DNA of 64,000 nucleotides from Candidatus Brocadiia bacterium (lineage in GTDB: Bacteria > Planctomycetota > Brocadiia > CAIUPP01), in contig JBEKCB010000006.1 of the NCBI GenBank assembly GCA_050015075.1, positions 15,811 to 79,810 on the forward strand. Direction: 5' to 3'. The notes under the pieces are model-generated. The model did not search any database and was not told the DNA's origin. It worked only from the letters and a program-made list of their open reading frames with translations. The translations under genes and the position numbers were made by a program. Shown piece after piece: positions 1-64,000 of the stretch (positions within the stretch are counted from its first letter, which is position 1; the number at the start of each line of letters is the position of its first letter).

Positions 1-1089
1 GCCGGAGGGCAAGGGAATGGATGACCCTTTCCAGAAGGGTGAACTGAGCCATTCATCCAGGTGAATGTAGTGTCCGGTGTTCACGCAGAAAGTGTAAAGG
101 GAATCATCCCGCGCGCCTTCAGCCGCAGCAAAGACCTCGCCCGCGGGCGTTCCCACGCCCAACGCGGCATACCAGGCCCGCGTCACGGCAAGGTAATTCT
201 CGATCAGCTTGAGCGTAGCGCGCCCTTTCCGCGACGCAAAGCCGTCGGCGTTCCTGACCAGCATTCCCGCGCGGCACGTGAGCGATCCCCACACCCCGAA
301 CGCACTGGTCAGGTACTCGCCCTCTTTGACCACGTCGTTGCCGGGAGAAGCCATGCCGTTGGAAACGACTTTGCCGCAGGAAACCATGGGATGGCAGGAT
401 TCGGGAAGGCCGCCGCCGTCATAGATCCTGGCCAACTCGAAACAGCGCGCTCCGGGCTTCAGCGCGCGCAGAAGGTTCAGCACGGACGTCGAGGTCCGGA
501 TCGCCGCGTATTCAAAAAGCGCGATCTGCTCCGGTTCATTCTGAAGGCGCAGTCCGTCTTTCGGACTCATGAACATATCGTTGGCATTCGCGGGCCGCGC
601 GCCGCAGATGCCCGTGACGAGGTCAACAATGTACGCGGGCGCCTCGATCCGGTTCGCCATCAGGCTCTTCCACCCGGCAACGCCGCAGCGCATCCCGCTG
701 CGGAGTCCGGCTTTGCGCAGGACAGGCGCCAGGTCCCATGACTTGGAACGGTCCTGGCCCATGAGACTGAATTCCTGGCAAAGCGCGATATCGGCGAAGA
801 ACGGCAGCTTGGAGACGATATTGATGCATTCATTGCCGAGGCAGAGCGTGGCTTGCCCGTCGGCGGTGAGGATGAAGAGCGCCTCCTCGAAGCGCGGGTC
901 AAACCCGGTGCAGTAGGCCATGTTGGCGCTGTGCTCGCGGTCCGCGTAGACCAGCAGGCAGTCGTATTGCGCCGCCTGCATTCGCTCCCGGACTTTGGCC
1001 AGCCTGGAGCGGTACACGCCCGCAGGGATTTCCGGAATCGTCTCGGGGCCGCCGAAGTCGGGAATCGTCATCTGGGTCATGGTCATCAT
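1..1089 (-). CDS. M24-family (creatinase / Xaa-Pro aminopeptidase-like) protein; 3' end runs off the left edge
   Basis: Absent from the ORF track because it has no in-window stop. My reverse translation from ATG 1089 (AGGGAGA Shine-Dalgarno about 7 nt upstream) reads MMTMTQMTIPDFGGPETIPEIPAGVYRSRLAKVRERMQAAQYDCLLVYADREHSANMAYCTGFDPRFEEALFIL... and stays open to base 1. It shows an N-terminal creatinase/prolidase-type pattern and a C-terminal ...CVNTGHYIHLDEW... pita-bread-like segment. Confidence 0.5.
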   Translation of the reverse strand, partial: MMTMTQMTIPDFGGPETIPEIPAGVYRSRLAKVRERMQAAQYDCLLVYADREHSANMAYCTGFDPRFEEALFILTADGQATLCLGNECINIVSKLPFFADIALCQEFSLMGQDRSKSWDLAPVLRKAGLRSGMRCGVAGWKSLMANRIEAPAYIVDLVTGICGARPANANDMFMSPKDGLRLQNEPEQIALFEYAAIRTSTSVLNLLRALKPGARCFELARIYDGGGLPESCHPMVSCGKVVSNGMASPGNDVVKEGEYLTSAFGVWGSLTCRAGMLVRNADGFASRKGRATLKLIENYLAVTRAWYAALGVGTPAGEVFAAAEGARDDSLYTFCVNTGHYIHLDEWLSSPFWKGSSIPLPSG

Positions 1090-1122
1090 CGAATGGGTCT
1101 CCCTAATTCCTTGTTCGTCCGA

Positions 1123-2478
1123 TTAGTGATGGCGGGCGAAGTGCCAGTCGCCGAGCGTGGGCGAGTCGCCCGGGTCGCCCTTCAGGAGTTCATTGTAGTT
1201 CTCCGCCGCTTTGCGGAAGGCCATGGCGTGCTCTTCGATGAGCTTGGGATAGAACTTCTTGAACGACGGAATGTAGTAGTTGCGGGCGTTCGCCGCCTCG
1301 CTCACCGGCAGGCTGCCCTTGCGCTGGCGCAGGTCGCGGTCGGAGAAAGCGATGCGCGTCGGCTTGCCGTCGCCGTAGACGTCGGCGGTGTTGAAAACGG
1401 GGTGCAGGTGCAGCGGCCGGTTCGAGCCGCCGGCGCAGACGCTGCCTTCGGCCCGGACGGCCTCGGCAAAGCGCGTGACCGACAGGCCGCCGAGTTCCTC
1501 GGGCACGTAGAGGCCGTGCGCGCAGTACCAGCCGCCCATGTTCGTCTTCGGGTCCTTCGGGTCGGTCCGATGCGCCCGCAGGCCGGGCACGCCCTCGAGC
1601 AGGTCCCAGAAATAGTTCAAGGCCTTTTGGATGTCGGCGCACCGCGCGTCGTAGTGCTTGAGCTGCACCCGCCCCACCGCCGAACTCAACTGGTGCATCC
1701 GGTATTTGTGGCCGCCCAGTGGAAGACCCACGAGTCCCTTGAGCGACGCGGTCGCGATATCGTCGGGCCTCTGGAAGCGCTCGTAATGCCCCCACGCGAT
1801 CGCGCGTTCGTAAATCCGCCGGTTGTCGGTCACCAGGATCCCGCCTTCGCCGATCGCGAAGGCCTTCTCGCTCATGAGCGACATTCCCGCCACGTCGCCG
1901 ATCGTGCCGAGTTTCTTCCCCTTGTATAGCCCGCCCTGGGCATGCGACACGTCCTCGATGACGAAGAGCTTGTGCTTGCGGGCGATTTTCATGATCGGGT
2001 CCATGTCCGTCGGATACCCGAGGTAGTGCACGACGAGGATGGCCTTCGTGCGCTTGCTGATCCGGCGTTCGATGTCGTCGGGGGCCAGGCAGAGAGTGGC
2101 GGGATCAATCTCGCCGAAGACCACCGTCGCGCCCACGTTGTAACACGGCATGGCCGACGCCCAGTAGGTGACGCTCTGGCAGATGACTTCATCGCCGCGG
2201 CCGATCCCGCAACCGAACATCGCCCCTTCGAGCGCGGCGGTGCCGGTGCTGTGCGCCAGCGCGTACCGGGTTCCCTGCCACTGGGCGAACTCGGTCTCGA
2301 AGGCCTTCGTCACGCCGAGCTGCGACATGGCGCCGCGGTTGAGGACTTCGAGGACGGCGCGGCGGTCCTCATTGGTGATGATCGGCCACCTGAAGAGGTC
2401 GCGCGGCTTGGACCGCACCGCTTTAGGCCCGCCGAAAAGCGCAAGCTGCGACTTTGCGGATTTTGATTTGCTGCTCAC
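1123..2478 (-). CDS. DegT/DnrJ/EryC1/StrS-family PLP-dependent sugar aminotransferase
   Basis: 451 aa ORF with a GTG start and AGGAGA SD 6 nt upstream. Family-typical segments include GVTKAFETEFAQWQGTRYALAHSTGTAALE, GDEVICQSVTYWAS, AILVVHYLGYPTDMD and FVIEDVSHAQG. Confidence 0.8.
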   Translation of the reverse strand: MSSKSKSAKSQLALFGGPKAVRSKPRDLFRWPIITNEDRRAVLEVLNRGAMSQLGVTKAFETEFAQWQGTRYALAHSTGTAALEGAMFGCGIGRGDEVICQSVTYWASAMPCYNVGATVVFGEIDPATLCLAPDDIERRISKRTKAILVVHYLGYPTDMDPIMKIARKHKLFVIEDVSHAQGGLYKGKKLGTIGDVAGMSLMSEKAFAIGEGGILVTDNRRIYERAIAWGHYERFQRPDDIATASLKGLVGLPLGGHKYRMHQLSSAVGRVQLKHYDARCADIQKALNYFWDLLEGVPGLRAHRTDPKDPKTNMGGWYCAHGLYVPEELGGLSVTRFAEAVRAEGSVCAGGSNRPLHLHPVFNTADVYGDGKPTRIAFSDRDLRQRKGSLPVSEAANARNYYIPSFKKFYPKLIEEHAMAFRKAAENYNELLKGDPGDSPTLGDWHFARHH

Positions 2479-2510
2479 GAGTTTCTCCTGAACTGAGACT
2501 TTCCGGATGA

Positions 2511-4481
2511 CTACCGCTTGGCGATGCCCGAGACCTTGAACCTGACGACGCGCAACCCGCAGACCTTTCCGAAGTGCGCCACGTCGCTCTGAAGCCGTTG
2601 CATCGCCTGCCGGTTAAAAGGGGAACCATTCATATGGAGCGGGCGCGTGAGCGTCACCTCGGCCTGGGTCAGCGCCACCGCGAGCGCGATATCGCCCCAT
2701 TCGAGGAACCCGGGCACGTGCACGCCCAGCGAGAAGGGATTCTTTCCAACGGTGTACAGGTAGCTGCCCGGCATTCCGGTCAGGTTCAATCGCGCGAACC
2801 CTCCGTTCACCGCCGCGCAGAAAAGCGCCGCCAATGCGCCTTCGCCCGTGCCGGCCAGGCTCAGCGGGCCTTTGCTCCTCTTCCGCAGGAATGACGCCAT
2901 CAGTTCGATCCCGCGGGCGCGTTCGCCCATGAATGTCCTGCCCATCCACAGGTACGCCCGGGTCGTGTCGTGGTGAATCGCCGTATTGTGCTCCAGGTCG
3001 CCGAAGCTTCCTTCCGTGAAGAGCAGCACTCCCTGGCCGCGCGCCAGCGCCTGGTCCACCAGCGCCGGGTCCGGCGAGCCGGTTTTTCCTTCCACCTTGG
3101 GGATGATGGTGTAACCCGCCTTCGCATCCTTCGGGACGATGAGCAGAAGCGCGAAATGTTCCCCGCTCACGGTGGAGACCACCATCCGTTGCCAGGTGCG
3201 CCCCTCGATGCTCTCCGGCCCCAGGTCGCGCACGTCCCTGAGAATCAGCGCGTCGCCCATGTGCAGGATCCGGCGCAGCTCTTTGCGCTTGGCCGCCGGG
3301 CTCATGGACTTCTTCGCGCGCGCCTCGGCAATCAACTCCTCTCCGCGTTTGCGGCAGAAGACGGCAATGCTCGGAACGATCGGCGGACGCTTTCCTTTCC
3401 GGAAGCACATGAGCTGCTCCTGCGGCAGCGCACGGAAAAATTTCTCCGGTCGCGGCGAGCCGTCGCCGACGCCCTTGAGCCAGCGGTCGAACCAGCCGTA
3501 CATCGCCTCGCGGACCTCGGTCCAGTAACCGTGCGGGAGATTGAAGACCTGGTAGGTCAGTCGCTCATCCGCTCCCAGCGCCTGGTACACCGGCCGCGCC
3601 CCCACGAACGAGCGGAGCATCTCCGCCGGATAGAATGACGAGTTGGTATCCTTGAGCGCGTTGCAGATCTTCAGCGCCCGCGGCGCGATCAGCGCCAGGA
3701 TGCCGGCCATTTCGGTGAGCAATACCGCGCCCGGCAGCGTCTCGCAGATGCAGTTGGAGCCGGCGACGTAAGCCTCGAACGTTCCCACGCTCACCACCGG
3801 CACCGCCGCCGCGAGCCGCTCGTCCATCGCCGCGACCCACATCGTCTGGTTGCCCCCGCCGCTCGCGCCGGTGACGCCGATCCGGTCCGCGCGGACGCAC
3901 GGAAGCGATCGCAGGAGGCTGACCCCGCGCATGTTGTCCACGATCTGCATCCCCATCAACGTCTCGCCGATGTCGTAAACCGAAGTGCCCAGGTGAGCGC
4001 CGTGGTACTCGTAATGGCCGTGCGTCGTAGCGCGCTCGCCGGCGCCGAAGGCATCCACGCTCAGACAGACATACTCCTCGCGAGCAAGGTGGTGTGCGCG
4101 TCCCTGCACACGGTCCGCCAGGTGGCCTTCGCCGAAATGCCCGTGCACGCTGAGCACCGCCGGGAACGGCCCGGCGCCGTCGGGGACGTAGAGACAACTG
4201 GTGACGTAGAACCCCGGGCGACTCTGATAGATGACCTTGTCAATTCGATAGCCGTCCATCCGGATCGTCCCGAGTATCCTCATATCCAGGTCCAGCGTGT
4301 CATCCGGCGCAGTCCCGAGGAGTTCCCAGAGTCGCGCGCGCAGCGTCCGGCGCCAGGGCTCCCATTCGGCGCGGCTCGCCGGAAGGCGGCGCTCGCAGAA
4401 CATCCGCGTCGCCTCCAGGCTCATTTGAGTATGGGCGTGCGAGATAAAACCCTTGTCCCAGTCGGCAAGCGATCTTTCCAT
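2511..4481 (-). CDS. alpha/beta-hydrolase (acetyl-xylan-esterase / dienelactone-hydrolase-like) protein
   Basis: 656 aa ORF. It has the nucleophile elbow GVTGASGGGNQTMW (G-x-S-x-G), an upstream LSVHGHFGEG oxyanion-type segment and an AAGGAA SD. Confidence 0.6.
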   Translation of the reverse strand: MERSLADWDKGFISHAHTQMSLEATRMFCERRLPASRAEWEPWRRTLRARLWELLGTAPDDTLDLDMRILGTIRMDGYRIDKVIYQSRPGFYVTSCLYVPDGAGPFPAVLSVHGHFGEGHLADRVQGRAHHLAREEYVCLSVDAFGAGERATTHGHYEYHGAHLGTSVYDIGETLMGMQIVDNMRGVSLLRSLPCVRADRIGVTGASGGGNQTMWVAAMDERLAAAVPVVSVGTFEAYVAGSNCICETLPGAVLLTEMAGILALIAPRALKICNALKDTNSSFYPAEMLRSFVGARPVYQALGADERLTYQVFNLPHGYWTEVREAMYGWFDRWLKGVGDGSPRPEKFFRALPQEQLMCFRKGKRPPIVPSIAVFCRKRGEELIAEARAKKSMSPAAKRKELRRILHMGDALILRDVRDLGPESIEGRTWQRMVVSTVSGEHFALLLIVPKDAKAGYTIIPKVEGKTGSPDPALVDQALARGQGVLLFTEGSFGDLEHNTAIHHDTTRAYLWMGRTFMGERARGIELMASFLRKRSKGPLSLAGTGEGALAALFCAAVNGGFARLNLTGMPGSYLYTVGKNPFSLGVHVPGFLEWGDIALAVALTQAEVTLTRPLHMNGSPFNRQAMQRLQSDVAHFGKVCGLRVVRFKVSGIAKR

Positions 4482-4578
4482 GGACGGTATTCCTTGTGAT
4501 ATGCGTATTCGCGGGCGCGCCGCCGTGTCGGAGAGATCGTACTGACGCGACCTCTAAAAAGCAAGGTCAAGCGTTCAT

Positions 4579-6147
4579 TCAGACGCCCTGGGCGGCGGCG
4601 CCGTCCGAGCGCGCCGACTCGACCAGGCGCTGTTTCCGATTCCAGAGGCGCTCGCTGAGCGAGACGTGATAGACGTGCGGATTCACGAACCGCTTCACGC
4701 CCGGGTCGAGCCGGTCCACGTCCGCCTTTCGCCGCGCGCGCATCTCCTCGATCGTCGGCGAATCACCGACGCGCCGGCCTTCCTCCAGGACCTTCACCAG
4801 CAGCGGTTCGACCGTCTGGATTTCCTCGCGGGCCAGGACCCTGCGCTTGGAAGGTTCCGTCGGATGCTGCAGGATGACCTGCGCCATCTGTCGGGGATCC
4901 TCGTCGGGCAGGCCGAGCAAGTCGGCCGTAGCCAGCCCGCGGCGGTCATAGAGCCGCCAGACGCCCTTTTCGCCGGGGTTGAGAGTCTTCTCAGGCACCT
5001 CGGAGAGTTTGATCGCGGGCGCCCACTGCTTCCCGTCGTGCACCGCGGCGAGCTTGTAAACGCCGTCGAGCGCGGGCGCGCCTTCGGAGCTGATGAGCCG
5101 CGTGCCGACGCCGAACATCAGGCGGCGGATCAGCCGGCCCGGATCCATGCCCCAGCGAGGCGCTTCCTCCTCGATCTGCGTGAGGATCTGCCAGATGACA
5201 AGCTCGTCGAGCTGGTTCGAGAGAAGGATGCACGGATCGGGAAAGCCCGCGGCGTCGAGCATCTTAGCCGCCTGGATGCTCAGGTACGCCAGGTCGCCCG
5301 AGTCGAGGCGGATGCCCGCCGGCCGGTGTCCCTGCCGGCGCAGTTCCTCGAAGACCCGGATGGCGTTCGGTATGCCGCTGCCGAGCGTGTCCACCGTGTC
5401 CACGAGCAGCAGGCAGTCATCGGGATAGACTTCGGCGTAGGCGCGGAATGCGCCGAGTTCGCCCTCGCCGAGGGCCATGAAAGCCTGCACCATGCTGTGC
5501 GCGTGCGTGCCCTTGGCCGGGAAGCCGAGCGCGCGAGAGATGCCGACGTTCGAGCTGAAGTCCGCTCCGCCGATCAGCGCCGCCCGTGTGCCGGCGTTGG
5601 CGCCCCGCTCCTGCGCGCGGCGCATGCCGAACTCCACCAGCGGCTGCTCATGCGCGCTCTGCCGGATGCGCGCCGCCTTGGTCGCCACCAGCGTCTGGTA
5701 GTTGAGCTGGTTGAGCAGCGCGGTCTCGAGGATCTGCGCCATGGCCAGCGGGCCCTCGACCACGGTGATCGGTTCCTGCGGGTGAACCACGCGGCCCTCG
5801 GGGACCGCGGCCATGCTGATCCCATCGAAGCCGCCGTTCGAGGCCAGCCAGCCCAGGAAGTCGTCGCCGAAGAGCCGCCGGCCCGTCTGGCCCGCCTGGC
5901 CGCGGAGGTACTCGATATCCTCATTCCGGAACCGGGTCTCGCGCATCCAGTCCAGGAGCCATCCCAGGCCGGCATTGACGCAGTACCCCGCGCGATGCGA
6001 ACCGTAGTCGGGGTAGTGCCGGAAGAAGTGCTCGAACCTGGCGCGCTTCTCGTGCAGGCCCTTCCGGAAGTAGAGCTGCGCCATGGTCAGCTCGTACATG
6101 TCCGTGAAGAGGATGCCTTCGGCCATGCGCCGGTCAGCCGAGTTCAT
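4579..6147 (-). CDS. pncB: nicotinate phosphoribosyltransferase
   Basis: 522 aa. The N-terminus [16 protein letters not shown] and the [11 protein letters not shown] motif are typical of NAPRTase. Its ATG overlaps the TGA of the upstream gene (ATGA at 6144-6147). Confidence 0.85.
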
Positions 6148-8411
6148 GGCGCGGAGCCCTTCCGGCCAAGAACCTCTCCGGTCTGCACGAACACGGCGCC
6201 GGCCCGCGCCATCTCCTCTCGGGCGGCGGCGATGTCGCCGGGCTTGACTTCGATGCCGCGGATAGCGTCCTCGATTACAAAAACGTCGAAGCCCAGCTTT
6301 CGCGCGTCCAGCACAGTGGCTTTCACGCAGTACTCCGTCGCGAGGCCGCCGATCCAGAGCCGCCGGATTCCCCGGGCCTTCAGCGCCGCCGGCAACTCCG
6401 GCGCGTCAAAAGCCGAGTAGGCCTCTTTGGCCGGATCGGTCGCCTTGGAGACCACCAGGTCAATCGCCCGAGTATTAAGATCGGGATGAAAGTCGGCGCC
6501 CGGCGTGTTCTGCACACAGTGGTCCGGCCACGGCCCGCCGGCGCGTTTGAATGAGCAGTGATCGGCCGGATGCCAGTCGCGCGTGGCCACGCGGAACAGC
6601 TTCTTCACGCGCAGCCACTGGTTCAGCGGCGGCACAACCTCGTCGCCGCGCGGCACCGGCAGCGCTCCGCCGGGGCAGAAATCCCGCTGCACGTCCTCGA
6701 GGACCAGAGCATCGGTCGCCGTGTTGATCCGCGCAGTTCCGGCGGTCTGCCGAATATGTTCCGGCCGGCCGGTCGCGCCGGCGGCGGGGTTTTCCGACGC
6801 GCCCTGATGGTCCGGCACGCCGGACGCATGCAACCGTATGGCGGCGATCAAGTCCTCGGACGGTCCTCCTTTAGTCAGGTAGGCAACCGCGCCGGCGTCG
6901 CGCAGCGCCGTCGCCACGTCGTTGTCCGTGTGCATGGACAGCCCGATCACCTTGATGTTCGGGCTCGCGGCCAGAATTCGCTTCGTGGCTTCCACGCCGT
7001 TCATCCCAGCGCCGAGGTTGATGTCCATGATGATGACGTCGGGCTGAAGTTTCGCGGCCAGTTCGACGGCGACGGGGCCGTCGGCGGCCTGGCCAACGAC
7101 CTCGATATCCGGCTCAAACTGGATGATGCCCGCGAGTCCTTCGCGCATGATCTTGTGATCGTCAACAATGAGGACGTGGCGAACGGCTGTCTTATCGCGC
7201 ACGATGATCTTGCCGGCTTGCTCTTCCGTTCCAGCCGTCTCATCCCCAATCCGGGCGTGCGGTTGCGCGGCACCGACGGGGATCGTCAAGGTGATCGTGG
7301 TTCCTTTGCCCGGCGCGGTCGCGATGTACATCTCGCCGCCGATGTGGGCCAGCCTCTGCTCGATGCTGAACAGGCCGAAGCTGATCTCGTCGGCGCGGCG
7401 TTTCTTGAGCAGGTCGGGATCGAACCCCTTGCCCTGATCGCGGACGATCAGTTTGATGCGGTCGTCTTTCGTCCGCAGCAGCATCACCTGCGCTTCCAGG
7501 ACGCCGGAATGTTTGACGGCGTTCAGGAGCAGTTCGCGCACGCACTCGAAGAGGAGAAACCGCGTCGCTTCCGTGGCCGGCTCGGCCTTGTTGTCCGCGT
7601 GCAGATGGACTGCGAACTGATTCGTTTGCTGCGTGCGGGAGGCCAGCCAGTTCAGGGCGCCGATCAACCCCGCCGTGTGGAGCACGGGCGGGCTCAATTC
7701 GACCGCCAGCGAGCGGGACGCCTCCAGGGCTTCCTTGAGAATGCCGTCCAGACCCTTTGCCGCGGCTTGTCTCCGATCCGGATTGTTGTCGCGCTTCAGC
7801 CACTCCACCTGCATTCGTGCCGCGACCAGCAATTGCTGGATGTGGTCGTGCAGAATGGTGGACAAGCGCTTGCGCTCGCGTTGCTCCGCCTGGGTCAGTT
7901 CCGTCGCCAGCGCGCGGAGTTGGTCGGCCTGCTGTCGCACTTCTGCGGTTCGTTCAACCACACGCTGTTCGAGCGATTGATTCAACTCGCGCAACTTCTC
8001 CTCGATCTGTTTGCGTTCGATCGCGTAGCGTATGGCGCTGGCGACGGACCGGGCATCGGCGCTCCCCTTGATGAGGTAATCCTGCGCTCCCTGGCGGATC
8101 GCCTCGGCGCCGGTCGTCTCATCGTCGGCGCCGGTCATGATGACGATGGGCAGTCCGGGGAATTCGGTCTGAACGCGCGTGAAAGTGGCAAGGCCCGTGC
8201 TGTCCGGTAACCCCAGGTCCAGCAATACCACGTCGAACTTCTGTTCGCGCAGTTTCGCCATCGCCGTGTCGAGCCGTTCCGCCACCATCACCTCATAGCG
8301 CGCACCGCGACCCTGGCGCAGGCCGTGCTGGATAAGATGGGCGTCCGAGGGGCTATCTTCGACGAGCAGTACTTTGGCCGTCATAGTGTCCAATTCAGCG
8401 GCATCCTTCAA
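6144..8411 (-). CDS. hybrid sensor kinase / response regulator fused to a C-terminal nicotinamidase (REC - HisKA_3 - HATPase_c - REC - PncA/isochorismatase domain)
   Basis: 755 aa.
- REC1: [10 protein letters not shown]...[11 protein letters not shown].
- Coiled coil, then H-box [13 protein letters not shown] (NarX/DegS type).
- ATPase: NAVKHSG...DQGKGF...[16 protein letters not shown].
- REC2: [13 protein letters not shown]...[15 protein letters not shown]...
- C-terminus: [19 protein letters not shown]...[12 protein letters not shown]...VVSKATD...GGLATEYCV, which matches nicotinamidase catalytic Asp/Lys/Cys and metal-site motifs.
The TTG start at 8411 overlaps the upstream stop. An alternative ATG lies at 8384. 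Confidence 0.8.
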
Positions 8412-8854
8412 CGTCTGGCGGGCAGCGCCACGACCGTGAGCCAGAAACTCTCGATGGATTTCACGATTTCCAGAAAGCGCTCGAAGTTAACCGGTTTGGT
8501 GACATAGCAGTTGGCGTGAAGCTTGTAGGAACGAATGATGTCCTCTTCAGCCTTGGAGGTCGTCAGGACGACCACCGGAATCATTTTGAGGTCCGGGTCG
8601 TCCTTCAGCTCTGCGAGGACTTCGCGCCCGTCTTTACGCGGGAGGTTCAGGTCGAGCAGGATCAGGTCCGGCTGCTCCGCCTGCGAATAGGCGCCCTGGC
8701 GCCGCAGGAACTCCATGGCCTGGACGCCGTCCTGCACGTGGAAGACCTTGTTGGCCATCTTGGCCGTTTTCAACGCGGTCAGAGTCAGCTCGGCGTCGGT
8801 GGGGCTGTCCTCGACCAGCAGAATCTGAATCGGTCGCACGGTTGTCGGCGTCAT
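8408..8854 (-). CDS. single-domain response regulator (CheY/Rcp1-like receiver)
   Basis: 148 aa: [14 protein letters not shown]...[15 protein letters not shown]...PVVVLTTS...[12 protein letters not shown] overlap with the upstream kinase stop (8851-8854). Confidence 0.85.
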
Positions 8855-11784
8855 TCGTCGCTCCTCTTGTCAAAAATGGTGAAGAAGAAAGTCGTTCCCT
8901 CTCCGGGCTGCGACTCAAACCAGATTCTACCAGAATGCCGTTCAACAATCTTCTTGCACACGGCAAGGCCGATCCCCGTGCCGGGATACTCAAGGCGCGA
9001 ATGGAGTCGCTGAAAGATCAGAAAAATCCGGTCATGATACTTCGGCTCGATGCCGATCCCGTTGTCGCGGACGCTGAATACCCATGCGTCTTTCTCCCGC
9101 CTGGCCCCGATGTGGATGTCCGGCGCGCGTGGACCGTGGAACTTGATGGCGTTGCCGACGAGGTTCTGCAGCAATTGAACCATTTGGGACGGGTCGGCCG
9201 CGATCGTCGGCAGCGGATCGCTGCGAATGACCGCGCGGCTCGCCTCGATGGCGGCGCTCAGGTTGCCCACGGCGTCGTCCAGCGCCTGCTTCATGTCCAC
9301 AGGCGTGCGGGCTCCGCCCCGGGAGCCTACGCGCGAGTAGGTCAGCAGGTCGTTGATCAGCGCCTGCATCCGTTCGGCCCCCTCGACGACATGGCCGATG
9401 TACTTCTGGCCGTCGGCATCCAGCCTGTCCTTAAGCTGCTGCTTGAGAAGGGACGCGAAGCCACCCACGGCCCTGAGCGGCTCCTGGAGGTCATGGGAGG
9501 CGACGTAGGCAAACTGCTCAAGGTCCTTGTTGGAGCGCGACAACTCGGCCGCGGTCTTCTCCAGTTCCGAGGTCCGCTGCTTGACCAGTTCCTCCAGTTG
9601 AAGGCGGTATCGGGCCAACTCCTGTTCCATCTTGTTCCGCTCTGTGACATCGCGGGCGGCGGCGAAAACGCCTTGCACTTCGCCGGCCTCATTCCGGTAA
9701 ATCGTGGCGTTGTACAGGACATCGGCGGTGCGGCCGGCACTGTGACGGACCGTCAGAGGGTAGTCGCGCACAAAACCGTCCGATAGCACCTTCCGATACC
9801 CCGCGCCGGCCCTTTCGGGATCGGTGAAGTAGCTGGAGAAATCGGTGCCGATCAGACGCTGGCGCGGAATGCCCGTGGCTTCCTCCGTCGCCTTGTTCAC
9901 GTCGGTGATCTTTCCGTCAGGGCTGATGGTGACCAGCGGGTCGAGGCTGGCTTCGAGCAGGCTGCGGGCGTAGAGCGAGGCGACGCGCAGTTGGGCCTCC
10001 ATCCGGTTGTGTTCAGTCACGTCGCGGGCGGCGGCGAACACGCCCTGCACCGCGCCCGCTTCGTTGCGATAAACCGTGGCGTTATACAGCACGTCGGTGG
10101 TGCGGCCGGAGGCGTGGCGGACGGTCAGCGGATAATCGCGCACCGTGCCGTCGCGCAGCACTTGCTGGTAACCGGCGTTGGCCTTCGATGGCTCGGTGAA
10201 GTAGTCGGAGAAGTGGGTGCCGACGAGTTGCGCGCGTGGCACACCCGTCGCCGACTCCGTCGCCGCGTTGACGTCGGTGACGTTTCCATCGGGGCTGATG
10301 GTGACCAGCGGGTCAAGGCTGGCTTCGAGCAGGCTGCGGGCGTAAAGGGCTGTCGCGCGCAACTCCTCCGTGCGCTCAACCACACGCTTTTCGAGCGTCA
10401 GGTTCATCTCGCGCAACGCCTCCTCGGCGGACTTTTGCCGGGTGATGTCGGTGCTGACTTCCAGGATGTCCAGCGGCTTGCCGCGTTCATCGCGGCGCAG
10501 TGCCCAGAGGAGCGCCACAGGAATCCGGGTCCCGTCCTTGGTGCGGCGAGTCACTTCGCCTTCCCAGCGGCCGTTCAACTCCAGATCGGCGTGAATCTGC
10601 TCCAGCGGCCGGTCGAAATGCGTCTGCAGCAATTCTGAAGCAGGCTTGCCCTCGGTCTCCTCGGCATCATAGCCATAAAGCCTGCGGTTACCATCGCTCC
10701 AGCGGATGATGCGGTCATCCAGACTCCGGGCCAACAGGTTGCCGAGGTTCACCAGGGCCAGTTCCTTTTCCTGCGCGGCGCCGACGACTTCGGCTACGCG
10801 GGCGCGGCGCAAGCGCTCCGCCAGGAGGCTCAGGAAAATGCCTGCGCCGGCAAAGATGCCCAACGATACAGCGTCGGCCGCATGGGCGATACTGAACGAC
10901 CCTGTCGGCGCAACGAACCAATAGTCGGCTGCCAGCACGGTCAGGACCGTGGCCACGACTCCTGGTCCGCCGCCGGCGACCGTCGCCGCCAGGAGGACCG
11001 CCGGATAGAAGGTGATGAACATGGGCACAGGCCCGACATGCTGCTCCAACCAGCTTTTCAGCCAGGCGGCCAGGGCAATGACCGCCGCCGCGAAGGCGTA
11101 CCGGACGGCGGTTCCGGGCCATTTCCTGCCGGCGCCGCCTAATCGCAGATTACGATCTGCCAGCCGCACCGTGCGTATGAGGATGACCCCCGCAACCCCC
11201 AGAATGGCCAGCGACAGCAGCACGCCCAAGCCCAGCGTCAGCATGCTTTGCCGGGCGACCTTGCCGGCATCGCGACTCCGCGCGTCCAGCAAACGGTTCT
11301 CACGCTGCTCCATCACCGCGACGAGGTCCCGGATTTCGTCCGTGATGCGCTCGCCTTTCCCGCTGCTAATGATCGGCAAGGCCGCCTCCAAGCCGCCTTC
11401 CCTGCGATGCTGGATGAAATCCTTAAGAATATCGAGTTTTTCGCTGCAAAGCTTCTGAAGTTGCTCAAGGTCTCTCTGTTGATCGGGGTTGTCCCGGGTC
11501 AAGTATTTGACCGAGGCGACGTCGTTCTGAAACTCCGCGATGGCCGAGTCATACGGCGCCAGGAATTGCGCATCGCCGGTCAGAACAAAGCCTCGCGCGC
11601 CGGTTTCGGCCATCATGACCACCGATTGAACGCGCTCCAGGTTCTGCAGCACCTCGTGAGTATGGTCCACCCAGTCCTTGCTCTCGGTCAACCGCTGGAT
11701 AACCAGGTAGGATCGGACGCCCACGAAGCTGATGATCAGCAGCCCCAGGATTAACGCGACGGTGATTTTCGCTCCAAGTTTCAT
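8851..11784 (-). CDS. multi-domain sensor histidine kinase (CHASE3-like N-terminus, membrane DUF4118-like segment, three PAS domains, HisKA, HATPase_c)
   Basis: 977 aa. It has an N-terminal TM segment plus a CHASE3-type region ([15 protein letters not shown]...[12 protein letters not shown]). A membrane block follows ([21 protein letters not shown]...DYWFVAP). There are three PAS units, the last two near-identical. The H-box is [16 protein letters not shown], with N and G boxes NLVGNAIKF and DNGIGI...GTGIGLAV. Confidence 0.85.
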
Positions 11785-11880
11785 TTAGAGTTCTCCAAGG
11801 CCATCGAACTCCTCTCTAACGTCCAGACCTGCGCTGCGACAAACGACGAGGGGTTGTACGGTCGCTGATTTCGCGCATGG

Positions 11881-12063
11881 TCATGCGGTCCTCGTTCTTT
11901 CCGGACGGGCGCCACAGTTTCCCGCCGGAAGATTGCGTGATACCGCGACGCTTTCCGCCAGCACGCGGAAGCTTTTTTCACTGCCTGGCGCGGACGCGCA
12001 AGATCCGGTTTTTACGTTCGCTGCCTTCGCACGCGCGCCATTCCTGGACTTGTTCGTTTGCAT
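11881..12063 (-). CDS. possible small basic hypothetical protein
   Basis: 60 aa ORF (MQTNKSRNGARAKAANVKTG...) with a well-placed AAGGAG SD 7 nt upstream of the ATG. It has no recognisable family and sits in the 650-bp gap between ssrA and the kinase operon. Confidence 0.2.
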   Translation of the reverse strand: MQTNKSRNGARAKAANVKTGSCASAPGSEKSFRVLAESVAVSRNLPAGNCGARPERTRTA

Positions 12064-12346
12064 GGCTGGGTTCTCCTTTCAGGCGCTTCACATTGCTGAA
12101 TGTGCCGATGCCACGAGCTTTCCCCTGCCCGGCGACGCCGACGTCAGCGCGATTATCCCACAATTGCGTTCGTTGATCCAACATGGAAGGCGGCCTCATC
12201 GGCGTCATGCCGGCGCCTCGCAGCGGGGTTTGTCCTATGCGAAGAGCGGGGAGACACCCGATTGTTTGCCGCCGTCGCTCTGCTAGAATGCCGGACGTGG
12301 GGCGAGAACTGGACGTCGGGGAATGCGGGGGCAAACCCGGACGGCC

Positions 12347-12392
12347 GGATAAAAGCAAGACGGCTCGACGTGAAGACGTCGAGCCGTCTTGC
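12347..12392 (-). terminator. rho-independent terminator downstream of ssrA
   Basis: Perfect hairpin GCAAGACGGCTCGACGT / ACGTCGAGCCGTCTTGC (12355-12392) with a GAAG loop. On the minus strand it is followed by TTTTAT. Confidence 0.75.
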
Positions 12393-12443
12393 CTTCCAGG
12401 ATAAGGAAAAGGGCACTCGCGTCAGCAAGCGCCCTTCTCGCAT

Positions 12444-12805
12444 TGGTGGAGGCGGGGGGAATCGAACCCCCGTGCCGTGGCACTTCAACAGAAGCTTCTA
12501 CGTGTGTGTTCCATCATTTGTCTTTTCTAGACCCTCAGGACTCCGATGGACAGGATTCCAGTTGGACCCGAGCCCGGACTTATCATTTCCCCACAACCCC
12601 GCCAGGCAGAAGGTTGCAAGTAGCCTGCTCTTGTCGCCCATTCCGGCCTCGCAGGCAAGACCGGATGAGCGTCGCAGCTAATTAGGCTGCGAGAGAGTAG
12701 TGCGTTTCAGCACTTAGTGTTTTTGCCGGGTGTTTAACGAGGCCTCCCGACAACCTCGACACGCCACTCCTGCATCATATTGCCCGGTCGAAGCCTTTCG
12801 CCCCC
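12444..12805 (-). ncRNA. ssrA: tmRNA (transfer-messenger RNA)
   Basis: On the minus strand the 5' end GGGGGCGAAAGGCTTCGAC pairs with the 3' end ...GGGGGTTCGATTCCCCCCGCCTCCACCA. This gives an acceptor stem with the G3:U identity pair, a T-arm GTTCGATTC and a terminal CCA. The internal tag ORF GCT GAA ACG CAC TAC TCT CTC GCA GCC TAA encodes AETHYSLAA, a canonical ..LAA degradation-tag ending. Confidence 0.92.
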
Positions 12806-12865
12806 GGACAACCCGCAGAGGATCCGCTGCTGAAGCGAAAATTCCTCAACAGCGGTCTTGATCTG

Positions 12866-12894
12866 ATTATATAGCGCCGCGACAGTTTTTGCAA
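12866..12894 (-). promoter_or_regulatory. sigma70-type promoter for ssrA precursor
   Basis: On the minus strand: TTGCAA (12889-12894), 17 nt spacer, TATAAT (12866-12871). It lies about 60 nt upstream of the mature tmRNA 5' end, consistent with RNase P processing of a leader. Confidence 0.55.
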
Positions 12895-12936
12895 AAGCGC
12901 CGGCCCGTTTTCGCGAGCGCGGAAGAGCTTTCGCGG

Positions 12937-13272
12937 TCACTCGAGGAGCACGTTCAGCTTCTGGAGAACGTCCTGCACGGCGGCTTCGGGCAACTCACAG
13001 CAGAGGGTTGCTCTTCTGGCGTGCCAGTCGAGACTCTTGACCTGATCGGAAAGCACGACTCCCGTGAGCTTGAGGCCGGTCGGTATTTGGACTTCAAACG
13101 GATAGCCCTTGGCGTGACTGGTCACAGGGCAAAACAAAGCCAGGCCGACCTTTCGGTTGTACGCCTCGGGCGACAGAACCAATGCGGGACGACGCCCTAC
13201 CTGCTCGTGACCCGCTTGAGGATCGAATGCCAGCCAGACTATGTCGCCCCGTTTCGGACAATAGGCGGCCAT
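12937..13272 (-). CDS. mazF: type II toxin, MazF/PemK-family endoribonuclease
   Basis: 111 aa: PKRGDIVWLAFDPQAGHEQVGRRPALVLSPEAYNRKVGLALFCPVTSHAKGYPFEV...VVLSDQVKSLDW is the classic PemK/MazF pattern. Confidence 0.88.
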   Translation of the reverse strand: MAAYCPKRGDIVWLAFDPQAGHEQVGRRPALVLSPEAYNRKVGLALFCPVTSHAKGYPFEVQIPTGLKLTGVVLSDQVKSLDWHARRATLCCELPEAAVQDVLQKLNVLLE

Positions 13273-13514
13273 TACAACGTCTCCCGGCCCACAGGCATGC
13301 CCGCATCAATTTCTCGGTGCAGATTCTTCTTCGTCACATTCTTGAGCAATTCATCAAGCCGATAACGCCCGCGTCGAGTCCGGGCGACCACGATCTTTCC
13401 GTCTCGAACCGAGATGTCCACCGCGGAACCGGAGGTCAGCCGGGCATCCCTCGCGTACGAGCGGGGAATCCGCACCGCCAGACTATTACCCCATTTCTGA
13501 ACTTTCGCAACCAT
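13272..13514 (-). CDS. mazE: type II antitoxin, MazE/AbrB (SpoVT) family
   Basis: MVAKVQKWGNSLAVRIPRSYARDARL...VDISVRDGKIVV is an AbrB/MazE swapped-hairpin motif. ATG at 13514 has a GAGGA SD; the track's longer TTG start at 13526 is rejected. Its stop overlaps the mazF start by 1 nt. Confidence 0.85.
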   Translation of the reverse strand: MVAKVQKWGNSLAVRIPRSYARDARLTSGSAVDISVRDGKIVVARTRRGRYRLDELLKNVTKKNLHREIDAGMPVGRETL

Positions 13515-13614
13515 GTCTGTCCTCAATAATGTATCTACAATGAGGATACACTACGCATCGCGATAACGCAAGCCGCGCCGGCCCGCCACTGTCGCCTGCC
13601 GCGCCTCCGCCGCC

Positions 13615-14979
13615 CTACTGGGCCGCCTTGACGCGCTGGTCCTGAACTTCGACCGGACAGCCGGTGAAGGTGTTGCCCTCCAGCGTGATGGCCTCCGCCA
13701 CCGGGCTGATGCGGATGGCGATCTTTTGCTTTCCATCCCTGCTGTTCTCGAAGCGGCAGTTGACGATGGTGAGTTGGCGGGTTTTCCCCCTGATGTCCAC
13801 GCCGTACTCCCCTTCCGCGCCGCCATTGTCGCGAATCAAACAGCCTTCGATGCGATTGCGGTCGCCCTGGCGATTCTCACCGGGCTCTTCGCGGAATAGC
13901 ACGCCCACCTCGCCGTTGCGCTCGATGATGCAGTTGCGCATGACGTTGTCCGTGTCCCGGTGGCCGAAGTTCGTGCCGAACTTGAGGTTCTCGGACAACG
14001 TGCAGTCCTCGGCCAGGCCGTCGCAGGCCGCCCAGCACCAGTAGAGTCCCTGCGAGTTGCGTTTCGCGATGCAGCCCTTGAAGACCGGCCGCTGCGAGCC
14101 GCTGCCCGGATGGAAACCCAGGTCGCCGTTGTTGAGCGCCTGGCAGTTCTCGAAGTGCCAGTCGTCGCAGACCTGGAAGCTGAACCCGTCGCCGTTGAAG
14201 TCGCGAGCGGTCACGTTCCGGAACGTCCAGTGATTGCAGTACAGCCCGTAGCAGGCCCCGCCGTAGTTGTCGTTCAGCCGCGCATTCCCTGCGCGGTTTC
14301 CGTCGAGGACGATATCCTCGACCGTCACGTTATCCACGCTGCGCCCGTACAGGATGGAAAAGAGCGTCTCGACCTTCGCCCCTTCCTCCATCCAGAAATC
14401 CTTCTCGGTGCGCCGGTCCAGGTACAGAACGTTCTCGCGGATCGCCGTGACCGTGAAGAGCTGCACCTCGGTCACGTCATGCTCCGAGTCCGCCTGCTTA
14501 TTTTGGACGGCGATCCCGCAGCCGACGGTGAACCCTTTCGGGTCGGCCACCTGGAGGCAGTACTCGAACCAGTCGGCTTCGCGGACGACCGGCGAAGTGA
14601 CGCTGGGCGCTTTTTTCAGGACGGTCGTGTCGCCGGACCCGCGCAGCGTGATGCCCGGATGCAGGAAGATGGAGTTGCGCATCGTGTATGTGCCGGGAAG
14701 GACGCGGACGGTGCCGCCGCCGAGGCGGTAGACGTAGTCCATCGCGGCCTGGATGACCTTGTCGTCATTGCCCTGCAAGTCGCCTTCTCCCTGGCCGACC
14801 GTGACCTCCATTCGCTGCGGGTTGCGGATCGGCCGCATCGTGTTGAAATCAGCGGGCAGGTTCCGGGACATTCCTTTGGACTCCTTCATATCGGCCGCCA
14901 TCACGCTCGCCTGCGCGCCGGCGCAGAACAGTGCAAGCGCCAGCCATCCAATGCGTCTCGCGTCAATACTCGACTTCAT
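13615..14979 (-). CDS. secreted right-handed parallel beta-helix repeat protein (paralog 1)
   Basis: ATG 14979 with a GGAGAGGAAAG SD. Signal peptide MKSSIDARRIGWLALALFCAGAQA. Repetitive ...NV/NC..x..N.. beta-helix rungs (TFRNVTARDFNGDGFSF, HFENCQALNNGDLGFH, MRNCIIERNGEVGV, IVNCRFENS). Highly similar to 16155..17519. Confidence 0.7.
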   Translation of the reverse strand: MKSSIDARRIGWLALALFCAGAQASVMAADMKESKGMSRNLPADFNTMRPIRNPQRMEVTVGQGEGDLQGNDDKVIQAAMDYVYRLGGGTVRVLPGTYTMRNSIFLHPGITLRGSGDTTVLKKAPSVTSPVVREADWFEYCLQVADPKGFTVGCGIAVQNKQADSEHDVTEVQLFTVTAIRENVLYLDRRTEKDFWMEEGAKVETLFSILYGRSVDNVTVEDIVLDGNRAGNARLNDNYGGACYGLYCNHWTFRNVTARDFNGDGFSFQVCDDWHFENCQALNNGDLGFHPGSGSQRPVFKGCIAKRNSQGLYWCWAACDGLAEDCTLSENLKFGTNFGHRDTDNVMRNCIIERNGEVGVLFREEPGENRQGDRNRIEGCLIRDNGGAEGEYGVDIRGKTRQLTIVNCRFENSRDGKQKIAIRISPVAEAITLEGNTFTGCPVEVQDQRVKAAQ

Positions 14980-15083
14980 GGACACTTTCCTCTCCAACGC
15001 ACAACTTTCGTGTGGGCCGTTGCCGCTTCAGCCGGGATTCCTCGTTTGACCGTCCAACAAAGGGCAGTCAGTTTTCGTGCGTG

Positions 15084-15112
15084 AGACTACGCTGTCGAGT
15101 TGCCCCTGTCAA
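15084..15112 (-). promoter_or_regulatory. candidate sigma70 promoter of beta-helix paralog 1
   Basis: Minus strand: AAGCTGC-TTGACA (15107-15112), 17 nt, TAGTCT (15084-15089). The AAGCTGCTTGACAG block is conserved upstream of paralog 2. Confidence 0.4.
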
Positions 15113-15142
15113 GCAGCTTCCCGTCAGCCCGCCGCTTCTCCT

Positions 15143-15232
15143 GTCATTCCCGCGAAGGCGGGAATCCAGGCGTTTCCGTGCGCGGCTTGCCGGCCGAAGG
15201 AGAGTTCCGGATTCCCGTTTCGGTGAAATGGC
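15143..15232. repeat. MITE/REP-like inverted-repeat element (GTCATTCCCGCGAAGGCGGGAATCCAG arm family), second arm degenerate
   Basis: The left arm GTCATTCCCGCGAAGGCGGGAATCCAG (15143-15169) is itself a hairpin. The right arm CGGATTCCCGTTTCGGTGAAATG (about 15208-15231) is a decayed inverted copy. An intact copy lies at 45886..45962. Confidence 0.6.
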
Positions 15233-15526
15233 CTAATTCATTGCAGTAACATCTCTTGTGACACACTGGGTTCGTTTTTTTCAAATCGTCTTTTGCGCAT
15301 CATCTCTCCGCCCCTCAGCAGGTTGCGACTTCTCATCTCGCATATCAGAAAGAAAGGTCTCTCGCAAAGACGCAAGGAGCGCCAAGAACGGCATATTCAG
15401 GTTGTTTTTAGTTCTTTGTGCTCTTAGCGTCTTGGCGAGATCATTCCGTTCTTCATGCGGACGTCAATCGCAATTGAGCAGGCGTTATTATAACACCGGA
15501 TATTCGGCGCGGAGCGGTCAGGGCAA

Positions 15527-15614
15527 ATGAGTGCGCCTGCGAGCGGTTTCAGTGCGCTTGGAAGCGGTTTAAGTGCGCTTCAGTGCGCTTCGGAGCGGGT
15601 TGAGTGCGCTTTTT
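15527..15614. repeat. short tandem array of five AGTGCGC(T/C)T motifs
   Basis: aatGAGTGCGCCtgcgagcggtttcAGTGCGCTTggaagcggtttaAGTGCGCTTcAGTGCGCTTcggagcgggttgAGTGCGCTTttt. It is intergenic and no ORF explains it. Confidence 0.7.
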
Positions 15615-15717
15615 CCGGCGAGTTCCGTTTGACAGAGCCGCAACTCGTCAGCGACGGCCCCGTACTTCCGCGACTGGCACGCGATCAATGCTCTTGACGA
15701 GTTAAATTGATGGTGAT

Positions 15718-16008
15718 ATGCTCCTTTCTGTAGTTTGCGGGAAAGTCTCGTGGTCAGATCGGCCTTGTTGCGAGGCGGGGTTCTTGGACCTTCAGGGCGT
15801 TCTTGAGGCGTTGCGACGGCAGCCGTTTGAGCCTTTTGCAATCTCATTGGCTGACGGCCGCAGTCTGCGCGTCACGCATCCCGAGGCTGTAGCGGTTGGA
15901 AGGCGCCGCATTATCGTTGTCAACCCGGACGACTCGTGGACGGTCATCGAGCCTTTGCTGATCGAGTCGTTGGATTACAACGGCGCTCACCGCAAGCGGC
16001 GAAATTAA
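15718..16008 (+). CDS. small hypothetical protein (start uncertain; in-frame TTG at 15784 possible)
   Basis: 96 aa ORF. The C-terminal two thirds look protein-like: VLEALRRQPFEPFAISLADGRSLRVTHPEAVAVGRRRIIVVNPDDSWTVIEPLLIESLDY. A decayed copy of its 3' end occurs at 18571..18641. Confidence 0.4.
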   Translation: MLLSVVCGKVSWSDRPCCEAGFLDLQGVLEALRRQPFEPFAISLADGRSLRVTHPEAVAVGRRRIIVVNPDDSWTVIEPLLIESLDYNGAHRKRRN

Positions 16009-16045
16009 TGGCCCTCGCACTTGCCGGCGGGGCCTGAGCCTGTCG

Positions 16046-16102
16046 CCCTCGTCCTCGGTCGTGCAGATGAGCAGTTCGAGGACGACGACGACGACGAGGA
16101 CG
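16046..16102. repeat. hairpin-forming GTCCTCG / CGAGGAC repeat (copy 1)
   Basis: CCCTCGTCCTCGG - 19 nt loop - TCGAGGACGACGACGACGACGAGGACG. The arms are reverse complements. It sits between convergent gene ends, and a related copy lies at 18673..18729. Confidence 0.55.
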
Positions 16103-16154
16103 CGTACGATGCGATTCCCGCCTGGTCATTCATACCTGTATACGCCCCGCTGTG

Positions 16155-17519
16155 CTACTTGGCCGGTTTGACGCGCTGATCCAGGACCTCGACGGGGCAA
16201 TCGGTAAAGGTGTTGCCTTCCAGCGTGATTCGTTCCGCCTCGGGGCTGATGCGGATGGCGACTTTTTGCTTGCCGTCCTTGCTGTTCTTGAAGCGGCAGT
16301 TGACGATGGTGATGTCGCGCGTCCTGCCCTGAATGTCCACGCCGCAGTCGCCCAGGGCGCCGCCGTTGTCGCTGATCGCGCAGCCCTCGAGGCGGTTGCG
16401 GTCGCCCTGGCGGTTCTCGCCCTGTTCGATCCGGAAATTGACGCCCGATTTGCCGTTGCGCTCGATGGCGCAATTGCGGAGGACGTTGTCGGTGTCCCTG
16501 TGGCCGAAGTTCGTCCCGTACCGGATGTTGTCGGACAATGTGCAGTCCTCGGCCAGGCCGTCGCAGGCCGACCAGCACCAGTAGAGCCCCTCGTAGTTCC
16601 CCTTCGCGACGCAGCTCTTGAAGGTCGGCCGCTGCGATCCGCTGCCGGGATGGAAGCCCAGGACCGTGTTGTTGAGCGACCGGCAGTTCTCGAAACGGAA
16701 GTCGTTGCTGCCCTGGAAGCTGAATCCGTCGCCGTTGAAGTCGTGCGCGATCACGTTCCGGAAGCTCCAGCGATTGCAGTTCTGCGCGAAAGCGGCGCAG
16801 CCGTAGTTGTCGTCCAGTTTCGCATTCTCGGCGCGGCTTCCGTCGAGGACGATGTCCTCGACCGATACGTCATTCACGTCGCGCCCGTAAAGGATGGAGA
16901 AGAGCGTCTGGACCTTGGCCTCGGTCTCCATCCAGTAATCCTTCTCGCAGTGGCGGTCGAGGTACAGGACATTTCCCTGGATCGCCGTGACGGTGTAGAA
17001 GGCGATCTCCGTTATGTCATGCTCCGCGGCCGACGGCTTGTTCTGGACGCAAATCCCGCAGCCGACGGTGAACCCTTTCGGGTCGGCCACCTGGAGGCAG
17101 TACTCGAACGCGTCGGCGTCGCGGGTGAGCGACGTGCTGACGCTGGGCGCTTTCTTGAGGATGGTCTTGTCGCCGGAGCCGCGCAAGGTGATGCCCGGCC
17201 GGAGGAAGATGGAGTTGCGCATCATGTACGAGCCGGGGAGCACGCGGACCGCGCCGCCGCCCAGGCGGAAAACGTAGTCCACCGCCGCCTGGATGACCTT
17301 GTCGTCATTGCCCTGCAGGTCTCCTTCACCCTGGCCGACGGTGATCTCCATTCGCTGCGGCTTGCGGATCGGGCGCATAGTGCTGAAATCGGCGGGCAGG
17401 TTCTGTGACATTCCTTTGGGCTCCTTCATATCGGCTGCCATCGCGTCCACCGGCGCGCCGGCGCACACAAACGCTAGCGCCAGCCATCCGATAGGCCTCG
17501 CGACTATGCTCGATTTCAT
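16155..17519 (-). CDS. secreted right-handed parallel beta-helix repeat protein (paralog 2)
   Basis: ATG 17519 with a GGAGAGGAAGCG SD. Signal peptide MKSSIVARPIGWLALAFVCAGAPV. Collinear with paralog 1 over its whole length. Confidence 0.7.
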   Translation of the reverse strand: MKSSIVARPIGWLALAFVCAGAPVDAMAADMKEPKGMSQNLPADFSTMRPIRKPQRMEITVGQGEGDLQGNDDKVIQAAVDYVFRLGGGAVRVLPGSYMMRNSIFLRPGITLRGSGDKTILKKAPSVSTSLTRDADAFEYCLQVADPKGFTVGCGICVQNKPSAAEHDITEIAFYTVTAIQGNVLYLDRHCEKDYWMETEAKVQTLFSILYGRDVNDVSVEDIVLDGSRAENAKLDDNYGCAAFAQNCNRWSFRNVIAHDFNGDGFSFQGSNDFRFENCRSLNNTVLGFHPGSGSQRPTFKSCVAKGNYEGLYWCWSACDGLAEDCTLSDNIRYGTNFGHRDTDNVLRNCAIERNGKSGVNFRIEQGENRQGDRNRLEGCAISDNGGALGDCGVDIQGRTRDITIVNCRFKNSKDGKQKVAIRISPEAERITLEGNTFTDCPVEVLDQRVKPAK

Positions 17520-17597
17520 GGACCGCTTCCTCTCCAACACTTCAGCCGCGATTTCCCGTCCAACCGTCCTCCAAAGCCCGGCCTCCTTTGGAGCGCG

Positions 17598-17626
17598 AGA
17601 TTACATGGTCGAATTACCGCTGTCAA
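17598..17626 (-). promoter_or_regulatory. candidate sigma70 promoter of beta-helix paralog 2
   Basis: Minus strand: AAGCTGC-TTGACA (17621-17626), 17 nt, TAATCT (17598-17603). The -35 context matches paralog 1. Confidence 0.4.
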
Positions 17627-17819
17627 GCAGCTTGCGTCAGTGGGCTTTTTCCGGCGAACTGCACTTGACAGGCTGATGTGATATCCGACTTGTCCGCCGT
17701 AGCCCTGAGCGCAGCCGAAGGGGCGAAGACGGATTAGCGAGTCCGGCGGCGAACTGTCAAGATGCGGACAATAGCCGGCGATGCGTACAGGAAAAAGGCC
17801 GAGAAAACGCGGCCCACGC

Positions 17820-17848
17820 TTGCTTCACACATCGTATTGTGTTATGCT
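17820..17848 (+). promoter_or_regulatory. candidate vapBC promoter with operator-like palindrome
   Basis: TTGCTT (17820-17825), 17 nt, TATGCT (17843-17848). The spacer contains the inverted repeat ACACA-tcgtat-TGTGT. Confidence 0.3.
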
Positions 17849-17861
17849 GTGTGTGGAGGTG

Positions 17862-18068
17862 ATGACCATGGCAACCAATCTGCAGCTCGATGACCGACTC
17901 ATCCGGAAGGCCGTCATGCTGGGCGGGCACAGGACGAAGAAGGCCGCTGTCACCCAGGCGTTGACGGACTACGTGCGCCATCTTCAGCAGGAGAAGATTC
18001 TCTCGCTGTTCGGTAAGGTGGATTTCGACCCTGATTACGACTACAAGAAACAAAGGGCGAAGGGGTGA
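17862..18068 (+). CDS. vapB: type II antitoxin, VapB-like
   Basis: MTMATNLQLDDRLIRKAVMLGGHRTKKAAVTQALTDYV... has the typical VapB N-terminus. GGAGGTG SD. The start is ATG 17862 or 17868; the track's 17781 start is rejected. Confidence 0.75.
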   Translation: MTMATNLQLDDRLIRKAVMLGGHRTKKAAVTQALTDYVRHLQQEKILSLFGKVDFDPDYDYKKQRAKG

Positions 18069-18478
18069 GAGTGCTCGTAGATACGAGCGTGTGGTCGCTG
18101 GCCTTGCGGCGCGGGCAACAGAGAGAACGGCCCGAAGCAGCGGAGCTTCGCCGCCTGATTGCCGATCACCGCGTGGAAATCATCGGCCCTGTCCGGCAGG
18201 AGATTCTTTCGGGAATTCGTGAGCCTTCTCACTTTGAAAAGCTCGAAGAGCGTCTTGCGGATTTCCCGGACTCGCCTATCAGGACTGAAGACTATGTAAC
18301 CGCTGCCAAGTTCTTCAATCTGTGTCGTTCGAAAGGCGTCCAGGGAGCAAACACTGATTTCCTGATTTGCGCCTTGGCCGTGCGAAACGAATTCGCCATT
18401 TTTACGACCGACAAAGACTTCGCGCTTTTCGCCAAGTGCCTGCCGATTGTGCTGCATAAAAATGCAGAAGATGGGTAA
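18065..18478 (+). CDS. vapC: type II toxin, PIN-domain ribonuclease VapC
   Basis: 137 aa: VLVDTSVWSLALRR...EIIGPVRQEILSG...FAIFTTDKDF carries the PIN acidic residues. Its GTG start overlaps the vapB TGA. Confidence 0.85.
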   Translation: MRVLVDTSVWSLALRRGQQRERPEAAELRRLIADHRVEIIGPVRQEILSGIREPSHFEKLEERLADFPDSPIRTEDYVTAAKFFNLCRSKGVQGANTDFLICALAVRNEFAIFTTDKDFALFAKCLPIVLHKNAEDG

Positions 18479-18570
18479 ATATGGTCCTTTGAAAAGTGCT
18501 TCTGGAGCTTTTCGGCAAGATGCACCGGATTCTTATTGAAACTGTGACAGCATAAGTGTTATGTCGTTGT

Positions 18571-18641
18571 ATCGAGCCTCTGTTGGGCGTGTCGTTGGAT
18601 TAGATTACAAAGGCGCTCGGCGCGTGCGAGGAGATTCTTAA
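18571..18641 (+). pseudogene. decayed 3' fragment of a paralog of the 15718..16008 gene
   Basis: atcgagcctctgttgggcgtgtcgttggattaGATTAcaaaggcgctcgg... aligns with 15950-16010 (atcgagcctttgctgatcgagtcgttggattacaacggcgctcac...). It carries a 5-bp GATTA duplication that creates an in-frame TAG and a frameshift. Confidence 0.5.
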
Positions 18642-18672
18642 CCTTCGCAGGTATCAGCAAAGTCACAGCCAA

Positions 18673-18729
18673 TCGTCCTCGTCGTCGTCCTCGCTCTCGG
18701 TCGTGAAGGTGAACGGTTCGAGGACGAGG
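18673..18729. repeat. hairpin-forming GTCCTCG / CGAGGAC repeat (copy 2)
   Basis: TCGTCCTCGTCGTCGTCCTCG - loop ctctcggtcgtgaaggtgaacggt - TCGAGGACGAGG. The loop core ctcggtcgtg.ag.tga.c.gttcgaggacga is shared with copy 1. Confidence 0.55.
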
Positions 18730-18755
18730 CAGTTCTCGCCTGGGCGTTTATGCCT

Positions 18756-21625
<2,870 letters not shown>

Positions 21626-21629
<4 letters not shown>

Positions 21630-22618
21630 GGGAACGGCTCCTCCTCGACGGGCGCGGCGTTCGCCAGGCGCAGGCGCGCCTCGCGGACATCGGCGGCGAT
21701 GCGCTCGGCCAGCGACTCGGCCGACGGGAAAATCTCCTCGGCGCGGATGCGGTCCACGAACTGGACCTCGACATCCTGCCCGTAAAGGTCGCCGGAGAAA
21801 TCCAGGATGTGCGTTTCCACGATGATCCGTTCCGAGAGATACGCCGGGCCGGTCGGCTGCAGCGTCGGCGCCGGGCCGATGTTCGTTACGGAATCGCGCA
21901 TCGAGCCGCCGATCAGGCAGCGCGTGGCATAGACGCCCTGCGGCGGCCGAACCTCGTGATGCAGGTCCAGGTTGATCGTCGGGAAGCCGATCCGCCGGCC
22001 GCGGCCCAGGCCGGCGATAACCGTGCCGCGGACGCACACGCGGCGGCCCAGCAGGCGCTCGGCCAGGCGCAGGTCGCCGGCGCGGATGGCCTCGCGCAGA
22101 CGCGTGCTGCTGACCGGCGCGCCGTCGAGTTCCACCACCGGGACGGAGCGGGCCTCGAAATGGAATTGCGCCGCCAGACGGCGCATCAGCTCGAAGTCTC
22201 CGCGCCCGTCGCGCCCGAAGCGCGTATCGTGCCCGAGCAGCACGCCTTCCGCCTTCAGCCGGTCCACGAGAAGGTCCTTCACGAATTCCTCCGGTTCGAG
22301 CGCCGCGAGCGGCGGTTCGAACGTCAGCACGACCGTCGTGTCGAGCCCGAGCCGTTCGAAGAGCATCAGTCGGTGGTCCAGCGACAGGATTTGTCCCCAG
22401 GACGCGCCATGCGGCAGGCGGGGCTTGCCCGTCAGGGCCGCGCGCGGCGGGCGGTCGAACGTGACGACGACGGCGTCGCCGCCGGTCTCGCGCGCCCAGG
22501 CGAGCAGGCGCCGCAGCACGCTGAGGTGCCCGCGGTGCACGCCGTCAAAAGTGCCAAGGGTCACCTTGGCCTTCGTGAACGGGCCGATCGCGGATGTGAG
22601 ACCGTGGAACGTTTTCAC
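21626..22618 (-). CDS. ribF: bifunctional riboflavin kinase / FMN adenylyltransferase
   Basis: 330 aa: [27 protein letters not shown] and a C-terminal kinase part [11 protein letters not shown]...GVYA...[19 protein letters not shown]. Confidence 0.88.
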
Positions 22619-22718
22619 ATGTCACCGGACGCAAGTGCCTCGCTGCGCCAGATCATATCGGCAGGAGAAGCTACGGCCGCCCTGCGCCGCGCCGTATTCT
22701 TCCCGTTGTTCCTCGGCG

Positions 22719-24494
22719 TCATTGCATCTGCGAGCCGAGGTAATTCATCACTTCCTGCGACGGGTGCGCGTCGCGGCGCACGTCGGCGAGCCAGGTCTGC
22801 CTGACGGTGTCGCGCTTGCGGGACAGGAGATCCTCGGTGATGCCCGCGATGTTCTTTTCGAAATCTGCGCGGTCGGCGGGCTTCACGGCGACCCGCTTCA
22901 GGAGGAAGACGGCGCGCGCGCCGGCCGGCTCCAGCGCCTTGCCCACTTCGTTGTCCTTGAGCGCGAACGCCGCATCGGCGAAATGGCTATAGTCGTAGTC
23001 CCCGGGCAGACCGATCCTCATCGCGAACCGGTATCCCATGTATTCCTTGGGACGGGTGAAGAAATCGCTCTTCCCGCGCTCCACGCAGTCCTTGAGGTCC
23101 TTCTGGATTTCCTCCTGCGTGAAGGAAAGCGCCTTCAGCCGCTCGGCGACCGCGGCCTCGATTTTCGCCGCGGCGGCGTCGAGGCTCGACGGGTTATCCT
23201 TCAACGCCTGCTCGGCCATTTCCTGCGCCAGATCGTATCCCTTCGCCGCGCGATAGTCCTTCTCGACCTGCTTGCGAATGGCGTCGAACGGCGCGGGACG
23301 CGGGTCCTGAATCTTCAGGATCTGAAAGATGAACTTGCCGTCGCGCGCCTCGAGCGTCACGCTGGGCCGGCGGATGTTCGAGGCCGACTGGCCGAAGGCC
23401 TTGGACCTGAGATCGGTCGCTCCCGGGAGTATCATGTCCGCCTTGTCGGCGGGGAACAGCGGGCTGACCTGGTGGACCAGGTTGAACTTCTTCGCGATTG
23501 CCGCGAAATCGGCGGCGCGGACTTCTTCCGATCCGAAAGGCACCTCGGTCTGGGTGGCGATCTCGTCGTTGACGTCCTTCATGTCCTCGTCCACGACGCG
23601 CATGGCCTCTTCCTTGCGCAGCTCGGCCTCGATCTGCGGGGCCACCTCGGCCAGCGGCTTGAACTTGGGCGGCTCGTCCGGCTTGGCCTCTTGCGGGGGC
23701 ACGCGGACGCGGTACTGGTCCTTGTGCGCGTTGTAATAGGCGTTCACCTGCTGCTGCGTGATGACGACGCTGTCGAGATATCGCGCGGTGGGACACAGGA
23801 GGTACTCGATGCTGACCTGCTCCGGTTCCAGGTAGCCGACGTCGTTCGGGTCGCGCTCCGGCGGGGTGTTCTTGTGTTCATCGTAGAATTCCTGCACCGA
23901 CTTGTCATCCGCGGCGACCAGCGGCGCGAACGCGTCGGCGCGGAGGGCGATGTATTCCGCCATGACGCGCTCGTTGTCGCGGGCGTACCAGAGCCAGGCT
24001 TCGTTTTCGGGGAGCGTCACCGACATCAGCACCGTGCGCGCCAGGGTGACGGCGGTCAGATAGGTCTTCAGCGAGTTTTCGAACGACTGCTCAGACAGGC
24101 GGGCCCGCTCGAGGAACACCGCGTACTCCTTCGCGTCGTAGCCCAAGCCGCTCTGAGAGGGGAAGCGCATCTTGAGGAGTTCGGCGATCTCATCGTCGCC
24201 GGCGTTGATGCCGTATCGTTTCGCCTCTTCCGCGAGGATGAGCATCTGCCAGGCCTGCGCCCGGGCCGCCTCGACGTCCGTCCGGCGCTGGCTCAGCGAA
24301 CTGAGCGTCATGGCCAGCGCGTCCACCTGCTGCGCCGGCACCGCCTTGCCGAAGATTTTCCCTTGCGGCCCGGGGGTCTTGGCGAACAGGTAGTTCCACG
24401 GCACGAGCCAGGTCACCATGATGACCACGCAGATGACGACGAGCAAAACACCGGCCTTCTCTCGCATCCACTTGTTCATATCGGCCATGTGCAT
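22719..24494 (-). CDS. PpiD/SurA-N-like periplasmic chaperone (membrane-anchored)
   Basis: 591 aa with an N-terminal anchor KAGVLLVVICVVIMVTWLV. It is a long, helical, Lys/Glu-rich periplasmic protein of PpiD-like length and layout. I could not recognise a clear parvulin motif. Confidence 0.45.
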   Translation of the reverse strand: MHMADMNKWMREKAGVLLVVICVVIMVTWLVPWNYLFAKTPGPQGKIFGKAVPAQQVDALAMTLSSLSQRRTDVEAARAQAWQMLILAEEAKRYGINAGDDEIAELLKMRFPSQSGLGYDAKEYAVFLERARLSEQSFENSLKTYLTAVTLARTVLMSVTLPENEAWLWYARDNERVMAEYIALRADAFAPLVAADDKSVQEFYDEHKNTPPERDPNDVGYLEPEQVSIEYLLCPTARYLDSVVITQQQVNAYYNAHKDQYRVRVPPQEAKPDEPPKFKPLAEVAPQIEAELRKEEAMRVVDEDMKDVNDEIATQTEVPFGSEEVRAADFAAIAKKFNLVHQVSPLFPADKADMILPGATDLRSKAFGQSASNIRRPSVTLEARDGKFIFQILKIQDPRPAPFDAIRKQVEKDYRAAKGYDLAQEMAEQALKDNPSSLDAAAAKIEAAVAERLKALSFTQEEIQKDLKDCVERGKSDFFTRPKEYMGYRFAMRIGLPGDYDYSHFADAAFALKDNEVGKALEPAGARAVFLLKRVAVKPADRADFEKNIAGITEDLLSRKRDTVRQTWLADVRRDAHPSQEVMNYLGSQMQ

Positions 24495-24608
24495 AGAGCG
24501 CGCTCCTCAGATAATCAGGTCATCGCAAGGCGCATACTCGAAACGCTGCATTATAATCCGATCCGCCCGCGGCTTCAAGGCATCCCTGACTGAGCGGGAA
24601 CGCAGACC

Positions 24609-24637
24609 TTGACACGCTCGCCGGGCGGTGCGATAAT
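24609..24637 (+). promoter_or_regulatory. sigma70 promoter of the B12-regulated operon
   Basis: TTGACA (24609-24614), 17 nt, GATAAT (24632-24637). It lies about 20 nt upstream of the riboswitch P1 stem. Confidence 0.6.
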
Positions 24638-24658
24638 CCGACGAGTTGTTGCAACGCT

Positions 24659-24843
24659 CACAGGCGCCCGCGAGGGCGTGAAGGGAAGACGGTGAAATTC
24701 CGTCGCGGTCCCGCCGCTGTGATCGGGGACGAAAGCCGCATCGCGCGCAGGAAACTGCGCGCGCTTGGCCACTGTTCGGGGCGATCCCCGGACGGGAAGG
24801 CGCGGCAAGTAGGATGATCCGAGAGCCAGAAGACCTGCCTGTG
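24659..24843 (+). promoter_or_regulatory. cobalamin (AdoCbl) riboswitch aptamer
   Basis: P1 pairs CACAGGC (24659-24665) with GCCTGTG (24837-24843). Conserved core GAAGGGAAGACGGTGAAATTCCGTCGCGGTCCCGCCGCTGT, then GCCACTG...GGGAAGGC, then B12 box GAGCCAGAAGACCTGCC. A possible bulged terminator-like hairpin with a U-rich tail lies near 24941-24985. Confidence 0.88.
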
Positions 24844-25074
24844 CGCGCTTCGCTTCATGTCGCATGGCCCGCTCGCAGAGCGGGACATGCTAAGGCTCCG
24901 AGGCTGGGCTGATGAAGATGCGGCTGGGCGGCCACACCGATTGCTCCCCTGCGCCTTCGAGGCAAGGGGCATATTGTTGTTCCAACCCGCGCGCTCCATC
25001 CCTCGACCTCCGCCTCATGAAGTAACCCCGTCCGCGGCCTCCGGAAGAGAGTCCGCCATGGAAAGGAGAGGGAC

Positions 25075-26175
25075 GTGAGCAGTCAGCGTTATCCTGGTCG
25101 CACGGTGAGGTCGCGCAGGTCGGCGCCGGCGTTTGGGGTGGGCGCGTTCACGCTGATCGAGATGCTGGCCGTCATCGCCATCATCGGTATCCTGGCCGGG
25201 CTGCTTCTGCCCGCGATCACCGCCGCGCGCGAGCGCGGTCGCGAGGCCGCGTGCAGCAGCAACCTGCGCCAGCTCTTCATGGCCACGGAGATGTACTGCA
25301 ACCATTTCGATGAGTACTACTTCCCCGCCGCCCGCGACGTGAACACGACCAACCTCGAACGCTGGCACGGCATCCGCCAGCAGACCGGCACCGATCCGGT
25401 GACAAGTGCGCCGATATACACCCCGTTCGACCCGAGCCTGGGCAAGCTCGCTCCGTACCTCTACATCAACACCGTCGTCAACACCACCGGCACCGCGGGT
25501 AACACCGGCACCGTCGAGGCGCAGATCAAGCAGTGCCCCACTTTCGCCGGCAAGTGGATCGGCGCGGGCGCTTATGAGATCGGCTGCGGCGGCTACGGCA
25601 TGAGCCACCTGTACGTCGGCAGCCATGAATACAAGACGCCGGTCTACTATACGAGCGACGTGGTGAGCGCGCCGAGTACTTTCGACGACCTGACCGCCGT
25701 CGAATGCGGCTCCAACCGGCATGAAGTGCGCGTGCCGGAGCAGACGCTCCTCTTCGCCGATGCGGCCGCGCCGGACGCCAATTTCTCCGGCAAGGTCATC
25801 GAGTACTCCTTCGCGGAGCCGAACTACTTTACCAATTCCGGGCGGTGGGACCCGACGCTGCCGCCCTGGGGCGACTTCCATCCCGATCCGAACTATCCGC
25901 CCGACACCGTGGACCTCTCGCACTCGGACAATCCGTCGCTCCATTTCCGGCACACCGGCAATGCCAACGTCCTCTGGTGCGACGGGCACGTCAGCAGCGA
26001 GGGGCCGCTGTTCTCGCGGACGCTGACCGCGACGATCTTCTCAACCGGCTTGCAGACGTCCGTGGACTACTCGACGTACGGGCTCGGATGGTTCGGCGCC
26101 GACGACAACTCGGCCTTCCGGCTCGAGAAGAATACCGCGCAGTGCGTGCAGATCCCTGTTCCACCGGCGGAATAA
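25075..26175 (+). CDS. prepilin-type N-terminal cleavage/methylation domain protein with C-terminal H-X9-DG motif (DUF1559-like pseudopilin)
   Basis: 366 aa with a GTG start and AGGAGAGGG SD. The leader plus methylation motif is [26 protein letters not shown]. The C-terminal [13 protein letters not shown] is exactly H-X9-DG. Its stop TAA (26173-26175) abuts the cobC ATG at 26176. Confidence 0.8.
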
Positions 26176-26790
26176 ATGGCTGAATATCTCTACCTGGTCA
26201 GGCACGGCTCCACCGGGCCGGCGCGCGACGGCCGATATCTCGGCCGCACCGATCTTCCGTTGGACGCCGCCGGCCGGTCCCAGGTCGAGGCGCTGGCGCA
26301 GTCGCTCCGCGTGAAACGCAAGTGCGGGCGATGCGTGTGCAGCCCGCTCCAACGCGCCGCACAGACGGCCGAGATTTTGCAGTCCGCGACCGGTTGCGTG
26401 CCCGAAACCGACCCAGACCTGCGCGAGATTGACTTCGGCCGATGGGAGGGTAAGATGTTCAACGAAATCCGCGATTCCAGCCCCGAGGAAGTCGCCCAAT
26501 GGGCGCGGTTCGCGGTGGATTTCGCGTTTCCGGGCGGCGAAAGCCTGCGCGACTTTCTCGACCGGGTCCGGCGCGCGGCGGACCGGCTCGCCGCCGACGA
26601 CGCGGACACCGTTCTCGCGGTCACGCATGCCGGCGTCATCAAGATCATGCTCTGCCACCTGCTCGGACTCGAGGCGCGCCGGTACGTCGCGTTCGAGATC
26701 GCGACCGCTTCACTGACGGTCGTGCGCCTGTTCGAAGGGAAAGGCGTCCTGTCGGAAATGATCCGCGTCGAGCGGCCGGAGCCGAAATGA
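26176..26790 (+). CDS. cobC: histidine-phosphatase family protein, probable alpha-ribazole phosphatase
   Basis: 204 aa: YLVRHGST (RHG motif), ...VTHAGVIK. Its position in the nucleotide-loop assembly cluster supports the call. Confidence 0.7.
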   Translation: MAEYLYLVRHGSTGPARDGRYLGRTDLPLDAAGRSQVEALAQSLRVKRKCGRCVCSPLQRAAQTAEILQSATGCVPETDPDLREIDFGRWEGKMFNEIRDSSPEEVAQWARFAVDFAFPGGESLRDFLDRVRRAADRLAADDADTVLAVTHAGVIKIMLCHLLGLEARRYVAFEIATASLTVVRLFEGKGVLSEMIRVERPEPK

Positions 26791-26791
26791 C

Positions 26792-27337
26792 ATGGCGCAC
26801 ATTATCCTGGTGACCGGCGGCAGCCGCAGCGGCAAGAGCGCGCACGCGCTGGACATCGCGCAGCGCCTCGACGGGCCGCGCGCCTTCGTCGCCACCTGCC
26901 CGGCGCTTGACGACGAAATGCTGGCCCGCATTCAGATGCACCGGAACTCCCGCCGGCAGGCCGGCTGGCGGACGATTGAAGAAACCGACGACCTCGCCTC
27001 CGCGCTCGCGCGGGCCGCGGATTGCCGCGTGGTGCTGGTGGATTGCCTGACGCTGTGGGTCAACAACCTGCTCTATAACGCGGAGCAGGCCGGCCGCGCG
27101 CTGGAGGAGAGCGACATTCAGAAGCACTGCGAGGCGGTGCTTCGCGCCTGCGCTCCGCTCGCGGGAACGGTCCTTTTCGTGACGAACGAAGTCGGCTGGG
27201 GAATCATCCCCGAGAACGCCTCGGCGCGCCGGTTCCGCGATCTCAGCGGCCGTTGCAATACCGTCATGGCCGCCGGCTCGGACGAAGTCATCCTGGTCGT
27301 GTGCGGACTTCCCATCCATTTGAAGAAAGGAGACTGA
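26792..27337 (+). CDS. cobU: bifunctional adenosylcobinamide kinase / adenosylcobinamide-phosphate guanylyltransferase
   Basis: 181 aa: IILVTGGSRSGKSAHA P-loop, ...VLVDCLTLWVNN..., FVTNEVGWGIIPEN. Confidence 0.85.
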   Translation: MAHIILVTGGSRSGKSAHALDIAQRLDGPRAFVATCPALDDEMLARIQMHRNSRRQAGWRTIEETDDLASALARAADCRVVLVDCLTLWVNNLLYNAEQAGRALEESDIQKHCEAVLRACAPLAGTVLFVTNEVGWGIIPENASARRFRDLSGRCNTVMAAGSDEVILVVCGLPIHLKKGD

Positions 27338-27338
27338 C

Positions 27339-28406
27339 GTGGCGAACGTCCTGGAAGAAAGGCTCAACGGCATTCGCGAGCAGGATGCCGAGTGGCGCGC
27401 GAAGGCCCATGCGCGGCTGGAGCAGCTCACGATGCCGCACTGGGCGCTCGGCCGCCTGATGGACCTCGCCGAGGACCTGGCCGGCATGACGCGCTCCATG
27501 AACCCGCCCGTCGCCCGGAAGACCATCGTCACGATGGCCGGCGACCACGGCGTCGTGGCCGAAGGCGTCAGCAAGTACCCGCAGGTCGTCACGCTGGAGA
27601 TGGTGCACAACTTCGTCACCGGCGGCGCCGGGATCAACGCCCTCGCGCGCGTCGTCGGGGCGCGCGTGGTCGTGGTGGACATGGGCACGGCGGGCGATCT
27701 GGCGGAACTGGCGAAGAGCGGGAAGATCCTGTCGCGGCGCATCGGATCGGGCACGCAGAACATCGCGCGCGGCCCGGCGATGAGCCGCGCCGACGCCATC
27801 CGCTGCATCGAAAACGGCATGGAACTCGCGCTCCAACTCGGCGACTCCACCGACGTCTTCGGCTCCGGCGACATGGGCATCGGCAACACGACGCCCAGCG
27901 CCGCCATCGCGGCGGCCATCACCGGCTGCACGCCGCTGGCGGCCACCGGGCGCGGGACCGGGATTGATTCGGAGCAGCTCCGGCACAAGGTCAGCGTCGT
28001 CGAGCGCGCGCTGGAGGTGAACAAGCCTGACCCGACCGACGGGCTCGACGTGCTCGCGAAAGTCGGCGGCTTTGAGATCGGCGGCATCACCGGGCTGATC
28101 CTCGGCGCGGCTCATCTGCGCAAGCCGGTGATTGTGGACGGCTTCATCTCGACCGCCGGCGCGCTGATCGCGCAGACGCTTTCACCGGAGGCGGCCGACT
28201 ACATGATCGCCGCCCATCGCAGCGAGGAGTCCGGGCACGCGATCATGCTCCAGCATTTGAAGAAGAAGCCCCTGCTCGATCTCGGCCTGCGGCTCGGCGA
28301 GGGGACCGGCGGCGCGCTCGCCATGAACCTGGTGGAGGCGGCCGCGGCGATCCTGACCCGCGTCAGCACGTTCGACGAGGCCTCGGTCTCCAAGGCGAAC
28401 GCATGA
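27339..28406 (+). CDS. cobT: nicotinate-nucleotide--dimethylbenzimidazole phosphoribosyltransferase
   Basis: 355 aa: LTMPHWALGRLMDLA, MAGDHGV, GDMGIGNTTPSAAI, LRLGEGTGGALA. Confidence 0.88.
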   Translation: MANVLEERLNGIREQDAEWRAKAHARLEQLTMPHWALGRLMDLAEDLAGMTRSMNPPVARKTIVTMAGDHGVVAEGVSKYPQVVTLEMVHNFVTGGAGINALARVVGARVVVVDMGTAGDLAELAKSGKILSRRIGSGTQNIARGPAMSRADAIRCIENGMELALQLGDSTDVFGSGDMGIGNTTPSAAIAAAITGCTPLAATGRGTGIDSEQLRHKVSVVERALEVNKPDPTDGLDVLAKVGGFEIGGITGLILGAAHLRKPVIVDGFISTAGALIAQTLSPEAADYMIAAHRSEESGHAIMLQHLKKKPLLDLGLRLGEGTGGALAMNLVEAAAAILTRVSTFDEASVSKANA

Positions 28407-29161
28407 GACGCTTCATCGCGGCGATGAGATTCCTGACGGTGATCCCGTTCCCCGGAACCTGGGGCGCGGATGAAGCCTCGCTCGCCGGCAGCACGGTTTT
28501 CTTTCCCGCGGTCGGCCTGCTGATCGGGCTCGGCGCGGCGGGAATCGCCGCTTGCGCCGTCCGCTGGTTGCCGGCCGGTCCGGCGGCGGCGCTCGTCATC
28601 GTGGCGCTGCTGGCCGTCTCCGGCGGGCTTCACATGGACGGCCTTTCGGACACGGCCGACGGACTGCTGAGCGCGCGGCCGCGCGAGCGCGCGCTGGAGA
28701 TCATGCGCGACAGTCACGTCGGCGCGATGGGCGTCATCGCCATCGTCTGCGCGCTGCTGCTGAAGTTCGCGGCCGTGGCGTCCCTGCCGGCGGCGGAGCT
28801 TTGGCGCACCGCCCTGCTCATGCCGGTCGCGGGCCGGGCCGCCCTCGTCGTCACGATCGCGCTGCTGCCCTATGCCCGGCCGGGAGGCGGCCTGGCCGCG
28901 CCGTTCTATCGCAACCGTTCGATGCTCGCCGCGCTGGCGGCTGAAGTCATCCTGCTCGTGACGGCGTGGCTCGTCCTCGACCTGGCCGGACTCATCGCCG
29001 CGTGCGCCTCGCTGGCGGCGGTCCTGATCTTTGCGGTCTATACCTATCGCCGGATCGGCGGCGCGACGGGGGACACGCTCGGCGCGGCGTGCGAGATCGC
29101 CGAGCTGGTCCCGGCCATGGCCATGGCGGCCTGGTATTTTCAGGCGGGAGGCCATCCGTGA
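28403..29161 (+). CDS. cobS: adenosylcobinamide-GDP ribazoletransferase (cobalamin synthase)
   Basis: 252 aa polytopic membrane protein: MRFLTVIPFPG, GGLHMDGLSDTADG, GGATGDTLGA. ATGA overlap with the cobT stop. Confidence 0.85.
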   Translation: MRRFIAAMRFLTVIPFPGTWGADEASLAGSTVFFPAVGLLIGLGAAGIAACAVRWLPAGPAAALVIVALLAVSGGLHMDGLSDTADGLLSARPRERALEIMRDSHVGAMGVIAIVCALLLKFAAVASLPAAELWRTALLMPVAGRAALVVTIALLPYARPGGGLAAPFYRNRSMLAALAAEVILLVTAWLVLDLAGLIAACASLAAVLIFAVYTYRRIGGATGDTLGAACEIAELVPAMAMAAWYFQAGGHP

Positions 29162-30084
29162 ACCGCGCGCGATATTGGATTGCGGCCGCTGCCGTTGTCG
29201 GCGCGCCGGCGGTCCTGTTTCTTTGCCTGAGCGCACGCGCTGCGCCGGCCGCTGGAGAGCCGGCCCGCAAGCCCCCTCAGCGAATCGTCTCGCTCGCGCC
29301 CAGCGTCACGGAGATGCTCTTTGCGCTCGGCCTGGGAGATCGCATCGTCGGCGCGACCGACCATTGCGACTTTCCGCCGGAGGCCAAAAAAATCCCGCGC
29401 GTCGGCGGACTCGGCCGGCCGAATGTCGAGAAGCTGCTTTCGCTCTCCCCGGATATCGTCATCGCGACTGATCTCGAGCGCAAGGACCTCGCCGAGGCGC
29501 TGCGGCGCGCCGGAATCAACGTGCTGGAGTTGAAGATCGGCAATTTCGCCGAACTCTTCGAGGCCGAGCGGAAGATCGGCGATGCCGTCGGCGAGCCGGA
29601 GGCCGCGGCCCGGCAAGTCCGTGAAATGCGGGCTCAGCTCGACGCGGCGGCGAAGCTCTCCGCGGGCGTCCCGCGCGACCGGCTGCCCAAGGTCTTCATC
29701 GAGGTCTGGTCCGATCCGCTCATCACCGCCGGAGGAAGGTCCTTTCTCGACGACGTCATCGCGCGCGCCGGCGGAGTGAATGTCGCGCACGATCTCGTGC
29801 AGGATTATCCGACGATCAACCCCGAAAAAGTCGTCCAGTGGAACCCGGACGTGATCCTGCTCTGCTACATGACTGAAGCGAAGGACGCCGCGGCGCAGAT
29901 CGCCGGCCGGATCGGCTGGGGCGGCATCAAGGCCGTGCGCGAAGGGCGGATCATCGCCGACATCTCGCCGGACGCGCTGCTGCGGCCGGGGCCGCGCCTC
30001 GTCGCCGGAGTGCTGCAGCTCGCCGAGCGGCTGCATCCGCCTCATGCCGCACAGCCCGCGCCGCGAAACCCGCCGGAGAAATGA
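29158..30084 (+). CDS. btuF: periplasmic cobalamin/siderophore-type ABC substrate-binding protein
   Basis: GTG 29158 overlaps the cobS TGA. A signal/anchor YWIAAAAVVGAPAVLFLCLSA is followed by RIVSLAPSVTEMLFALGLGDRIVGATDHCDFP (BtuF-like). The track's 64-codon N-terminal extension is rejected. Confidence 0.75.
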   Translation: MNRARYWIAAAAVVGAPAVLFLCLSARAAPAAGEPARKPPQRIVSLAPSVTEMLFALGLGDRIVGATDHCDFPPEAKKIPRVGGLGRPNVEKLLSLSPDIVIATDLERKDLAEALRRAGINVLELKIGNFAELFEAERKIGDAVGEPEAAARQVREMRAQLDAAAKLSAGVPRDRLPKVFIEVWSDPLITAGGRSFLDDVIARAGGVNVAHDLVQDYPTINPEKVVQWNPDVILLCYMTEAKDAAAQIAGRIGWGGIKAVREGRIIADISPDALLRPGPRLVAGVLQLAERLHPPHAAQPAPRNPPEK

Positions 30085-30091
30085 ACTCGCC

Positions 30092-31063
30092 ATGAATGCG
30101 CGACGCGGTTGGGGCATGTTCGTCATCCTGCTCGCCCTCCTGGCCGGAGCGTGCGCCTTGTCGCTCCTGGCCGGCCCGTCGTGGGTTCCGCTTTCGGAGA
30201 TGCCTGAGTCAAACATCGTCCGGATGCGGGTCGCGCGCATCCTGCTGGGCATCATCGCCGGCGCGGGGCTTTCGGTCTCCGGCGTGATCTTCCAGGCGCT
30301 GCTGCGCAATCCGCTGGCGGAGCCTTACGTGCTGGGCGTCTCGTCCGGGGCCGGGCTCGGTGCGGCGGTGGCGATCGTGCTGGGTCTTAGCGGCACCGGC
30401 GTCTGGGGCGTGCCTGCCCTGGCCTTCATCGGCGCCCTGTTCACGATCCTGCTGGTTTACGGCCTCGCACGCACGTCCTCGGGCGCGGTCCCGGTGCCGA
30501 CGCTCCTGCTCTCGGGCGTCATCGTCGGCGCGGTCTTGAGCAGCATCCTGATGTTCATCGTGTCCACCTCCGAAGGCGAGAAACTGCACAACGTCATGTG
30601 GTGGCTCCTCGGAAGCCTGCAGGCGCTGGACTGGCGGCCGCTGGAGATTTCGGCCCCGCCGGTCGCGGCCGGGCTGCTGCTGGCGGTGCTCCTTTCGCGC
30701 GACCTGAACCTGATGACGCTCGGCGAGGAGCCCGCCGCGCACCTGGGACTGAACGTGGAGCAGACGAAGAAGCTGTTCTTCCTGGTGGCATCGCTCATGA
30801 CCGGCGCCACGGTGGCGGCGTGCGGGCTGATCGGCTTCGTCGGGCTGATCGTGCCGCATATCGCGCGGCTGATCATGGGGCCGGACCACCGGCGGCTGGT
30901 GCCGGCCGCGGCGCTGGCCGGGGCGACGTTTCTCGTCCTCGCCGACAGCTTCGCGCGCAGCGTGCTGCCGGTGGAAATCCCCATCGGCGTAGTCACTGCG
31001 TTCCTGGGCGGACCTTTCTTCCTGTTCATCCTGCGGCGCAGGACGTCGCCCTATTGGAGGTAG
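30092..31063 (+). CDS. btuC: FecCD-family ABC permease (BtuC-like)
   Basis: The start MNARRGWGMFVILLALLAG is followed by about 9-10 TM segments. The segment GLIGFVGLIVPHIARLIMGPDHRRL is typical of FecCD/BtuC. Confidence 0.8.
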   Translation: MNARRGWGMFVILLALLAGACALSLLAGPSWVPLSEMPESNIVRMRVARILLGIIAGAGLSVSGVIFQALLRNPLAEPYVLGVSSGAGLGAAVAIVLGLSGTGVWGVPALAFIGALFTILLVYGLARTSSGAVPVPTLLLSGVIVGAVLSSILMFIVSTSEGEKLHNVMWWLLGSLQALDWRPLEISAPPVAAGLLLAVLLSRDLNLMTLGEEPAAHLGLNVEQTKKLFFLVASLMTGATVAACGLIGFVGLIVPHIARLIMGPDHRRLVPAAALAGATFLVLADSFARSVLPVEIPIGVVTAFLGGPFFLFILRRRTSPYWR

Positions 31064-31065
31064 CC

Positions 31066-31845
31066 GTGCTCTCGGTCAAGAACGTCAGCGCCGGATACGG
31101 CCGGAAGCTCGTGGTGCGCGATGTGACGATGCGCGTGGCCGAAGGCGAGTTCGTCGGGCTGATCGGCCCGAACGGCTCCGGCAAGACCACCCTGCTGCGC
31201 GTCATCAGCGGCGTGCTGGCGCCGTCCGAGGGCGAGGTGCTGCTCCGCGACGCCCCGCTCCGGACGATCGGCAAGCGGCGGCTGGCGCAGATGATGGCCT
31301 GCCTGCCGCAGGAGCTGGCCTCGGACCTGGCGTTCACGGTGCGGGAGATCGTGCTGATGGGGCGCTCGCCGCATCTTTCTAGGATCGGCCGCGAGACGCG
31401 GCAGGATTCCGAGGCGGCCGAGAAGGCGATGGCGCTGGCGGACATCGCGGACATCGCGGACCGTTTCATGACCGAGATCAGCGGCGGCGAGCGCCAGCGC
31501 GCGTTCATCGCGATGTGCCTGGCGCAGGAGCCGCAGATCCTGCTGCTCGACGAGCCGACGAGCCACCTGGACGTCGGCCACCAGTTGTCGCTGCTCGACC
31601 TGGTCAAGCGGCTGAACCGCCGGAGCGGAATGACCGTCGTCGCGGTCTTCCATGACCTGAACCTCGCCTCTGAGTACTGCGACCGGCTGCTGCTGCTCCA
31701 CCAGGGCCGCGCCGAGGCGCTCGGCTCGCCGCAGGAAGTCCTCACGGCGGAAATCATCCGGCGGGTCTACCAGGCCAAAGTCCTCACCGAGCCGAACCTC
31801 GTCTCCGGCAAACCGCACATCGTCATCTCCGCCGGGACAGACTAA
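31066..31845 (+). CDS. btuD: ABC transporter ATP-binding protein (BtuD/FecE-like)
   Basis: GTG 31066 lies 2 nt after the permease stop. Walker A GPNGSGKTT, signature ISGGERQR, Walker B ILLLDEPTSHLD. The long N-terminal extension in the track (30598) is rejected. Confidence 0.85.
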   Translation: MLSVKNVSAGYGRKLVVRDVTMRVAEGEFVGLIGPNGSGKTTLLRVISGVLAPSEGEVLLRDAPLRTIGKRRLAQMMACLPQELASDLAFTVREIVLMGRSPHLSRIGRETRQDSEAAEKAMALADIADIADRFMTEISGGERQRAFIAMCLAQEPQILLLDEPTSHLDVGHQLSLLDLVKRLNRRSGMTVVAVFHDLNLASEYCDRLLLLHQGRAEALGSPQEVLTAEIIRRVYQAKVLTEPNLVSGKPHIVISAGTD

Positions 31846-32276
31846 AGTTGCTTTCATGCCCCGGAATTATTACAAGGCGTTTCAAACACGGCTGACCAAA
31901 TCGGTCCTGCGATAAACCGCTCAGAATCGTCGTTTCCGTCAGGAATATCCCCACCTACTCAATTACCCGTGTTGAATTCTCTCAACATAGGGGATTCTCC
32001 TATGTTCGTCTAGGTTTTTCCTCTATTCGGCGTCAATCAGGGTCCGTTTGGTGTAGGGGCAGCGCAACACTCCCTCATTCCGCATTAAGACCACGATCTG
32101 CGAGATAGCACCGTGTTTATAGGCCAACACTATGGTTGTGGTGAAGGCAGCAGTCTCGGCATAGCATTTGCTGAACCAAAATTGAGCAGATTGGCCAATC
32201 CTTACCGCCAAGGATATGGCAACATCTTGTGCGCACTGAACTTGCGCCTATTCTTTGGAAAGGGAGGATTTTGCCG

Positions 32277-32939
32277 ATGCGCAGATTATGTCTCACGCTT
32301 TCGGTTGCAGCTCTCCTCAGCCTCATTGGCCGGTCGTCGTTCGCAACAAGCATCTTCGTCGAGAGCGATGCATCAACCCTTTGTGCCGCGGTGTCCTCCG
32401 GGGTGCCGACAACCGCGGAGCTTACGAAACTCAACGGCGGAAACACGGCCGGCCTGACGTTCCACACGGTCTTTCCAGGCGCGCAAGGGACGTTCACGCC
32501 TGTGCCGCCTGGCGCTCCGGCCGGCACTGAAGTCGTCAGCATCCCTCTCATCGTGTCGAGCGTGAGCCCGAGCGGTTTCTTCGAAGTTACCTTTGACCTG
32601 CCGAGCGTGTTCGAGGACGTTCAACTGACAGGCGTCGCCAACGCCGACGACAAAGGCCGGGCCTTCTTGAACGGCCACGCCATTTCCCCCGCGTTGTCCG
32701 CCACCGGTCACATTGACGAATTCGATAACGTTGGTTTCTCGACCTCCGACGCCTCTTACTTCGAGCCGGGTGAAAACGTCCTGCTCATCGCCGACGACAA
32801 CACAGGCGGCCCAAGTGGTGTAGCTTTTTATGCCGACATCACCTACAACACGGTTCCTGAGCCGGCGACGATGACGCTGTTCGGGCTGGGACTTGCCGGG
32901 CTGATCGGCCGCCGGATACGCCGGAGCAGCGGCAGGTAA
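32277..32939 (+). CDS. PEP-CTERM sorting-domain secreted protein
   Basis: ATG 32277 with an AAGGGAGGA SD. Signal peptide MRRLCLTLSVAALLSLIGRSSFA. The C-terminus is VPEPATMTLFGLGLAGLIGRRIRR. Confidence 0.75.
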   Translation: MRRLCLTLSVAALLSLIGRSSFATSIFVESDASTLCAAVSSGVPTTAELTKLNGGNTAGLTFHTVFPGAQGTFTPVPPGAPAGTEVVSIPLIVSSVSPSGFFEVTFDLPSVFEDVQLTGVANADDKGRAFLNGHAISPALSATGHIDEFDNVGFSTSDASYFEPGENVLLIADDNTGGPSGVAFYADITYNTVPEPATMTLFGLGLAGLIGRRIRRSSGR

Positions 32940-32971
32940 GCGACCTTCGTTCTTTCGATGTGCGCCTTCTC

Positions 32972-33014
32972 GCGCCGCGCGATGTTCCACAGGAATATCG
33001 CGCGGCGCTTTTTT
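32972..33014 (+). terminator. rho-independent terminator
   Basis: GCGCCGCGCGAT - 13 nt loop - ATCGCGCGGCGC, followed by TTTTTT. Confidence 0.8.
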
Positions 33015-33207
33015 GTCGGCGAGTATTCCGGGTAAATAATACATCTCTTGTCAACCTTGCAAAGGTTTGTATGAACCTTCGCAAGTTTTTCCATTTTGTG
33101 CCATCCTGAAGGCTGCCGCCCGTCGAGAGTCTCTCTTCGAGCCTGAGCCTCGGAGCCGCAGCGCCGAAGTTGCGGGCGAAATCCCTTCTCAGTTACAATG
33201 ATGGGCG

Positions 33208-34221
33208 ATGCGGCCTCAAGTCCCTTTGGCCGAATCCGGCCTCGTTCCAGGAGACCACGGTTTGGAGCTGTTCGGCGACTTTTCGCGCGTGCTGTTGAGC
33301 ATCCTCTTCGAGGCGCTCCCTTTCGTGCTCCTGGGATCCCTGGTCAGCGGGGTCATGGAGGTCTTCCTTCCGTCGGAAGTGCTGACGCGGATCCTGCCGA
33401 AGAACCGCTTCCTGGCCACGCTCAGCGGCGCGCTGGCCGGGCTGGCGCTGCCGATGTGCGAGTGCGGCGTGATCCCGGTGATGCGCCGGCTGATCCGCAA
33501 AGGCACGCCGCTCAATGTCGCCCTGGCTTACATGCTCGCCGCGCCGGTGGTCAATCCGATCGTCATCCTCAGCACGATGGTCGCTTTTCGCTCGATGCGG
33601 CCGCTGACCGTGACGGGATTGCGCATGGGCATGGGCCTGGTCATCGCCATGATCACCAGCGGCGTCGTGACGATGTTCGCGGGAACGAAGGCGCACACGA
33701 TCGAACTGAAGGCGCCGGCGGCCGCGCGGCCGTCGTGGCGGCAAGGATCGCGCGAGGCGCTCGGTCACGCGGGCCGGGACTTCATCGAGATCGGCGCGTT
33801 CCTGGCGATCGGCGCGGCGATTTCCGCGGCGCTGAACGTCCTCGTCGAGCGCAAGATCGTCGTCCAGTTCGCCGGTCAGAACGTCATGGCGACGGTGACG
33901 ATGATGGCCATGGCGCTCGTCCTGAACCTGTGCAGCGAGGCGGACGCGTTCGTGGCGTGGAGCTTCCGCGATTTCTCGATCTCCAGCCGGCTGGCGTTCC
34001 TGGTCCTCGGGCCGATACTCGACATGAAGCTCATCGCCATGTACACGCGCGTCTTCCGCCGGCGGACGATCCTGATCCTGTGCGCGTGCAGCGTGGCGCT
34101 GGTCTTCACGGCGACCATGCTGCTCAGCAACCTCTGGCCCGAACTCGCCAAGCCGAGCCCGCTGACGGACGCCGCCCGGCAGGCGCAACAGCAGCAGCCG
34201 GCGCAGAGGTTGCAGCCATGA
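33208..34221 (+). CDS. COG0701/ArsP-type permease (two-component membrane permease, large subunit)
   Basis: 337 aa polytopic protein: LPFVLLGSLVSGVMEVFLP, GLALPMCECGVIPVMRRL (Cys-x-Cys motif), LAYMLAAPVVNPIV. Confidence 0.7.
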   Translation: MRPQVPLAESGLVPGDHGLELFGDFSRVLLSILFEALPFVLLGSLVSGVMEVFLPSEVLTRILPKNRFLATLSGALAGLALPMCECGVIPVMRRLIRKGTPLNVALAYMLAAPVVNPIVILSTMVAFRSMRPLTVTGLRMGMGLVIAMITSGVVTMFAGTKAHTIELKAPAAARPSWRQGSREALGHAGRDFIEIGAFLAIGAAISAALNVLVERKIVVQFAGQNVMATVTMMAMALVLNLCSEADAFVAWSFRDFSISSRLAFLVLGPILDMKLIAMYTRVFRRRTILILCACSVALVFTATMLLSNLWPELAKPSPLTDAARQAQQQQPAQRLQP

Positions 34222-35168
34222 ACCACCATACGATCCATCGCGTCGTCGGCGCCGGCCGCGTGGCGGTCATTCTCGTCTGGGCGGTCTTCCTCGCATTCGC
34301 CTGGTATACGACGAAATACCCGCACGCGGGAAAACCCGGCCGGCTGGGGATCATCAATCCCTCGTACCGCTGGCTGAGCCTGGCGTCGGCGGCGACGTTG
34401 ATCCTCGTCAGCGCCGCCCTGCTGCCGGCGCGGCGGGACGAGCATGAGCATCACCCCGGCGGCGGCTCCGACCGCGAAGGCGACCACGATCACGAAGAGC
34501 ACGAAGCCGCTTCGCCCGGCGAGCTGGTCTTCCAGGCGCTGTTCCTCGCCCCGATTGTCCTTTCCTTGTGCAGCACCGGCAGCGGGCTCAGCGGCGCCAG
34601 CCTCTCGCGGCGCGGAGTCCATGAGATCCAGTTGCCGCAACAGACTCAAATCCGCTCCGCGGCGCCGACCGCGCGCGCGCCGGCGGTCCTGGCCGAACCG
34701 ATAAAGCCTGCAGGCGCGGAATCCGAGGAAGTTCAGCCGCCGTTGTCCATGGCGGACCTCTACGAATACCTGCTCACGGGCGCGCCGGCGCAGTGGGTGG
34801 GACGGCCGGTGGACGCGATCGGCCAATACTTCGTGGACGAGCGCTGCAGCGCGAACCAGTTCGTCGTGACCCGCATCGTGGTCACCTGCTGCCTGGCCGA
34901 CGCTGAGGTGATCGGTGTGCGCGCCCAGTCGCCAGAGCTGTTCAAGCCAAGCGCCGCAGTGAATTCCTCTCAGAGACCGCAGGCGCCCGGCAAGCCGCTT
35001 GCTCGCGTGGCCAGGCTGGGGCCATGGATCGAAGTGCGCGGCAAGCTGCAGGCGTTGAACGACCGGTTCGGCAACCCGGCGCTCTTCATCGGTGACGCTA
35101 CCGTCTCAGAAGTTCCTCCGCCCGACGATATCCTGCTCTACCCGCGCCGCCGCAAAATGCCCTGGTGA
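34218..35168 (+). CDS. TIGR03943/DUF1980-family membrane protein, partner of the COG0701 permease
   Basis: ATGA overlap with the permease stop. It has two N-terminal TM segments, a His/Asp/Glu-rich loop RRDEHEHHPGGGSDREGDHDHEEHE and the C-terminal motif FVVTRIVVTCCLADAEVIGV. It is embedded in a longer spurious track ORF (33198..35168). Confidence 0.6.
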   Translation: MNHHTIHRVVGAGRVAVILVWAVFLAFAWYTTKYPHAGKPGRLGIINPSYRWLSLASAATLILVSAALLPARRDEHEHHPGGGSDREGDHDHEEHEAASPGELVFQALFLAPIVLSLCSTGSGLSGASLSRRGVHEIQLPQQTQIRSAAPTARAPAVLAEPIKPAGAESEEVQPPLSMADLYEYLLTGAPAQWVGRPVDAIGQYFVDERCSANQFVVTRIVVTCCLADAEVIGVRAQSPELFKPSAAVNSSQRPQAPGKPLARVARLGPWIEVRGKLQALNDRFGNPALFIGDATVSEVPPPDDILLYPRRRKMPW

Positions 35169-35191
35169 AAGCGGCGGCCGCAGATAGCACG

Positions 35192-36184
35192 CTATTCAGC
35201 CGGCCGCGCGAAACTCTCCCGAAGCATCAGGGCCGCCCCGAACAGGTAAATCGGCAGCCACGGTATCCAGCTCACCACGTGGCATGCCAGCGAACGGTCC
35301 GCGGGGACCTTGAATGCAGCCAGCAGCCCGACGAACGCCACCTGCGGCAGTCCCAGGCCGGAGAGGCCGATGGGAATCATGCTCGCGACTTCCACCGCGC
35401 ACATGATCCAGAGGATGCGGACATACCAAACCTCATTGAGGCCGACGCCCTCCGCGCCTATGGCGATCAGGCAGAACAGAGGGCCGAAGTTCGCCACGAA
35501 CATCCGCGCGACGTTGGCCGCGAGCGCGCCCAGCAGGCTCGGCCCGTGCGAGCGATAGGTCTCCAGCGATTCCAGGATTTTTCGCAGCGCGTCGTGCAGC
35601 CGATGCGGCATCAGGCCATGAAGCGACTGCACGTGAAAACGCTTGAGCCGGCCGGTGAGCCCCGTGGCGAGCATCAGCAACAAGATCAGCGTCGGGAGAG
35701 CCCCAATGATGAGCAGCGGCACGATCCAGGCGCGATGCTCCTGCGCGGCCTGCACGTCCAATGCCAGCGCCAGCGCGCCGACGCCGCAGATCGCGACGAC
35801 CTTCAGCGCCGCATTGAGCGACAGCGCCACGAACATCTGCGCGTGCAGCTTGTCCGGCCGCGCCAGCCGGTACCACGCCACCGCGCCGCCGCCCACCGTG
35901 CCCGGCAGGAACAGCGATACGAAGTTGACGACAAGCGTCGTCCTCGCCACGGCCCACCAGCCGCCGCTGAACCCGACGGGCCGGACCAGCAAGTAGAGCT
36001 TGAGCGCGTCGAGCATGATCGCGCAGACGGCGACCGGCACGGCGGCGAGCACCCACAGGTATTCCGCGCCGGCGAGCGCCGACCAGAGCCGCGAAGGCTT
36101 GGCGATGACGACCAGGCCGGCGATCATCGCCAGCACGAGGACCAGGCGCAGCCACCAGCCGACGCGCTGCCATGTCCAGCTCAC
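35192..36184 (-). CDS. lysylphosphatidylglycerol-synthase-TM-region (UPF0104, flippase-like) membrane protein
   Basis: GTG 36184 overlaps the glycosyltransferase TGA. Matching segments: YLWVLAAVPVAVCAIMLDALKLYLLV, NFVSLFLPGTVGGGAVAWYRL. Confidence 0.6.
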   Translation of the reverse strand: MSWTWQRVGWWLRLVLVLAMIAGLVVIAKPSRLWSALAGAEYLWVLAAVPVAVCAIMLDALKLYLLVRPVGFSGGWWAVARTTLVVNFVSLFLPGTVGGGAVAWYRLARPDKLHAQMFVALSLNAALKVVAICGVGALALALDVQAAQEHRAWIVPLLIIGALPTLILLLMLATGLTGRLKRFHVQSLHGLMPHRLHDALRKILESLETYRSHGPSLLGALAANVARMFVANFGPLFCLIAIGAEGVGLNEVWYVRILWIMCAVEVASMIPIGLSGLGLPQVAFVGLLAAFKVPADRSLACHVVSWIPWLPIYLFGAALMLRESFARPAE

Positions 36185-37305
36185 GAGAGGTCCTTCTTCA
36201 AAGCGATATCGCGCACGAGGCCGACAATGCGGTTGGCCTCGGACGCGCGATCTCGGAACCATGCCTGCACGCCCCGCTCGTAGGATCGCCAGGCGTCCTC
36301 ATCCGTCAACAGCATGCGCGCCGCCTCCACGAGCCGCTCGAAGTCCCCGCCGCAGACGATGCCGGCGTTCCGCTCCGCCAGCGAGCCGCCTGAATCCACA
36401 GAGAGAGAGAGAATGGGCATCCCGGCCTGGGCGGATTGGACGAAAGTCTGAGGGAAGACGCCCTCCGAGGAACTCGTCGAGACAAAGATGCGATGTTGTG
36501 CGAAGAGCGCGTTGGCCTCGTCGAAGGGCAGGCCTTCGTAGAGCATAAGATTGTCCGGCGCGCGTCTTCGCAACCGCGCGATGTCCTGGCTCGGATCGGG
36601 CTGGCAGACGAGGGTGAAGGAGTGACCCGGCAGCCGCGCTGCCAGGTCAACGAAAATGTCCGCGTGCTTGCCCACCGCGTCGCGGCCCACCCACAGCGCG
36701 CCCGCGCGCGGTCCCTCTGCCGCCGGCGGCGGTGGCGGCAACGGCGCGGGAAAGATCACCGCCGCGCGGCCATACGTGCGCCGGAGAACCTCGGCCTGCT
36801 GCGCGGTATCGCAGGAGAGCGCGCGGGCGTGACGCATGGCGAACTCGTGAAAGCGTCGGGCGAGGGGCGACAACGAGCTGTCGGGCTGGCCCGAGCATTC
36901 CTTGTCGCTGGCGCTGCGGCACATGTGCAGATGAGTTCTCCCCGCCGCAAACGCCGCGAAACTCACCAGGCCGTTGACGCCGCTGGCGCTCTGCGTGATA
37001 TACAGGTCGTGCCGCCCCGCCAGCAGGCGCCAGACCAGCCGCGCCAGTTGCGCCGCCGTGAAGTGAGGACCCGGCGACATGCGAATCACGGGGCGTATCG
37101 TCATGCCCGGTTCGCGGCGCACCGGCTGGCCGATGTCCGCCACGTAGAGCGTCACCTCGAACCCGCCCGCCTGCGCCAGAAGCCGGGCGATCTGGAGCGA
37201 CTCCAATTCCGCGCCGCCGAACGGAAATCGGCATCCCGGCTCCGTGAGGGAGCACGCGGCCAGTGAGATAATCCCAACGGAGATCGGAGAATCAGGGCGC
37301 TTCAT
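36181..37305 (-). CDS. glycosyltransferase (GT-B fold, GT4-like)
   Basis: 374 aa. The C-terminal half (RIFVSTSSSEGVFPQTFVQSAQAGMPIL) shows an E-x7-E-like GT4 signature. Confidence 0.6.
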   Translation of the reverse strand: MKRPDSPISVGIISLAACSLTEPGCRFPFGGAELESLQIARLLAQAGGFEVTLYVADIGQPVRREPGMTIRPVIRMSPGPHFTAAQLARLVWRLLAGRHDLYITQSASGVNGLVSFAAFAAGRTHLHMCRSASDKECSGQPDSSLSPLARRFHEFAMRHARALSCDTAQQAEVLRRTYGRAAVIFPAPLPPPPPAAEGPRAGALWVGRDAVGKHADIFVDLAARLPGHSFTLVCQPDPSQDIARLRRRAPDNLMLYEGLPFDEANALFAQHRIFVSTSSSEGVFPQTFVQSAQAGMPILSLSVDSGGSLAERNAGIVCGGDFERLVEAARMLLTDEDAWRSYERGVQAWFRDRASEANRIVGLVRDIALKKDLS

Positions 37306-37433
37306 CTTTCGCAGGCGATCCTCTTCAGGGGCTGAAATTCATGCGTAGCGTAGGTTCCCTGGGAAAAAGAGTCAAGTGGGCGAGGTTCAGGGCCTCGCGC
37401 AAGCGGTTGCGCGCTCTCTTCTGCCGCCCGTTT

Positions 37434-37650
37434 GTCGGCTATATCCTGTCGCAGTATACTGCCGCAGGATATAGCCGCCCGCTTTAACGCGAACGGGCTT
37501 GGGGCCGCGAACGTCTTTGGCTTTCTTCGCGCTCACTGTCTCCGCTCGTCCCTCGGCTATGTTCTGTCACGGTATACCTCCGTGGAATATGGTCACCCGC
37601 TTCCGCGAAAAATGGACTTGGGGCCGCGTACCGCTCCGGCTTTCGCCGAT
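37434..37650. repeat. two tandem ~118-bp units, each starting with a long imperfect palindrome
   Basis: Unit A starts GTCGGCTATATCCTGTCGCAGTATACTGCCGCAGGATATAGCC (a 40-bp palindrome, 37437-37476), then ...CTTGGGGCCGCGAACG..GGCTTTC. Unit B starts CTCGGCTATGTTCTGTCACGGTATACCTCCGTGGAATATGG, then ...CTTGGGGCCGCGTACC..GGCTTTC. The array lies between divergent genes. Confidence 0.7.
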
Positions 37651-37853
37651 CGGCCACGCCGCATGCGTTTTCCTTATCATTTCTTCAACGCCTTTCCCCG
37701 CCGGCGATCGGGGAGCGGAAGAAATGTCACAGCGGAACCGACGCATTTTACGCCCGCGCCGTTATTGTTCTTGACAGTGGGATTCACGGCGGATAGATTC
37801 CGCTGGTGTGTGTCGCTGGATTCCGAGAATAACCCGCTGCCCACGGAGGTCCT

Positions 37854-40100
37854 ATGTCAAGGATAGCCGCCTTCACCGCTTTGTTGATCCTGCTTGCGCC
37901 CTCGGCGCTGTTCGCGCAGACGCCTGAAGGCCCGGGCACGTGGGCCTTTCAGCCGGCTCGGGACGAGTTCCGGCCCGATGCGTTGCTGGACCTGCGCTCG
38001 CTCAACGAGAAACAGGCCGGCGAATCGGGGTTCGTGAAGGTGGATGCCAACGGCGATTTCGTCCTCGGCAACGGCGACCCGGTGCGGTTCTGGGCGGTCA
38101 ATACGAACGTCGGGCGCGATAAGCCGTTCCACGCCCGGCCGCTCTGGTCGGAGGCCGAGCCGGACCTGGCGCATCACGCCCGGTTCCTGGCCAAGCGCGG
38201 CGTGAACATGGTCCGGTTGCACGCGCACCTCGACCCCGGGCCCAAGGGCAAGCTGACGGAGTTCGATCGGGCCGAGCGCGACTGGATCTGGCGGGCAGTC
38301 GCCGCGATGAAGAAAGAGGGCATCTACGCGACCATCTCGCCGTTCTGGGCTGAGGGCTCCAGCGTCGGCCCGAGCTGGGGCATTCCCGGCGTGACGAAGG
38401 AGCAGAGCGCCGCCAGCCTGCTCTTCTTCGACCCGACGATGCAGGAAGGTTACCGGGCCTGGCTGAAAGCCCTCTACGCCGAGACGAACCCTTACACCGG
38501 CATCCCGCTGGCGAAGGACCCGGCGGTCGCGATCATCCAGCTTCAGAATGAGGACAGCCTGCTGTTCTGGACGTTCAACAGCATCCAGGGCGAGCAGCGG
38601 CGACGGCTCTCCAGGCTGTTCGGCGATTTCCTCAAGAGCAAATACGGCTCGCTGGACAAGGCGAAGCCGGCGTGGGGCGGCGCCGACAACAAGGATGACG
38701 ACCTCGCCGACGGCGTCGTCGCGCTGGACAATATCTGGGAACTGACCCAGGAGCGCAGCGGCGCGCGGGCCCGGCGGCTGGCCGATATGACCGAGTTCCT
38801 CAGCCGGACGATGGACGACTTCAACCGGAAGATGGAGAAATTCCTCCGCGAGGAACTCGGCTGCAAACAGCTCATCAACGCGGGCAACTGGCAAACGGCC
38901 GACATGGTCAAGCTCAACGATGCGGAGCGGTGGAGCTATACGGCCAACCAGGTGCTGGCGGTCAACCGCTATTTCGACGGGATTCATATCGGCAAAAACA
39001 ACGGCTGGGCGATCGAAAACGGAGACCAGTTCACGTCGCCCTCGGTGCTCCTCGAGCCGAGGCAACTGCCGGTCAGCCTCAAGCTGGTCAAGGGATTCCC
39101 GATGATGGTCACCGAGTCCGCCTGGGTCATGCCGGACGCGCACGCGAGCGAGGGGCCGTTCCTGGTGGCGGCTTACCAGTCGCTGTCCGGCGTGGACGCC
39201 TACTTCTGGTTCGCCACCGACACCGACGAATGGACTCCGCCGCAGTCGGCCAACGGCTACATGCCGTCGCAGGGCAAATGGCTGTTCGCCAACCCGGACA
39301 TGCTGGGCGGTTTCCCGGCGGCCGCGTTGATGTATCGCATGGGCTACGTTCGCCGCGGAGAGCCGGTGGTGCACGAGGAGCGGTCGCTGGAGAACATTTT
39401 CCAGCGGCGCGACCCGATCATCGCGGAAGGCGCCGGGTTCGATCCCAACCGCAACTCCGGGAACATCGCCCCGGACTCGTCGGTCAAGGGAGGCGTCAAC
39501 CCGCTGGCATTCCTGGCCGGCCGGGTGGAAGTCGTCTATGGCGGGCAGCCGCAGGCCAGCAAGGTGGCCGATCTGAAGCCGTTCATTGACGAACCGAACA
39601 AGGAAGTGCGCAGCGTCACCGGCGAGCTGACGTTCAACTACGGCAAGGGCTTCTGCCTGCTGAACGCGCCGAAAGCCCAGGGCGTCGCGGCGTTCTTCAA
39701 GAACCGGAAGGACTTCAAGACTGACGACGTCGAGATCGCCTCCGACAACGATTACGGAACCGTGCTCGTCGTCTCGATGGACGACAAGCCGATCCGCGAA
39801 TCCGGCAAGCTGCTCGTGCAGACGACGACGCAGTGCCGGCCGACCGGCTGGCGGGAGAAACCGGTCACGATCAAAGTGAAAGAAGGCACTTTCCCCGGCT
39901 TCGAGGTCGTCAATTTCGGCAAGGCGCCCTGGCAGGTGACGCGAGCCCGAGTCACGCTGACCATCCACAACCCCAGCCTGGCCAAGGCGACGGTGCTTGA
40001 CGCCAACGGCAATGCCGCCGGGGAAGCCAAGTTGGAGAGACGAGGCGACGAGGTCGAGTTCAGGTTTCCGGAAAACGCCTTGTACGTCATCCTCCAATGA
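37854..40100 (+). CDS. secreted glycoside-hydrolase-like protein (clan GH-A TIM-barrel type)
   Basis: 748 aa. Signal peptide MSRIAAFTALLILLAPSALFAQ. GVNMVRLHAHL and AIIQLQNEDSL are candidate Asn-Glu acid/base motifs. Confidence 0.5.
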   Translation: MSRIAAFTALLILLAPSALFAQTPEGPGTWAFQPARDEFRPDALLDLRSLNEKQAGESGFVKVDANGDFVLGNGDPVRFWAVNTNVGRDKPFHARPLWSEAEPDLAHHARFLAKRGVNMVRLHAHLDPGPKGKLTEFDRAERDWIWRAVAAMKKEGIYATISPFWAEGSSVGPSWGIPGVTKEQSAASLLFFDPTMQEGYRAWLKALYAETNPYTGIPLAKDPAVAIIQLQNEDSLLFWTFNSIQGEQRRRLSRLFGDFLKSKYGSLDKAKPAWGGADNKDDDLADGVVALDNIWELTQERSGARARRLADMTEFLSRTMDDFNRKMEKFLREELGCKQLINAGNWQTADMVKLNDAERWSYTANQVLAVNRYFDGIHIGKNNGWAIENGDQFTSPSVLLEPRQLPVSLKLVKGFPMMVTESAWVMPDAHASEGPFLVAAYQSLSGVDAYFWFATDTDEWTPPQSANGYMPSQGKWLFANPDMLGGFPAAALMYRMGYVRRGEPVVHEERSLENIFQRRDPIIAEGAGFDPNRNSGNIAPDSSVKGGVNPLAFLAGRVEVVYGGQPQASKVADLKPFIDEPNKEVRSVTGELTFNYGKGFCLLNAPKAQGVAAFFKNRKDFKTDDVEIASDNDYGTVLVVSMDDKPIRESGKLLVQTTTQCRPTGWREKPVTIKVKEGTFPGFEVVNFGKAPWQVTRARVTLTIHNPSLAKATVLDANGNAAGEAKLERRGDEVEFRFPENALYVILQ

Positions 40101-40186
40101 CGGACCGTCTCGAAGATTCAGTTGGCATGTTCGGGAATGCCATGAAATGACTTGAAGTGGCTGTGCATCCGGATTATGCTGATGAG

Positions 40187-40396
40187 ATGCCTGCAATGAA
40201 GAAAGAATACGACTTCTCAAAGGGCCAACGCGGCAAGTTCTGCCGGCGTGACGCACGCTTCAATCTGCCAATCTATCTTGAAAAGGACGTGCGCAAATTC
40301 GTCGAGGGGATTGCAGGCAAGAAGAAGCGGGACGTATCCACGGTCGTAAACGACCTTCTCAAGTCGGACATGCGGCTTGCGAAAGCCATAAAGTGA
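40187..40396 (+). CDS. orphan RHH/CopG(BrnA)-like antitoxin-type protein
   Basis: MPAMKKEYDFSKGQRGKFCRRD...IYLEKDVRKFVEGIAGKKKRDVSTVVNDLLK is a pattern typical of small antitoxins. No cognate toxin ORF is adjacent. Confidence 0.45.
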   Translation: MPAMKKEYDFSKGQRGKFCRRDARFNLPIYLEKDVRKFVEGIAGKKKRDVSTVVNDLLKSDMRLAKAIK

Positions 40397-40492
40397 GATG
40401 GTCGCGGGCACCCGCTCTTCGCAGCTCCGCTGCTTCGGCGGGCGGAGAAGAGTCGGGCTGGGTATGATGTTCATGCAGAGGAAGGCTGAGAC

Positions 40493-40759
40493 ATGGGCAA
40501 GCAGTATCAGGAATTTGCGATCAACTACTATCAGGACGCAGACGGCATTTTCACCGCCCAGGTTCCCGCCATTCGCGGCTGCGTAGCTTCAGGGAGGACG
40601 CTTGAGGAAGCCTACCGGAATGCGGCGGATGCCATCGAGAGTTGCCTGGAGGCGCGCGCCAAAGTGGCGGCAACGGCCCCGCTGTCCATGCTAGTCCCGA
40701 GCGCCCTCCTCGTTGGCCCGCAACCTTTCAAGAATCATCGCAGCAACTTCAGGCGCTGA
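40493..40759 (+). CDS. HicB-family antitoxin-like protein, C-terminus apparently replaced or truncated
   Basis: The N-terminal 60 aa YQEFAINYYQDADGIFTAQVPAIRGCVASGRTLEEAYRNAADAIESCLE form the HicB N-domain pattern. The last roughly 23 codons overlap the convergent TIR gene 3' end and look non-native. There is no hicA upstream. Confidence 0.5.
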   Translation: MGKQYQEFAINYYQDADGIFTAQVPAIRGCVASGRTLEEAYRNAADAIESCLEARAKVAATAPLSMLVPSALLVGPQPFKNHRSNFRR

Positions 40760-41683
40760 AAATTGTTGGATGTCAATATAACCGTCAATTCCGTATAGGC
40801 CATCTATTTGCGCTTCGTCAAAGCGGAAGAACATAATGGCAGAACTCTCACGTTTCTTCATCAGGTCTCGGATAGGCCGCCACTCAAGCCCACACCATTC
40901 TTTCTTTTGATAATCGGCACAAAGGAACACGGCTATCAACTCAGATTGCTCGTGGTATAGACGCTGTAAGTACGTGTCGAGATTAGGGCGCGCAAACTCC
41001 GGTTTGTGATATTTATCGTAAAGGATCCGTTTCCTTCCCAATACTCTACCAAGGTCTTCCGCGACCATCTGCACGAAAGCGCGCCGCTCGCCGGGAAAGG
41101 ATAGACCGACTGCAAATCTCTTTCTCTGCTTGGCATCCTCTTTGCACGACGCTGGCGCTACAGCGGCCGGCGGCGTTACGCATGGCGAAGGCGCGACGGC
41201 TTCGCGTTCACGAAGCGCCTTACTGAACTCCCGTAAATTTTCCAGAATCGGGCCGGCCTGGGCTGTAGGCTTTGGTAGTATGCCGAGTTCTCTCCGAATC
41301 CCTGGCTCCCAATCAGCCGCCCGCCGATAATCCGAAGCGAGAAGCGAAAGCCCGCAAAAAAAATCTTCAATGTCGGAAGTCCCAGATTCCCCCCTCACAC
41401 AAGCAAGAACCTTATCCAATTGGCGTTGCGCTCGCGTCCGCCGCACCTCGTCCATATCATCTTCACTGACAACGCTGTACTCAGCCGCCGGAAGGCAGCT
41501 ATGTCTAGGTTCTTCTTTGAAGTGTGTTGCCAAGCGGTCGGCGATGGCCTTGGAATCGGTAACATAGAAGACGTGGGGCATTCCAGGGATGTCGGGAACC
41601 TTATCCATGCCTCTTCCCTGCATCTGGGGAACCGGCGAACAGGCTATGAGGAGGTATCGCCCGGCGCTCCTTTCCTTGCTCAT
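40691..41683 (-). CDS. protein with an unknown N-terminal domain and a C-terminal TIR domain
   Basis: ATG 41683 overlaps the upstream TGA (ATGA at 41680-41683); the track's 76-codon extension is rejected. The C-terminal roughly 140 aa are FAVGLSFPGERRAFVQMVAEDL...ILYDKY...LIAVFLCADYQKKEWCGLEWRPI. This is the bacterial TIR pattern, including the WC..E glutamate. This part of the gene is visibly more A+T-rich than its surroundings. Confidence 0.7.
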   Translation of the reverse strand: MSKERSAGRYLLIACSPVPQMQGRGMDKVPDIPGMPHVFYVTDSKAIADRLATHFKEEPRHSCLPAAEYSVVSEDDMDEVRRTRAQRQLDKVLACVRGESGTSDIEDFFCGLSLLASDYRRAADWEPGIRRELGILPKPTAQAGPILENLREFSKALREREAVAPSPCVTPPAAVAPASCKEDAKQRKRFAVGLSFPGERRAFVQMVAEDLGRVLGRKRILYDKYHKPEFARPNLDTYLQRLYHEQSELIAVFLCADYQKKEWCGLEWRPIRDLMKKRESSAIMFFRFDEAQIDGLYGIDGYIDIQQFSAPEVAAMILERLRANEEGARD

Positions 41684-44600
41684 GCCTTCGCCCCCGCTTC
41701 GGCTACGCCCGGCCAAGCGTAAGCGTGGCTCTTGGCAATCGTGTAGTTGGCGTCCAGCGTCGGTTGCAGAAGGACGATCCGCGCCAGCCGGCGCGCCATC
41801 GCGGTCACTTCGCGGGCTTCTTCGGCCTTCAACGCGCGGCCGAGCAATTCCTGTTCGCGGTAGCTGAGCCACTTCTTGATAACCTGATACCCGCCGATGT
41901 AATACTCCCACACTTTCGCGGGGATGTTCTTCCAGTAGGCTACGTCATTCAGGTACACGTCTGTTGTGTCCGCGCCCAACAGCGCAATGGCCTTGCTCAG
42001 TGAAAGCCCGCGCGCTTCGGCGGCGTTGCGCAACGCTTCCAATTCGGCCTTGTCATACGGACGTTGCACAATCCGCCCCTTGGCCGGCATGGTGACACCT
42101 TCCTTGCCCGCGTGCCCCCAACCGGCGGTTACGGCGAGGTCCGCCGCGTCCGGGTCCAAATTGCCGCCGCCCACTTTCGTCAGTAAGCCTACGGTTCGGA
42201 AGATCGGCTCCAACTTGCCGGACGTGACGCCTGTTACTTCGGCTTCGGTATCGAGCAACGCCGCCAATTGCCGGCCCAAGGCGGCGGACGCTTCCAGCGT
42301 CTTGCGCGAATCGGGAAGCGGAATGCGCGGCCAGTCGCGCCGGATTCCGTCGGCGTTTTCGGCTAGGTACGCCGGGCTGTATCCCACGGCCAGGGCGTGA
42401 AGCCAGATTGTACCTGCCGCGTCCGCGCCGGCGTCAGGGTCATTGATTCCCAATCCGGCCAGGTACGCGCGCGCGGCGGAGGAAAGATTCGCCGTCGGCT
42501 CGGAAGGCCCACTTGCATCATGGAATAGTCCCTTTGCTCTCCCGGCCTCCTTCTGCAAGCGGATCGGCACGAAATAAGCGTCTGTGTGCAGAACGTGTTG
42601 GTCGGCGATATGGCCAACCAAGTGGAAAGTCGCGCCATCCGGCGCCTTCGCCGCGTGGCAGCGGATCAGAAGAAACCTGTTTCCATGCCACGCTTGAGCC
42701 AGAAGTTCCGGGCGCACGCGGTTCCACAAGTTAGCGATTCGCTCAATATACGCCCACCGCAGGTCAAATGGTTTGAAAAGAAAACGCGCGATGTTGCTGT
42801 CCCGGAATCCGCTCGCGGTCAACAATCGCTTGCGAACATCGGCCGCGCAGAATCCGGCCGCATCGGTTGTCAGCCCGGCGTGTAGGCGGGCAACATCTTC
42901 AAGTGCAACATTGGCGGCATAGTATGCCTTCATCCGGTCCGCAATGGTTTCTTTCTCAATTGCGTGAGTTCCTTGCTTCCTGTTATCATTCAATCCAAGC
43001 AAAGGTTCAGCTTCCGCCAACTCTACAACGGCGGGCCACGCCAAGTATCCTGTTGCGGTTTCGATTGGGCGGAATGAATAGGCATTCTCATTACGTGGCT
43101 CGGCTTGCGTGTAGGCTGCATCAAATCGCTTAGCGTCCAAGGTGGCAAGTAGCTGGTGACGACGTTCTTCGGCTTTTGCCGCTTCCACGTCGTTTCGGAA
43201 AAGGACTTGCGCCTGCCCGCCAGCCTTGCGCGGCTTGCCGGTCTTGACCCATAGCGACGTTGCTACCCCCTGTTGTATGCCAGAAGAAAAGCCTCGAATC
43301 GCAAAGACGGTTTCACTCGTGCGTCCGTCCGAAGCGTACTCGGAAATCCTGCGGTCGCCGTGAAGGTTCTCAATCCAGAAGCGGTCGAAGGAATCCAGCA
43401 GGTGCTTGCGAAGGACCACAAACGACGGCTCACCCGTCCAAGATTGATTAGAGATGAAGGACACAACGCCCTTGCCACTCATCTCAGCAATGCGCCTCTC
43501 GGCCAGGCGGAAGAAGCGAACGTACAAGTCGTCAAGGTAGTTCTTCGTTATCCCCCATTCCTTCAATCCCGCCTTGTACGGTTCAATCAGTCTTGCTTCT
43601 TCATCAAGTGCGACGCCTGCGAAACCGTTATATGGCGGGTTGCCCAGGACAACGAGTATCTTCCTGTCGCGCTTGACGTGTTCGGCGGCATCCTTTTCCT
43701 GTTGCAGTTCTTCCATGAACCCCAAGACAGTTTGCTTCGGCTCCTTGGGCGGTTCCCAGCCGGTCAGGGCATTGGTCAGGTACACACCGACGCGTTCATT
43801 GCTCTTGGCGGAGAGCGGAACGCCGAGTCTGTGAAGCAGCAATCCCAATTGCAAGTGCGATACGACGAAGGGTGCGGGGAGAATCTCAAAGCCGAATACC
43901 CGCGTCATGGCGGCCTTCTTCAAGTCCGAAGCAATCAGGGCGTCGCCGCCCTTGGCCTTCAGCGTTTCGGCAATCTTCTTCAGCACTTCCACCAGGTACG
44001 CCGCAGTGCCGCAACAGGGGTCTAGCACGACAACGTTGGGATCGGCCAAGCCGTCGGCCAGGCCCAATTCTTCGCGCAGGACGGTATCCACGCGAGCGAC
44101 CTGGTATTGCACGATTTCGGGCGGCGTAAACCATACGCCCAATTCCTTCCGCAACTCCGGGTCGAAAGCTTCAAGGAACGGCTCATAGAAATACTGGACG
44201 GCATGTTCGCCCTGAAACTTCTGGAAGAAGACGGCGCGGTCCACGCGGTTCAAGGCCCCGGTTGTCCAGTCCAGGACTTCCACAAGCTCCAGGTCGCCCA
44301 ACTTTCTGGGCGTGGCGATCTGTTCATACAGGGCGCGGATGAAGGGGACGCGCAAGGAAAAAGCGCTCTCATGCCAGTTGAAGGCGTCTTCGCGCTCCGG
44401 GCGCTCCCTATGCCAGAGCACCCAGGCCGAAAAGACGCCGTAGAAGATCGTCTGAACCAATGTTGAGCGGAAGAAATGCGCGCCCTTTTCCCCTGTGAAC
44501 TTCATTCCCAGGGCTTCTTCAAGCGCGCCGCGCACGGCGTCCAGGGCGGACAAGTCCTTGTGGTTTTCGACGCGGGCCCTGGCGTCGCGCGCGTAGGAAG

Positions 44601-45249
44601 CCAGAAACCAGGCCAGGTCTTGCGGGGCGGACAGGGGCGCGACGGACAGCATAACGCGCTTCAGGTATTCGCAGAAACGCGCGCCTTGCGCGGCTTCCTT
44701 TTGAGCGTCCTTTTCCTCCGCTGCTTTGCGCGGCTGTGCAGCCAATTTCCAAAAAGCCGACGCAGACTCGGCCAGCGTGAAGCGTTCCGCTGGAAGCGGA
44801 TTACTTTGAGCGTCTCGCCCAAGCAACAGGAAATCGCGGTAATTCGTCACGAGTACAACGCCGTACTTCGCGGAGTACCGCTTGACCTGTTCGCTTTCGG
44901 CAACCTTCGTCACGTCCTCGGCCGGGCCTTTGACTTCCACCACGCCACGGGCGGGAAGTTGGCCTTGCATCCCCGGCGCGGTACTCCGCGCCATTGGGTT
45001 TGGATCATTCTTGCGAATCTGGTCCGCCGTGAAAAGGCCGAAGTCCGGTAAGCCCGCGCCCGAATCAGCCGGCGTCTGGACGCAGCGGACCTTGGGCTTG
45101 AGGGTCTTGCCGATTTCGTCCAACAGATTCGACAAGGCAGGATAATATGACGTTTCGTCGGTAGCGGCCCCGGTATCGTGAATGTCGCGCATGTGCTTCA
45201 GGTAGGCTTCAAGCGGATTCGTCACGGCGTTGCACCCTCGCGTCTGCAA
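41680..45249 (-). CDS. large single-chain N6-adenine DNA methyltransferase of MmeI/Type IIL - Type ISP-like architecture (PD-(D/E)xK-like N-terminus, gamma-class MTase, Type-ISP-like C-terminal domain)
   Basis: 1189 aa. N-terminal GLPDFGLF...GVVEVKGP is a candidate D...ExK nuclease motif. SAM motif I is VVVLDPCCGTAAYLVEVL and motif IV is VVLGNPPYNGF. The C-terminal VWEYYIGGYQVIKKWLSYREQELLGRAL resembles the Type ISP C-terminal domain. I saw no Walker A or helicase motifs. Confidence 0.75.
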   Translation of the reverse strand: MQTRGCNAVTNPLEAYLKHMRDIHDTGAATDETSYYPALSNLLDEIGKTLKPKVRCVQTPADSGAGLPDFGLFTADQIRKNDPNPMARSTAPGMQGQLPARGVVEVKGPAEDVTKVAESEQVKRYSAKYGVVLVTNYRDFLLLGRDAQSNPLPAERFTLAESASAFWKLAAQPRKAAEEKDAQKEAAQGARFCEYLKRVMLSVAPLSAPQDLAWFLASYARDARARVENHKDLSALDAVRGALEEALGMKFTGEKGAHFFRSTLVQTIFYGVFSAWVLWHRERPEREDAFNWHESAFSLRVPFIRALYEQIATPRKLGDLELVEVLDWTTGALNRVDRAVFFQKFQGEHAVQYFYEPFLEAFDPELRKELGVWFTPPEIVQYQVARVDTVLREELGLADGLADPNVVVLDPCCGTAAYLVEVLKKIAETLKAKGGDALIASDLKKAAMTRVFGFEILPAPFVVSHLQLGLLLHRLGVPLSAKSNERVGVYLTNALTGWEPPKEPKQTVLGFMEELQQEKDAAEHVKRDRKILVVLGNPPYNGFAGVALDEEARLIEPYKAGLKEWGITKNYLDDLYVRFFRLAERRIAEMSGKGVVSFISNQSWTGEPSFVVLRKHLLDSFDRFWIENLHGDRRISEYASDGRTSETVFAIRGFSSGIQQGVATSLWVKTGKPRKAGGQAQVLFRNDVEAAKAEERRHQLLATLDAKRFDAAYTQAEPRNENAYSFRPIETATGYLAWPAVVELAEAEPLLGLNDNRKQGTHAIEKETIADRMKAYYAANVALEDVARLHAGLTTDAAGFCAADVRKRLLTASGFRDSNIARFLFKPFDLRWAYIERIANLWNRVRPELLAQAWHGNRFLLIRCHAAKAPDGATFHLVGHIADQHVLHTDAYFVPIRLQKEAGRAKGLFHDASGPSEPTANLSSAARAYLAGLGINDPDAGADAAGTIWLHALAVGYSPAYLAENADGIRRDWPRIPLPDSRKTLEASAALGRQLAALLDTEAEVTGVTSGKLEPIFRTVGLLTKVGGGNLDPDAADLAVTAGWGHAGKEGVTMPAKGRIVQRPYDKAELEALRNAAEARGLSLSKAIALLGADTTDVYLNDVAYWKNIPAKVWEYYIGGYQVIKKWLSYREQELLGRALKAEEAREVTAMARRLARIVLLQPTLDANYTIAKSHAYAWPGVAEAGAKA

Positions 45250-45385
45250 CCTCGCGTGAAAAGCAGGCGGGGCGGAAAGCCGTGCGAGTTCCGACGGATC
45301 GGGTCGCGTTCCCTATCCGCCCCGTGTGAGGATTCTACAATTCCCCGCCCGAAAATGCTACCCGGCGTCAAGAGACAGGGCATGT

Positions 45386-45767
45386 TCCGGGGAAACCCTA
45401 TTTCCTCCGCCTTCGCATGCCGCGAAAACGAGGCCTGGGCGATTGTCCCAGGCTGATACACGCGATTGGATTCGTTTTTTCAGATGGACTTGTCGCGCCA
45501 AGAGGTCGTTCGTCGGCCTTCGCGAAGCTGCGTCAATGGAGCGGGGATTTAGCGGCATGCGGGGGCCGATGCGGCATCATTCCGGCTCCTTACGGCGGCA
45601 TTACGACGGCATGAAAGCGGCATGGTTGTAGTCCGGGGAAATAAACCCTATTTGCTCCGCCTTCGCGTGATGGCGTCAATGAAGAGGGGATTTGGCGGCA
45701 TGCGGAGGCCGAGACGACATCATTCCGGCTCCTCACGGCGGCATGGCGACGGCATGAAAGCGGCATG
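45386..45767. repeat. tandem ~143-bp direct repeat (two tail copies, two head copies) rich in CGGCATG motifs
   Basis: Tails at 45516-45624 and 45659-45767: GCCTTCGCG..GCGTCAATG.AG.GGGATTT.GCGGCATGCGG.GGCCGA...CATCATTCCGGCTCCT.ACGGCGGCAT..CGACGGCATGAAAGCGGCATG. Heads TCCGGGGAAA..CCCTATTT.CTCCGCCTTCGC at 45386 and 45632. The array lies upstream of the methyltransferase start. Confidence 0.7.
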
Positions 45768-45885
45768 ACTATCAGAATGAGTCTGATTGTTCCACGTGAA
45801 ACAATTTATAACTTATCTTATGTTCCTGATCCTGCAATGGCGGACTGCGGGCTGTTGAAAAAGGCCATTGCCGCGTCTTCGCCGC

Positions 45886-45962
45886 GTCATTCCCGCGAAA
45901 GCGGGAATCCAGATCATTGCGCGGTGGGGCGAATTTTGGATTCCCGCTTTCGCGGGAATGAC
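45886..45962. repeat. MITE/REP-like inverted-repeat element (intact copy)
   Basis: GTCATTCCCGCGAAAGCGGGAATCCAG - 24 nt - TGGATTCCCGCTTTCGCGGGAATGAC. These are near-perfect terminal inverted repeats, and each arm is itself a hairpin. A second, degenerate copy lies at 15143..15232. Confidence 0.7.
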
Positions 45963-45998
45963 AAAGCGACTTTTATAGCGGCCCTACTGCCCGCCGCT

Positions 45999-47159
45999 TC
46001 AGCCGATGGCCTCGCGGATGCGGTGCAGGGCGTGGCGGATTTTGTCGAGCGACGTCGCGTACGAAAGGCGCAGGAACCCTTCGCCGTATTTCCCGAACGC
46101 CGTCCCGGCGAGCGTCGCCACGCTGCCCTGGTAGAGTAATTTGTCGGCCAGCTCGCGCGAGGTGACGCCCAGTTCGCTGATGTTCGGGAAGACGTAGAAC
46201 GCCCCGTGCGGCATGCAGCAATGGATGCCGGGGATGTCGTTCAGGCCCCGCACGATCGCGTCGCGCCGGCGACGGAATTCCTCCACCATCTTGCGAGCTT
46301 CGCCCTGGTCGCCCGTCAGCGCGGCGATGCCGGCCATCTGCGTGAAAGCCGCGGTGCACGAGTTGCTGTTGCTGATCAGGCGGCTGGTCCAGGCGGCCAG
46401 CTCGCGGCGCATCACGCCGTAGCCGAGGCGCCAGCCGGTCATGGCGTACGTCTTCGAGAACCCGTCGAGGATGACCGTGCGCTCCTGCATGCCGGGCAGC
46501 GAGGCGATGCTGACGCTCTCGCCCTCGTACAGAATCCGCGAGTAGATTTCGTCCGAGAGGACATAGCAGTCGTGTTCCTGCGCCTCGGCGGCCACGACCT
46601 CGAGGTCGGCCCGAGTCAAGACGCCGCCGCACGGATTCCCCGGCGAATTGAGGATGATCAGCTTGGTTCGCGGGGTCATGAGCGACCGGAATTCGTCCGG
46701 GTCAAAGCTGAACTGGCGCTCTTCGCGGAGCCGCATCGGCACGGGAACGCCGCCCACGAAGTTGATCATGCTTTCGTAGATCGGGAATCCCGGGTTCGGA
46801 TAGATCACTTCGTCTCCGGGATTGAGGAGCGCCATGATCGTGAAGAAAATGATCATTTTGCCGCCGGGGACGACGACGATGTTCTCCGCGGTCACCGGGA
46901 TCCCGCGCGTCCGGGCCACTTCTTCGGCGATGGCGCGCCGCAGCGCCGGGAGGCCGGCGGCGGGCGTGTAATGCGTGTAGCCTTCGTCGAGCGCGCGCTG
47001 GGCGGCATGCCGGATGTCGGAGGGCGTGTCGAAATCGGGTTCGCCGATTTCCATGTGGATGATTCTCGCGCCTTGGGACTCCAGCGCTCGCGCGCGCGCC
47101 AGGACGTCAAACGCCGTTTCCGTGCCCAGTTTTCGCAAACGGTCGGCAAATGGCTTCAT
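45999..47159 (-). CDS. class I/II PLP-dependent aminotransferase (aspartate/aromatic aminotransferase-like)
   Basis: ATG 47159 with a GGAGGG SD. MEIGEPDFDTP, YTPAAGLPALRRAIA, PNPGFPIY and SKTYAMTGWRLGY (PLP lysine motif) are all present. Confidence 0.85.
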   Translation of the reverse strand: MKPFADRLRKLGTETAFDVLARARALESQGARIIHMEIGEPDFDTPSDIRHAAQRALDEGYTHYTPAAGLPALRRAIAEEVARTRGIPVTAENIVVVPGGKMIIFFTIMALLNPGDEVIYPNPGFPIYESMINFVGGVPVPMRLREERQFSFDPDEFRSLMTPRTKLIILNSPGNPCGGVLTRADLEVVAAEAQEHDCYVLSDEIYSRILYEGESVSIASLPGMQERTVILDGFSKTYAMTGWRLGYGVMRRELAAWTSRLISNSNSCTAAFTQMAGIAALTGDQGEARKMVEEFRRRRDAIVRGLNDIPGIHCCMPHGAFYVFPNISELGVTSRELADKLLYQGSVATLAGTAFGKYGEGFLRLSYATSLDKIRHALHRIREAIG

Positions 47160-47299
47160 GGCCGCCCTCCAGTCCACCCGTTACCGACTTATGTATAACG
47201 AACTGGGCGGCGAGGAGTCAATGCCAATCTTCGGGCCAGAGAGAATGGATGAGAGCGGGCGGCTTGAGGAGGGTTCGAGCTTCGGTATTTTCCGTGCGG

Positions 47300-47668
47300 C
47301 TAATTCCGCATGACCTTGACGGTTTCATGCAGCACGGTCTCGGGATCGAGGTCGCTCAGAATGAATTTCGAGACGCCCGCGCGGCGCGCCTCTTTCGAGA
47401 GTCCCTTGACCTTGGGAGCGTTGAACATCACGACCGGAACGTGCGGATCGGATTTCTTCAGGCTTTTGACGAGTTCCCAATCTTCCCCGTGACCGACCTT
47501 CGCGCTGAGGATGACGACGCTCATGTACCGTTCCGCGATGATGGCAAGGCCGACGGTCCCGGAGAGGGCAATTTCCGCCTCGTAGCCGGATTGAACAAAT
47601 TGCTCTTGCAATCTGTCCACCGTACGCCGATCCTCGTCAATGATCAGAACTCTGCGCCGGGTGATCAA
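47300..47668 (-). CDS. atypical (pseudo-)receiver domain protein
   Basis: REC-like layout: RVLIIDEDRR...VVILSAKVG...VVMFNAP...SKFILSD. The expected phospho-acceptor Asp position reads Ser. The best start is TTG 47668 with a GGAGG SD 5 nt upstream; the track start 47773 and ATG 47746 lack an SD. Confidence 0.5.
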   Translation of the reverse strand: MITRRRVLIIDEDRRTVDRLQEQFVQSGYEAEIALSGTVGLAIIAERYMSVVILSAKVGHGEDWELVKSLKKSDPHVPVVMFNAPKVKGLSKEARRAGVSKFILSDLDPETVLHETVKVMRN

Positions 47669-47989
47669 ACGAACCTCCGGAAGAGAACATAACCTTCGAC
47701 GGACGCCCACAGAACCCCTATCTCTGTAGGAATTTACATGACGCATTGTATCAGGAAGAGGTTGCCCTGTCAATCATTTTTTTGTGGCTCGACTACAAAA
47801 ACGCTGGACTCAGTTGTAAGGCGCGTTGTACCGGCATGTTATGATACGGCGCTTTTCGAATCCAACGGCATGGATCTTGCTGGCGCGGCCAGTTATTTCG
47901 TCTCGAAAGATCCTTTTTCGTCGCCAGGAGATTTTCGGTTCGAAGGAACACAGGGAAGCTACCGAGTCATAAATGGAACAGGCTTCGCT

Positions 47990-49102
47990 TCAAAATGGAA
48001 CAACATTTTTCTCAGCACTTTTCTTTTCGTAAAGCAATTCATTTTTTTCGACCATCGTCTTGACCGAGAATTCGCGCTCAACGCGCTCACGCGCGGCCGC
48101 ACCGAGTCGCCGGCGCAGCGCCGCATCGCGCAGAAGCCGCAGGATGCGCTCCGCCAGCGCGGCTTCGTCGGCGGGCGGCACAAGGAATCCGGTTTCGCCT
48201 TCGACAATCAGTTCCGCGCAGCCGCCTACATTCGTGGCCACCGCGGGCTTCCCGCAGGCCATAGCCTCAAGGATCGCATTGGGCATTCCTTCCCAGGACG
48301 ATGGCAGCGCGATGAGGTCCATCCTCGCGAGGAGCGGCCGAGTGTCGGACAGCCATCCCAACCAGCGTACGCTGCTCGAGAGGCCCAGCCGGTCAGCTTC
48401 CGCCCTGCACTGCGTTTCCAGCCGCCCGGTTCCGGCGAAGGCGAATACCGTTTGCGGGGCCTCGCGCACCACTCGCGCCGCGGCCCGCAGAAGCAAGAGC
48501 GGGTTCTTCTGCCGGTCCAGCCGTCCGACAAAAGCCACCATCAGCACGCCTTCCGGCAGGCGCCACTCCGGCGGCGGCGCCAGCACCGGAGCATCGCAAT
48601 CGGATGGGTCCACGCCGTTCGGCACCACCACCAGCTTGTGCATCGGCACATGCGCGCGCCGATGGGTGTATTGCCGCGCCGATTCCGAAACACACGTGAA
48701 GACGTCCGTCAGCCGCTGCGTCAGGAATTCGACCCAAACGTGCCGGAGCCGTGGCTCCTCGACCCGGATGGACGCTATTTTTGTGCCGATTCCCGACCGG
48801 ATTGCGACCAGACTGCCGACAAAGTTGGCATGGAACAGGAATGTGTGCAGCACATGCGGCCGGTTCGCGCGCAGCGCCCGGCGCAGCCGCAGCCACGCGC
48901 CGAGATCCCACCAGCCGCGCATGTCAATCGGGATGACTTCGATCCCTTTTTCCTTGAGCCGACCGAAGATCGGGCCGCGGCCGGAGAGGCATGCGACGAT
49001 CGGCTCGAACCTCCGCCGGTCCAGGCGCGTGGCCAGCTCGTACAGCGCCTTCTCCGCGCCGCCGATTTCCAGTTCCGTAATGAGATAGAAAATCCTTCGC
49101 AT
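47990..49102 (-). CDS. GT4-family glycosyltransferase
   Basis: The start MRRIFYLITELEIGGAEK (ATG 49102, GAAAGGG SD) is followed by ...ALPSSWEGMPNAILEAMACGKPAVATNVGG (E-x7-E). The track's N-terminal extension is rejected. Confidence 0.8.
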   Translation of the reverse strand: MRRIFYLITELEIGGAEKALYELATRLDRRRFEPIVACLSGRGPIFGRLKEKGIEVIPIDMRGWWDLGAWLRLRRALRANRPHVLHTFLFHANFVGSLVAIRSGIGTKIASIRVEEPRLRHVWVEFLTQRLTDVFTCVSESARQYTHRRAHVPMHKLVVVPNGVDPSDCDAPVLAPPPEWRLPEGVLMVAFVGRLDRQKNPLLLLRAAARVVREAPQTVFAFAGTGRLETQCRAEADRLGLSSSVRWLGWLSDTRPLLARMDLIALPSSWEGMPNAILEAMACGKPAVATNVGGCAELIVEGETGFLVPPADEAALAERILRLLRDAALRRRLGAAARERVEREFSVKTMVEKNELLYEKKSAEKNVVPF

Positions 49103-49193
49103 GGCTGTACCCTTTCCGCGCCGCCGGAGATTGTAGCAGCCCGCGCCGAGCCGGACAATTGCCAGCGCGCGTCCAGCGGCTATAATAGAGCGC

Positions 49194-50669
49194 GTGCAAG
49201 ACATCATCGAGAAATTCGAGGCGACGATTCGGCGGCATAACCTGCTGCCTGACCGCGGCTGCGTCGTCATGGCGGTCTCCGGCGGGCCGGACTCGTTGGC
49301 GCTGCTCCACCTGATGCGCGAGGTCCGGGACCGGAGCCATCCGCGGCTCGCGCTGCACGTGGGGCATCTGCATCACGGCATGCGCGGCGCGGCGGCGGAC
49401 GAGGACGCGCAGTTCGTCGCGTCGGAGGCCGCGCGGCTGGGCGTCGCCTGCACCATCGAACGCACGGACGTGCCGGCCCTGGCCGCCGAGCGCCGGCTGG
49501 GAATCGAGGTCGCCGGCCGCGAGGCGCGCTATGAATTCCTGACGCGGCTGGCGAAATCGCTCGGCGCGCGCGACATCGCCTTCGGACACCAGGCGGACGA
49601 CCAGGCCGAAACGGTCCTCATGCGCGTGATGCGAGGCGCGGGTCAGCGCGGGATGGGCGGCATCCCTTATGTCCGCCCGGTCGCCGACGCGCCCGGGATC
49701 CGCGTCGTCCGTCCCCTGCTCGACTGCTCCCGGCGCGAAATCGTTCAATTCCTCCGCCGGCGCGGACTGCGCTCGCGGCTGGACTCGACGAACCTCTCCC
49801 GGAAATACCTTCGGAATCGCCTGCGCCGCCTCGCCATTCCCGAAATGAAGCGCGACTGGGGCGGGCGGCTGACGCCGGACCTCTGCTCGCTCGCGGCCCT
49901 CGCGCAGAGATTCCAGGCGCGGTCGGACGCGATTCGAGCGGCGCTCCAGTCGCAGAACTCCGTGCGCGTGACGAACGGGTACGTCGAGACGGAGTCCGCC
50001 TGGCTGCGCCGCATCCCGCCGGCGATGCTGCCGGACCTGGTTCAAGCCTGGATGAAAGAGGCTGATCTGTGGCGGAAGATGCTGTCGGCCGGCGAGTACG
50101 AGCGAATCGCCGCACTACTCGCTCGCGGCCGCGGGCGCGTCGCCCTCTCCGGCGCCGTGCTGGCCTGCGTCTGGCGGCGATTATTCATCCTCTGCCCCGC
50201 GCCTGCTGCGGCGCGCGACCGCCGCAGCCCTGAGCGCAGTCGAAGGGCCGGATCGTCCGAGATGGAGTATCGCGTCCAACTCAATGTGCCGGGCCGCACG
50301 CGCATCGAGCCGCTGGGCGGCATCATCGAGGCGGAAATTCTCGAAGCGGGAAAGGAACTGATCGCCCGCAATCGAGCGACGCGGGACGGATTCGAAGAAT
50401 TCCTCGACATGGAGAACGTGGAACTGCCGCTAGTCGTGCGTTTCCCGCGTCCCGGAGACCGCATGCGGCCGCTGGGCGCGCCGGGCAGCCGAAAACTTCA
50501 AGATATTTTCACCGACCTTCACGTACCGCCGTGGCTCCGAACGCGGACCCTTCTCGTCACCGTCGAGGATCGCCCGATCTGGATCGTAGGCCGCCGCATC
50601 GCCGACGCCGTGAAGCTCACGGATGGAACGCGCAAAGTCCTGCGGCTGAAATTCGTACCGAAAGGATGA
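49194..50669 (+). CDS. tilS: tRNA(Ile)-lysidine synthetase
   Basis: 491 aa with the PP-loop VMAVSGGPDSLALL, then GHQADDQAETVLMRVMRG, and a C-terminal domain ...LQDIFTDLHVPPWLR. Confidence 0.85.
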   Translation: MQDIIEKFEATIRRHNLLPDRGCVVMAVSGGPDSLALLHLMREVRDRSHPRLALHVGHLHHGMRGAAADEDAQFVASEAARLGVACTIERTDVPALAAERRLGIEVAGREARYEFLTRLAKSLGARDIAFGHQADDQAETVLMRVMRGAGQRGMGGIPYVRPVADAPGIRVVRPLLDCSRREIVQFLRRRGLRSRLDSTNLSRKYLRNRLRRLAIPEMKRDWGGRLTPDLCSLAALAQRFQARSDAIRAALQSQNSVRVTNGYVETESAWLRRIPPAMLPDLVQAWMKEADLWRKMLSAGEYERIAALLARGRGRVALSGAVLACVWRRLFILCPAPAAARDRRSPERSRRAGSSEMEYRVQLNVPGRTRIEPLGGIIEAEILEAGKELIARNRATRDGFEEFLDMENVELPLVVRFPRPGDRMRPLGAPGSRKLQDIFTDLHVPPWLRTRTLLVTVEDRPIWIVGRRIADAVKLTDGTRKVLRLKFVPKG

Positions 50670-50755
50670 ATTTGTTTCTCACCACCACCGGCGCTGCAAG
50701 AGCAAGCAGCACCTTGATATCCGTCAGAGAATGCATATCATGACGCCATAAGGGT

Positions 50756-51199
50756 ATGGGACATTCAAATAATTATCCGTTGCACAGAGGGATGGGACTT
50801 CGATGCCTGAACCATGGTCAACGATCTCGTGGGGGCGGCTGTCTGGCACTTCTGGGAGTTTCTGTTCTGCTCCTGATTTACGGTGCTTTTCGGTATTACA
50901 GTATGACATTGGGCCTCCTGTGTTTGGCCCTTGTCGTATGGCCCTTAGCCGGTGAGTTCATCGAGCTTTGGGCGCGGCTTTACGTCCGAGAATCTATGCA
51001 TTTCGGCCAAACCAATTTCCTCGGCATTTGGCAAGAAACGCCCGGTACATTCCTAACAAAGGTTGCGGTTGTGGTCTGGATAATTCAGGCGCTGTTGGTT
51101 CTGGCCGCATCCATATCCGCGGTGAGATTGGTTCGCAAAGAGAAGGATAATACCGTTTCCCGGAAGTACGATGGGTTTAGCAGCCACGAGGATTGCTAA
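50756..51199 (+). CDS. hypothetical small membrane protein (start uncertain)
   Basis: 147 aa with 3-4 hydrophobic segments, in a visibly A+T-richer patch. No family recognised. Confidence 0.3.
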   Translation: MGHSNNYPLHRGMGLRCLNHGQRSRGGGCLALLGVSVLLLIYGAFRYYSMTLGLLCLALVVWPLAGEFIELWARLYVRESMHFGQTNFLGIWQETPGTFLTKVAVVVWIIQALLVLAASISAVRLVRKEKDNTVSRKYDGFSSHEDC

Positions 51200-51430
51200 C
51201 GGGCATCTGTAGAGCAGATGCATAGCCGTTTCACCGAATGTTCCGCAAAGGCATTCAGTCCCCCGATTTTCCACTCCGTCACGGTGTCTAACCCACGCGC
51301 GTGATCCACGGTATTGGACGCATGAGGTGAAAATGACACACCGCAAGGAATTCTTGCGCCCGACCGCGCTGTTCAATGCCATCGGAACTGCATTTCAGCG
51401 CGGCCCGGTCTATAAACTCATGTTTCCTTT

Positions 51431-52669
51431 TTACTTGACCTGATACAGATGCACATCCCACTCGTTGAACTGGTCCCGGAACGTGCCGACCGTCGCGCTG
51501 ACGATGCGGCCTTCGCCGAGCACTTCGATCTGCGCGTAGCGGCGAAGACCGGCCAGGGTGAACGTGACGTCCGTGACGCCGGGCTGCGTCGCGACGGCAA
51601 AAACATAGGTCCTGCCGCGGCACTTCTTCACCATCGCCGCCACCGGCACGCTCGCATTCGAGGATTCCACCGTGAGCGCGCCGAGGACCGTGGGGCTGTT
51701 CAACACCGGCGCCAGTTGCATAATCTGGTGGTTGATCGCCGTGACGGCGGCCAGGTTCACCGGATCGTCCAGCAGGGCATGGTCGTCGAACGTGGGCAGG
51801 AACTGATGGACGAAATAAATGAGTCCCCTGCTTCCATTGACGAGGGACATCCAGACTTCCGCCCGGATCTCCTGGGGCGTGGCTTTGCCGGTCCCATTGA
51901 TGTCCGTGCACTCGATGCAGTTCCAGACGGGTTTCGTTCCCCCGGAGTACGTGACCAGCCGCTCGACGCCCTGGCCGACGAGATAGAGCTGGCCGTTGAC
52001 CGCAGGGTCGTCGTCCGCCACGGGGTAGATGTCGAATGAGGCGACATCGCATCCCTCGCAGTACAGGGGATAGTCCTCGTCGTGTCCGGTGCGCGTGCCG
52101 CGGCCGATGTAGCCGTCCCAGGCCACCCCTTGGCCGAGATTGAGGAACACCGGCCGGGTGGGATCCGCGGCGCAGAGCTGTTCGTATTCGGCAAGGATCG
52201 TGGAGGGCAATACGGGCGGCCCGTAACCATCGCCGGACGGAAGCTCCTGAGCGTTGTCCGGCTCATCGGGGTCTATCGTCCAGCCGACGATGGTCGGATC
52301 CATCAGATGGGCCAGCCCGACGTCGTTCTGGTCGCAGATGACCGGCATTCCGTATTGGGCCAGTTGCGTGAGCTGGTCCTCGGTCGGTCCTTGCCACAGG
52401 CCGAGGTAAAGGTTGATTCCCGCCTGCTGGTAACCGGGCGCCCAACTTGGATCCTGCAGCCAGACGGCGATGGGGAAGTACGTTTCGCTCTTCGGCAGCC
52501 CGTACTGCCACTGCTCATAAGCCCGGACAGCGATGGGGAAGTACATATTGCTCTTCGTCGGCCCGCTCTTCGACTGCGCATAAGGGGCGAGTTTCGTATT
52601 ATCGCCGCCGAGCGCAAGCGTCCCGGCCAGCAACAAAGCTCCCGCTGCGAGAAGTCTCGGCCATGTCAT
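51431..52669 (-). CDS. secreted hypothetical protein (possible glycoside-hydrolase-like TIM barrel)
   Basis: ATG 52669 with a GAGGAGGAG SD. Signal peptide MTWPRLLAAGALLLAGTLALG. It contains an internal 21-aa duplication (..MYFPIAV.. / ..TYFPIAV..). No firm family assignment. Confidence 0.45.
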   Translation of the reverse strand: MTWPRLLAAGALLLAGTLALGGDNTKLAPYAQSKSGPTKSNMYFPIAVRAYEQWQYGLPKSETYFPIAVWLQDPSWAPGYQQAGINLYLGLWQGPTEDQLTQLAQYGMPVICDQNDVGLAHLMDPTIVGWTIDPDEPDNAQELPSGDGYGPPVLPSTILAEYEQLCAADPTRPVFLNLGQGVAWDGYIGRGTRTGHDEDYPLYCEGCDVASFDIYPVADDDPAVNGQLYLVGQGVERLVTYSGGTKPVWNCIECTDINGTGKATPQEIRAEVWMSLVNGSRGLIYFVHQFLPTFDDHALLDDPVNLAAVTAINHQIMQLAPVLNSPTVLGALTVESSNASVPVAAMVKKCRGRTYVFAVATQPGVTDVTFTLAGLRRYAQIEVLGEGRIVSATVGTFRDQFNEWDVHLYQVK

Positions 52670-52903
52670 CGCCGCTCCTCCTCTTCCAAGGCCGACCCGC
52701 TCCGGCAACCAGTTTCCAAATGGAGCAGTCTACGGGATTTCTCATTTAGCCGCCCTTCCTGGGGCCGCCGCGTTTCCCACGTGGTACTGTAGTCCTCGAA
52801 GTGGACCCTGTCAACTCCACCCCCGGTGACTTTCCGGCCTTGGAGGGCCCTCGACGACCCTGAGCCTGTCGAAGGGCTGCGCTCAGCATGGCGCGGGTTT
52901 TAC

Positions 52904-53845
52904 TTATGTGGGCGAAAGTGAATCAGATAGCCTTTTCACCAAGTGTTCCTCAAAGGCATTCAGTCCGCCGCTCTTCCACTCCGTCGCAACGTTCATCTTC
53001 TTCGCGTTCGCATCTTCCAGGGTAAAACCCCATTTGGTTCTGATGCCGATGCACTCCAGCTTCAACCATTTGTCGGCGAAGGCAAGGTATATGGCAACGG
53101 TGTCGAAGAGGACTGAACTCGTCTGTTTCGCTTGTTTCTCCCAGACGGTGCCTTTTGACCAGCGCTGGTAACTCTTGATCAGCTCCTGCGTCAATGGGTC
53201 CTTGCTTGCTAATACCTTCTTGAACTTCTCACCTGCGAGCCGGACTACGCCGCAGGTATCCACCGGCGTTACGGTCATGTCCCATGCGGCTTGGAAAACT
53301 CTTGCGGCATCGTAGGCGTACGCGACTACGTTGTACTCTTCGTCCACCCTGCCGGCGAGCCCGTTGTAGCCCTTGCGCACGCTTCCCTGCATGCCGACGA
53401 ACCTTGCCTTCCGCGCGATGCGCGGCTCGACATAGAGCGCCCTGGCGATATTCGGCGTCGGGCCGATGGAGATCAGCGTGACCTTTTCCTTCGAGCGCAT
53501 GATGGTCTCGATCATCGCTCGCACGCCGTCCTGCATGACTCTGCCGGGATAATGCGCACGGTTCGACCCTGAGCTCACCGCCGAAGGGAGGTCAAGTTCG
53601 TTCGCGTAATCGTACAGCGTCTCTTTCACCGCGCCGAGAGGGATGCCGATGCCGATCGGCACGTCGGTCCTTCCTCCGGCCTTGAGCAACCTGGCGCAGA
53701 GTTTCGCGCGGTAGGTCGTGTCGCCTGTCGCCGTGGTGATGAGCTTCACGTCCAGCTCGGGGCACTTGAGCATATAGGCAATCGCCCAGGAATCGTCAAT
53801 GTCGGTTCCAAGGTCCGTGTCGAGAATTACGGGTATCTTTTTCAT
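52904..53845 (-). CDS. nucleoside hydrolase (IUNH family)
   Basis: MKKIPVILDTDLGTDIDDSWAI is the DxDxxxDD fingerprint. ATG at 53845. Confidence 0.75.
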   Translation of the reverse strand: MKKIPVILDTDLGTDIDDSWAIAYMLKCPELDVKLITTATGDTTYRAKLCARLLKAGGRTDVPIGIGIPLGAVKETLYDYANELDLPSAVSSGSNRAHYPGRVMQDGVRAMIETIMRSKEKVTLISIGPTPNIARALYVEPRIARKARFVGMQGSVRKGYNGLAGRVDEEYNVVAYAYDAARVFQAAWDMTVTPVDTCGVVRLAGEKFKKVLASKDPLTQELIKSYQRWSKGTVWEKQAKQTSSVLFDTVAIYLAFADKWLKLECIGIRTKWGFTLEDANAKKMNVATEWKSGGLNAFEEHLVKRLSDSLSPT

Positions 53846-53919
53846 GGTCAGTTCTCTGCTTGTAGTGGCGTCGTCAGGCGTTACTTCGTATGCCCTGACG
53901 GGCACACAACGAGCGGCTT

Positions 53920-54135
53920 CTAATCACCGGTCTTTGCAGAGGGCATGTACAGCCACAGGAAGATGTAGGCGATCAGGCCGATTCCGCCTGCGAACAGAAA
54001 AGTTAGAAACAGGACGCGCCATAACCACGAAGGAAGAGGAGTATATTCTCCGAATCCTCCGCAGATTCCGCCCAGCCTTGCGTCTTTAGATGACTTCCGC
54101 AGATCCCTCCACTTCCATTCGTGCGCCTCGGCCAT
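53920..54135 (-). CDS. PspC-domain membrane protein
   Basis: ATG 54135 with an AAGGAGG SD. LRKSSKDARLGGICGGFGEYTPLPSWLWRVLFLTFLFAGGIGLIAYIFLWLYMP is the PspC pattern. Confidence 0.7.
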   Translation of the reverse strand: MAEAHEWKWRDLRKSSKDARLGGICGGFGEYTPLPSWLWRVLFLTFLFAGGIGLIAYIFLWLYMPSAKTGD

Positions 54136-54266
54136 TGCGTTCCTCCTTAATGCCAATTCCCCAGGCTCCTACGTCGCAACAACTCGTGTATATTGCGAAG
54201 GAGAGCATTTCAATGTGTTCTGCCCACGGAACATGACCCAGAAGTGCGCCGGACAAGCGAGTCGGC

Positions 54267-54800
54267 TCATGGAAGCCCCCAGCGTGACCGTGCCTTCGCA
54301 TAGAGCATCGCGCCGAGGCCGCCAAGAAACAACCCCAGATAGAAGATGCAGAGGATGCCGCTCAGCGTGGGGTTGCTGCCCGAATCGGTCATGAACACAA
54401 TCAAGAATCCTGCCAGCGCGACGATACAGGTCCCGCCACCGAACCGATAGGGACGCTTGATCTCCTTTTGCTTCGATGCGGCTTGAATGCTCTGCACGGT
54501 CGGCGTGCCGCAATGCGGGCAGGCCATTGCCTTTCTTGAGACCCTATGCCCGCATCCGTTACACCAGAGCAGTCCCCTGACCAATACTGCCCTAAGCAGG
54601 ACAAATGCCAATCCGTATGCAGTTCCTACCAATGCTCCAAGCGCGATATCCGTCCTAATGTCAGAGCCGCTTCGTGGTAGGCCTGCCGGCCAAGTGGCTT
54701 GTGGCGAGCGAGTAGACGAAGTCATCAGCTCGGCGGTCGTACCGAGTAAACAACCTATGGCAACCGGCACGAGGAGGCGACGTAGGAACTCGCGCAACAT
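54267..54800 (-). CDS. hypothetical membrane protein with internal zinc-ribbon (CNGCGH...CPHCG)
   Basis: 177 aa with TM segments flanking WCNGCGHRVSRKAMACPHCGTP. Confidence 0.4.
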   Translation of the reverse strand: MLREFLRRLLVPVAIGCLLGTTAELMTSSTRSPQATWPAGLPRSGSDIRTDIALGALVGTAYGLAFVLLRAVLVRGLLWCNGCGHRVSRKAMACPHCGTPTVQSIQAASKQKEIKRPYRFGGGTCIVALAGFLIVFMTDSGSNPTLSGILCIFYLGLFLGGLGAMLYAKARSRWGLP

Positions 54801-55231
54801 TGGATTCCATCCCTAAAGCACGACGGTCATTGCACCATATCATGCACCGATGCGTACCGGCGGAGCTTTATTTCCGGCGGTCTATTCCAAGGACACGCGG
54901 GATTTCCCATTTGACTCCGACTTTCCCATTTGGCCGTTCCTTCGGGGACGGCAGGTTTCCAAACACGACACTGTACCATCGCAACGAGCGCTGTCAAGGC
55001 CGTTTCTGACAGTTTTGCGACCTTGGAGAGCTTTCGGCGACACTAAACAAGTCAAAACCGCAGTCAAAGATGGGGTCGCAGACCTCCGATTATCGCCTCA
55101 TCCAGAGGTCGCTCCTGTCAAACGAACCGGAACCGTCGTTCACCGCTTCCTACGAAGGAGGTTAAGCAATTCGCGCACCAACAAGAGTCAATTGCATCTG
55201 GGAAATCCGGGCTTAAAGGACCGACCTGACG

Positions 55232-55672
55232 CTATTGTCCGCTCACCGCATGGCGGCAGTAAGCATAGAGGGCGTCGTAAACGATGAATTCCTTCGCCAG
55301 GATTTCGTGGTCGTCCTTCAACCCCAGGCCGCTGAATCCTTCGGCCACGGCCTTCAACCCTGCCGACTGAGGCTGGTTCCACAGCGTGTTGTCCGTGTCC
55401 GCGCCGTTGACGATCTTCGCCAGCAGGACGAGCGCCGCGTCTTTGTCAAGCTTGTACTTCTTGACCAGGGCGTCGAAGGTGCATTCCTTCCCGTGATGGC
55501 CCAGTTCCGCGCCCTTCACGTCGAACGGCGTTGCGCCTTCCTGGGCCGCAACCTGAGCGACTTTGTCGGACGGCACGAAGATGAACTGCGCCTGGGGATC
55601 AATGAACTTCCGGATGAGCCACGGACAGGCGACGCGATCCACATGGACGTTTTCGCGCGTGATCCATTTCAT
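55232..55672 (-). CDS. ChrB C-terminal-domain (chromate-resistance) family protein
   Basis: MKWITRENVHVDRVACPWLIRKFIDPQAQFIFV is a typical Chrome_Resist N-terminal signature. AAGGAG SD. Confidence 0.65.
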   Translation of the reverse strand: MKWITRENVHVDRVACPWLIRKFIDPQAQFIFVPSDKVAQVAAQEGATPFDVKGAELGHHGKECTFDALVKKYKLDKDAALVLLAKIVNGADTDNTLWNQPQSAGLKAVAEGFSGLGLKDDHEILAKEFIVYDALYAYCRHAVSGQ

Positions 55673-55707
55673 GATTGCAGACTCCTTTGCTTAGCCCGGG
55701 GCATCCA

Positions 55708-57216
55708 CTAGCGCACAAGCGGCTGGCAGGCGCCGACATCCCATGGGCCGGATTTGGGCCGAGGAAAGCCGCCCTTGTCAAGATCAAGCGCGGCGATGCC
55801 GGCGCCGGTGAGGTTTTCGCCGGCCCCGATGACCGCGGATTTCGACGTCGGGACGCCGGTCCTGAGGTCAACGCCCGGCTCGGCCGCCGGATTGATGGAA
55901 TGGAGATCGCTGTGGCATGCGGAGCGCCAGGTGTTGAGGTTCGAGGTGAATGTCTTTTCGTTCCAGACAAAGGCGTTATATACGCCGCCTTGGAAATAAC
56001 AGTTATTGTCGAAGTCCACGACGCCGGTGATTTTCTTGGCGGCGATAAAGGTGTCGCAGTGGATGGCGAGATTGTTCTTGAAGTGCGCGTTGACGAGGTT
56101 ATTGATGCCGTATCCGTTGCCGGTGCCGTTGCTGATGACGGTGTTGTTATACACTTCCGCGGTGCCCATGCCGACGTTCAGCCAGCCGGTGTACGACACC
56201 GAGTTGCCGATGAGCACGTTGTTGAAGATTTTGCTCGTGGCCGCGTTGTCCGACCACGGGCTGGTGCCGCTCTCGATGAAGATGTGGCCGGTGATGCTTT
56301 TGCCGGTATCGCCGTCGAAAAGGTTGTTGTAGATTTGCAGGTCGGTCGCGGCGGCAGGCGGCGTGGCGTAGGCATGGACGCCGTCATGGTGGTAGGCGTT
56401 CTTAAGCGTGTCCCAATTCGCATAATCATGGATGTGGTTGTTGTGGAACTTGATGCCGGAGGCCTTCACGGTTGTGCCCCACCCGCCGACGGTGAAGCCG
56501 TGGTCCGTGCGGGAAATATCGTTGTTGTAAACGTCAACGTCGGCATCCCCGTTTCCGTAAAAGAATTTAATGGCCCAGTGGACATCGTGGATGACGCTGT
56601 CGTGGATCTTGATGTGGCTGCCGCTGAAAAGGATCGCGCCGTCGCCATCCAGGTCGCGGGCGTCGTTGACGTCCGTGTGGACGTACAGATTGGCGATGTG
56701 GAGATTCTTGAACTCGCAGTGGTCGCAAGCCATCGCCTTGATCGCCACGGACGGGACGTGGAATTTCAATTGGGTGCCGTTGTCCGTGTTCTCGATGATT
56801 CCGTTCTTGCCGCCATCAATGATGACATAGCTCCGATTGGAAACATTCAGGCAGCCGTTGTTGGTATCGCTCGCCCCCATGCTGATTCTGGCGTCAGGTT
56901 CAAAGAGGATGGTCAGCGGCGCATCGGAGGCGCCGTTGCCCTGCGCGGTCAGTTGGGTCGAAATGGGGCCGCAGAGGTGAACGGTCGTTCCCGGGCCGAT
57001 CTGAGCAACCCCGGTTCCCCAATTCGCCGGCGCGTTGAAAAAGGAGACCGATTTTGCGTTGGCCGCCGACGAGCCGTCGCCCGCGCCTGCCGGCGACTCC
57101 GCGATGTAGATGTCCGCGTCGGCGGGCTTGCGGTCATCCGCCGCCAAGGCCGTGAGCGAGATTACCGAGCACAGGAACCCGGCGGCCGAAATCCGGAGGA
57201 CAGCAGCTATTGTCAT
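55708..57216 (-). CDS. secreted right-handed beta-helix (pectate-lyase-fold) protein
   Basis: 502 aa. Signal peptide MTIAAVLRISAAGFLCSVISLTALAA. Repeated rungs: IHDSVIHDV, VYNNDISR, FHNNHIHD, IYNNLFDG, IFNNVLIGN, VYNNTVISN, FKNNLAIH. Confidence 0.65.
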   Translation of the reverse strand: MTIAAVLRISAAGFLCSVISLTALAADDRKPADADIYIAESPAGAGDGSSAANAKSVSFFNAPANWGTGVAQIGPGTTVHLCGPISTQLTAQGNGASDAPLTILFEPDARISMGASDTNNGCLNVSNRSYVIIDGGKNGIIENTDNGTQLKFHVPSVAIKAMACDHCEFKNLHIANLYVHTDVNDARDLDGDGAILFSGSHIKIHDSVIHDVHWAIKFFYGNGDADVDVYNNDISRTDHGFTVGGWGTTVKASGIKFHNNHIHDYANWDTLKNAYHHDGVHAYATPPAAATDLQIYNNLFDGDTGKSITGHIFIESGTSPWSDNAATSKIFNNVLIGNSVSYTGWLNVGMGTAEVYNNTVISNGTGNGYGINNLVNAHFKNNLAIHCDTFIAAKKITGVVDFDNNCYFQGGVYNAFVWNEKTFTSNLNTWRSACHSDLHSINPAAEPGVDLRTGVPTSKSAVIGAGENLTGAGIAALDLDKGGFPRPKSGPWDVGACQPLVR

Positions 57217-57361
57217 TTCTCGTGTTCCATTTCCGTTAGGACTGCGGAGGACGGTCGGCCGCTAACCATCGGATTATACACCCGAGGCGCCGGCTGTCAA
57301 CAGTTTAAGTAATGCCTGCCGATCTTAAAAGGCGATCTACGGCAGGTGGGCGAGAAATTCC

Positions 57362-57390
57362 TTGACATAGGCGACTAGATATGTCAGAAT
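57362..57390 (+). promoter_or_regulatory. weak candidate promoter upstream of the radical SAM gene
   Basis: TTGACA (57362-57367), 17 nt, CAGAAT (57385-57390). Confidence 0.3.
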
Positions 57391-57529
57391 ACGGCGCCTA
57401 GCGTTGACCGTACTGCAAAGAGCAGTCACAGGGCGATTCCTGGTCGAGGCGTTTGGACAGGAGAGCGGCCGCCGATAAATCGGCCCTCCGGGAACGCCGG
57501 CGCCGGCGCAATGGGGAAAACCAAACTTC

Positions 57530-59104
57530 ATGCCCAGCCAATTCGGGTATTGCAATCAATGCAAAAAACTCTCGCCCGCGCGCTACGAGGAGCGCGGCAA
57601 CACCGTACTCCTGGTGAAGAACTGCGCGAACTGCGGACCGACCGAGACGATCGTTTCGACCGATACGGCGATCTGGCACGCCAAGCGGCAGATTGACCGC
57701 CTGAAGAGCGACGGCGGCTGCGCGCTGGACTGCAAGACTTGCGGCCACTCGCACCACCCCTGCGTGATTTTCATGGACCTCACCAACCGCTGCAACCAGG
57801 ACTGCCCGATCTGCATCGCCAACATCGCCGGCATGGGGTTCAAGTTCGAGCCGCCGTACGAGTACTTCGAGCAACTGCTCCAGTACCTCGCCGCGATGAC
57901 GCCGAAGCCCTCCGTCAAGCTTTTCGGCGGCGAGCCGACGCTGCACAAGGACCTCTTCCAGATCGTGACCCGCGCCCGCGGGATGGGACTCTCGACAAGC
58001 ATTGTCACCAACGGCGTGCGGCTGGCGGACGAGGCGTACTGCAAGGATCTCCTGGCCACCGGCGTGAAGATCGTCTTCTCATTCGACGGCCGAGACCCGA
58101 AGGTGTACGAGACGCTCCGCGGCGACGCGGGGGTCTATGACGTGAAGCTCAAGGCGCTGGAGAACATCCGCAAGCACCGGCGGTCCAAGGTCACGATCAT
58201 GTGCGTCGTCGCGCGGGGCCTCAACGACCACCTGATCGGGGACCTGCTTCAGTTCTGCCACGAGCGATCGGACTTCATCAACGCGTGCGATTTCATCCCG
58301 CTCTCGCGGACGTGGGTGCCCGGCACGGTCGCGGCGGACGGGGCCGACATCACCGCGATGGAGGACGTGGAGAAGGACGTCGCCGCAGCGATGCCCGGCG
58401 GCAAGCTGGAGTTCCTGCCCGCGGGGCTGACGCCGTTCAAGACGATCTCCAAGTACCTGCCGATCCCGCGGCTGACCTTCGCCGGGGCGCATCCCAACTG
58501 CGAGAGCATCGCCTTCCTCATCTCGAACGGAAAAGAGTATGTCCCGGTGTCGAACTACCTCAAGGGCCGGTCGCTGTACGAGGTGCTCGAGAAGTGGATC
58601 GCGCGGGACGAGGAACTCGGCCGCCGGATGGAGCGAACCGAGAAAGGGATCGCGGGTCGGCTGGGCTTGGCGCGCTTCATCGGGCGGGCGCGCAGCTTGA
58701 AGGAACTCGCCGGCGCGGTCCGCGAGAGCGCCGACACGCGGGCGATCTTCGGCAACCACGCCGCGTGGAAGACGCTCAAAATCGCGGTCGGCATTTTTCT
58801 CGGGCGCAAGCCCAAGGTCATGGTCCGCGCCAACACGCGGCTTCAGAAGGTCCTGCGCATCGCGATCCTGCCCTTCGAGGAGCCGCGCACGATGGACAGC
58901 AGCCACCTGCAGCGGTGCCCGGCGGGCTTCGCATACCTGGACCCGGCCACCGGCGAGCCGCGCACGATGCCGGTCTGCAGTTGGCCGCTCTACAAGAACG
59001 ACATCATGCGGCGGATCATGGAACGCTACCCGGCAGCGCGCGAAGAACAGGCCGCGCCGGGCCGGCCTGTCGCCACGGACAGCACTCTGCGCGTGCGTGC
59101 ATAA
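57530..59104 (+). CDS. radical SAM enzyme with N-terminal Cys4 ribbon and auxiliary Cys cluster (Tes/GDGT-MAS-like layout)
   Basis: 524 aa: GYCNQCKK...VKNCANCG (Cys4), GGCALDCKTCGHSHHPC (auxiliary cluster), DLTNRCNQDCPICIANIA (CX3CX2C), FGGEPTLH. Confidence 0.7.
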   Translation: MPSQFGYCNQCKKLSPARYEERGNTVLLVKNCANCGPTETIVSTDTAIWHAKRQIDRLKSDGGCALDCKTCGHSHHPCVIFMDLTNRCNQDCPICIANIAGMGFKFEPPYEYFEQLLQYLAAMTPKPSVKLFGGEPTLHKDLFQIVTRARGMGLSTSIVTNGVRLADEAYCKDLLATGVKIVFSFDGRDPKVYETLRGDAGVYDVKLKALENIRKHRRSKVTIMCVVARGLNDHLIGDLLQFCHERSDFINACDFIPLSRTWVPGTVAADGADITAMEDVEKDVAAAMPGGKLEFLPAGLTPFKTISKYLPIPRLTFAGAHPNCESIAFLISNGKEYVPVSNYLKGRSLYEVLEKWIARDEELGRRMERTEKGIAGRLGLARFIGRARSLKELAGAVRESADTRAIFGNHAAWKTLKIAVGIFLGRKPKVMVRANTRLQKVLRIAILPFEEPRTMDSSHLQRCPAGFAYLDPATGEPRTMPVCSWPLYKNDIMRRIMERYPAAREEQAAPGRPVATDSTLRVRA

Positions 59105-59154
59105 TGGGGCGCACGACGGAAGGCGAATGCGGGGCCGAAGTCTGAACTTATCCC

Positions 59155-60684
59155 TCAGCGAGCCGTGTCCGCCGGAGCGCCGGTCGCGGCGGGCATGGAT
59201 GTCGCCGCCGCAGGCGCCGATGGCGATTCGGGAGCGGCCGTCGTCGCCGGCGCGGATGTCCCTGCGGGCGTGGGTGCGGTTTGCCCTTCGCGCAACGCGC
59301 GGAGCCTGTCCTCCTGCCACACTTCCGTTTTCGGGTGCGCGCCCAGCCACGCGATCCAGAACATCGCCTCGGTCAGCACCGGATTGCCCTCGGCGTCTTT
59401 CGCGCTGAGAATGAGCGTGTCCGGGTTGAACTGCAGCGTGAGCTTGCGGTCGCCGACGGTGTCCTCAAACGGCCCCGGCTTTTCCCGCAGGAGCGCGGGC
59501 AGGTAGGCCTTGGCGGCTTTGCCCTGCGAATCGGTTATGCCGAAGACGCTCGCCTTGGGGAAAAACGGGTTCTTCTCCACGTCCAGGCCGTACACGGGAT
59601 GCGGAAGCACGGGGTTCTGCGGATTCAGATAGTCCGCCGGCACGGCCATGGTGCCGTCGTAGTTGAACGGCTGCGCCGGCTTCGTCCCGATGAGGACGGT
59701 GGTTTCCGGGTTGATGGTCTTCCACGTCTTCCACGTCACAAGCTCCGCCTGAAGCGGCCTGAGCCGGGAACCCGCGCGCTCCCCGGCGATGCAGAGCCGC
59801 AGCGTCGGCGACCAGAGAGAGAACTTCTCGACCTTCTTTCCATCCGCAGCCGCGCCGGTGTCCTTGCTGTACATCACGATGGCGCCCTGGTACACGAGGC
59901 CGGCCGAGCCGAACGTGAGTTGATCGCGGTACATGGCGCTCGGCGCGCTGGCCGCAGCGCTCCAGACCACGGCGATCGGCTCGCCGCCGACGGTATCGTT
60001 GATCACGTCATGATAGTTCATGAACTTGACCGGATAGGCGCGCGCTTCCGCGCCGACCTTGACGCCGATGACCGGCTGCCTGTCGGGCAGCGCGTCCATC
60101 GTCACCTCGGCCGCCGGCTTCAGGACCATCTCAAGATGCGGGTCCATTCCCAGCGGCGGGAACATATCCATGAAAAGAGCCTGGCTCTGGCTCGCCCCAT
60201 AGACCATTCGCCGCTGCAGCATCTCCGGCTTGACGCCTTCGGCCAATTTCGTGACATCGAACAGGGTTCCCGGAATCACCCTGTCGGGCTCCTGGGCGTT
60301 CCCTCTCCCGCCGGCCGGGACAGCGGGCATCGCCAGGAGGAACGTCCTGTCGCCCGCGCTGAACATTTCGCCCTGGATCTCCATCTCGTGCACGTGCAGC
60401 ATCCGGGCGTAGAGTTCCGTCGGCGACAGGTTCGGCATGGAAGGCTGGGGCCCTTCCCTGGATGCGGTTTCTTTCGACGGCACGGGCTCGGCCGACGGCT
60501 TGGAATACCATTTCTTGTTGGCATAGATCGCGATCAGAAAGAGCACCGCCATGCAGATCACGACGACGAGCCTCCAGTCGAGCTTCGGCTCGGCCGGCGG
60601 CGTCGGCGGCTGGGGCGATGCGGGCGGAGCGGAAGGCGCCGGCGACGGCTGCTCCGGGTCCTGCGGCGCGGGAGTTTCAGTCAT
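59155..60684 (-). CDS. DUF3179-like membrane-anchored protein with Pro-rich N-terminus
   Basis: 509 aa. A Pro/Ala-rich tail and one TM segment (WRLVVVICMAVLFLIAIY) are followed by PVIGVKVGAEARAYPVKFMNYHDVINDTVGGEPIAVVW (DUF3179-type core). Confidence 0.45.
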   Translation of the reverse strand: MTETPAPQDPEQPSPAPSAPPASPQPPTPPAEPKLDWRLVVVICMAVLFLIAIYANKKWYSKPSAEPVPSKETASREGPQPSMPNLSPTELYARMLHVHEMEIQGEMFSAGDRTFLLAMPAVPAGGRGNAQEPDRVIPGTLFDVTKLAEGVKPEMLQRRMVYGASQSQALFMDMFPPLGMDPHLEMVLKPAAEVTMDALPDRQPVIGVKVGAEARAYPVKFMNYHDVINDTVGGEPIAVVWSAAASAPSAMYRDQLTFGSAGLVYQGAIVMYSKDTGAAADGKKVEKFSLWSPTLRLCIAGERAGSRLRPLQAELVTWKTWKTINPETTVLIGTKPAQPFNYDGTMAVPADYLNPQNPVLPHPVYGLDVEKNPFFPKASVFGITDSQGKAAKAYLPALLREKPGPFEDTVGDRKLTLQFNPDTLILSAKDAEGNPVLTEAMFWIAWLGAHPKTEVWQEDRLRALREGQTAPTPAGTSAPATTAAPESPSAPAAATSMPAATGAPADTAR

Positions 60685-60698
60685 GGGGCTCCTTTCAA

Positions 60699-61325
60699 TT
60701 ACTCGATATTGGCGTGTCTCTTCGCGAGCTTCTGCGGGGTCAGGTGCAGGCGGTCCATGAGGACCAGGACGAGCGTGTCCATCAGCAGCAGCGTGGCCTG
60801 TTCGAACAGCGAACCGGGCGGCTGGCGCGTGGTTTTATGGCGATTGATTTCGCCCTTGGTCGGGGCCGGGACGACAACGACGATGTCGGCCATCGCGGCG
60901 ATGCGCGCCTCCGGATGCGCCGTGATCGTCGCCAGGCGCGCGCCCGCCTCCTTGGCGGCCGCCGCGACGTGGTATACGAAGCGCGTCTGACCCGTGCCGG
61001 AATTGACCAGGCACAGGTCATGGCGGGTGATGGGCGGCGTGGTGGTCTCGCCGACGAAATACGCGTCCATCCCCAGGTGCATCAGTCGCACGGCGAACGT
61101 CCGGCTGACGTGTCCGGTCCGCCCCTGGCCGTAGATGAAGATCCTGCGCGCGCGCAAAAGCGCCTGCGCGAGTTCGTCCACGCTCCGCACGTCCACTTCG
61201 TTCAGGACGGATTGCAGCTCGGAGATGATGCCCTGGAGTCTGCTTCTGAAGAGTCGGGTCAAAAGGGGAAATCTCCCGCGCAAAAGCCTGGAGAGCCGGC
61301 GCTCGTGAGAAATTGATCTTATCAC
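60699..61325 (-). CDS. SIS-domain protein, 6-phospho-3-hexuloisomerase-like (start uncertain; TTG 61262 with GGGAGA SD plausible)
   Basis: RIFIYGQGRTGHVSRTFAVRLMHLGMDAYFVGETTTPPI..DLCLVNSGTGQT...GARLATITAHP...PGSLFEQATLLLMD. Confidence 0.65.
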   Translation of the reverse strand: MIRSISHERRLSRLLRGRFPLLTRLFRSRLQGIISELQSVLNEVDVRSVDELAQALLRARRIFIYGQGRTGHVSRTFAVRLMHLGMDAYFVGETTTPPITRHDLCLVNSGTGQTRFVYHVAAAAKEAGARLATITAHPEARIAAMADIVVVVPAPTKGEINRHKTTRQPPGSLFEQATLLLMDTLVLVLMDRLHLTPQKLAKRHANIE

Positions 61326-61477
61326 GCAGGCAGAGGCCGCGTCAAGGAAGCGGACTGTCCGGCGCTTTGCGCTCCGCGTTTTCCGATGGGCGTTCTATAC
61401 CTGCTTTCTCGCGCGTGGTAGAATGCGGCTGATCTGGCGCCTCATTGCATGCCGTCGCCATTCATGGAGGATCGCCC

Positions 61478-62275
61478 GTGGCCGGAAAAATCATTGACAT
61501 GCACCAGCATTTGATCAATGCCAACACCCCCGACGCGCTGGCGGAGACGTACGGCCGCCTCGGCGTCGAAAAGGCGTTGCTCGTGGGCGTGCCGCCCACG
61601 CAGATTCCGGGCGATAACGAGGCGGTGCTCGCGGCGACCCGAAAGTACCCGAAACTGTTCCTGGGCCTCGTCGGCTTCGACCTGGACACGATGTCGCCCG
61701 CGGAGCTTCCGCGCTTTCACGACGAGGGGTTCATCGGCGTCAAGTTCATCGGCCCGGCGAAGGCGTACAACGATCCGTCGTATTTCCCGGTTTACGAGAA
61801 GGCGGCGGAGCTGCGGATGATCACGCTCTTTCACCTCGGGATCGTGGCGAACAGCGGGCCCTGGCGCGGTTGCGACAGCAACCTGATGCGGCCGATCCAC
61901 CTGGACTACATCGCGCGGAAAATCCCGGAGTTGACGGTCATCGGCGCGCACCTGGGCAACCCGTGGTCCGACGAGGCCGCGATGTCCTGCCGATGGAACC
62001 CGAACCTGTTCTTCGATCTGTCCGGATCGCTGCTGAAGTACCGCTCGCCGCAGTACCTCGCCGAACTGCTCTGGTGGACGCCGACCAGCGCGTACAAGAG
62101 CCCGGACCGCACCGACGCCTGGCAGAAGATTCTTTTCGGGAGCGACGTGCCGACGGACAGTATCGCCGACGTCATCAAGGACTACGAAAAACTGATGGAC
62201 GGGATCAACATGCGCCCCGAATTGCGCGAAGCGGTCTGGTACGGGACGGCCGCGAAGCTGCTCGGGCTGAAGTGA
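61478..62275 (+). CDS. amidohydrolase-2 family metal-dependent hydrolase
   Basis: GTG 61478 with a GGAGGA SD. VAGKIIDMHQHLI (HxH), ...TLFHLG..., IGAHLGNPW, LFGSDVP (Asp). Confidence 0.6.
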   Translation: MAGKIIDMHQHLINANTPDALAETYGRLGVEKALLVGVPPTQIPGDNEAVLAATRKYPKLFLGLVGFDLDTMSPAELPRFHDEGFIGVKFIGPAKAYNDPSYFPVYEKAAELRMITLFHLGIVANSGPWRGCDSNLMRPIHLDYIARKIPELTVIGAHLGNPWSDEAAMSCRWNPNLFFDLSGSLLKYRSPQYLAELLWWTPTSAYKSPDRTDAWQKILFGSDVPTDSIADVIKDYEKLMDGINMRPELREAVWYGTAAKLLGLK

Positions 62276-62313
62276 GCGGCGTTTGCGTTGCCCCCGACGG
62301 CCGCGGGCGTCCG

Positions 62314-63081
62314 CTACGGAGCGCCCTTGTCCGCGTCCTTCTTCATGCTTTCTCTGCGGGCGACGAGGTTCGCGGAAACCTCGGCCCCGTCCAGTAACAC
62401 GCGGCCCATGGGATCCCGCACCGGTGCGACAGAAATCCCGATCGCATTCAGCTCCGTCTCCAACTTGCCCGATTGCGCCTGCAAGTCATCCGCCAGCAGG
62501 CCCAACTCGTTTTTTTCGGAAGGCTCCAGGGGCGTATTCAACTGCCAGGGGTCGTCGCCGCCGGCCTTCTCTGCGGACTGGGTTGCCTTCTCCTCCTCGT
62601 CAAGCACTTCCCTTCGAAGCGCATATTCAAAGTCGGTCACCGGCTCATAACTGTTGATCTTCATCAGCACTTCGCGCGCTCGGAGGCGCCGCTCCGTGAC
62701 GCGCAACTCCCGGTATCGTCTGACCATCTCCTCCAATTTGCCGATCTCGATGAGCTGCGCGTCCAGCCGCGCTTGTTGCCCCGTCGTCAGCGTGGGACCG
62801 TTGCCTTCTTCAGCGGTGCCCAGCGTGCCGCGTCTTCTCAGCGTGATCGCAACGCAGATGGCGCAGAGCAATATGATCCCCACCAGGACGAGCCAGACCG
62901 CTTTGCCGGATCGGGGCCGCTCTTGAGGCTCGGGGAGCGGAGGAGGCGGAGAAATTTCGTGCGGCGGAAGTGGAACTCTTATCGCGCCGCCGCAGATCGG
63001 ACATCGCCCATGCCTGCCCGCTTTGCTTCCGGGCACTCTGAGCATCGTCTCGCACCGCGGGCATTTGAGCTCGATCATCAT
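62314..63081 (-). CDS. hypothetical zinc-ribbon / single-TM / coiled-coil protein
   Basis: MMIELKCPRCETMLRVPGSKAGRHGRCPICGG is followed by a Pro-rich linker, a TM segment VWLVLVGIILLCAICVAI and a charged helical C-terminus. Confidence 0.45.
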   Translation of the reverse strand: MMIELKCPRCETMLRVPGSKAGRHGRCPICGGAIRVPLPPHEISPPPPLPEPQERPRSGKAVWLVLVGIILLCAICVAITLRRRGTLGTAEEGNGPTLTTGQQARLDAQLIEIGKLEEMVRRYRELRVTERRLRAREVLMKINSYEPVTDFEYALRREVLDEEEKATQSAEKAGGDDPWQLNTPLEPSEKNELGLLADDLQAQSGKLETELNAIGISVAPVRDPMGRVLLDGAEVSANLVARRESMKKDADKGAP

Positions 63082-63480
63082 CGGCGTTCATATCTCGCAG
63101 GACGCCGACAACTCTATCATGGACCCGGCGGTTGTGCAAGAACATAGCGGACGGATTCGTCGTTTCTCCGCGCCGCGACCCCGCACGCGCCTGCTTCAGA
63201 ATCTGTGTCAGCAAACGCCACATCTCGGCGCCCTCTGTAGCAAGTTGAGCCGAGTGACCCCGTTACTGATGCGCTCTATCGGCCGCTCCCTCGATTGCGC
63301 ATCCCGATAAAAACGAGCGTTACTCACGCTCTGCCAAGCACTTATCCGCACGGGCCGTTGGACGTCACTGGCGCCTGCGCCTGAATTCATCGCGTCGGCA
63401 CAAAGATTGCTCTATTCGACCAAAGTTGCCTGGCGAGGTGGACAATCTATCAGCTAATTTATGCGAGGAGCGTTCCGACG

Positions 63481-64000
63481 ATGAGTTCGAATGCGCTGGA
63501 CATCGTTCGCCTGGAGCCCGTTGAAGTCGTCAACATAGAGCAGCATCTGCCTCCCGCCGAACCATCCCTCAAGAGACGCTTGACGGAGCGGTTCTCCGTG
63601 CCCGGCGCGCTGGTGATCTGCCGTCACCGGACCATCTTCGGAACATGGAAGGCATGCAGGACGCCGTTCCACGTCTATAATCTCGGCATGGGCGGACTGA
63701 ACTATTGGAACCTGGGCAAGACTCCCAAGCCGGGCGGGAAGATCAAGCTGACTCTCCTCGTGCCCAACGTGATTCCCATAAACGTAGTCAGCGTCGTGGT
63801 CTGGAGCAAGGCCATGCCGCGTTCCGACGATGGCGGCGGAGCGCAACGGTACAGCCACATCACCGGCGTCAAGTTCGTGGATTACGATGCCGAAGCGTGG
63901 GCGGTGCTGCGCAAGATTCACGAGATTGTCGCCGCCGAGTTGAAGAGCGCCCCGCCGCCGGCGCTTGCCCCGTCACAGAACCAGTCTGAAAACCCCACGG
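63481..64000 (+). CDS. PilZ-domain-like protein; 3' end runs off the right edge
   Basis: Not in the track because it has no in-window stop. My translation from ATG 63481 (GAGGAG SD) reads MSSNALDIVRLEPVEVVNIEQHLPPAEPSLKRRLTERFSVPGALVICRHR...FHVYNLGMGGLNYWNLG...ITGVKFVDYD.... It has an RxxxR motif (RRLTER) and an N-x-(S/G)-x-x-G-like motif. Confidence 0.5.
   Translation, partial: MSSNALDIVRLEPVEVVNIEQHLPPAEPSLKRRLTERFSVPGALVICRHRTIFGTWKACRTPFHVYNLGMGGLNYWNLGKTPKPGGKIKLTLLVPNVIPINVVSVVVWSKAMPRSDDGGGAQRYSHITGVKFVDYDAEAWAVLRKIHEIVAAELKSAPPPALAPSQNQSENPT

Follow-up and report, generated by a model that had tools for sequence, protein, structure and literature searches.

Does the attachment of a nicotinamidase to a two-component kinase place the entry of nicotinamide into NAD salvage under direct signal control, or does it chiefly tie expression of the enzyme to a signalling operon? 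The question is raised by a 755-amino-acid open reading frame (6144..8411, minus strand; TTG start) within a 64,000-nucleotide stretch of DNA from a Candidatus Brocadiia bacterium (referred to here as the window). An initial annotation had described this frame as a signalling protein with a receiver (REC) domain, HisKA_3, HATPase_c, a second REC and an isochorismatase-fold domain, and Pfam gives all five. Nicotinamide salvage begins with two steps, the Preiss-Handler entry, in which PncA converts nicotinamide to nicotinate and PncB converts nicotinate to NaMN. Our data favor, with a probability of roughly 60%, a young fusion that arose by loss of a stop codon and whose main effect is that NAD salvage is co-expressed with a signalling operon.

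Organization of the locus

The first gene of the unit encodes a sensor histidine kinase of 977 amino acids (8851..11784, minus strand), identified as an open reading frame in which Pfam finds CHASE3, DUF4118, three PAS, HisKA and HATPase_c domains. Its orthologues occupy the same position in a fused relative, L001 (870 amino acids), and in an unfused locus, L168 (1128 amino acids). The next gene encodes a single-domain REC protein of 148 amino acids (8408..8854, minus strand; Pfam Response_reg, E=5e-21) that is 89% identical to its L001 counterpart with an omega of 0.22, and it overlaps by 4 bases both the 977-residue kinase gene on one side and the fusion gene on the other. The fusion gene is followed by pncB (4579..6147, minus strand), which encodes a 522-amino-acid nicotinate phosphoribosyltransferase recognized by Pfam and by NCBIfam NF006695 (608 bits, cut-off 469) and 97% identical to that of L001 (omega 0.13). 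As the initial annotation had noted, the TGA of the fusion gene overlaps the ATG of pncB, the two sharing the 4-base ATGA at 6144-6147. Since the upstream genes overlap by 4 bases too, the fusion is the third of four tightly packed, translationally coupled genes.

We found pncB directly after the fusion gene in every fused locus, and pncA and pncB are paired in all fused and all stand-alone relatives. The downstream neighbor of pncB is an alpha/beta hydrolase of 656 amino acids (2511..4481, minus strand; Abhydrolase_7/AXE1-like by Pfam), which is conserved after pncB in fused loci, with the same position in L001 and L174; in unfused L168 it is inverted and flanks the kinase operon on its opposite side. 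Rfam and tRNA scans returned nothing within or beside the operon. The PncA domain of the fusion is the sole PncA in the window.

The kinase half of the fused protein

The TTG start of the fusion at 8411 overlaps the upstream TGA, and both this start and the 4-base overlap are kept in L001 and L168. Public gene calls of the fused protein start at the ATG at 8384, giving 746 amino acids (P0271), and the Met10 encoded there is Leu in L001.

The input receiver, REC1 (residues 13-130; 8022..8375, minus strand; Pfam Response_reg), has a complete phospho-acceptor set when mapped onto CheY (E18, D19, D65, T93 and K115) and an omega of 0.16 against L001. It is followed by the HisKA_3 dimerization and phosphotransfer domain (PF07730; residues 179-244; 7680..7877, minus strand), whose H-box, LHDHIQQ, carries the phospho-acceptor His188, and by the HATPase_c catalytic domain (PF02518; residues 287-379; 7275..7553, minus strand), in which the N-box LLNAVKH, the G1 box DQGKGF and the G2 box GKGTT are all there. 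The second receiver, REC2, is of the NarL type (residues 413-526; 6834..7175, minus strand; Pfam E=2e-47 and NCBIfam); the CheY mapping places its conserved residues at D417, D418, D463, S492 and K514, and an omega of 0.03-0.20 indicates purifying selection. The protein thus has what defines a hybrid kinase, namely HisKA_3 with its His, the ATPase boxes and receivers with their acceptor residues.

The nicotinamidase domain

The C-terminal domain (residues 563-755; 6147..6725, minus strand) matches Isochorismatase (PF00857) over residues 568-741 with 98.7 bits against a cut-off of 27, and the C-terminal 190 amino acids align with Pyrococcus horikoshii PncA (1ilw/1im5) at E=1e-59 and about 60% identity. 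The catalytic triad, D573, K656 and C695, aligns with D10, K94 and C133 of the P. horikoshii enzyme and is also conserved in L001 and L088. The metal ligands D612, H614 and H631 (plus H618), in a segment that reads RDWHPADH...PDHC, align with D52, H54 and H71; an Asp-His-His metal site sets nicotinamidases apart from other isochorismatase-family hydrolases. The nicotinamidase signatures that had been read from the DNA are therefore intact, as every quoted motif aligns to 1ilw/1im5 with catalytic and metal residues present (LEDVQRDF at residues 571-578, RDWHPADH at 611-618, VSKATD at 654-659 and GGLATEYCV at 688-696). The score against NF008623, the equivalog of E. coli-type PncA, is 162.4 bits against a cut-off of 174, a shortfall that fits the shorter archaeal-type form. 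An AlphaFold2 (AF2) model of the domain has a pLDDT of 91-98 and strands alternating with helices.

The omega of PncA is 0.11-0.25 despite the missing start codon, and it is nearly equal in fused (0.22) and stand-alone lineages (0.21). Fused and stand-alone PncA alleles are intermixed in the tree, where the fused PncA of L088 falls with stand-alone ones. We looked for a shift in selection on PncA after fusion, either elevated or relaxed, and saw none. By these measures the PncA part is an unaltered and complete nicotinamidase, predicted to be catalytically competent.

Fused and unfused relatives

At least five further independent assemblies contain this fusion with a homologous linker of identical length, and they represent three sequence types with 80-100% identity. 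The fused loci and proteins comprise L001/P0375 (NCBI MGO8705199.1), L172/P0273, L173/P0271 and P0369 (NCBI MGD1000085.1) and, with a PAS input, L088, L174/P0371 and P0370. In L088 and L174 a PAS domain stands in place of REC1, and this PAS-type fusion is located in a partner-switching operon. The block of kinase, REC2, PncA and pncB has stayed intact across the whole swap from a two-component REC1 to a partner-switching PAS input, which reads as a module in use and is compatible with PncA as a regulated output. The fusion is genuine, evolutionarily young and confined to one narrow clade of uncultured peat-bog Planctomycetota, labelled class Candidatus Brocadiia by NCBI naming.

Hybrid kinases ending in a NarL-type receiver (for example P0272, P0129 and P0148) are 60-80% identical to residues 1-530 of the fusion. 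One of these, P0272, is an unfused kinase with 80% identity in the same type of operon (L168), where it likewise follows the histidine kinase and the 148-residue REC protein and ends in RLHAPGAP and a stop codon. Downstream of the L168 kinase we found no output-domain gene, only a frameshifted remnant of a single-domain REC. Stand-alone pncA-pncB pairs are 83-91% identical to the fused genes and their upstream genes are unrelated. The initial annotation had placed PncA where a DNA-binding helix-turn-helix would normally sit; this does not hold, because the nearest kinase relatives (about 120 surveyed) end 4-20 residues past REC2 and have no output domain, so PncA was appended to a terminal receiver and replaced no helix-turn-helix. 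Several genome and metagenome loci whose tblastn matches seemed to include linker or REC2 sequence (L018, L030, L034, L042, L094 and others) proved to be ordinary PncAs that stand alone and have an N-terminal extension or a spurious open frame.

The linker and the fusion junction

REC2 and PncA are joined by a linker of 34 amino acids (residues 529-562; 6726..6827, minus strand) that is a read-through of the tail of the old kinase gene, its stop codon and its 3'UTR. The linker aligns with the tail, TAG and 3'UTR of the unfused L168 kinase with z scores of 6.6-10.4, and none of 1000 shuffles reached the alignment score. Opposite the L168 TAG, the fused sequences have GAA or GAG. An origin of the linker from the pncA 5'UTR was considered and rejected, as z was below 2 except over the last ~20 nucleotides and the 3' end of the kinase gene matches instead. 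The 3' end of the linker corresponds to the old ribosome-binding region and start codon of pncA: AGG CAG GAG ACC ATG in the old pncA has become CGG CAG ACC GCC in the fusion, with loss of both the Shine-Dalgarno sequence and the ATG. Given that loss, the fusion protein is probably the sole form in which PncA is made.

Among three lineages the linker shows zero indels, its length being equal throughout. Its omega is 0.57-1.38 compared to 0.03-0.21 in the flanks (Fisher p 0.002-0.02), statistics that cover 34 codons in total, and this pattern points to near-neutral evolution. The linker is predicted to be disordered (AF2 pLDDT <50). When REC2 and PncA were modeled together, both domains exceeded a pLDDT of 90, with a pTM of 0.64 and no confident docking; the input comprised three to four fused sequences, which give no co-evolution signal, and the docking failure is accordingly weak evidence.

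Alternative explanations

Since the closest relatives of this PncA stand alone and the sequence is solely metagenome-derived, one might suspect an assembly or sequencing artefact in which a missed stop codon or a frameshift joins two genes. The initial annotation had named such an error as one way in which its reading could fail, and we consider it excluded for practical purposes: the same in-frame junction occurs in at least six assemblies from differing samples and pipelines, its linker has diverged by 9-14 substitutions without an indel, and a pncA deprived of its own start codon nevertheless evolves under purifying selection (omega 0.11-0.25). A further reading accepts the fusion but holds it to be minor or irrelevant, most PncA being made as a free protein by internal initiation at an in-frame TTG at Leu521 or Leu527. 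In-frame TTG codons are found in the window, in L001 and in L088, and that of Leu521 lies 13 nucleotides after AAAGGAGGA, an AGGAGG-like stretch; however, this stretch is explained as codons of the conserved receiver motif T-K-G-G, and the well-placed ancestral Shine-Dalgarno sequence and ATG were lost rather than kept. Moreover, the frame is maintained through the linker in all lineages, and with no stop codon between the two parts every translation of the kinase yields the full-length fusion, so that we judge predominant internal initiation improbable. We see still less reason to suppose that PncA serves as input and not as output, a sensor at the C terminus that reports the availability of nicotinamide or nicotinate back to REC2 and the kinase. 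Enzyme-derived sensor domains do exist in signalling proteins, but the full triad and metal site are kept under a constraint equal to that of free enzymes, the linker is disordered by prediction and translational coupling to pncB speaks for a role in metabolism; this reading is very improbable.

A weightier alternative, raised in the initial annotation, is a nicotinamidase gated by phosphorylation, in which the protein's own HisKA_3 would phosphorylate REC2 under the control of REC1 or PAS and REC2 would govern PncA post-translationally. Plausible modes are a CheB-like occlusion of the active site by the unphosphorylated receiver or a dimerization driven by phosphorylation, and CheB offers a precedent for control through a flexible linker. 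The kinase core and REC2 keep every phosphotransfer residue under strong purifying selection, the kinase-REC2-PncA block survives the input swap, and fusion of REC to ordinary metabolic enzymes is a recognized trend (PMC5847659). Against this, the linker derives from formerly non-coding DNA, is near-neutral and is predicted to be disordered; AF2 yields no confident interdomain arrangement (pTM 0.64); the REC2 of unfused orthologues functions without any output domain; and the fusion is young and limited to one clade. The unchanged constraint on PncA after fusion and the intermixing of its alleles in the tree argue against a co-evolved interface. Thus neither linker omega, pLDDT, pTM, PncA constraint nor the tree revealed a constrained or co-evolved connection between the receiver and the catalytic domain, and we regard gating as an unlikely, if tenable, account. 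An evolved allosteric link from phosphorylated REC2 to the PncA active site is not indicated, while a crude steric or dimerization effect of REC2 on PncA is possible.

Were gating nonetheless to operate, a two-component or partner-switching signal would turn the PncA step on or off post-translationally, and nicotinamide would enter NAD salvage in step with the environment on a scale of seconds. It would be the first recycling of an NAD precursor gated directly by a receiver domain and, for bacterial NAD salvage, the first control described that acts after translation and depends on a signal; the known regulators NadR, NiaR and NrtR act on transcription. It would also represent a new output class in two-component signalling, through a regulatory link made from a 3'UTR in the recent history of the clade, with all evolutionary intermediates extant.

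Proposed origin and consequence of the fusion

We propose that the fusion originated when, in an ancestor, a pncA-pncB pair landed directly downstream of a gene for a REC-HisKA_3-HATPase_c-REC hybrid kinase. Mutation of the kinase TAG stop to GAR would have allowed translation to read through the old 3'UTR into pncA, and pncA would later have lost its own Shine-Dalgarno sequence and ATG. The product would be a cytoplasmic kinase, presumably dimeric, that bears a nicotinamidase on a disordered 34-residue tether beyond its terminal receiver.

PncA appears to be translated, and it looks functional, in all lineages. NAD salvage is coupled to the signalling operon by transcription, translation and stoichiometry, with PncA and kinase in a 1:1 ratio, and because pncB is translationally coupled to the fusion both opening steps of nicotinamide salvage are expressed within the signalling operon. 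We infer that this coupled expression is the main functional consequence of the fusion. Its persistence may be due largely to the difficulty of reversion, which would need a new stop codon, ribosome-binding site and start codon together.

Comparison with known systems

Stand-alone PncA proteins (P. horikoshii 1IM5/1ILW; M. tuberculosis 3PL1) share with the window PncA the PF00857 fold, the triad, the metal site and the pairing with pncB, but the window PncA lacks a start codon and forms the C-terminal part of a signalling protein of 755 residues. Hybrid HisKA_3 kinases, which are common in Planctomycetota and neighboring groups, have the same order of REC, PAS or GAF input, HisKA_3, HATPase_c and REC; they stop 4-20 residues after DLIAAIR, the end of REC2, whereas the window protein runs 225 residues further. 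PncA is also known from 'Rosetta-stone' fusions (PncA-PncB, PncB-PncA, QRPTase-PncA, PncA-NAD synthase, NUDIX-PncA and PncA-DUF302), in which its partners are mostly enzymes of the NAD pathway, while its partner in the window is a signal-transduction protein.

CheB is the standard precedent for relief of steric inhibition by phosphorylation, and its linker is flexible and poorly conserved. CheB likewise has its receiver N-terminal to a hydrolase, yet it is ancient and widespread with a defined interface between REC and the catalytic domain, whereas the fusion is young, restricted to one clade and has no predicted interface. In addition, the receiver of CheB belongs to a separate response regulator, while that of the fusion is the terminal REC of a hybrid kinase. 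Regulators with enzymatic output (REC-GGDEF as in PleD and WspR, REC-HD-GYP as in RpfG, and REC-PP2C) resemble the fusion in that a single chain combines a receiver with an enzyme, and attachment of REC domains to standard metabolic enzymes has been described (Galperin et al. 2018; PMC5847659). A nicotinamidase or isochorismatase output among response regulators was found neither in the literature searched nor among the database matches listed.

Distribution of the fusion

According to the initial annotation such an arrangement is not known for PncA, in agreement with which the literature searched contains no report of a REC-nicotinamidase or REC-isochorismatase fusion. A search of representative proteins gave no REC-isochorismatase fusion among the checked two-stretch or long matches listed, which by Pfam were REC-REC proteins or PncA joined to a metabolic enzyme. 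This representative library also missed the known fused family, presumably because unfused or fragment representatives stand in for it there, so that absence from the library is weak evidence. Similarly, a word-index search with a REC2-PncA query returned stand-alone PncAs only, and the fused proteins surfaced with a query from the kinase part; having missed existing fused proteins, the blank result of the REC2-PncA query is no evidence of rarity. The kinase-nicotinamidase fusion is apparently undescribed and its distribution appears narrow. Its practical scope is narrow as well, as the fusion is so far found in one clade of uncultured Planctomycetota only.

Even if the enzyme is unregulated, the locus documents with unusual clarity how a multidomain protein came into being in nature. 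Related peat-bog populations contain the kinase operon in unfused form, pncA-pncB as a free pair, the fusion with its 3'UTR-derived linker and the later input swap, and the co-occurrence of these states makes ancestral-state reconstruction and direct tests of a brand-new fusion straightforward. A single metagenome sample, 3300041955, contains three of the four states (unfused operon, free pair, fusion and input swap).

A hybrid histidine kinase fused to a nicotinamidase

We found that one minus-strand ORF (6144-8411; 755 aa) encodes, by Pfam, a receiver (REC1, aa 13-130), HisKA_3 (aa 179-244), HATPase_c (aa 287-379), a second receiver (REC2, aa 413-526), and an isochorismatase domain (aa 568-741). 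This domain order and the nicotinamidase signatures, both claimed in the initial annotation, were borne out by Pfam and by alignment of the C-terminal 190 residues to the solved Pyrococcus horikoshii nicotinamidase (1ilw/1im5; E=1e-59), where the catalytic triad (D573, K656, C695) and metal ligands (D612, H614, and H631, plus H618) align. The PncA domain, the only PncA within the window, passed all sequence tests for PncA except that it scores slightly below the cut-off of the NCBIfam E. coli-type equivalog (162 against 174 bits). The kinase part is a typical HisKA_3 hybrid kinase, a type abundant in Planctomycetota, with H, N, G1, and G2 boxes, and the acidic pair, Asp, Thr/Ser, and Lys are complete in both receivers. 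Two genes precede the fused ORF on the same strand, one for a sensor kinase with CHASE3 and PAS domains (8851-11784) and one for a single-domain receiver of 148 aa (8408-8854), and each overlaps its neighbor by 4 bases. As also claimed, the fusion stop overlaps the start of the clearly assigned pncB (4579-6147, minus strand), as ATGA.

At first sight the fusion might have been a sequencing or assembly error, since the nearest PncA relatives are free-standing proteins (196-202 aa, 83-91% identical), in pncA-pncB pairs with unrelated upstream neighbors, and kinase homologues end just past REC2. Against this, the entire operon recurs in a Candidatus Brocadiia MAG (L001), where the ORF is fused in the same way (754 aa, approximately 82% identical), and a metagenome contig (L088) carries the same fusion at approximately 95% identity across the kinase-to-PncA part. 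Protein databases contain an identical protein called from Met10 (P0271), further fused copies (P0369, NCBI MGD1000085.1; P0273; and P0375, NCBI MGO8705199.1), and two 810-aa PAS variants (P0370 and P0371); NCBI names the fused proteins merely 'isochorismatase family protein'. Furthermore, the linker keeps its length across three fused sequence types despite 9-14 amino-acid differences, and omega between lineages is low for the PncA domain (0.11-0.25) and REC2 (0.03-0.20). The check for sequencing error thus came out against it, and we regard error as excluded but for a small residual chance. Our comparisons indicate that the fusion is real, young, and narrowly distributed. In contig L172 (ENA ERZ25039512, 10244-11793), pncB 3' of the fusion is split into 341-aa and 99-aa genes, and in the near-identical L001 it is intact (519 aa); the split would be either a frameshift error or a pseudogene.

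Outside this clade, no REC-nicotinamidase or REC-isochorismatase was found among species-representative genomes, metagenome contigs, or the top hits when 1.84 billion representatives were searched exhaustively, or in the literature searched; the absences are soft, since two protein searches missed the known fused family. Other PncA fusions among the hits of that exhaustive search are QRPTase-PncA, PncA-NAD synthase, NUDIX-PncA, PncA-DUF302, and PncA-PncB in either order (P0244, P0258, P0190, P0204, P0161, P0171, and P0241).

Origin of the linker

An unfused kinase orthologue (P0272, loci L168-L171; 80% identical) lies in the same HK-REC148-hybrid operon and ends '...DLIAALRLHAPGAP*'. After an 18-nt insertion, the window linker DNA aligns to the L168 tail, TAG stop, and 3'UTR (z=6.6-10.4 for three fused sequences; score reached by 0 of 1000 shuffles), with TAG opposite GAA/GAG of the fused sequences. 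The stand-alone pncA start region reads 'AGG CAG GAG ACC ATG GGC...CGG ATC AAC' and the window 'CGG CAG ACC GCC GGA...CGG ATC AAC', with GAG of the Shine-Dalgarno sequence deleted and ATG changed to GCC. Given this alignment and these losses, our data indicate that the linker derives from DNA that was once non-coding and that fused PncA no longer has translation signals of its own. Consistent with this origin, linker omega (0.57-1.38) is significantly above that of the flanks (Fisher p 0.002-0.02), and AF2 predicts disorder (pLDDT <50 for aa 534-554) between confidently folded REC2 and PncA domains, with a pTM of only 0.64. We propose that the kinase TAG became GAR, that read-through joined the kinase tail and 3'UTR to pncA, and that the pncA Shine-Dalgarno sequence and ATG were lost, which would make this locus a well-documented example of stop-codon loss creating a fusion protein.

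In L168, a frameshifted single-domain receiver gene 3' of the unfused kinase (9600-10032; called only as a 70-aa fragment) is followed by approximately 1.1 kb without a called gene, where fused loci carry pncA-pncB. The stand-alone PncA of locus L081 (P0001, 9001-9609) has a differing C-terminal tail ('...GPKGRCHELG') and a 14-base rather than a 4-base overlap with pncB, suggesting a small frameshift where pncA meets pncB in that lineage.

Variants and mosaic structure

In L088 and a further fused contig, L174, a PAS domain replaces REC1, the swap point being the coiled coil immediately before HisKA_3. In this variant the fused gene follows STAS, STAS, RsbW-like, and RsbU-like (RsbW/SpoIIE-type phosphatase) genes, which together form a partner-switching operon; in L174 (21-2204) it comes fifth in this cassette, with a 4-base overlap onto the phosphatase gene. 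For a histidine kinase-receiver protein, a place directly behind such a module is unusual in itself. Both contigs continue, as does the window, with pncB, a 656-aa hydrolase gene (2511-4481, minus strand, in the window), DegT, and a creatinase-like gene; in unfused L168 the block of hydrolase, DegT, and creatinase-like genes flanks the opposite side of the kinase operon, in inverted orientation. Three states co-occur in one metagenome (sample 3300041955): the kinase operon without the fusion in L168, pncA-pncB as a free pair in L083, and the PAS-type fusion in L174. By sequence, window REC1 is most similar to that of L001 (92% aa, dS 0.26) and the kinase core to that of L088 (dS 0.06-0.13 versus 0.5-0.75 to L001), with PncA about equally far from the two (dS 0.27-0.33); our comparisons indicate that the window gene is a recombination mosaic.

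Tethering or regulation of the nicotinamidase

Our data indicate an intact nicotinamidase domain that evolves under selection. Since it also lacks its own start codon and pncB is translationally coupled to it, nicotinamide salvage has its first two steps expressed from a signalling operon, and PncA is both tethered to the kinase and in stoichiometric amount with it. We favor, at a probability of roughly 60%, a tethered, essentially constitutive enzyme with coupling at the level of expression. The initial annotation, which our data support in part, suggested that NAD salvage is gated by phosphorylation. That phosphorylation of D463, the REC2 acceptor, changes nicotinamidase activity is a tentative and rather unlikely reading, although the kinase-REC2-PncA block was retained through the input swap. 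CheB is phospho-regulated through a flexible linker and may serve as a precedent; the fusion is alike in layout (receiver plus enzyme) but, on the one testable point, does not behave as a co-evolved connection. Receivers joined to ordinary enzymes are also a recognized trend (PMC5847659). Against such control, the linker is non-coding in origin, neutral, and predicted to be disordered, no interface is predicted, REC2 of unfused orthologues works without an output domain, and PncA constraint is unchanged after fusion (omega 0.22 in fused and 0.21 in free lineages). Furthermore, in a neighbor-joining tree of the PncA domain (180 codons), the L088 fused copy (2386-2961) groups with stand-alone genes of L081 and L082, apart from the other fused copies (window 6147-6725 etc.), though one linker is common to all fused copies; this suggests that alleles are interchangeable and have moved between loci with and without the fusion, or else that the tree is poorly resolved. 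Persistence of the fusion alone is no evidence of benefit because reversal, with the Shine-Dalgarno sequence and ATG gone, would need several simultaneous changes. Internal initiation of PncA and a sensor role for its domain share a slight remaining probability. Beside the favored tethered enzyme, the locus offers a candidate case in which signal control of NAD salvage can be tested.

Neighboring features

The CHASE3-PAS kinase varies in length (977 aa in the window; 870 in L001, 5371-7983; 1128 in L168, 4175-7561) because tandem PAS units, nearly identical to one another, have been gained or lost, and a 107-aa block of the window protein is absent from L001. Approximately 660 bases upstream of this kinase is a tmRNA gene (12444-12805, minus strand; tag peptide AETHYSLAA), adjoined by a MazE/MazF (PemK) toxin-antitoxin pair (12937-13526, minus strand); a cobalamin riboswitch (Rfam RF00174, 95 bits) lies at 24645-24856 on the plus strand.

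What the first reader, a model, noticed from the sequence alone, without database searches (positions are those of the whole stretch)
40691..45249. MmeI/Type-ISP-like methyltransferase translationally coupled to a TIR-domain gene: candidate undescribed two-gene defence module
**Seen in the sequence**
- A 1189-aa gene carries a PD..(33 aa)..EVK nuclease-like N-terminus, SAM motif I (VLDPCCGTAAY), NPPY motif IV and a C-terminal WEYYIGGYQVIKKWLSYRE segment of the Type-ISP C-terminal type. I saw no helicase or ATPase motifs.
- Its TGA overlaps the ATG of a 330-aa gene (ATGA at 41680-41683).
- The C-terminal roughly 140 aa of that second gene read as a bacterial TIR domain (SFPGERR...ILYDKY...VFLCADYQKKEWCGLEW, with the conserved Glu). 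Its N-terminal roughly 185 aa are unrecognisable.
- The pair, especially the TIR part, is visibly more A+T-rich than the flanks. I did not compute this.
- On one side the pair is flanked by two orphan antitoxin-like genes, one apparently truncated by the cassette. On the other side lie a tandem repeat array and a MITE.

**Established knowledge**
- TIR domains in bacteria act as NAD+-cleaving or signal-producing effectors in Thoeris, some CBASS and prokaryotic Argonaute systems.
- MmeI-like and Type ISP enzymes are self-contained restriction-modification proteins.

**Inference**
- A tight MTase/REase-TIR operon would couple a DNA-modification or recognition module to an NAD-depleting effector.
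- I do not recognise this gene pairing as any named system.
Basis: partly seen in the sequence, partly recalled or inferred. Interest (0 to 1): 0.8.

Follow-up and report, generated by a model that had tools for sequence, protein, structure and literature searches.

The report
Restriction enzyme beside unrelated TIR gene
A stand-alone restriction-modification enzyme gene and a small TIR-domain gene lie end to end in a strain-specific islet of a Brocadiia-class planctomycete genome, but the pairing occurs nowhere else, so it looks like two defence-type genes parked together, not a new two-gene system.

Summary
A 1189-aa single-chain restriction-modification (RM) gene (41680-45249, minus) has PD...EVK nuclease, DPCCGT and NPPY methylase motifs and a Type_ISP_C target-recognition domain, with no helicase. 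Its TGA overlaps the ATG of a 330-aa gene (40691-41683, minus) that ends in a genuine TIR domain.

- Of 155 usable loci encoding relatives of this RM enzyme, none has a relative of this TIR gene nearby.
- The RM family has no conserved neighbour at all. Its downstream genes are a defence-island mix, including a SPARTA TIR-APAZ gene that also overlaps the RM stop by 4 nt.
- None of eight distinct contexts of TIR relatives has this RM family next door.
- The closest full-length TIR relative (630 aa) shares a contig with an orthologue of this RM gene, but about 31 kb away on the other strand.
- A sister genome about 89-90% identical in the flanks carries different cargo at the same site.

Best reading: a 5.3-kb accessory islet at a hotspot holds a solitary Type IIG/IIL-like enzyme and an independent TIR effector that lacks the long N-terminal regions of its two relatives. 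They are probably co-transcribed here by recent juxtaposition. Interest is low to moderate.

The parts
41680..45249 (-). Single-chain RM enzyme, Type IIG/IIL-like architecture: N-terminal PD-(D/E)xK nuclease, gamma-class N6-adenine methyltransferase, C-terminal Type_ISP_C target-recognition domain, no helicase. The start is ambiguous: TTG 45249, GTG 45225 (JGI, 1181 aa) or a later ATG (NCBI, 1170 aa).
40691..41683 (-). 330-aa 'X-TIR' protein: short leader, rare domain X, Pro/Ala-rich linker, C-terminal TIR domain.
41246..41578 (-). Domain X (residues ~36-146; possibly from residue 9). It is shared only with P0242 (X+TIR) and P0241 (X plus sigma54/RtcR-type AAA+). Fold unknown.
40700..41128 (-). 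TIR domain (residues 186-328) with SFPGERR and WCGLEW motifs. E267 is the putative catalytic Glu.
   Evidence: dN/dS 0.22 against P0242.
41680..41683 (-). ATGA stop/start overlap between the RM gene and the longest credible TIR reading frame.
   Evidence: Alternative starts are M21, M26 and M35; JGI uses M21.
40121..45458 (.). Strain-specific accessory segment (5,338 bp, lower G+C) between conserved core genes. A sister genome (L174) has a different 3.0-kb cargo at the same site.
40493..40759 (+). 88-aa HicB-like ORF, convergent with the TIR gene and overlapping its 3' end by 69 nt. Possibly truncated.
40157..40396 (+). 79-aa ORF of unknown family inside the accessory segment.
45459..45969 (.). 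Non-coding repeats upstream of the RM gene: a duplicated ~112-190-nt segment (45459-45624 and 45656-45847, also present once in L174) and a palindromic REP-like element (45879-45969).

Best explanation
A 5.3-kb strain-specific islet (40121-45458) sits in a variable hotspot between a conserved 748-aa gene and an aminotransferase gene of a Candidatus Brocadiia MAG. It carries two separate defence-type genes in tandem.

**(1) RM enzyme.** This is a solitary single-polypeptide enzyme of Type IIG/IIL architecture.
- Inferred from the MmeI/DrdV and Type ISP literature: it recognises an asymmetric site through its C-terminal target-recognition domain, methylates adenine with its NPPY methylase, and cuts unmodified DNA with its PD...EVK nuclease.
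- It has no partner protein and no ATP motor.

**(2) X-TIR protein.** This is a small member of a very rare mobile-element family, [variable N-terminus]-[domain X]-[effector]. Here it has been reduced to domain X plus a conserved TIR domain that looks catalytically competent.
- Inferred: it acts as an NAD+-consuming abortive-infection or growth-arrest effector with an unknown trigger.

**Relationship between the two.** In this strain they are probably co-transcribed and possibly translationally coupled. That arrangement is a recent local juxtaposition inside a hotspot, not a conserved functional unit.

**Shown:** domain content, the junction, absence of co-conservation, and the hotspot. **Inferred:** enzymatic activities, co-transcription and independence of function.
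For: **Domain assignments:**

**The RM family is large and solitary**
- At least 8000 relatives at E<=1e-50.
- No neighbour cluster is shared by more than 3 of 80 loci.
- The 87 same-strand downstream ORFs hit 75 different Pfam families, none in more than 2 loci.
- The closest RM relatives (65-75% identity: L029, L087, L089, L144, L170, L173) share nothing with the window outside the RM gene.

**No relative of this TIR near the RM family**
- tblastn of the TIR protein against 160 fetched RM loci (155 usable, 120 with >=1 kb downstream) found nothing.
- The one exception is a weak hit to a convergent 885-aa WD40-NTPase-TIR gene in L141.
- The two downstream TIR genes found by Pfam are a SPARTA TIR-APAZ (L050, PADLOC 4.8e-124) and a ThsB-like TIR (L133). 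Both are unrelated to this TIR.

**TIR relatives have unrelated contexts and non-homologous N-termini:**

**Domain X**
- It occurs in only 3 clusters of 1.84 billion representatives.
- P0242 (57% identical over X+TIR) is 630 aa and lies in an integrase/PrimPol island.
- The orthologue of this RM gene (P0196, 66%) is on the same 67-kb contig, ~31 kb away on the other strand.

**Hotspot:** sister locus L174 is ~89-90% identical on both flanks but has a different 3.0-kb cargo.

**Different composition:** GC3 is 0.70 for RM, 0.56 for TIR and 0.75-0.88 for core genes, which hints at separate origins.
Against: - The genes are on the same strand with an ATGA overlap, or at most a ~100-nt gap if a later start is used. 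No terminator-like site lies at the junction. They are therefore very likely expressed together, which is what a functional pair would also look like.
- Both relatives of the X-TIR protein carry long N-terminal regions (314 and 451 aa) that this copy lacks. It may therefore need another protein for sensing or regulation.
- P0242 also lies downstream of a Type IIG-like gene, from a different family, about 5 kb away with five genes between.
- Only eight distinct TIR-family contexts could be inspected, so a weak association with RM genes in general cannot be excluded.
- No experiment or expression data were available.
Confidence: 0.65

Rival explanations
1. Functional coupling of the guard or back-up type, working like EcoprrI-PrrC. 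The sensor-less X-TIR protein is held inactive by, or takes its cue from, the RM enzyme encoded just upstream. It fires NAD+ depletion when the RM enzyme is inhibited by a phage anti-restriction protein, or when restriction fails.
For: - Same strand with an ATGA overlap.
- This X-TIR copy lacks the N-terminal regions present in both relatives.
- In L171 the X-TIR relative also lies in a gene array headed by a Type IIG-like gene.
- TIR genes of other kinds lie directly downstream of two RM-family members and convergent to a third.
Against: - The pairing is not conserved in any of 155 usable RM loci or eight distinct TIR contexts.
- On the contig with orthologues of both genes they are ~31 kb apart.
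- The other RM-adjacent TIRs belong to known self-sufficient systems (SPARTA, Thoeris-like).
- Overlapping junctions with this RM family also occur with housekeeping genes.
- The Type IIG-like gene in L171 belongs to a different family.
Confidence: 0.12
2. The TIR gene is a 5'-truncated, functionally decaying remnant of a longer P0242-like gene. It was cut off by the rearrangement that placed the RM gene next to it. The ATGA 'coupling' is then a by-product of the junction.
For: - Firm homology to the longer relatives starts only at residue 36 by BLAST, or residues 21-30 by phmmer. They carry 314-451 more N-terminal residues.
- The first ~35 residues are divergent and ~11 aa shorter than in the relatives.
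- Domain X shows dN/dS of ~0.95 against P0242, compared with 0.48 between the two relatives.
Against: - The 330-codon frame is open and the TIR domain is under purifying selection (dN/dS 0.22). All family-invariant residues, including E267, are intact.
- P0241 and P0242 share no homology N-terminal of domain X. The N-terminal regions are therefore swappable modules, and an X-TIR-only form could be a legitimate architecture.
- The dN/dS estimate for X rests on 111 codons and is noisy.
Confidence: 0.18
3. The TIR protein is a signal-producing Thoeris-like sensor, or a toxin of a toxin-antitoxin pair with the adjacent HicB-like gene.
For: - A HicB-like ORF abuts the TIR gene here. Another lies downstream of the relative P0005 in L001.
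- Toxin-antitoxin genes lie near other relatives.
Against: - No ThsB model hits the TIR protein, and no ThsA-type gene lies within +/-10 kb.
- The two HicB-like proteins are only 35% identical over 54 aa, and their orientations differ.
- HicB normally partners with HicA, not with TIR proteins (background knowledge).
- Most inspected relatives have no HicB nearby.
Confidence: 0.05

Closest known systems
Type IIL/IIG single-chain RM enzymes (MmeI, DrdV; PDB 7lo5)
   Same: One polypeptide with an N-terminal PD-(D/E)xK nuclease, a gamma-class NPPY adenine methylase and a C-terminal target-recognition domain, and no ATPase. PADLOC Type IIG models score up to 5.7e-92. DrdV is hit at 4.9e-17.
   Different: About 1170-1190 aa, longer than MmeI (919 aa, from memory) and DrdV (1029 aa in the PDB chain). 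Pfam MmeI_Mtase scores below its cut-off (15.3 against 27 bits). The recognition domain is of the Type_ISP_C kind. Specificity and cleavage geometry are unknown.
Type ISP enzymes LlaGI and LlaBIII (PDB 5ffj, 4xqk)
   Same: Methylase plus Type_ISP_C target-recognition domain (1e-17 and 3.9e-15; Pfam 2.3e-30). NCBI names the protein 'type ISP restriction/modification enzyme'.
   Different: It lacks the helicase-like ATP motor that defines Type ISP. The alignment to LlaGI covers only the methylase region (chain residues 680-985).
EcoprrI-PrrC (an RM-linked abortive-infection effector)
   Same: A suicide-type effector gene sits immediately beside an RM gene in one transcription direction. This would be the working analogy if the pair were coupled.
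   Different: In the described cases PrrC is embedded in the Type Ic hsd locus (background knowledge). Here the association occurs in one genome only. The effector is a TIR protein, not an anticodon nuclease.
Bacterial TIR effectors (AbTir, ThsB, SPARTA TIR-APAZ, TIR-STING)
   Same: TIR fold with the conserved catalytic-type Glu. Best structural matches are the MyD88 TIR (lowest E-value, 2.4e-5), AbTir (highest TM-score, 0.74) and the SPARTA TIR.
   Different: No hit to any PADLOC TIR-containing system model. The N-terminal partner domain X is unknown elsewhere. No ThsA, pAgo, STING, SAVED or cyclase partner is nearby.
P0242 (630 aa) and P0241 (1004 aa), metagenomic proteins on mobile elements
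   Same: They are the only other holders of domain X. P0242 also has the same TIR domain (57% identity over X+TIR).
   Different: Both carry long, mutually unrelated N-terminal regions. P0241 has a sigma54/RtcR-type AAA+ module instead of TIR.

Membership tests
Type IIG/IIL single-chain RM enzyme | N-terminal PD-(D/E)xK endonuclease motif in the same polypeptide | tested here: met
   P68-D69...E105-V-K107 are present. D69, E105 and K107 are invariant in 24 homologues.
Type IIG/IIL single-chain RM enzyme | Gamma-class N6-adenine methyltransferase motifs I and IV | tested here: met
   DPCCGT (410-415) and NPPY (537-540) are invariant. Pfam N6_Mtase 3.2e-9.
Type IIG/IIL single-chain RM enzyme | C-terminal target-recognition domain and significant match to curated Type IIG models | tested here: met
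   Type_ISP_C 2.3e-30. PADLOC REase_MTase_IIG 5.7e-92 and 3.5e-65.
MmeI family in the strict sense | Match to the MmeI methylase model above its curated threshold | tested here: not met
   PF20473 MmeI_Mtase scores 15.3 bits against a cut-off of 27.
Type IIG/IIL single-chain RM enzyme | Site-specific methylation and cleavage at a fixed distance | not testable with these tools
   Needs enzyme assays or methylome data.
Type ISP RM enzyme | Helicase-like ATPase motor between the nuclease and the methylase | tested here: not met
   No helicase or ATPase Pfam hit. The LlaGI and LlaBIII alignments cover the methylase region only.
   No relative of this TIR lies near 155 usable RM loci. None of eight distinct TIR contexts has this RM family adjacent. 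Orthologues of both lie ~31 kb apart on one contig.
Thoeris | ThsB-type TIR protein plus an adjacent ThsA (SIR2/Macro-SLOG) effector | tested here: not met
   No PADLOC ThsB hit at E<=0.1. No SIR2 or SLOG gene among the called genes within +/-10 kb.
SPARTA (short pAgo with TIR-APAZ) | TIR-APAZ protein plus a short Argonaute | tested here: not met
   No hit for the window's TIR protein. The positive control in L050 scores 4.8e-124.
BREX / DISARM | PglX- or DrmMI-type methylase together with PglZ/BrxC/BrxL or DrmA/B/C genes | tested here: not met
   NCBIfam BREX PglX scores 10.6 bits against a cut-off of 500. The neighbours are housekeeping genes or small ORFs.
Bacterial TIR NADase effectors | TIR fold with the conserved catalytic Glu | tested here: met
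   TIR_2 scores 32.1 bits against a cut-off of 28. pLDDT is above 90 over most of the domain, and AbTir matches at TM 0.74. E267 is invariant in 61 sequences and sits in the segment (EWCGLEW) that aligns with RPS4's WCVRELE motif.
Bacterial TIR NADase effectors | NAD+ cleavage or signal production | not testable with these tools
   Needs a biochemical assay.
RM-guard abortive-infection pairs (EcoprrI-PrrC type) | Physical or functional dependence of the effector on the RM enzyme | not testable with these tools
   No complex prediction or experiment was available. The conserved linkage that such dependence would predict was not found.

The most novel reading that the evidence does not exclude
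A newly assembled RM-guard. An X-TIR effector that has lost its own N-terminal sensor region has been captured directly behind a Type IIG/IIL enzyme. It now uses that enzyme's state (inhibition by anti-restriction proteins, or stalled cleavage complexes) as its trigger. This would be a TIR/NAD+-depletion analogue of EcoprrI-PrrC caught at birth.
Probability: 0.08. Interest if true: 0.75.

Novelty: new member of a known kind. Interest (0 to 1): 0.25.

Why it matters
**If the pair were a true system,** it would link DNA-level restriction to NAD+-depletion suicide, a coupling not described so far. The evidence here says the adjacency is a one-off in a strain-variable hotspot, so that significance does not apply.

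**What remains useful**
- The case is a worked example that tight stop/start overlap next to an RM gene is a poor predictor of functional linkage. The same RM family overlaps a SPARTA gene and housekeeping genes in the same way.
- It identifies a large, widespread helicase-less "Type ISP-like" RM family that NCBI currently names "type ISP".
- It identifies a very rare domain X that joins either a TIR or a sigma54/RtcR-type AAA+ module on mobile elements.
- It identifies a TIR_2 subfamily about 60% identical across phyla, with non-homologous N-termini and no model in PADLOC. That subfamily may deserve testing as a single-gene defence effector.

Tried and rejected
**Synteny and shared neighbours**
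- Synteny between the window and L167, where a TIR relative lies near a 750-aa GHL6 gene. Only the TIR domain matches.
- Homology among the small ORFs upstream of TIR relatives (145-163 aa in L001, L167, L168) and with our N-terminus. None was found.
- HicB as a travelling partner of the TIR gene. Identity is only 35% over 54 aa and the orientations differ.

**Structure of domain X**
- In the full-length model the N-terminal half has pLDDT 36-76, and Foldseek matched only the TIR part.
- A second model of X alone, with a 3-sequence alignment, gave pLDDT 39, so no fold search was attempted.
- Solved-structure sequence search for the TIR protein gave only marginal hits to the RPS4 TIR (E 0.4).

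**Other checks**
- TRF found no real tandem array near the RM gene.
- The promoter/terminator scan was no better than shuffled sequence.
- An apparent 1893-aa RM 'fusion' in L008 was an artefact of my ORF routine. The downstream piece is a fragment of a second RM copy.
- Literature searches for a TIR plus Type IIG/RM system found no described pairing.
- The first gene of L171 (a Type IIG-like methylase) was suspected to be the orthologue of this RM gene. It is a different family. The true orthologue, P0196, lies elsewhere on the contig.
Full report
**1. Observation**

The region holds two minus-strand ORFs exactly as described: 41680-45249 (1189 aa from TTG) and 40691-41683 (330 aa from the ATG inside ATGA).

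The large protein:
- It hits Pfam Type_ISP_C (2.3e-30), N6_Mtase (3.2e-9) and, below threshold, Eco57I and MmeI_Mtase. It hits no helicase family.
- PADLOC Type IIG RM models score 5.7e-92 and 3.5e-65.
- Among solved structures it matches the methylase regions of LlaGI and LlaBIII and the Type IIL enzyme DrdV.
- In an alignment of 24 homologues, D69, E105, K107, DPCCGT and NPPY are invariant.

The small protein:
- It passes the Pfam TIR_2 threshold (32.1 bits against 28).
- Its C-terminal ~140 residues are modelled with pLDDT above 90 over most of the span. They superpose on AbTir (TM 0.74), MyD88, BtpA, plant TIRs and the SPARTA TIR.
- E267 in WCGLEW is invariant across 61 relatives. It sits in the segment that aligns with the WCxxE motif of RPS4.

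Composition:
- G+C and GC3 are lower than in the flanks. GC3 is 0.70 for the RM gene, 0.56 for the TIR gene and 0.75-0.88 for core genes.
- The organism is a Candidatus Brocadiia MAG, according to the name NCBI gives the identical RM protein.
- A JGI contig is 100% identical over 20,138 bases including the junction.

Minor corrections:
- The PD-to-EVK spacing is 35 aa.
- The start of the TIR gene is ambiguous. JGI calls M21, which leaves a 56-nt gap.
- The "tandem array" is two ~112-nt copies, and the "MITE" is a REP-like palindrome with one more arm copy at 15144.
- Only one of the two "antitoxin-like" ORFs is recognisable, as HicB-like.

**2. Is the pair conserved? The RM side**

The RM protein belongs to a very large family:
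- At least 8000 relatives score E<=1e-50.
- Members are typically 1150-1200 aa and 50-75% identical across Planctomycetota, Acidobacteriota, Verrucomicrobiota, Cyanobacteria and other phyla.

I fetched 80 genome loci and 80 metagenome loci with 6-7 kb flanks.
- 155 were usable, 132 had at least 500 nt downstream and 120 had at least 1 kb.
- tblastn with the TIR protein at E<=1 found no relative. The one exception was a weak hit (22% identity) in L141. That gene is convergent and encodes an 885-aa WD40-NTPase-TIR protein.
- Clustering all ORFs within 2.5 kb of the RM gene in the 80 genome loci gave no cluster present in more than three loci.
- Pfam scanning of the 87 same-strand ORFs that start within 300 nt of the RM stop gave 75 families, none in more than two loci. 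They include Mrr, DUF559, DUF4143, protein kinases, DUF3800, RAMA, Schlafen/AlbA, AbiEii-type AAA_21, UvrD, RhuM, HipA and Bro-N. Plainly housekeeping genes also appear.

Two of the 87 downstream ORFs carry TIR domains of other kinds.
- L050 is a SPARTA TIR-APAZ protein (PADLOC 4.8e-124). Its longest ORF overlaps the RM stop by 4 nt.
- L133 is a ThsB-like TIR protein after a 266-nt gap.

In my longest-ORF calls, 4-nt overlaps also occur with a LysR regulator, a DapD-like acyltransferase and a HipA-like kinase. This RM gene is therefore a solitary, mobile unit that lands next to many things. The closest relatives (65-75% identity) share nothing with the window beyond the RM gene itself.

**3. 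Is the pair conserved? The TIR side**

- The TIR domain belongs to a subfamily that is ~55-70% identical across many metagenomic proteins of 180-570 aa.
- Their N-terminal regions are not homologous to each other.
- The subfamily has no PADLOC or NCBIfam model.
- The contexts of six relatives (L001, L002, L003-L005 as one locus, L167, L168, L169) show no RM gene of this family. They show transposases, toxin-antitoxin genes, STAND-type AAA_16 genes or ordinary metabolism.
- The small upstream ORFs in three of these contexts are unrelated to each other.

**4. The N-terminal half**

An exhaustive phmmer search of residues 1-188 against 1.84 billion cluster representatives found only three clusters.
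- The protein itself.
- P0242 (630 aa): a 314-aa N-terminus, then a ~150-aa "domain X", then the same TIR domain. It is 57% identical to ours over X+TIR.
- P0241 (1004 aa): a 451-aa N-terminus, then domain X, then a sigma54/RtcR-type AAA+ module.

P0241 and P0242 share only domain X, at 66% identity. The architecture is therefore modular: variable N-terminus, X, effector. The window's protein has X and TIR but no N-terminal region.

- Firm homology starts at residue 36 by BLAST, or at residues 21-30 by phmmer.
- By eye, RYLLIACS (residues 9-16) may correspond to the RYFLM(I/V)HC that opens X in the relatives.
- X gave no confident model (pLDDT 36-76 in the full-length model, 39 alone), so its fold is unknown.
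- Against P0242, dN/dS is 0.22 for the TIR domain but ~0.95 for X. It is 0.48 for X between the two relatives. These are noisy estimates on 111-143 codons.

**5. The decisive context**

- P0242 lies on a 67,326-bp contig inside an integrase/PrimPol mobile island.
- That island also holds a different Type IIG-like gene, a GHKL ATPase and a PD-T4-6-like Ser/Thr kinase with an FHA domain.
- The orthologue of this window's RM gene (P0196, 66% identity) is on the same contig, ~31 kb away on the opposite strand.
- P0196 sits next to a phosphomutase gene, ~4.6 kb from dnaA, and is followed by an unrelated 200-aa gene.
- So the one genome fragment known to carry close relatives of both genes does not have them together.

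**6. The site**

- A sister contig (L174) encodes a 92%-identical copy of the 748-aa flanking protein.
- It aligns to window 33102-40120 and 45459-50731 at ~88-92% nucleotide identity.
- Between these blocks it has a different 3.0-kb low-G+C cargo of four hypothetical genes.
- The window's 40121-45458 segment (orf79, HicB-like ORF, X-TIR, RM) is therefore strain-specific cargo in a hotspot.
- The difference in GC3 between the RM and TIR genes hints that they did not share a long common history.

**7. Interpretation**

*Best supported (about 0.65).* Two independent defence-type genes lie juxtaposed in an accessory islet.
- The RM enzyme should work alone, as the architecturally similar single-chain enzymes do, although it misses the strict MmeI model threshold. 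This is inferred from the MmeI and DrdV literature (titles and abstracts listed).
- The X-TIR protein is inferred to be an NAD+-consuming effector with an unknown trigger.
- Co-transcription is likely, because no terminator-like site lies at the junction. It reflects local history, not a conserved design.

*Rivals.*
- A guard-type coupling working like EcoprrI-PrrC (about 0.12). It is attractive because this X-TIR copy lacks any N-terminal sensor region, but no conservation supports it.
- A truncated, decaying remnant of a P0242-like gene (about 0.18). The missing N-terminus and the relaxed-looking X domain support it. The intact frame and the constrained TIR domain oppose it.
- A Thoeris-like or HicB-paired role (about 0.05).

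**8. Comparison with known systems**

- The RM enzyme meets the sequence-level criteria of Type IIG/IIL single-chain enzymes.
- It fails the defining helicase criterion of Type ISP, so the NCBI name is only half right. It also misses the strict MmeI model threshold.
- The TIR protein meets the fold and catalytic-residue criteria of bacterial TIR effectors.
- The TIR protein matches no Thoeris or SPARTA model, the methylase falls far below the BREX PglX threshold, and no partner genes of any of these systems lie nearby.
- The hypothesised RM-TIR module fails its co-conservation criterion.

**9. Verdict**

The proposed new two-gene system is not supported. Novelty is limited to new members of known kinds, plus a rare unexplained domain X. 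Interest is 0.25. The most novel reading not excluded is a newly formed RM-guard with a TIR effector, with probability about 0.08.

Noticed in passing
window 40121-45458; L174:12259-15289: The interval between the conserved 748-aa gene and the aminotransferase gene is a strain-variable hotspot. A sister contig ~89-90% identical in both flanks carries a different 3.0-kb low-G+C cargo of four hypothetical genes.
   Followed up: yes
window 41246-41578 (-); L171:8001-9893; L172:102-3116: A very rare ~110-150-aa 'domain X' occurs in only 3 clusters among 1.84 billion representatives. It joins either a TIR domain or a sigma54/RtcR-type AAA+ module, behind unrelated long N-termini. Both relatives have mobile-element-type neighbours: integrases and PrimPol in L171, a MuF_C gene in L172. 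Its fold could not be predicted.
   Followed up: partly
L171:1-11811: A same-strand gene array sits just upstream of PrimPol and integrase genes. It comprises a Type IIG-like gene of a different family, a GHKL (HATPase_c_3) ATPase, three small ORFs, a PD-T4-6/mad6-like Ser/Thr kinase with FHA and TPR, X-TIR (P0242) and a 601-aa unknown. It could be a multi-gene defence island worth its own analysis.
   Followed up: partly
L050:10471-11898: In an Acidiferrales MAG, a member of the same RM family is followed by a SPARTA TIR-APAZ gene (PADLOC 4.8e-124) whose longest ORF overlaps the RM stop by 4 nt. The contig ends before any Argonaute gene.
   Followed up: partly
proteins P0002-P0120 (TIR_2 subfamily); window 40700-41128: A TIR subfamily with SFPGERR and WCGLEW motifs is ~55-70% identical across many metagenomic and MAG proteins. 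Their N-terminal regions are non-homologous and 50-400 aa long, and some relatives sit beside STAND AAA_16 genes. PADLOC and NCBIfam have no model for it.
   Followed up: partly
window 45879-45969 and 15144-15168: The REP-like palindrome TCATTCCCGCGAAAGCGGGAATCCA forms a hairpin pair upstream of the RM gene, and one more arm copy lies at 15144. It explains the spurious 124-aa ORF at 45765-46139.
   Followed up: partly
window 45459-45624 and 45656-45847: Both segments match a single overlapping stretch of L174 (15290-15535), so this non-coding segment looks duplicated in the window beside the hotspot boundary.
   Followed up: no
L001 and L068 (MAG GCA_964438165.1, contigs CAYTJV010000233 and CAYTJV010000283): One Planctomycetaceae MAG carries both a TIR-subfamily relative (P0005) and an RM-family relative (58% identity), on different contigs.
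   Followed up: no
window 41680-45249 (-): NCBI names this family 'type ISP restriction/modification enzyme', although it has no helicase-like motor. The start codon also differs between callers (1189, 1181 or 1170 aa). The conserved NPLExYL at residues 11-17 favours one of the two upstream starts.
   Followed up: partly
L170 and L173: Two of the closest RM orthologues (75% and 66% identity) both lie next to a metalloenzyme/phosphomutase gene (PF01676/PF10143) on the RM gene's 5' side, in the same orientation in L170 and the opposite orientation in L173. This suggests a different, semi-conserved chromosomal position in related genomes.
   Followed up: no
L008:5467-7680: A fragment of a second RM-family copy (C-terminal region) lies downstream of the complete gene.
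   Followed up: no
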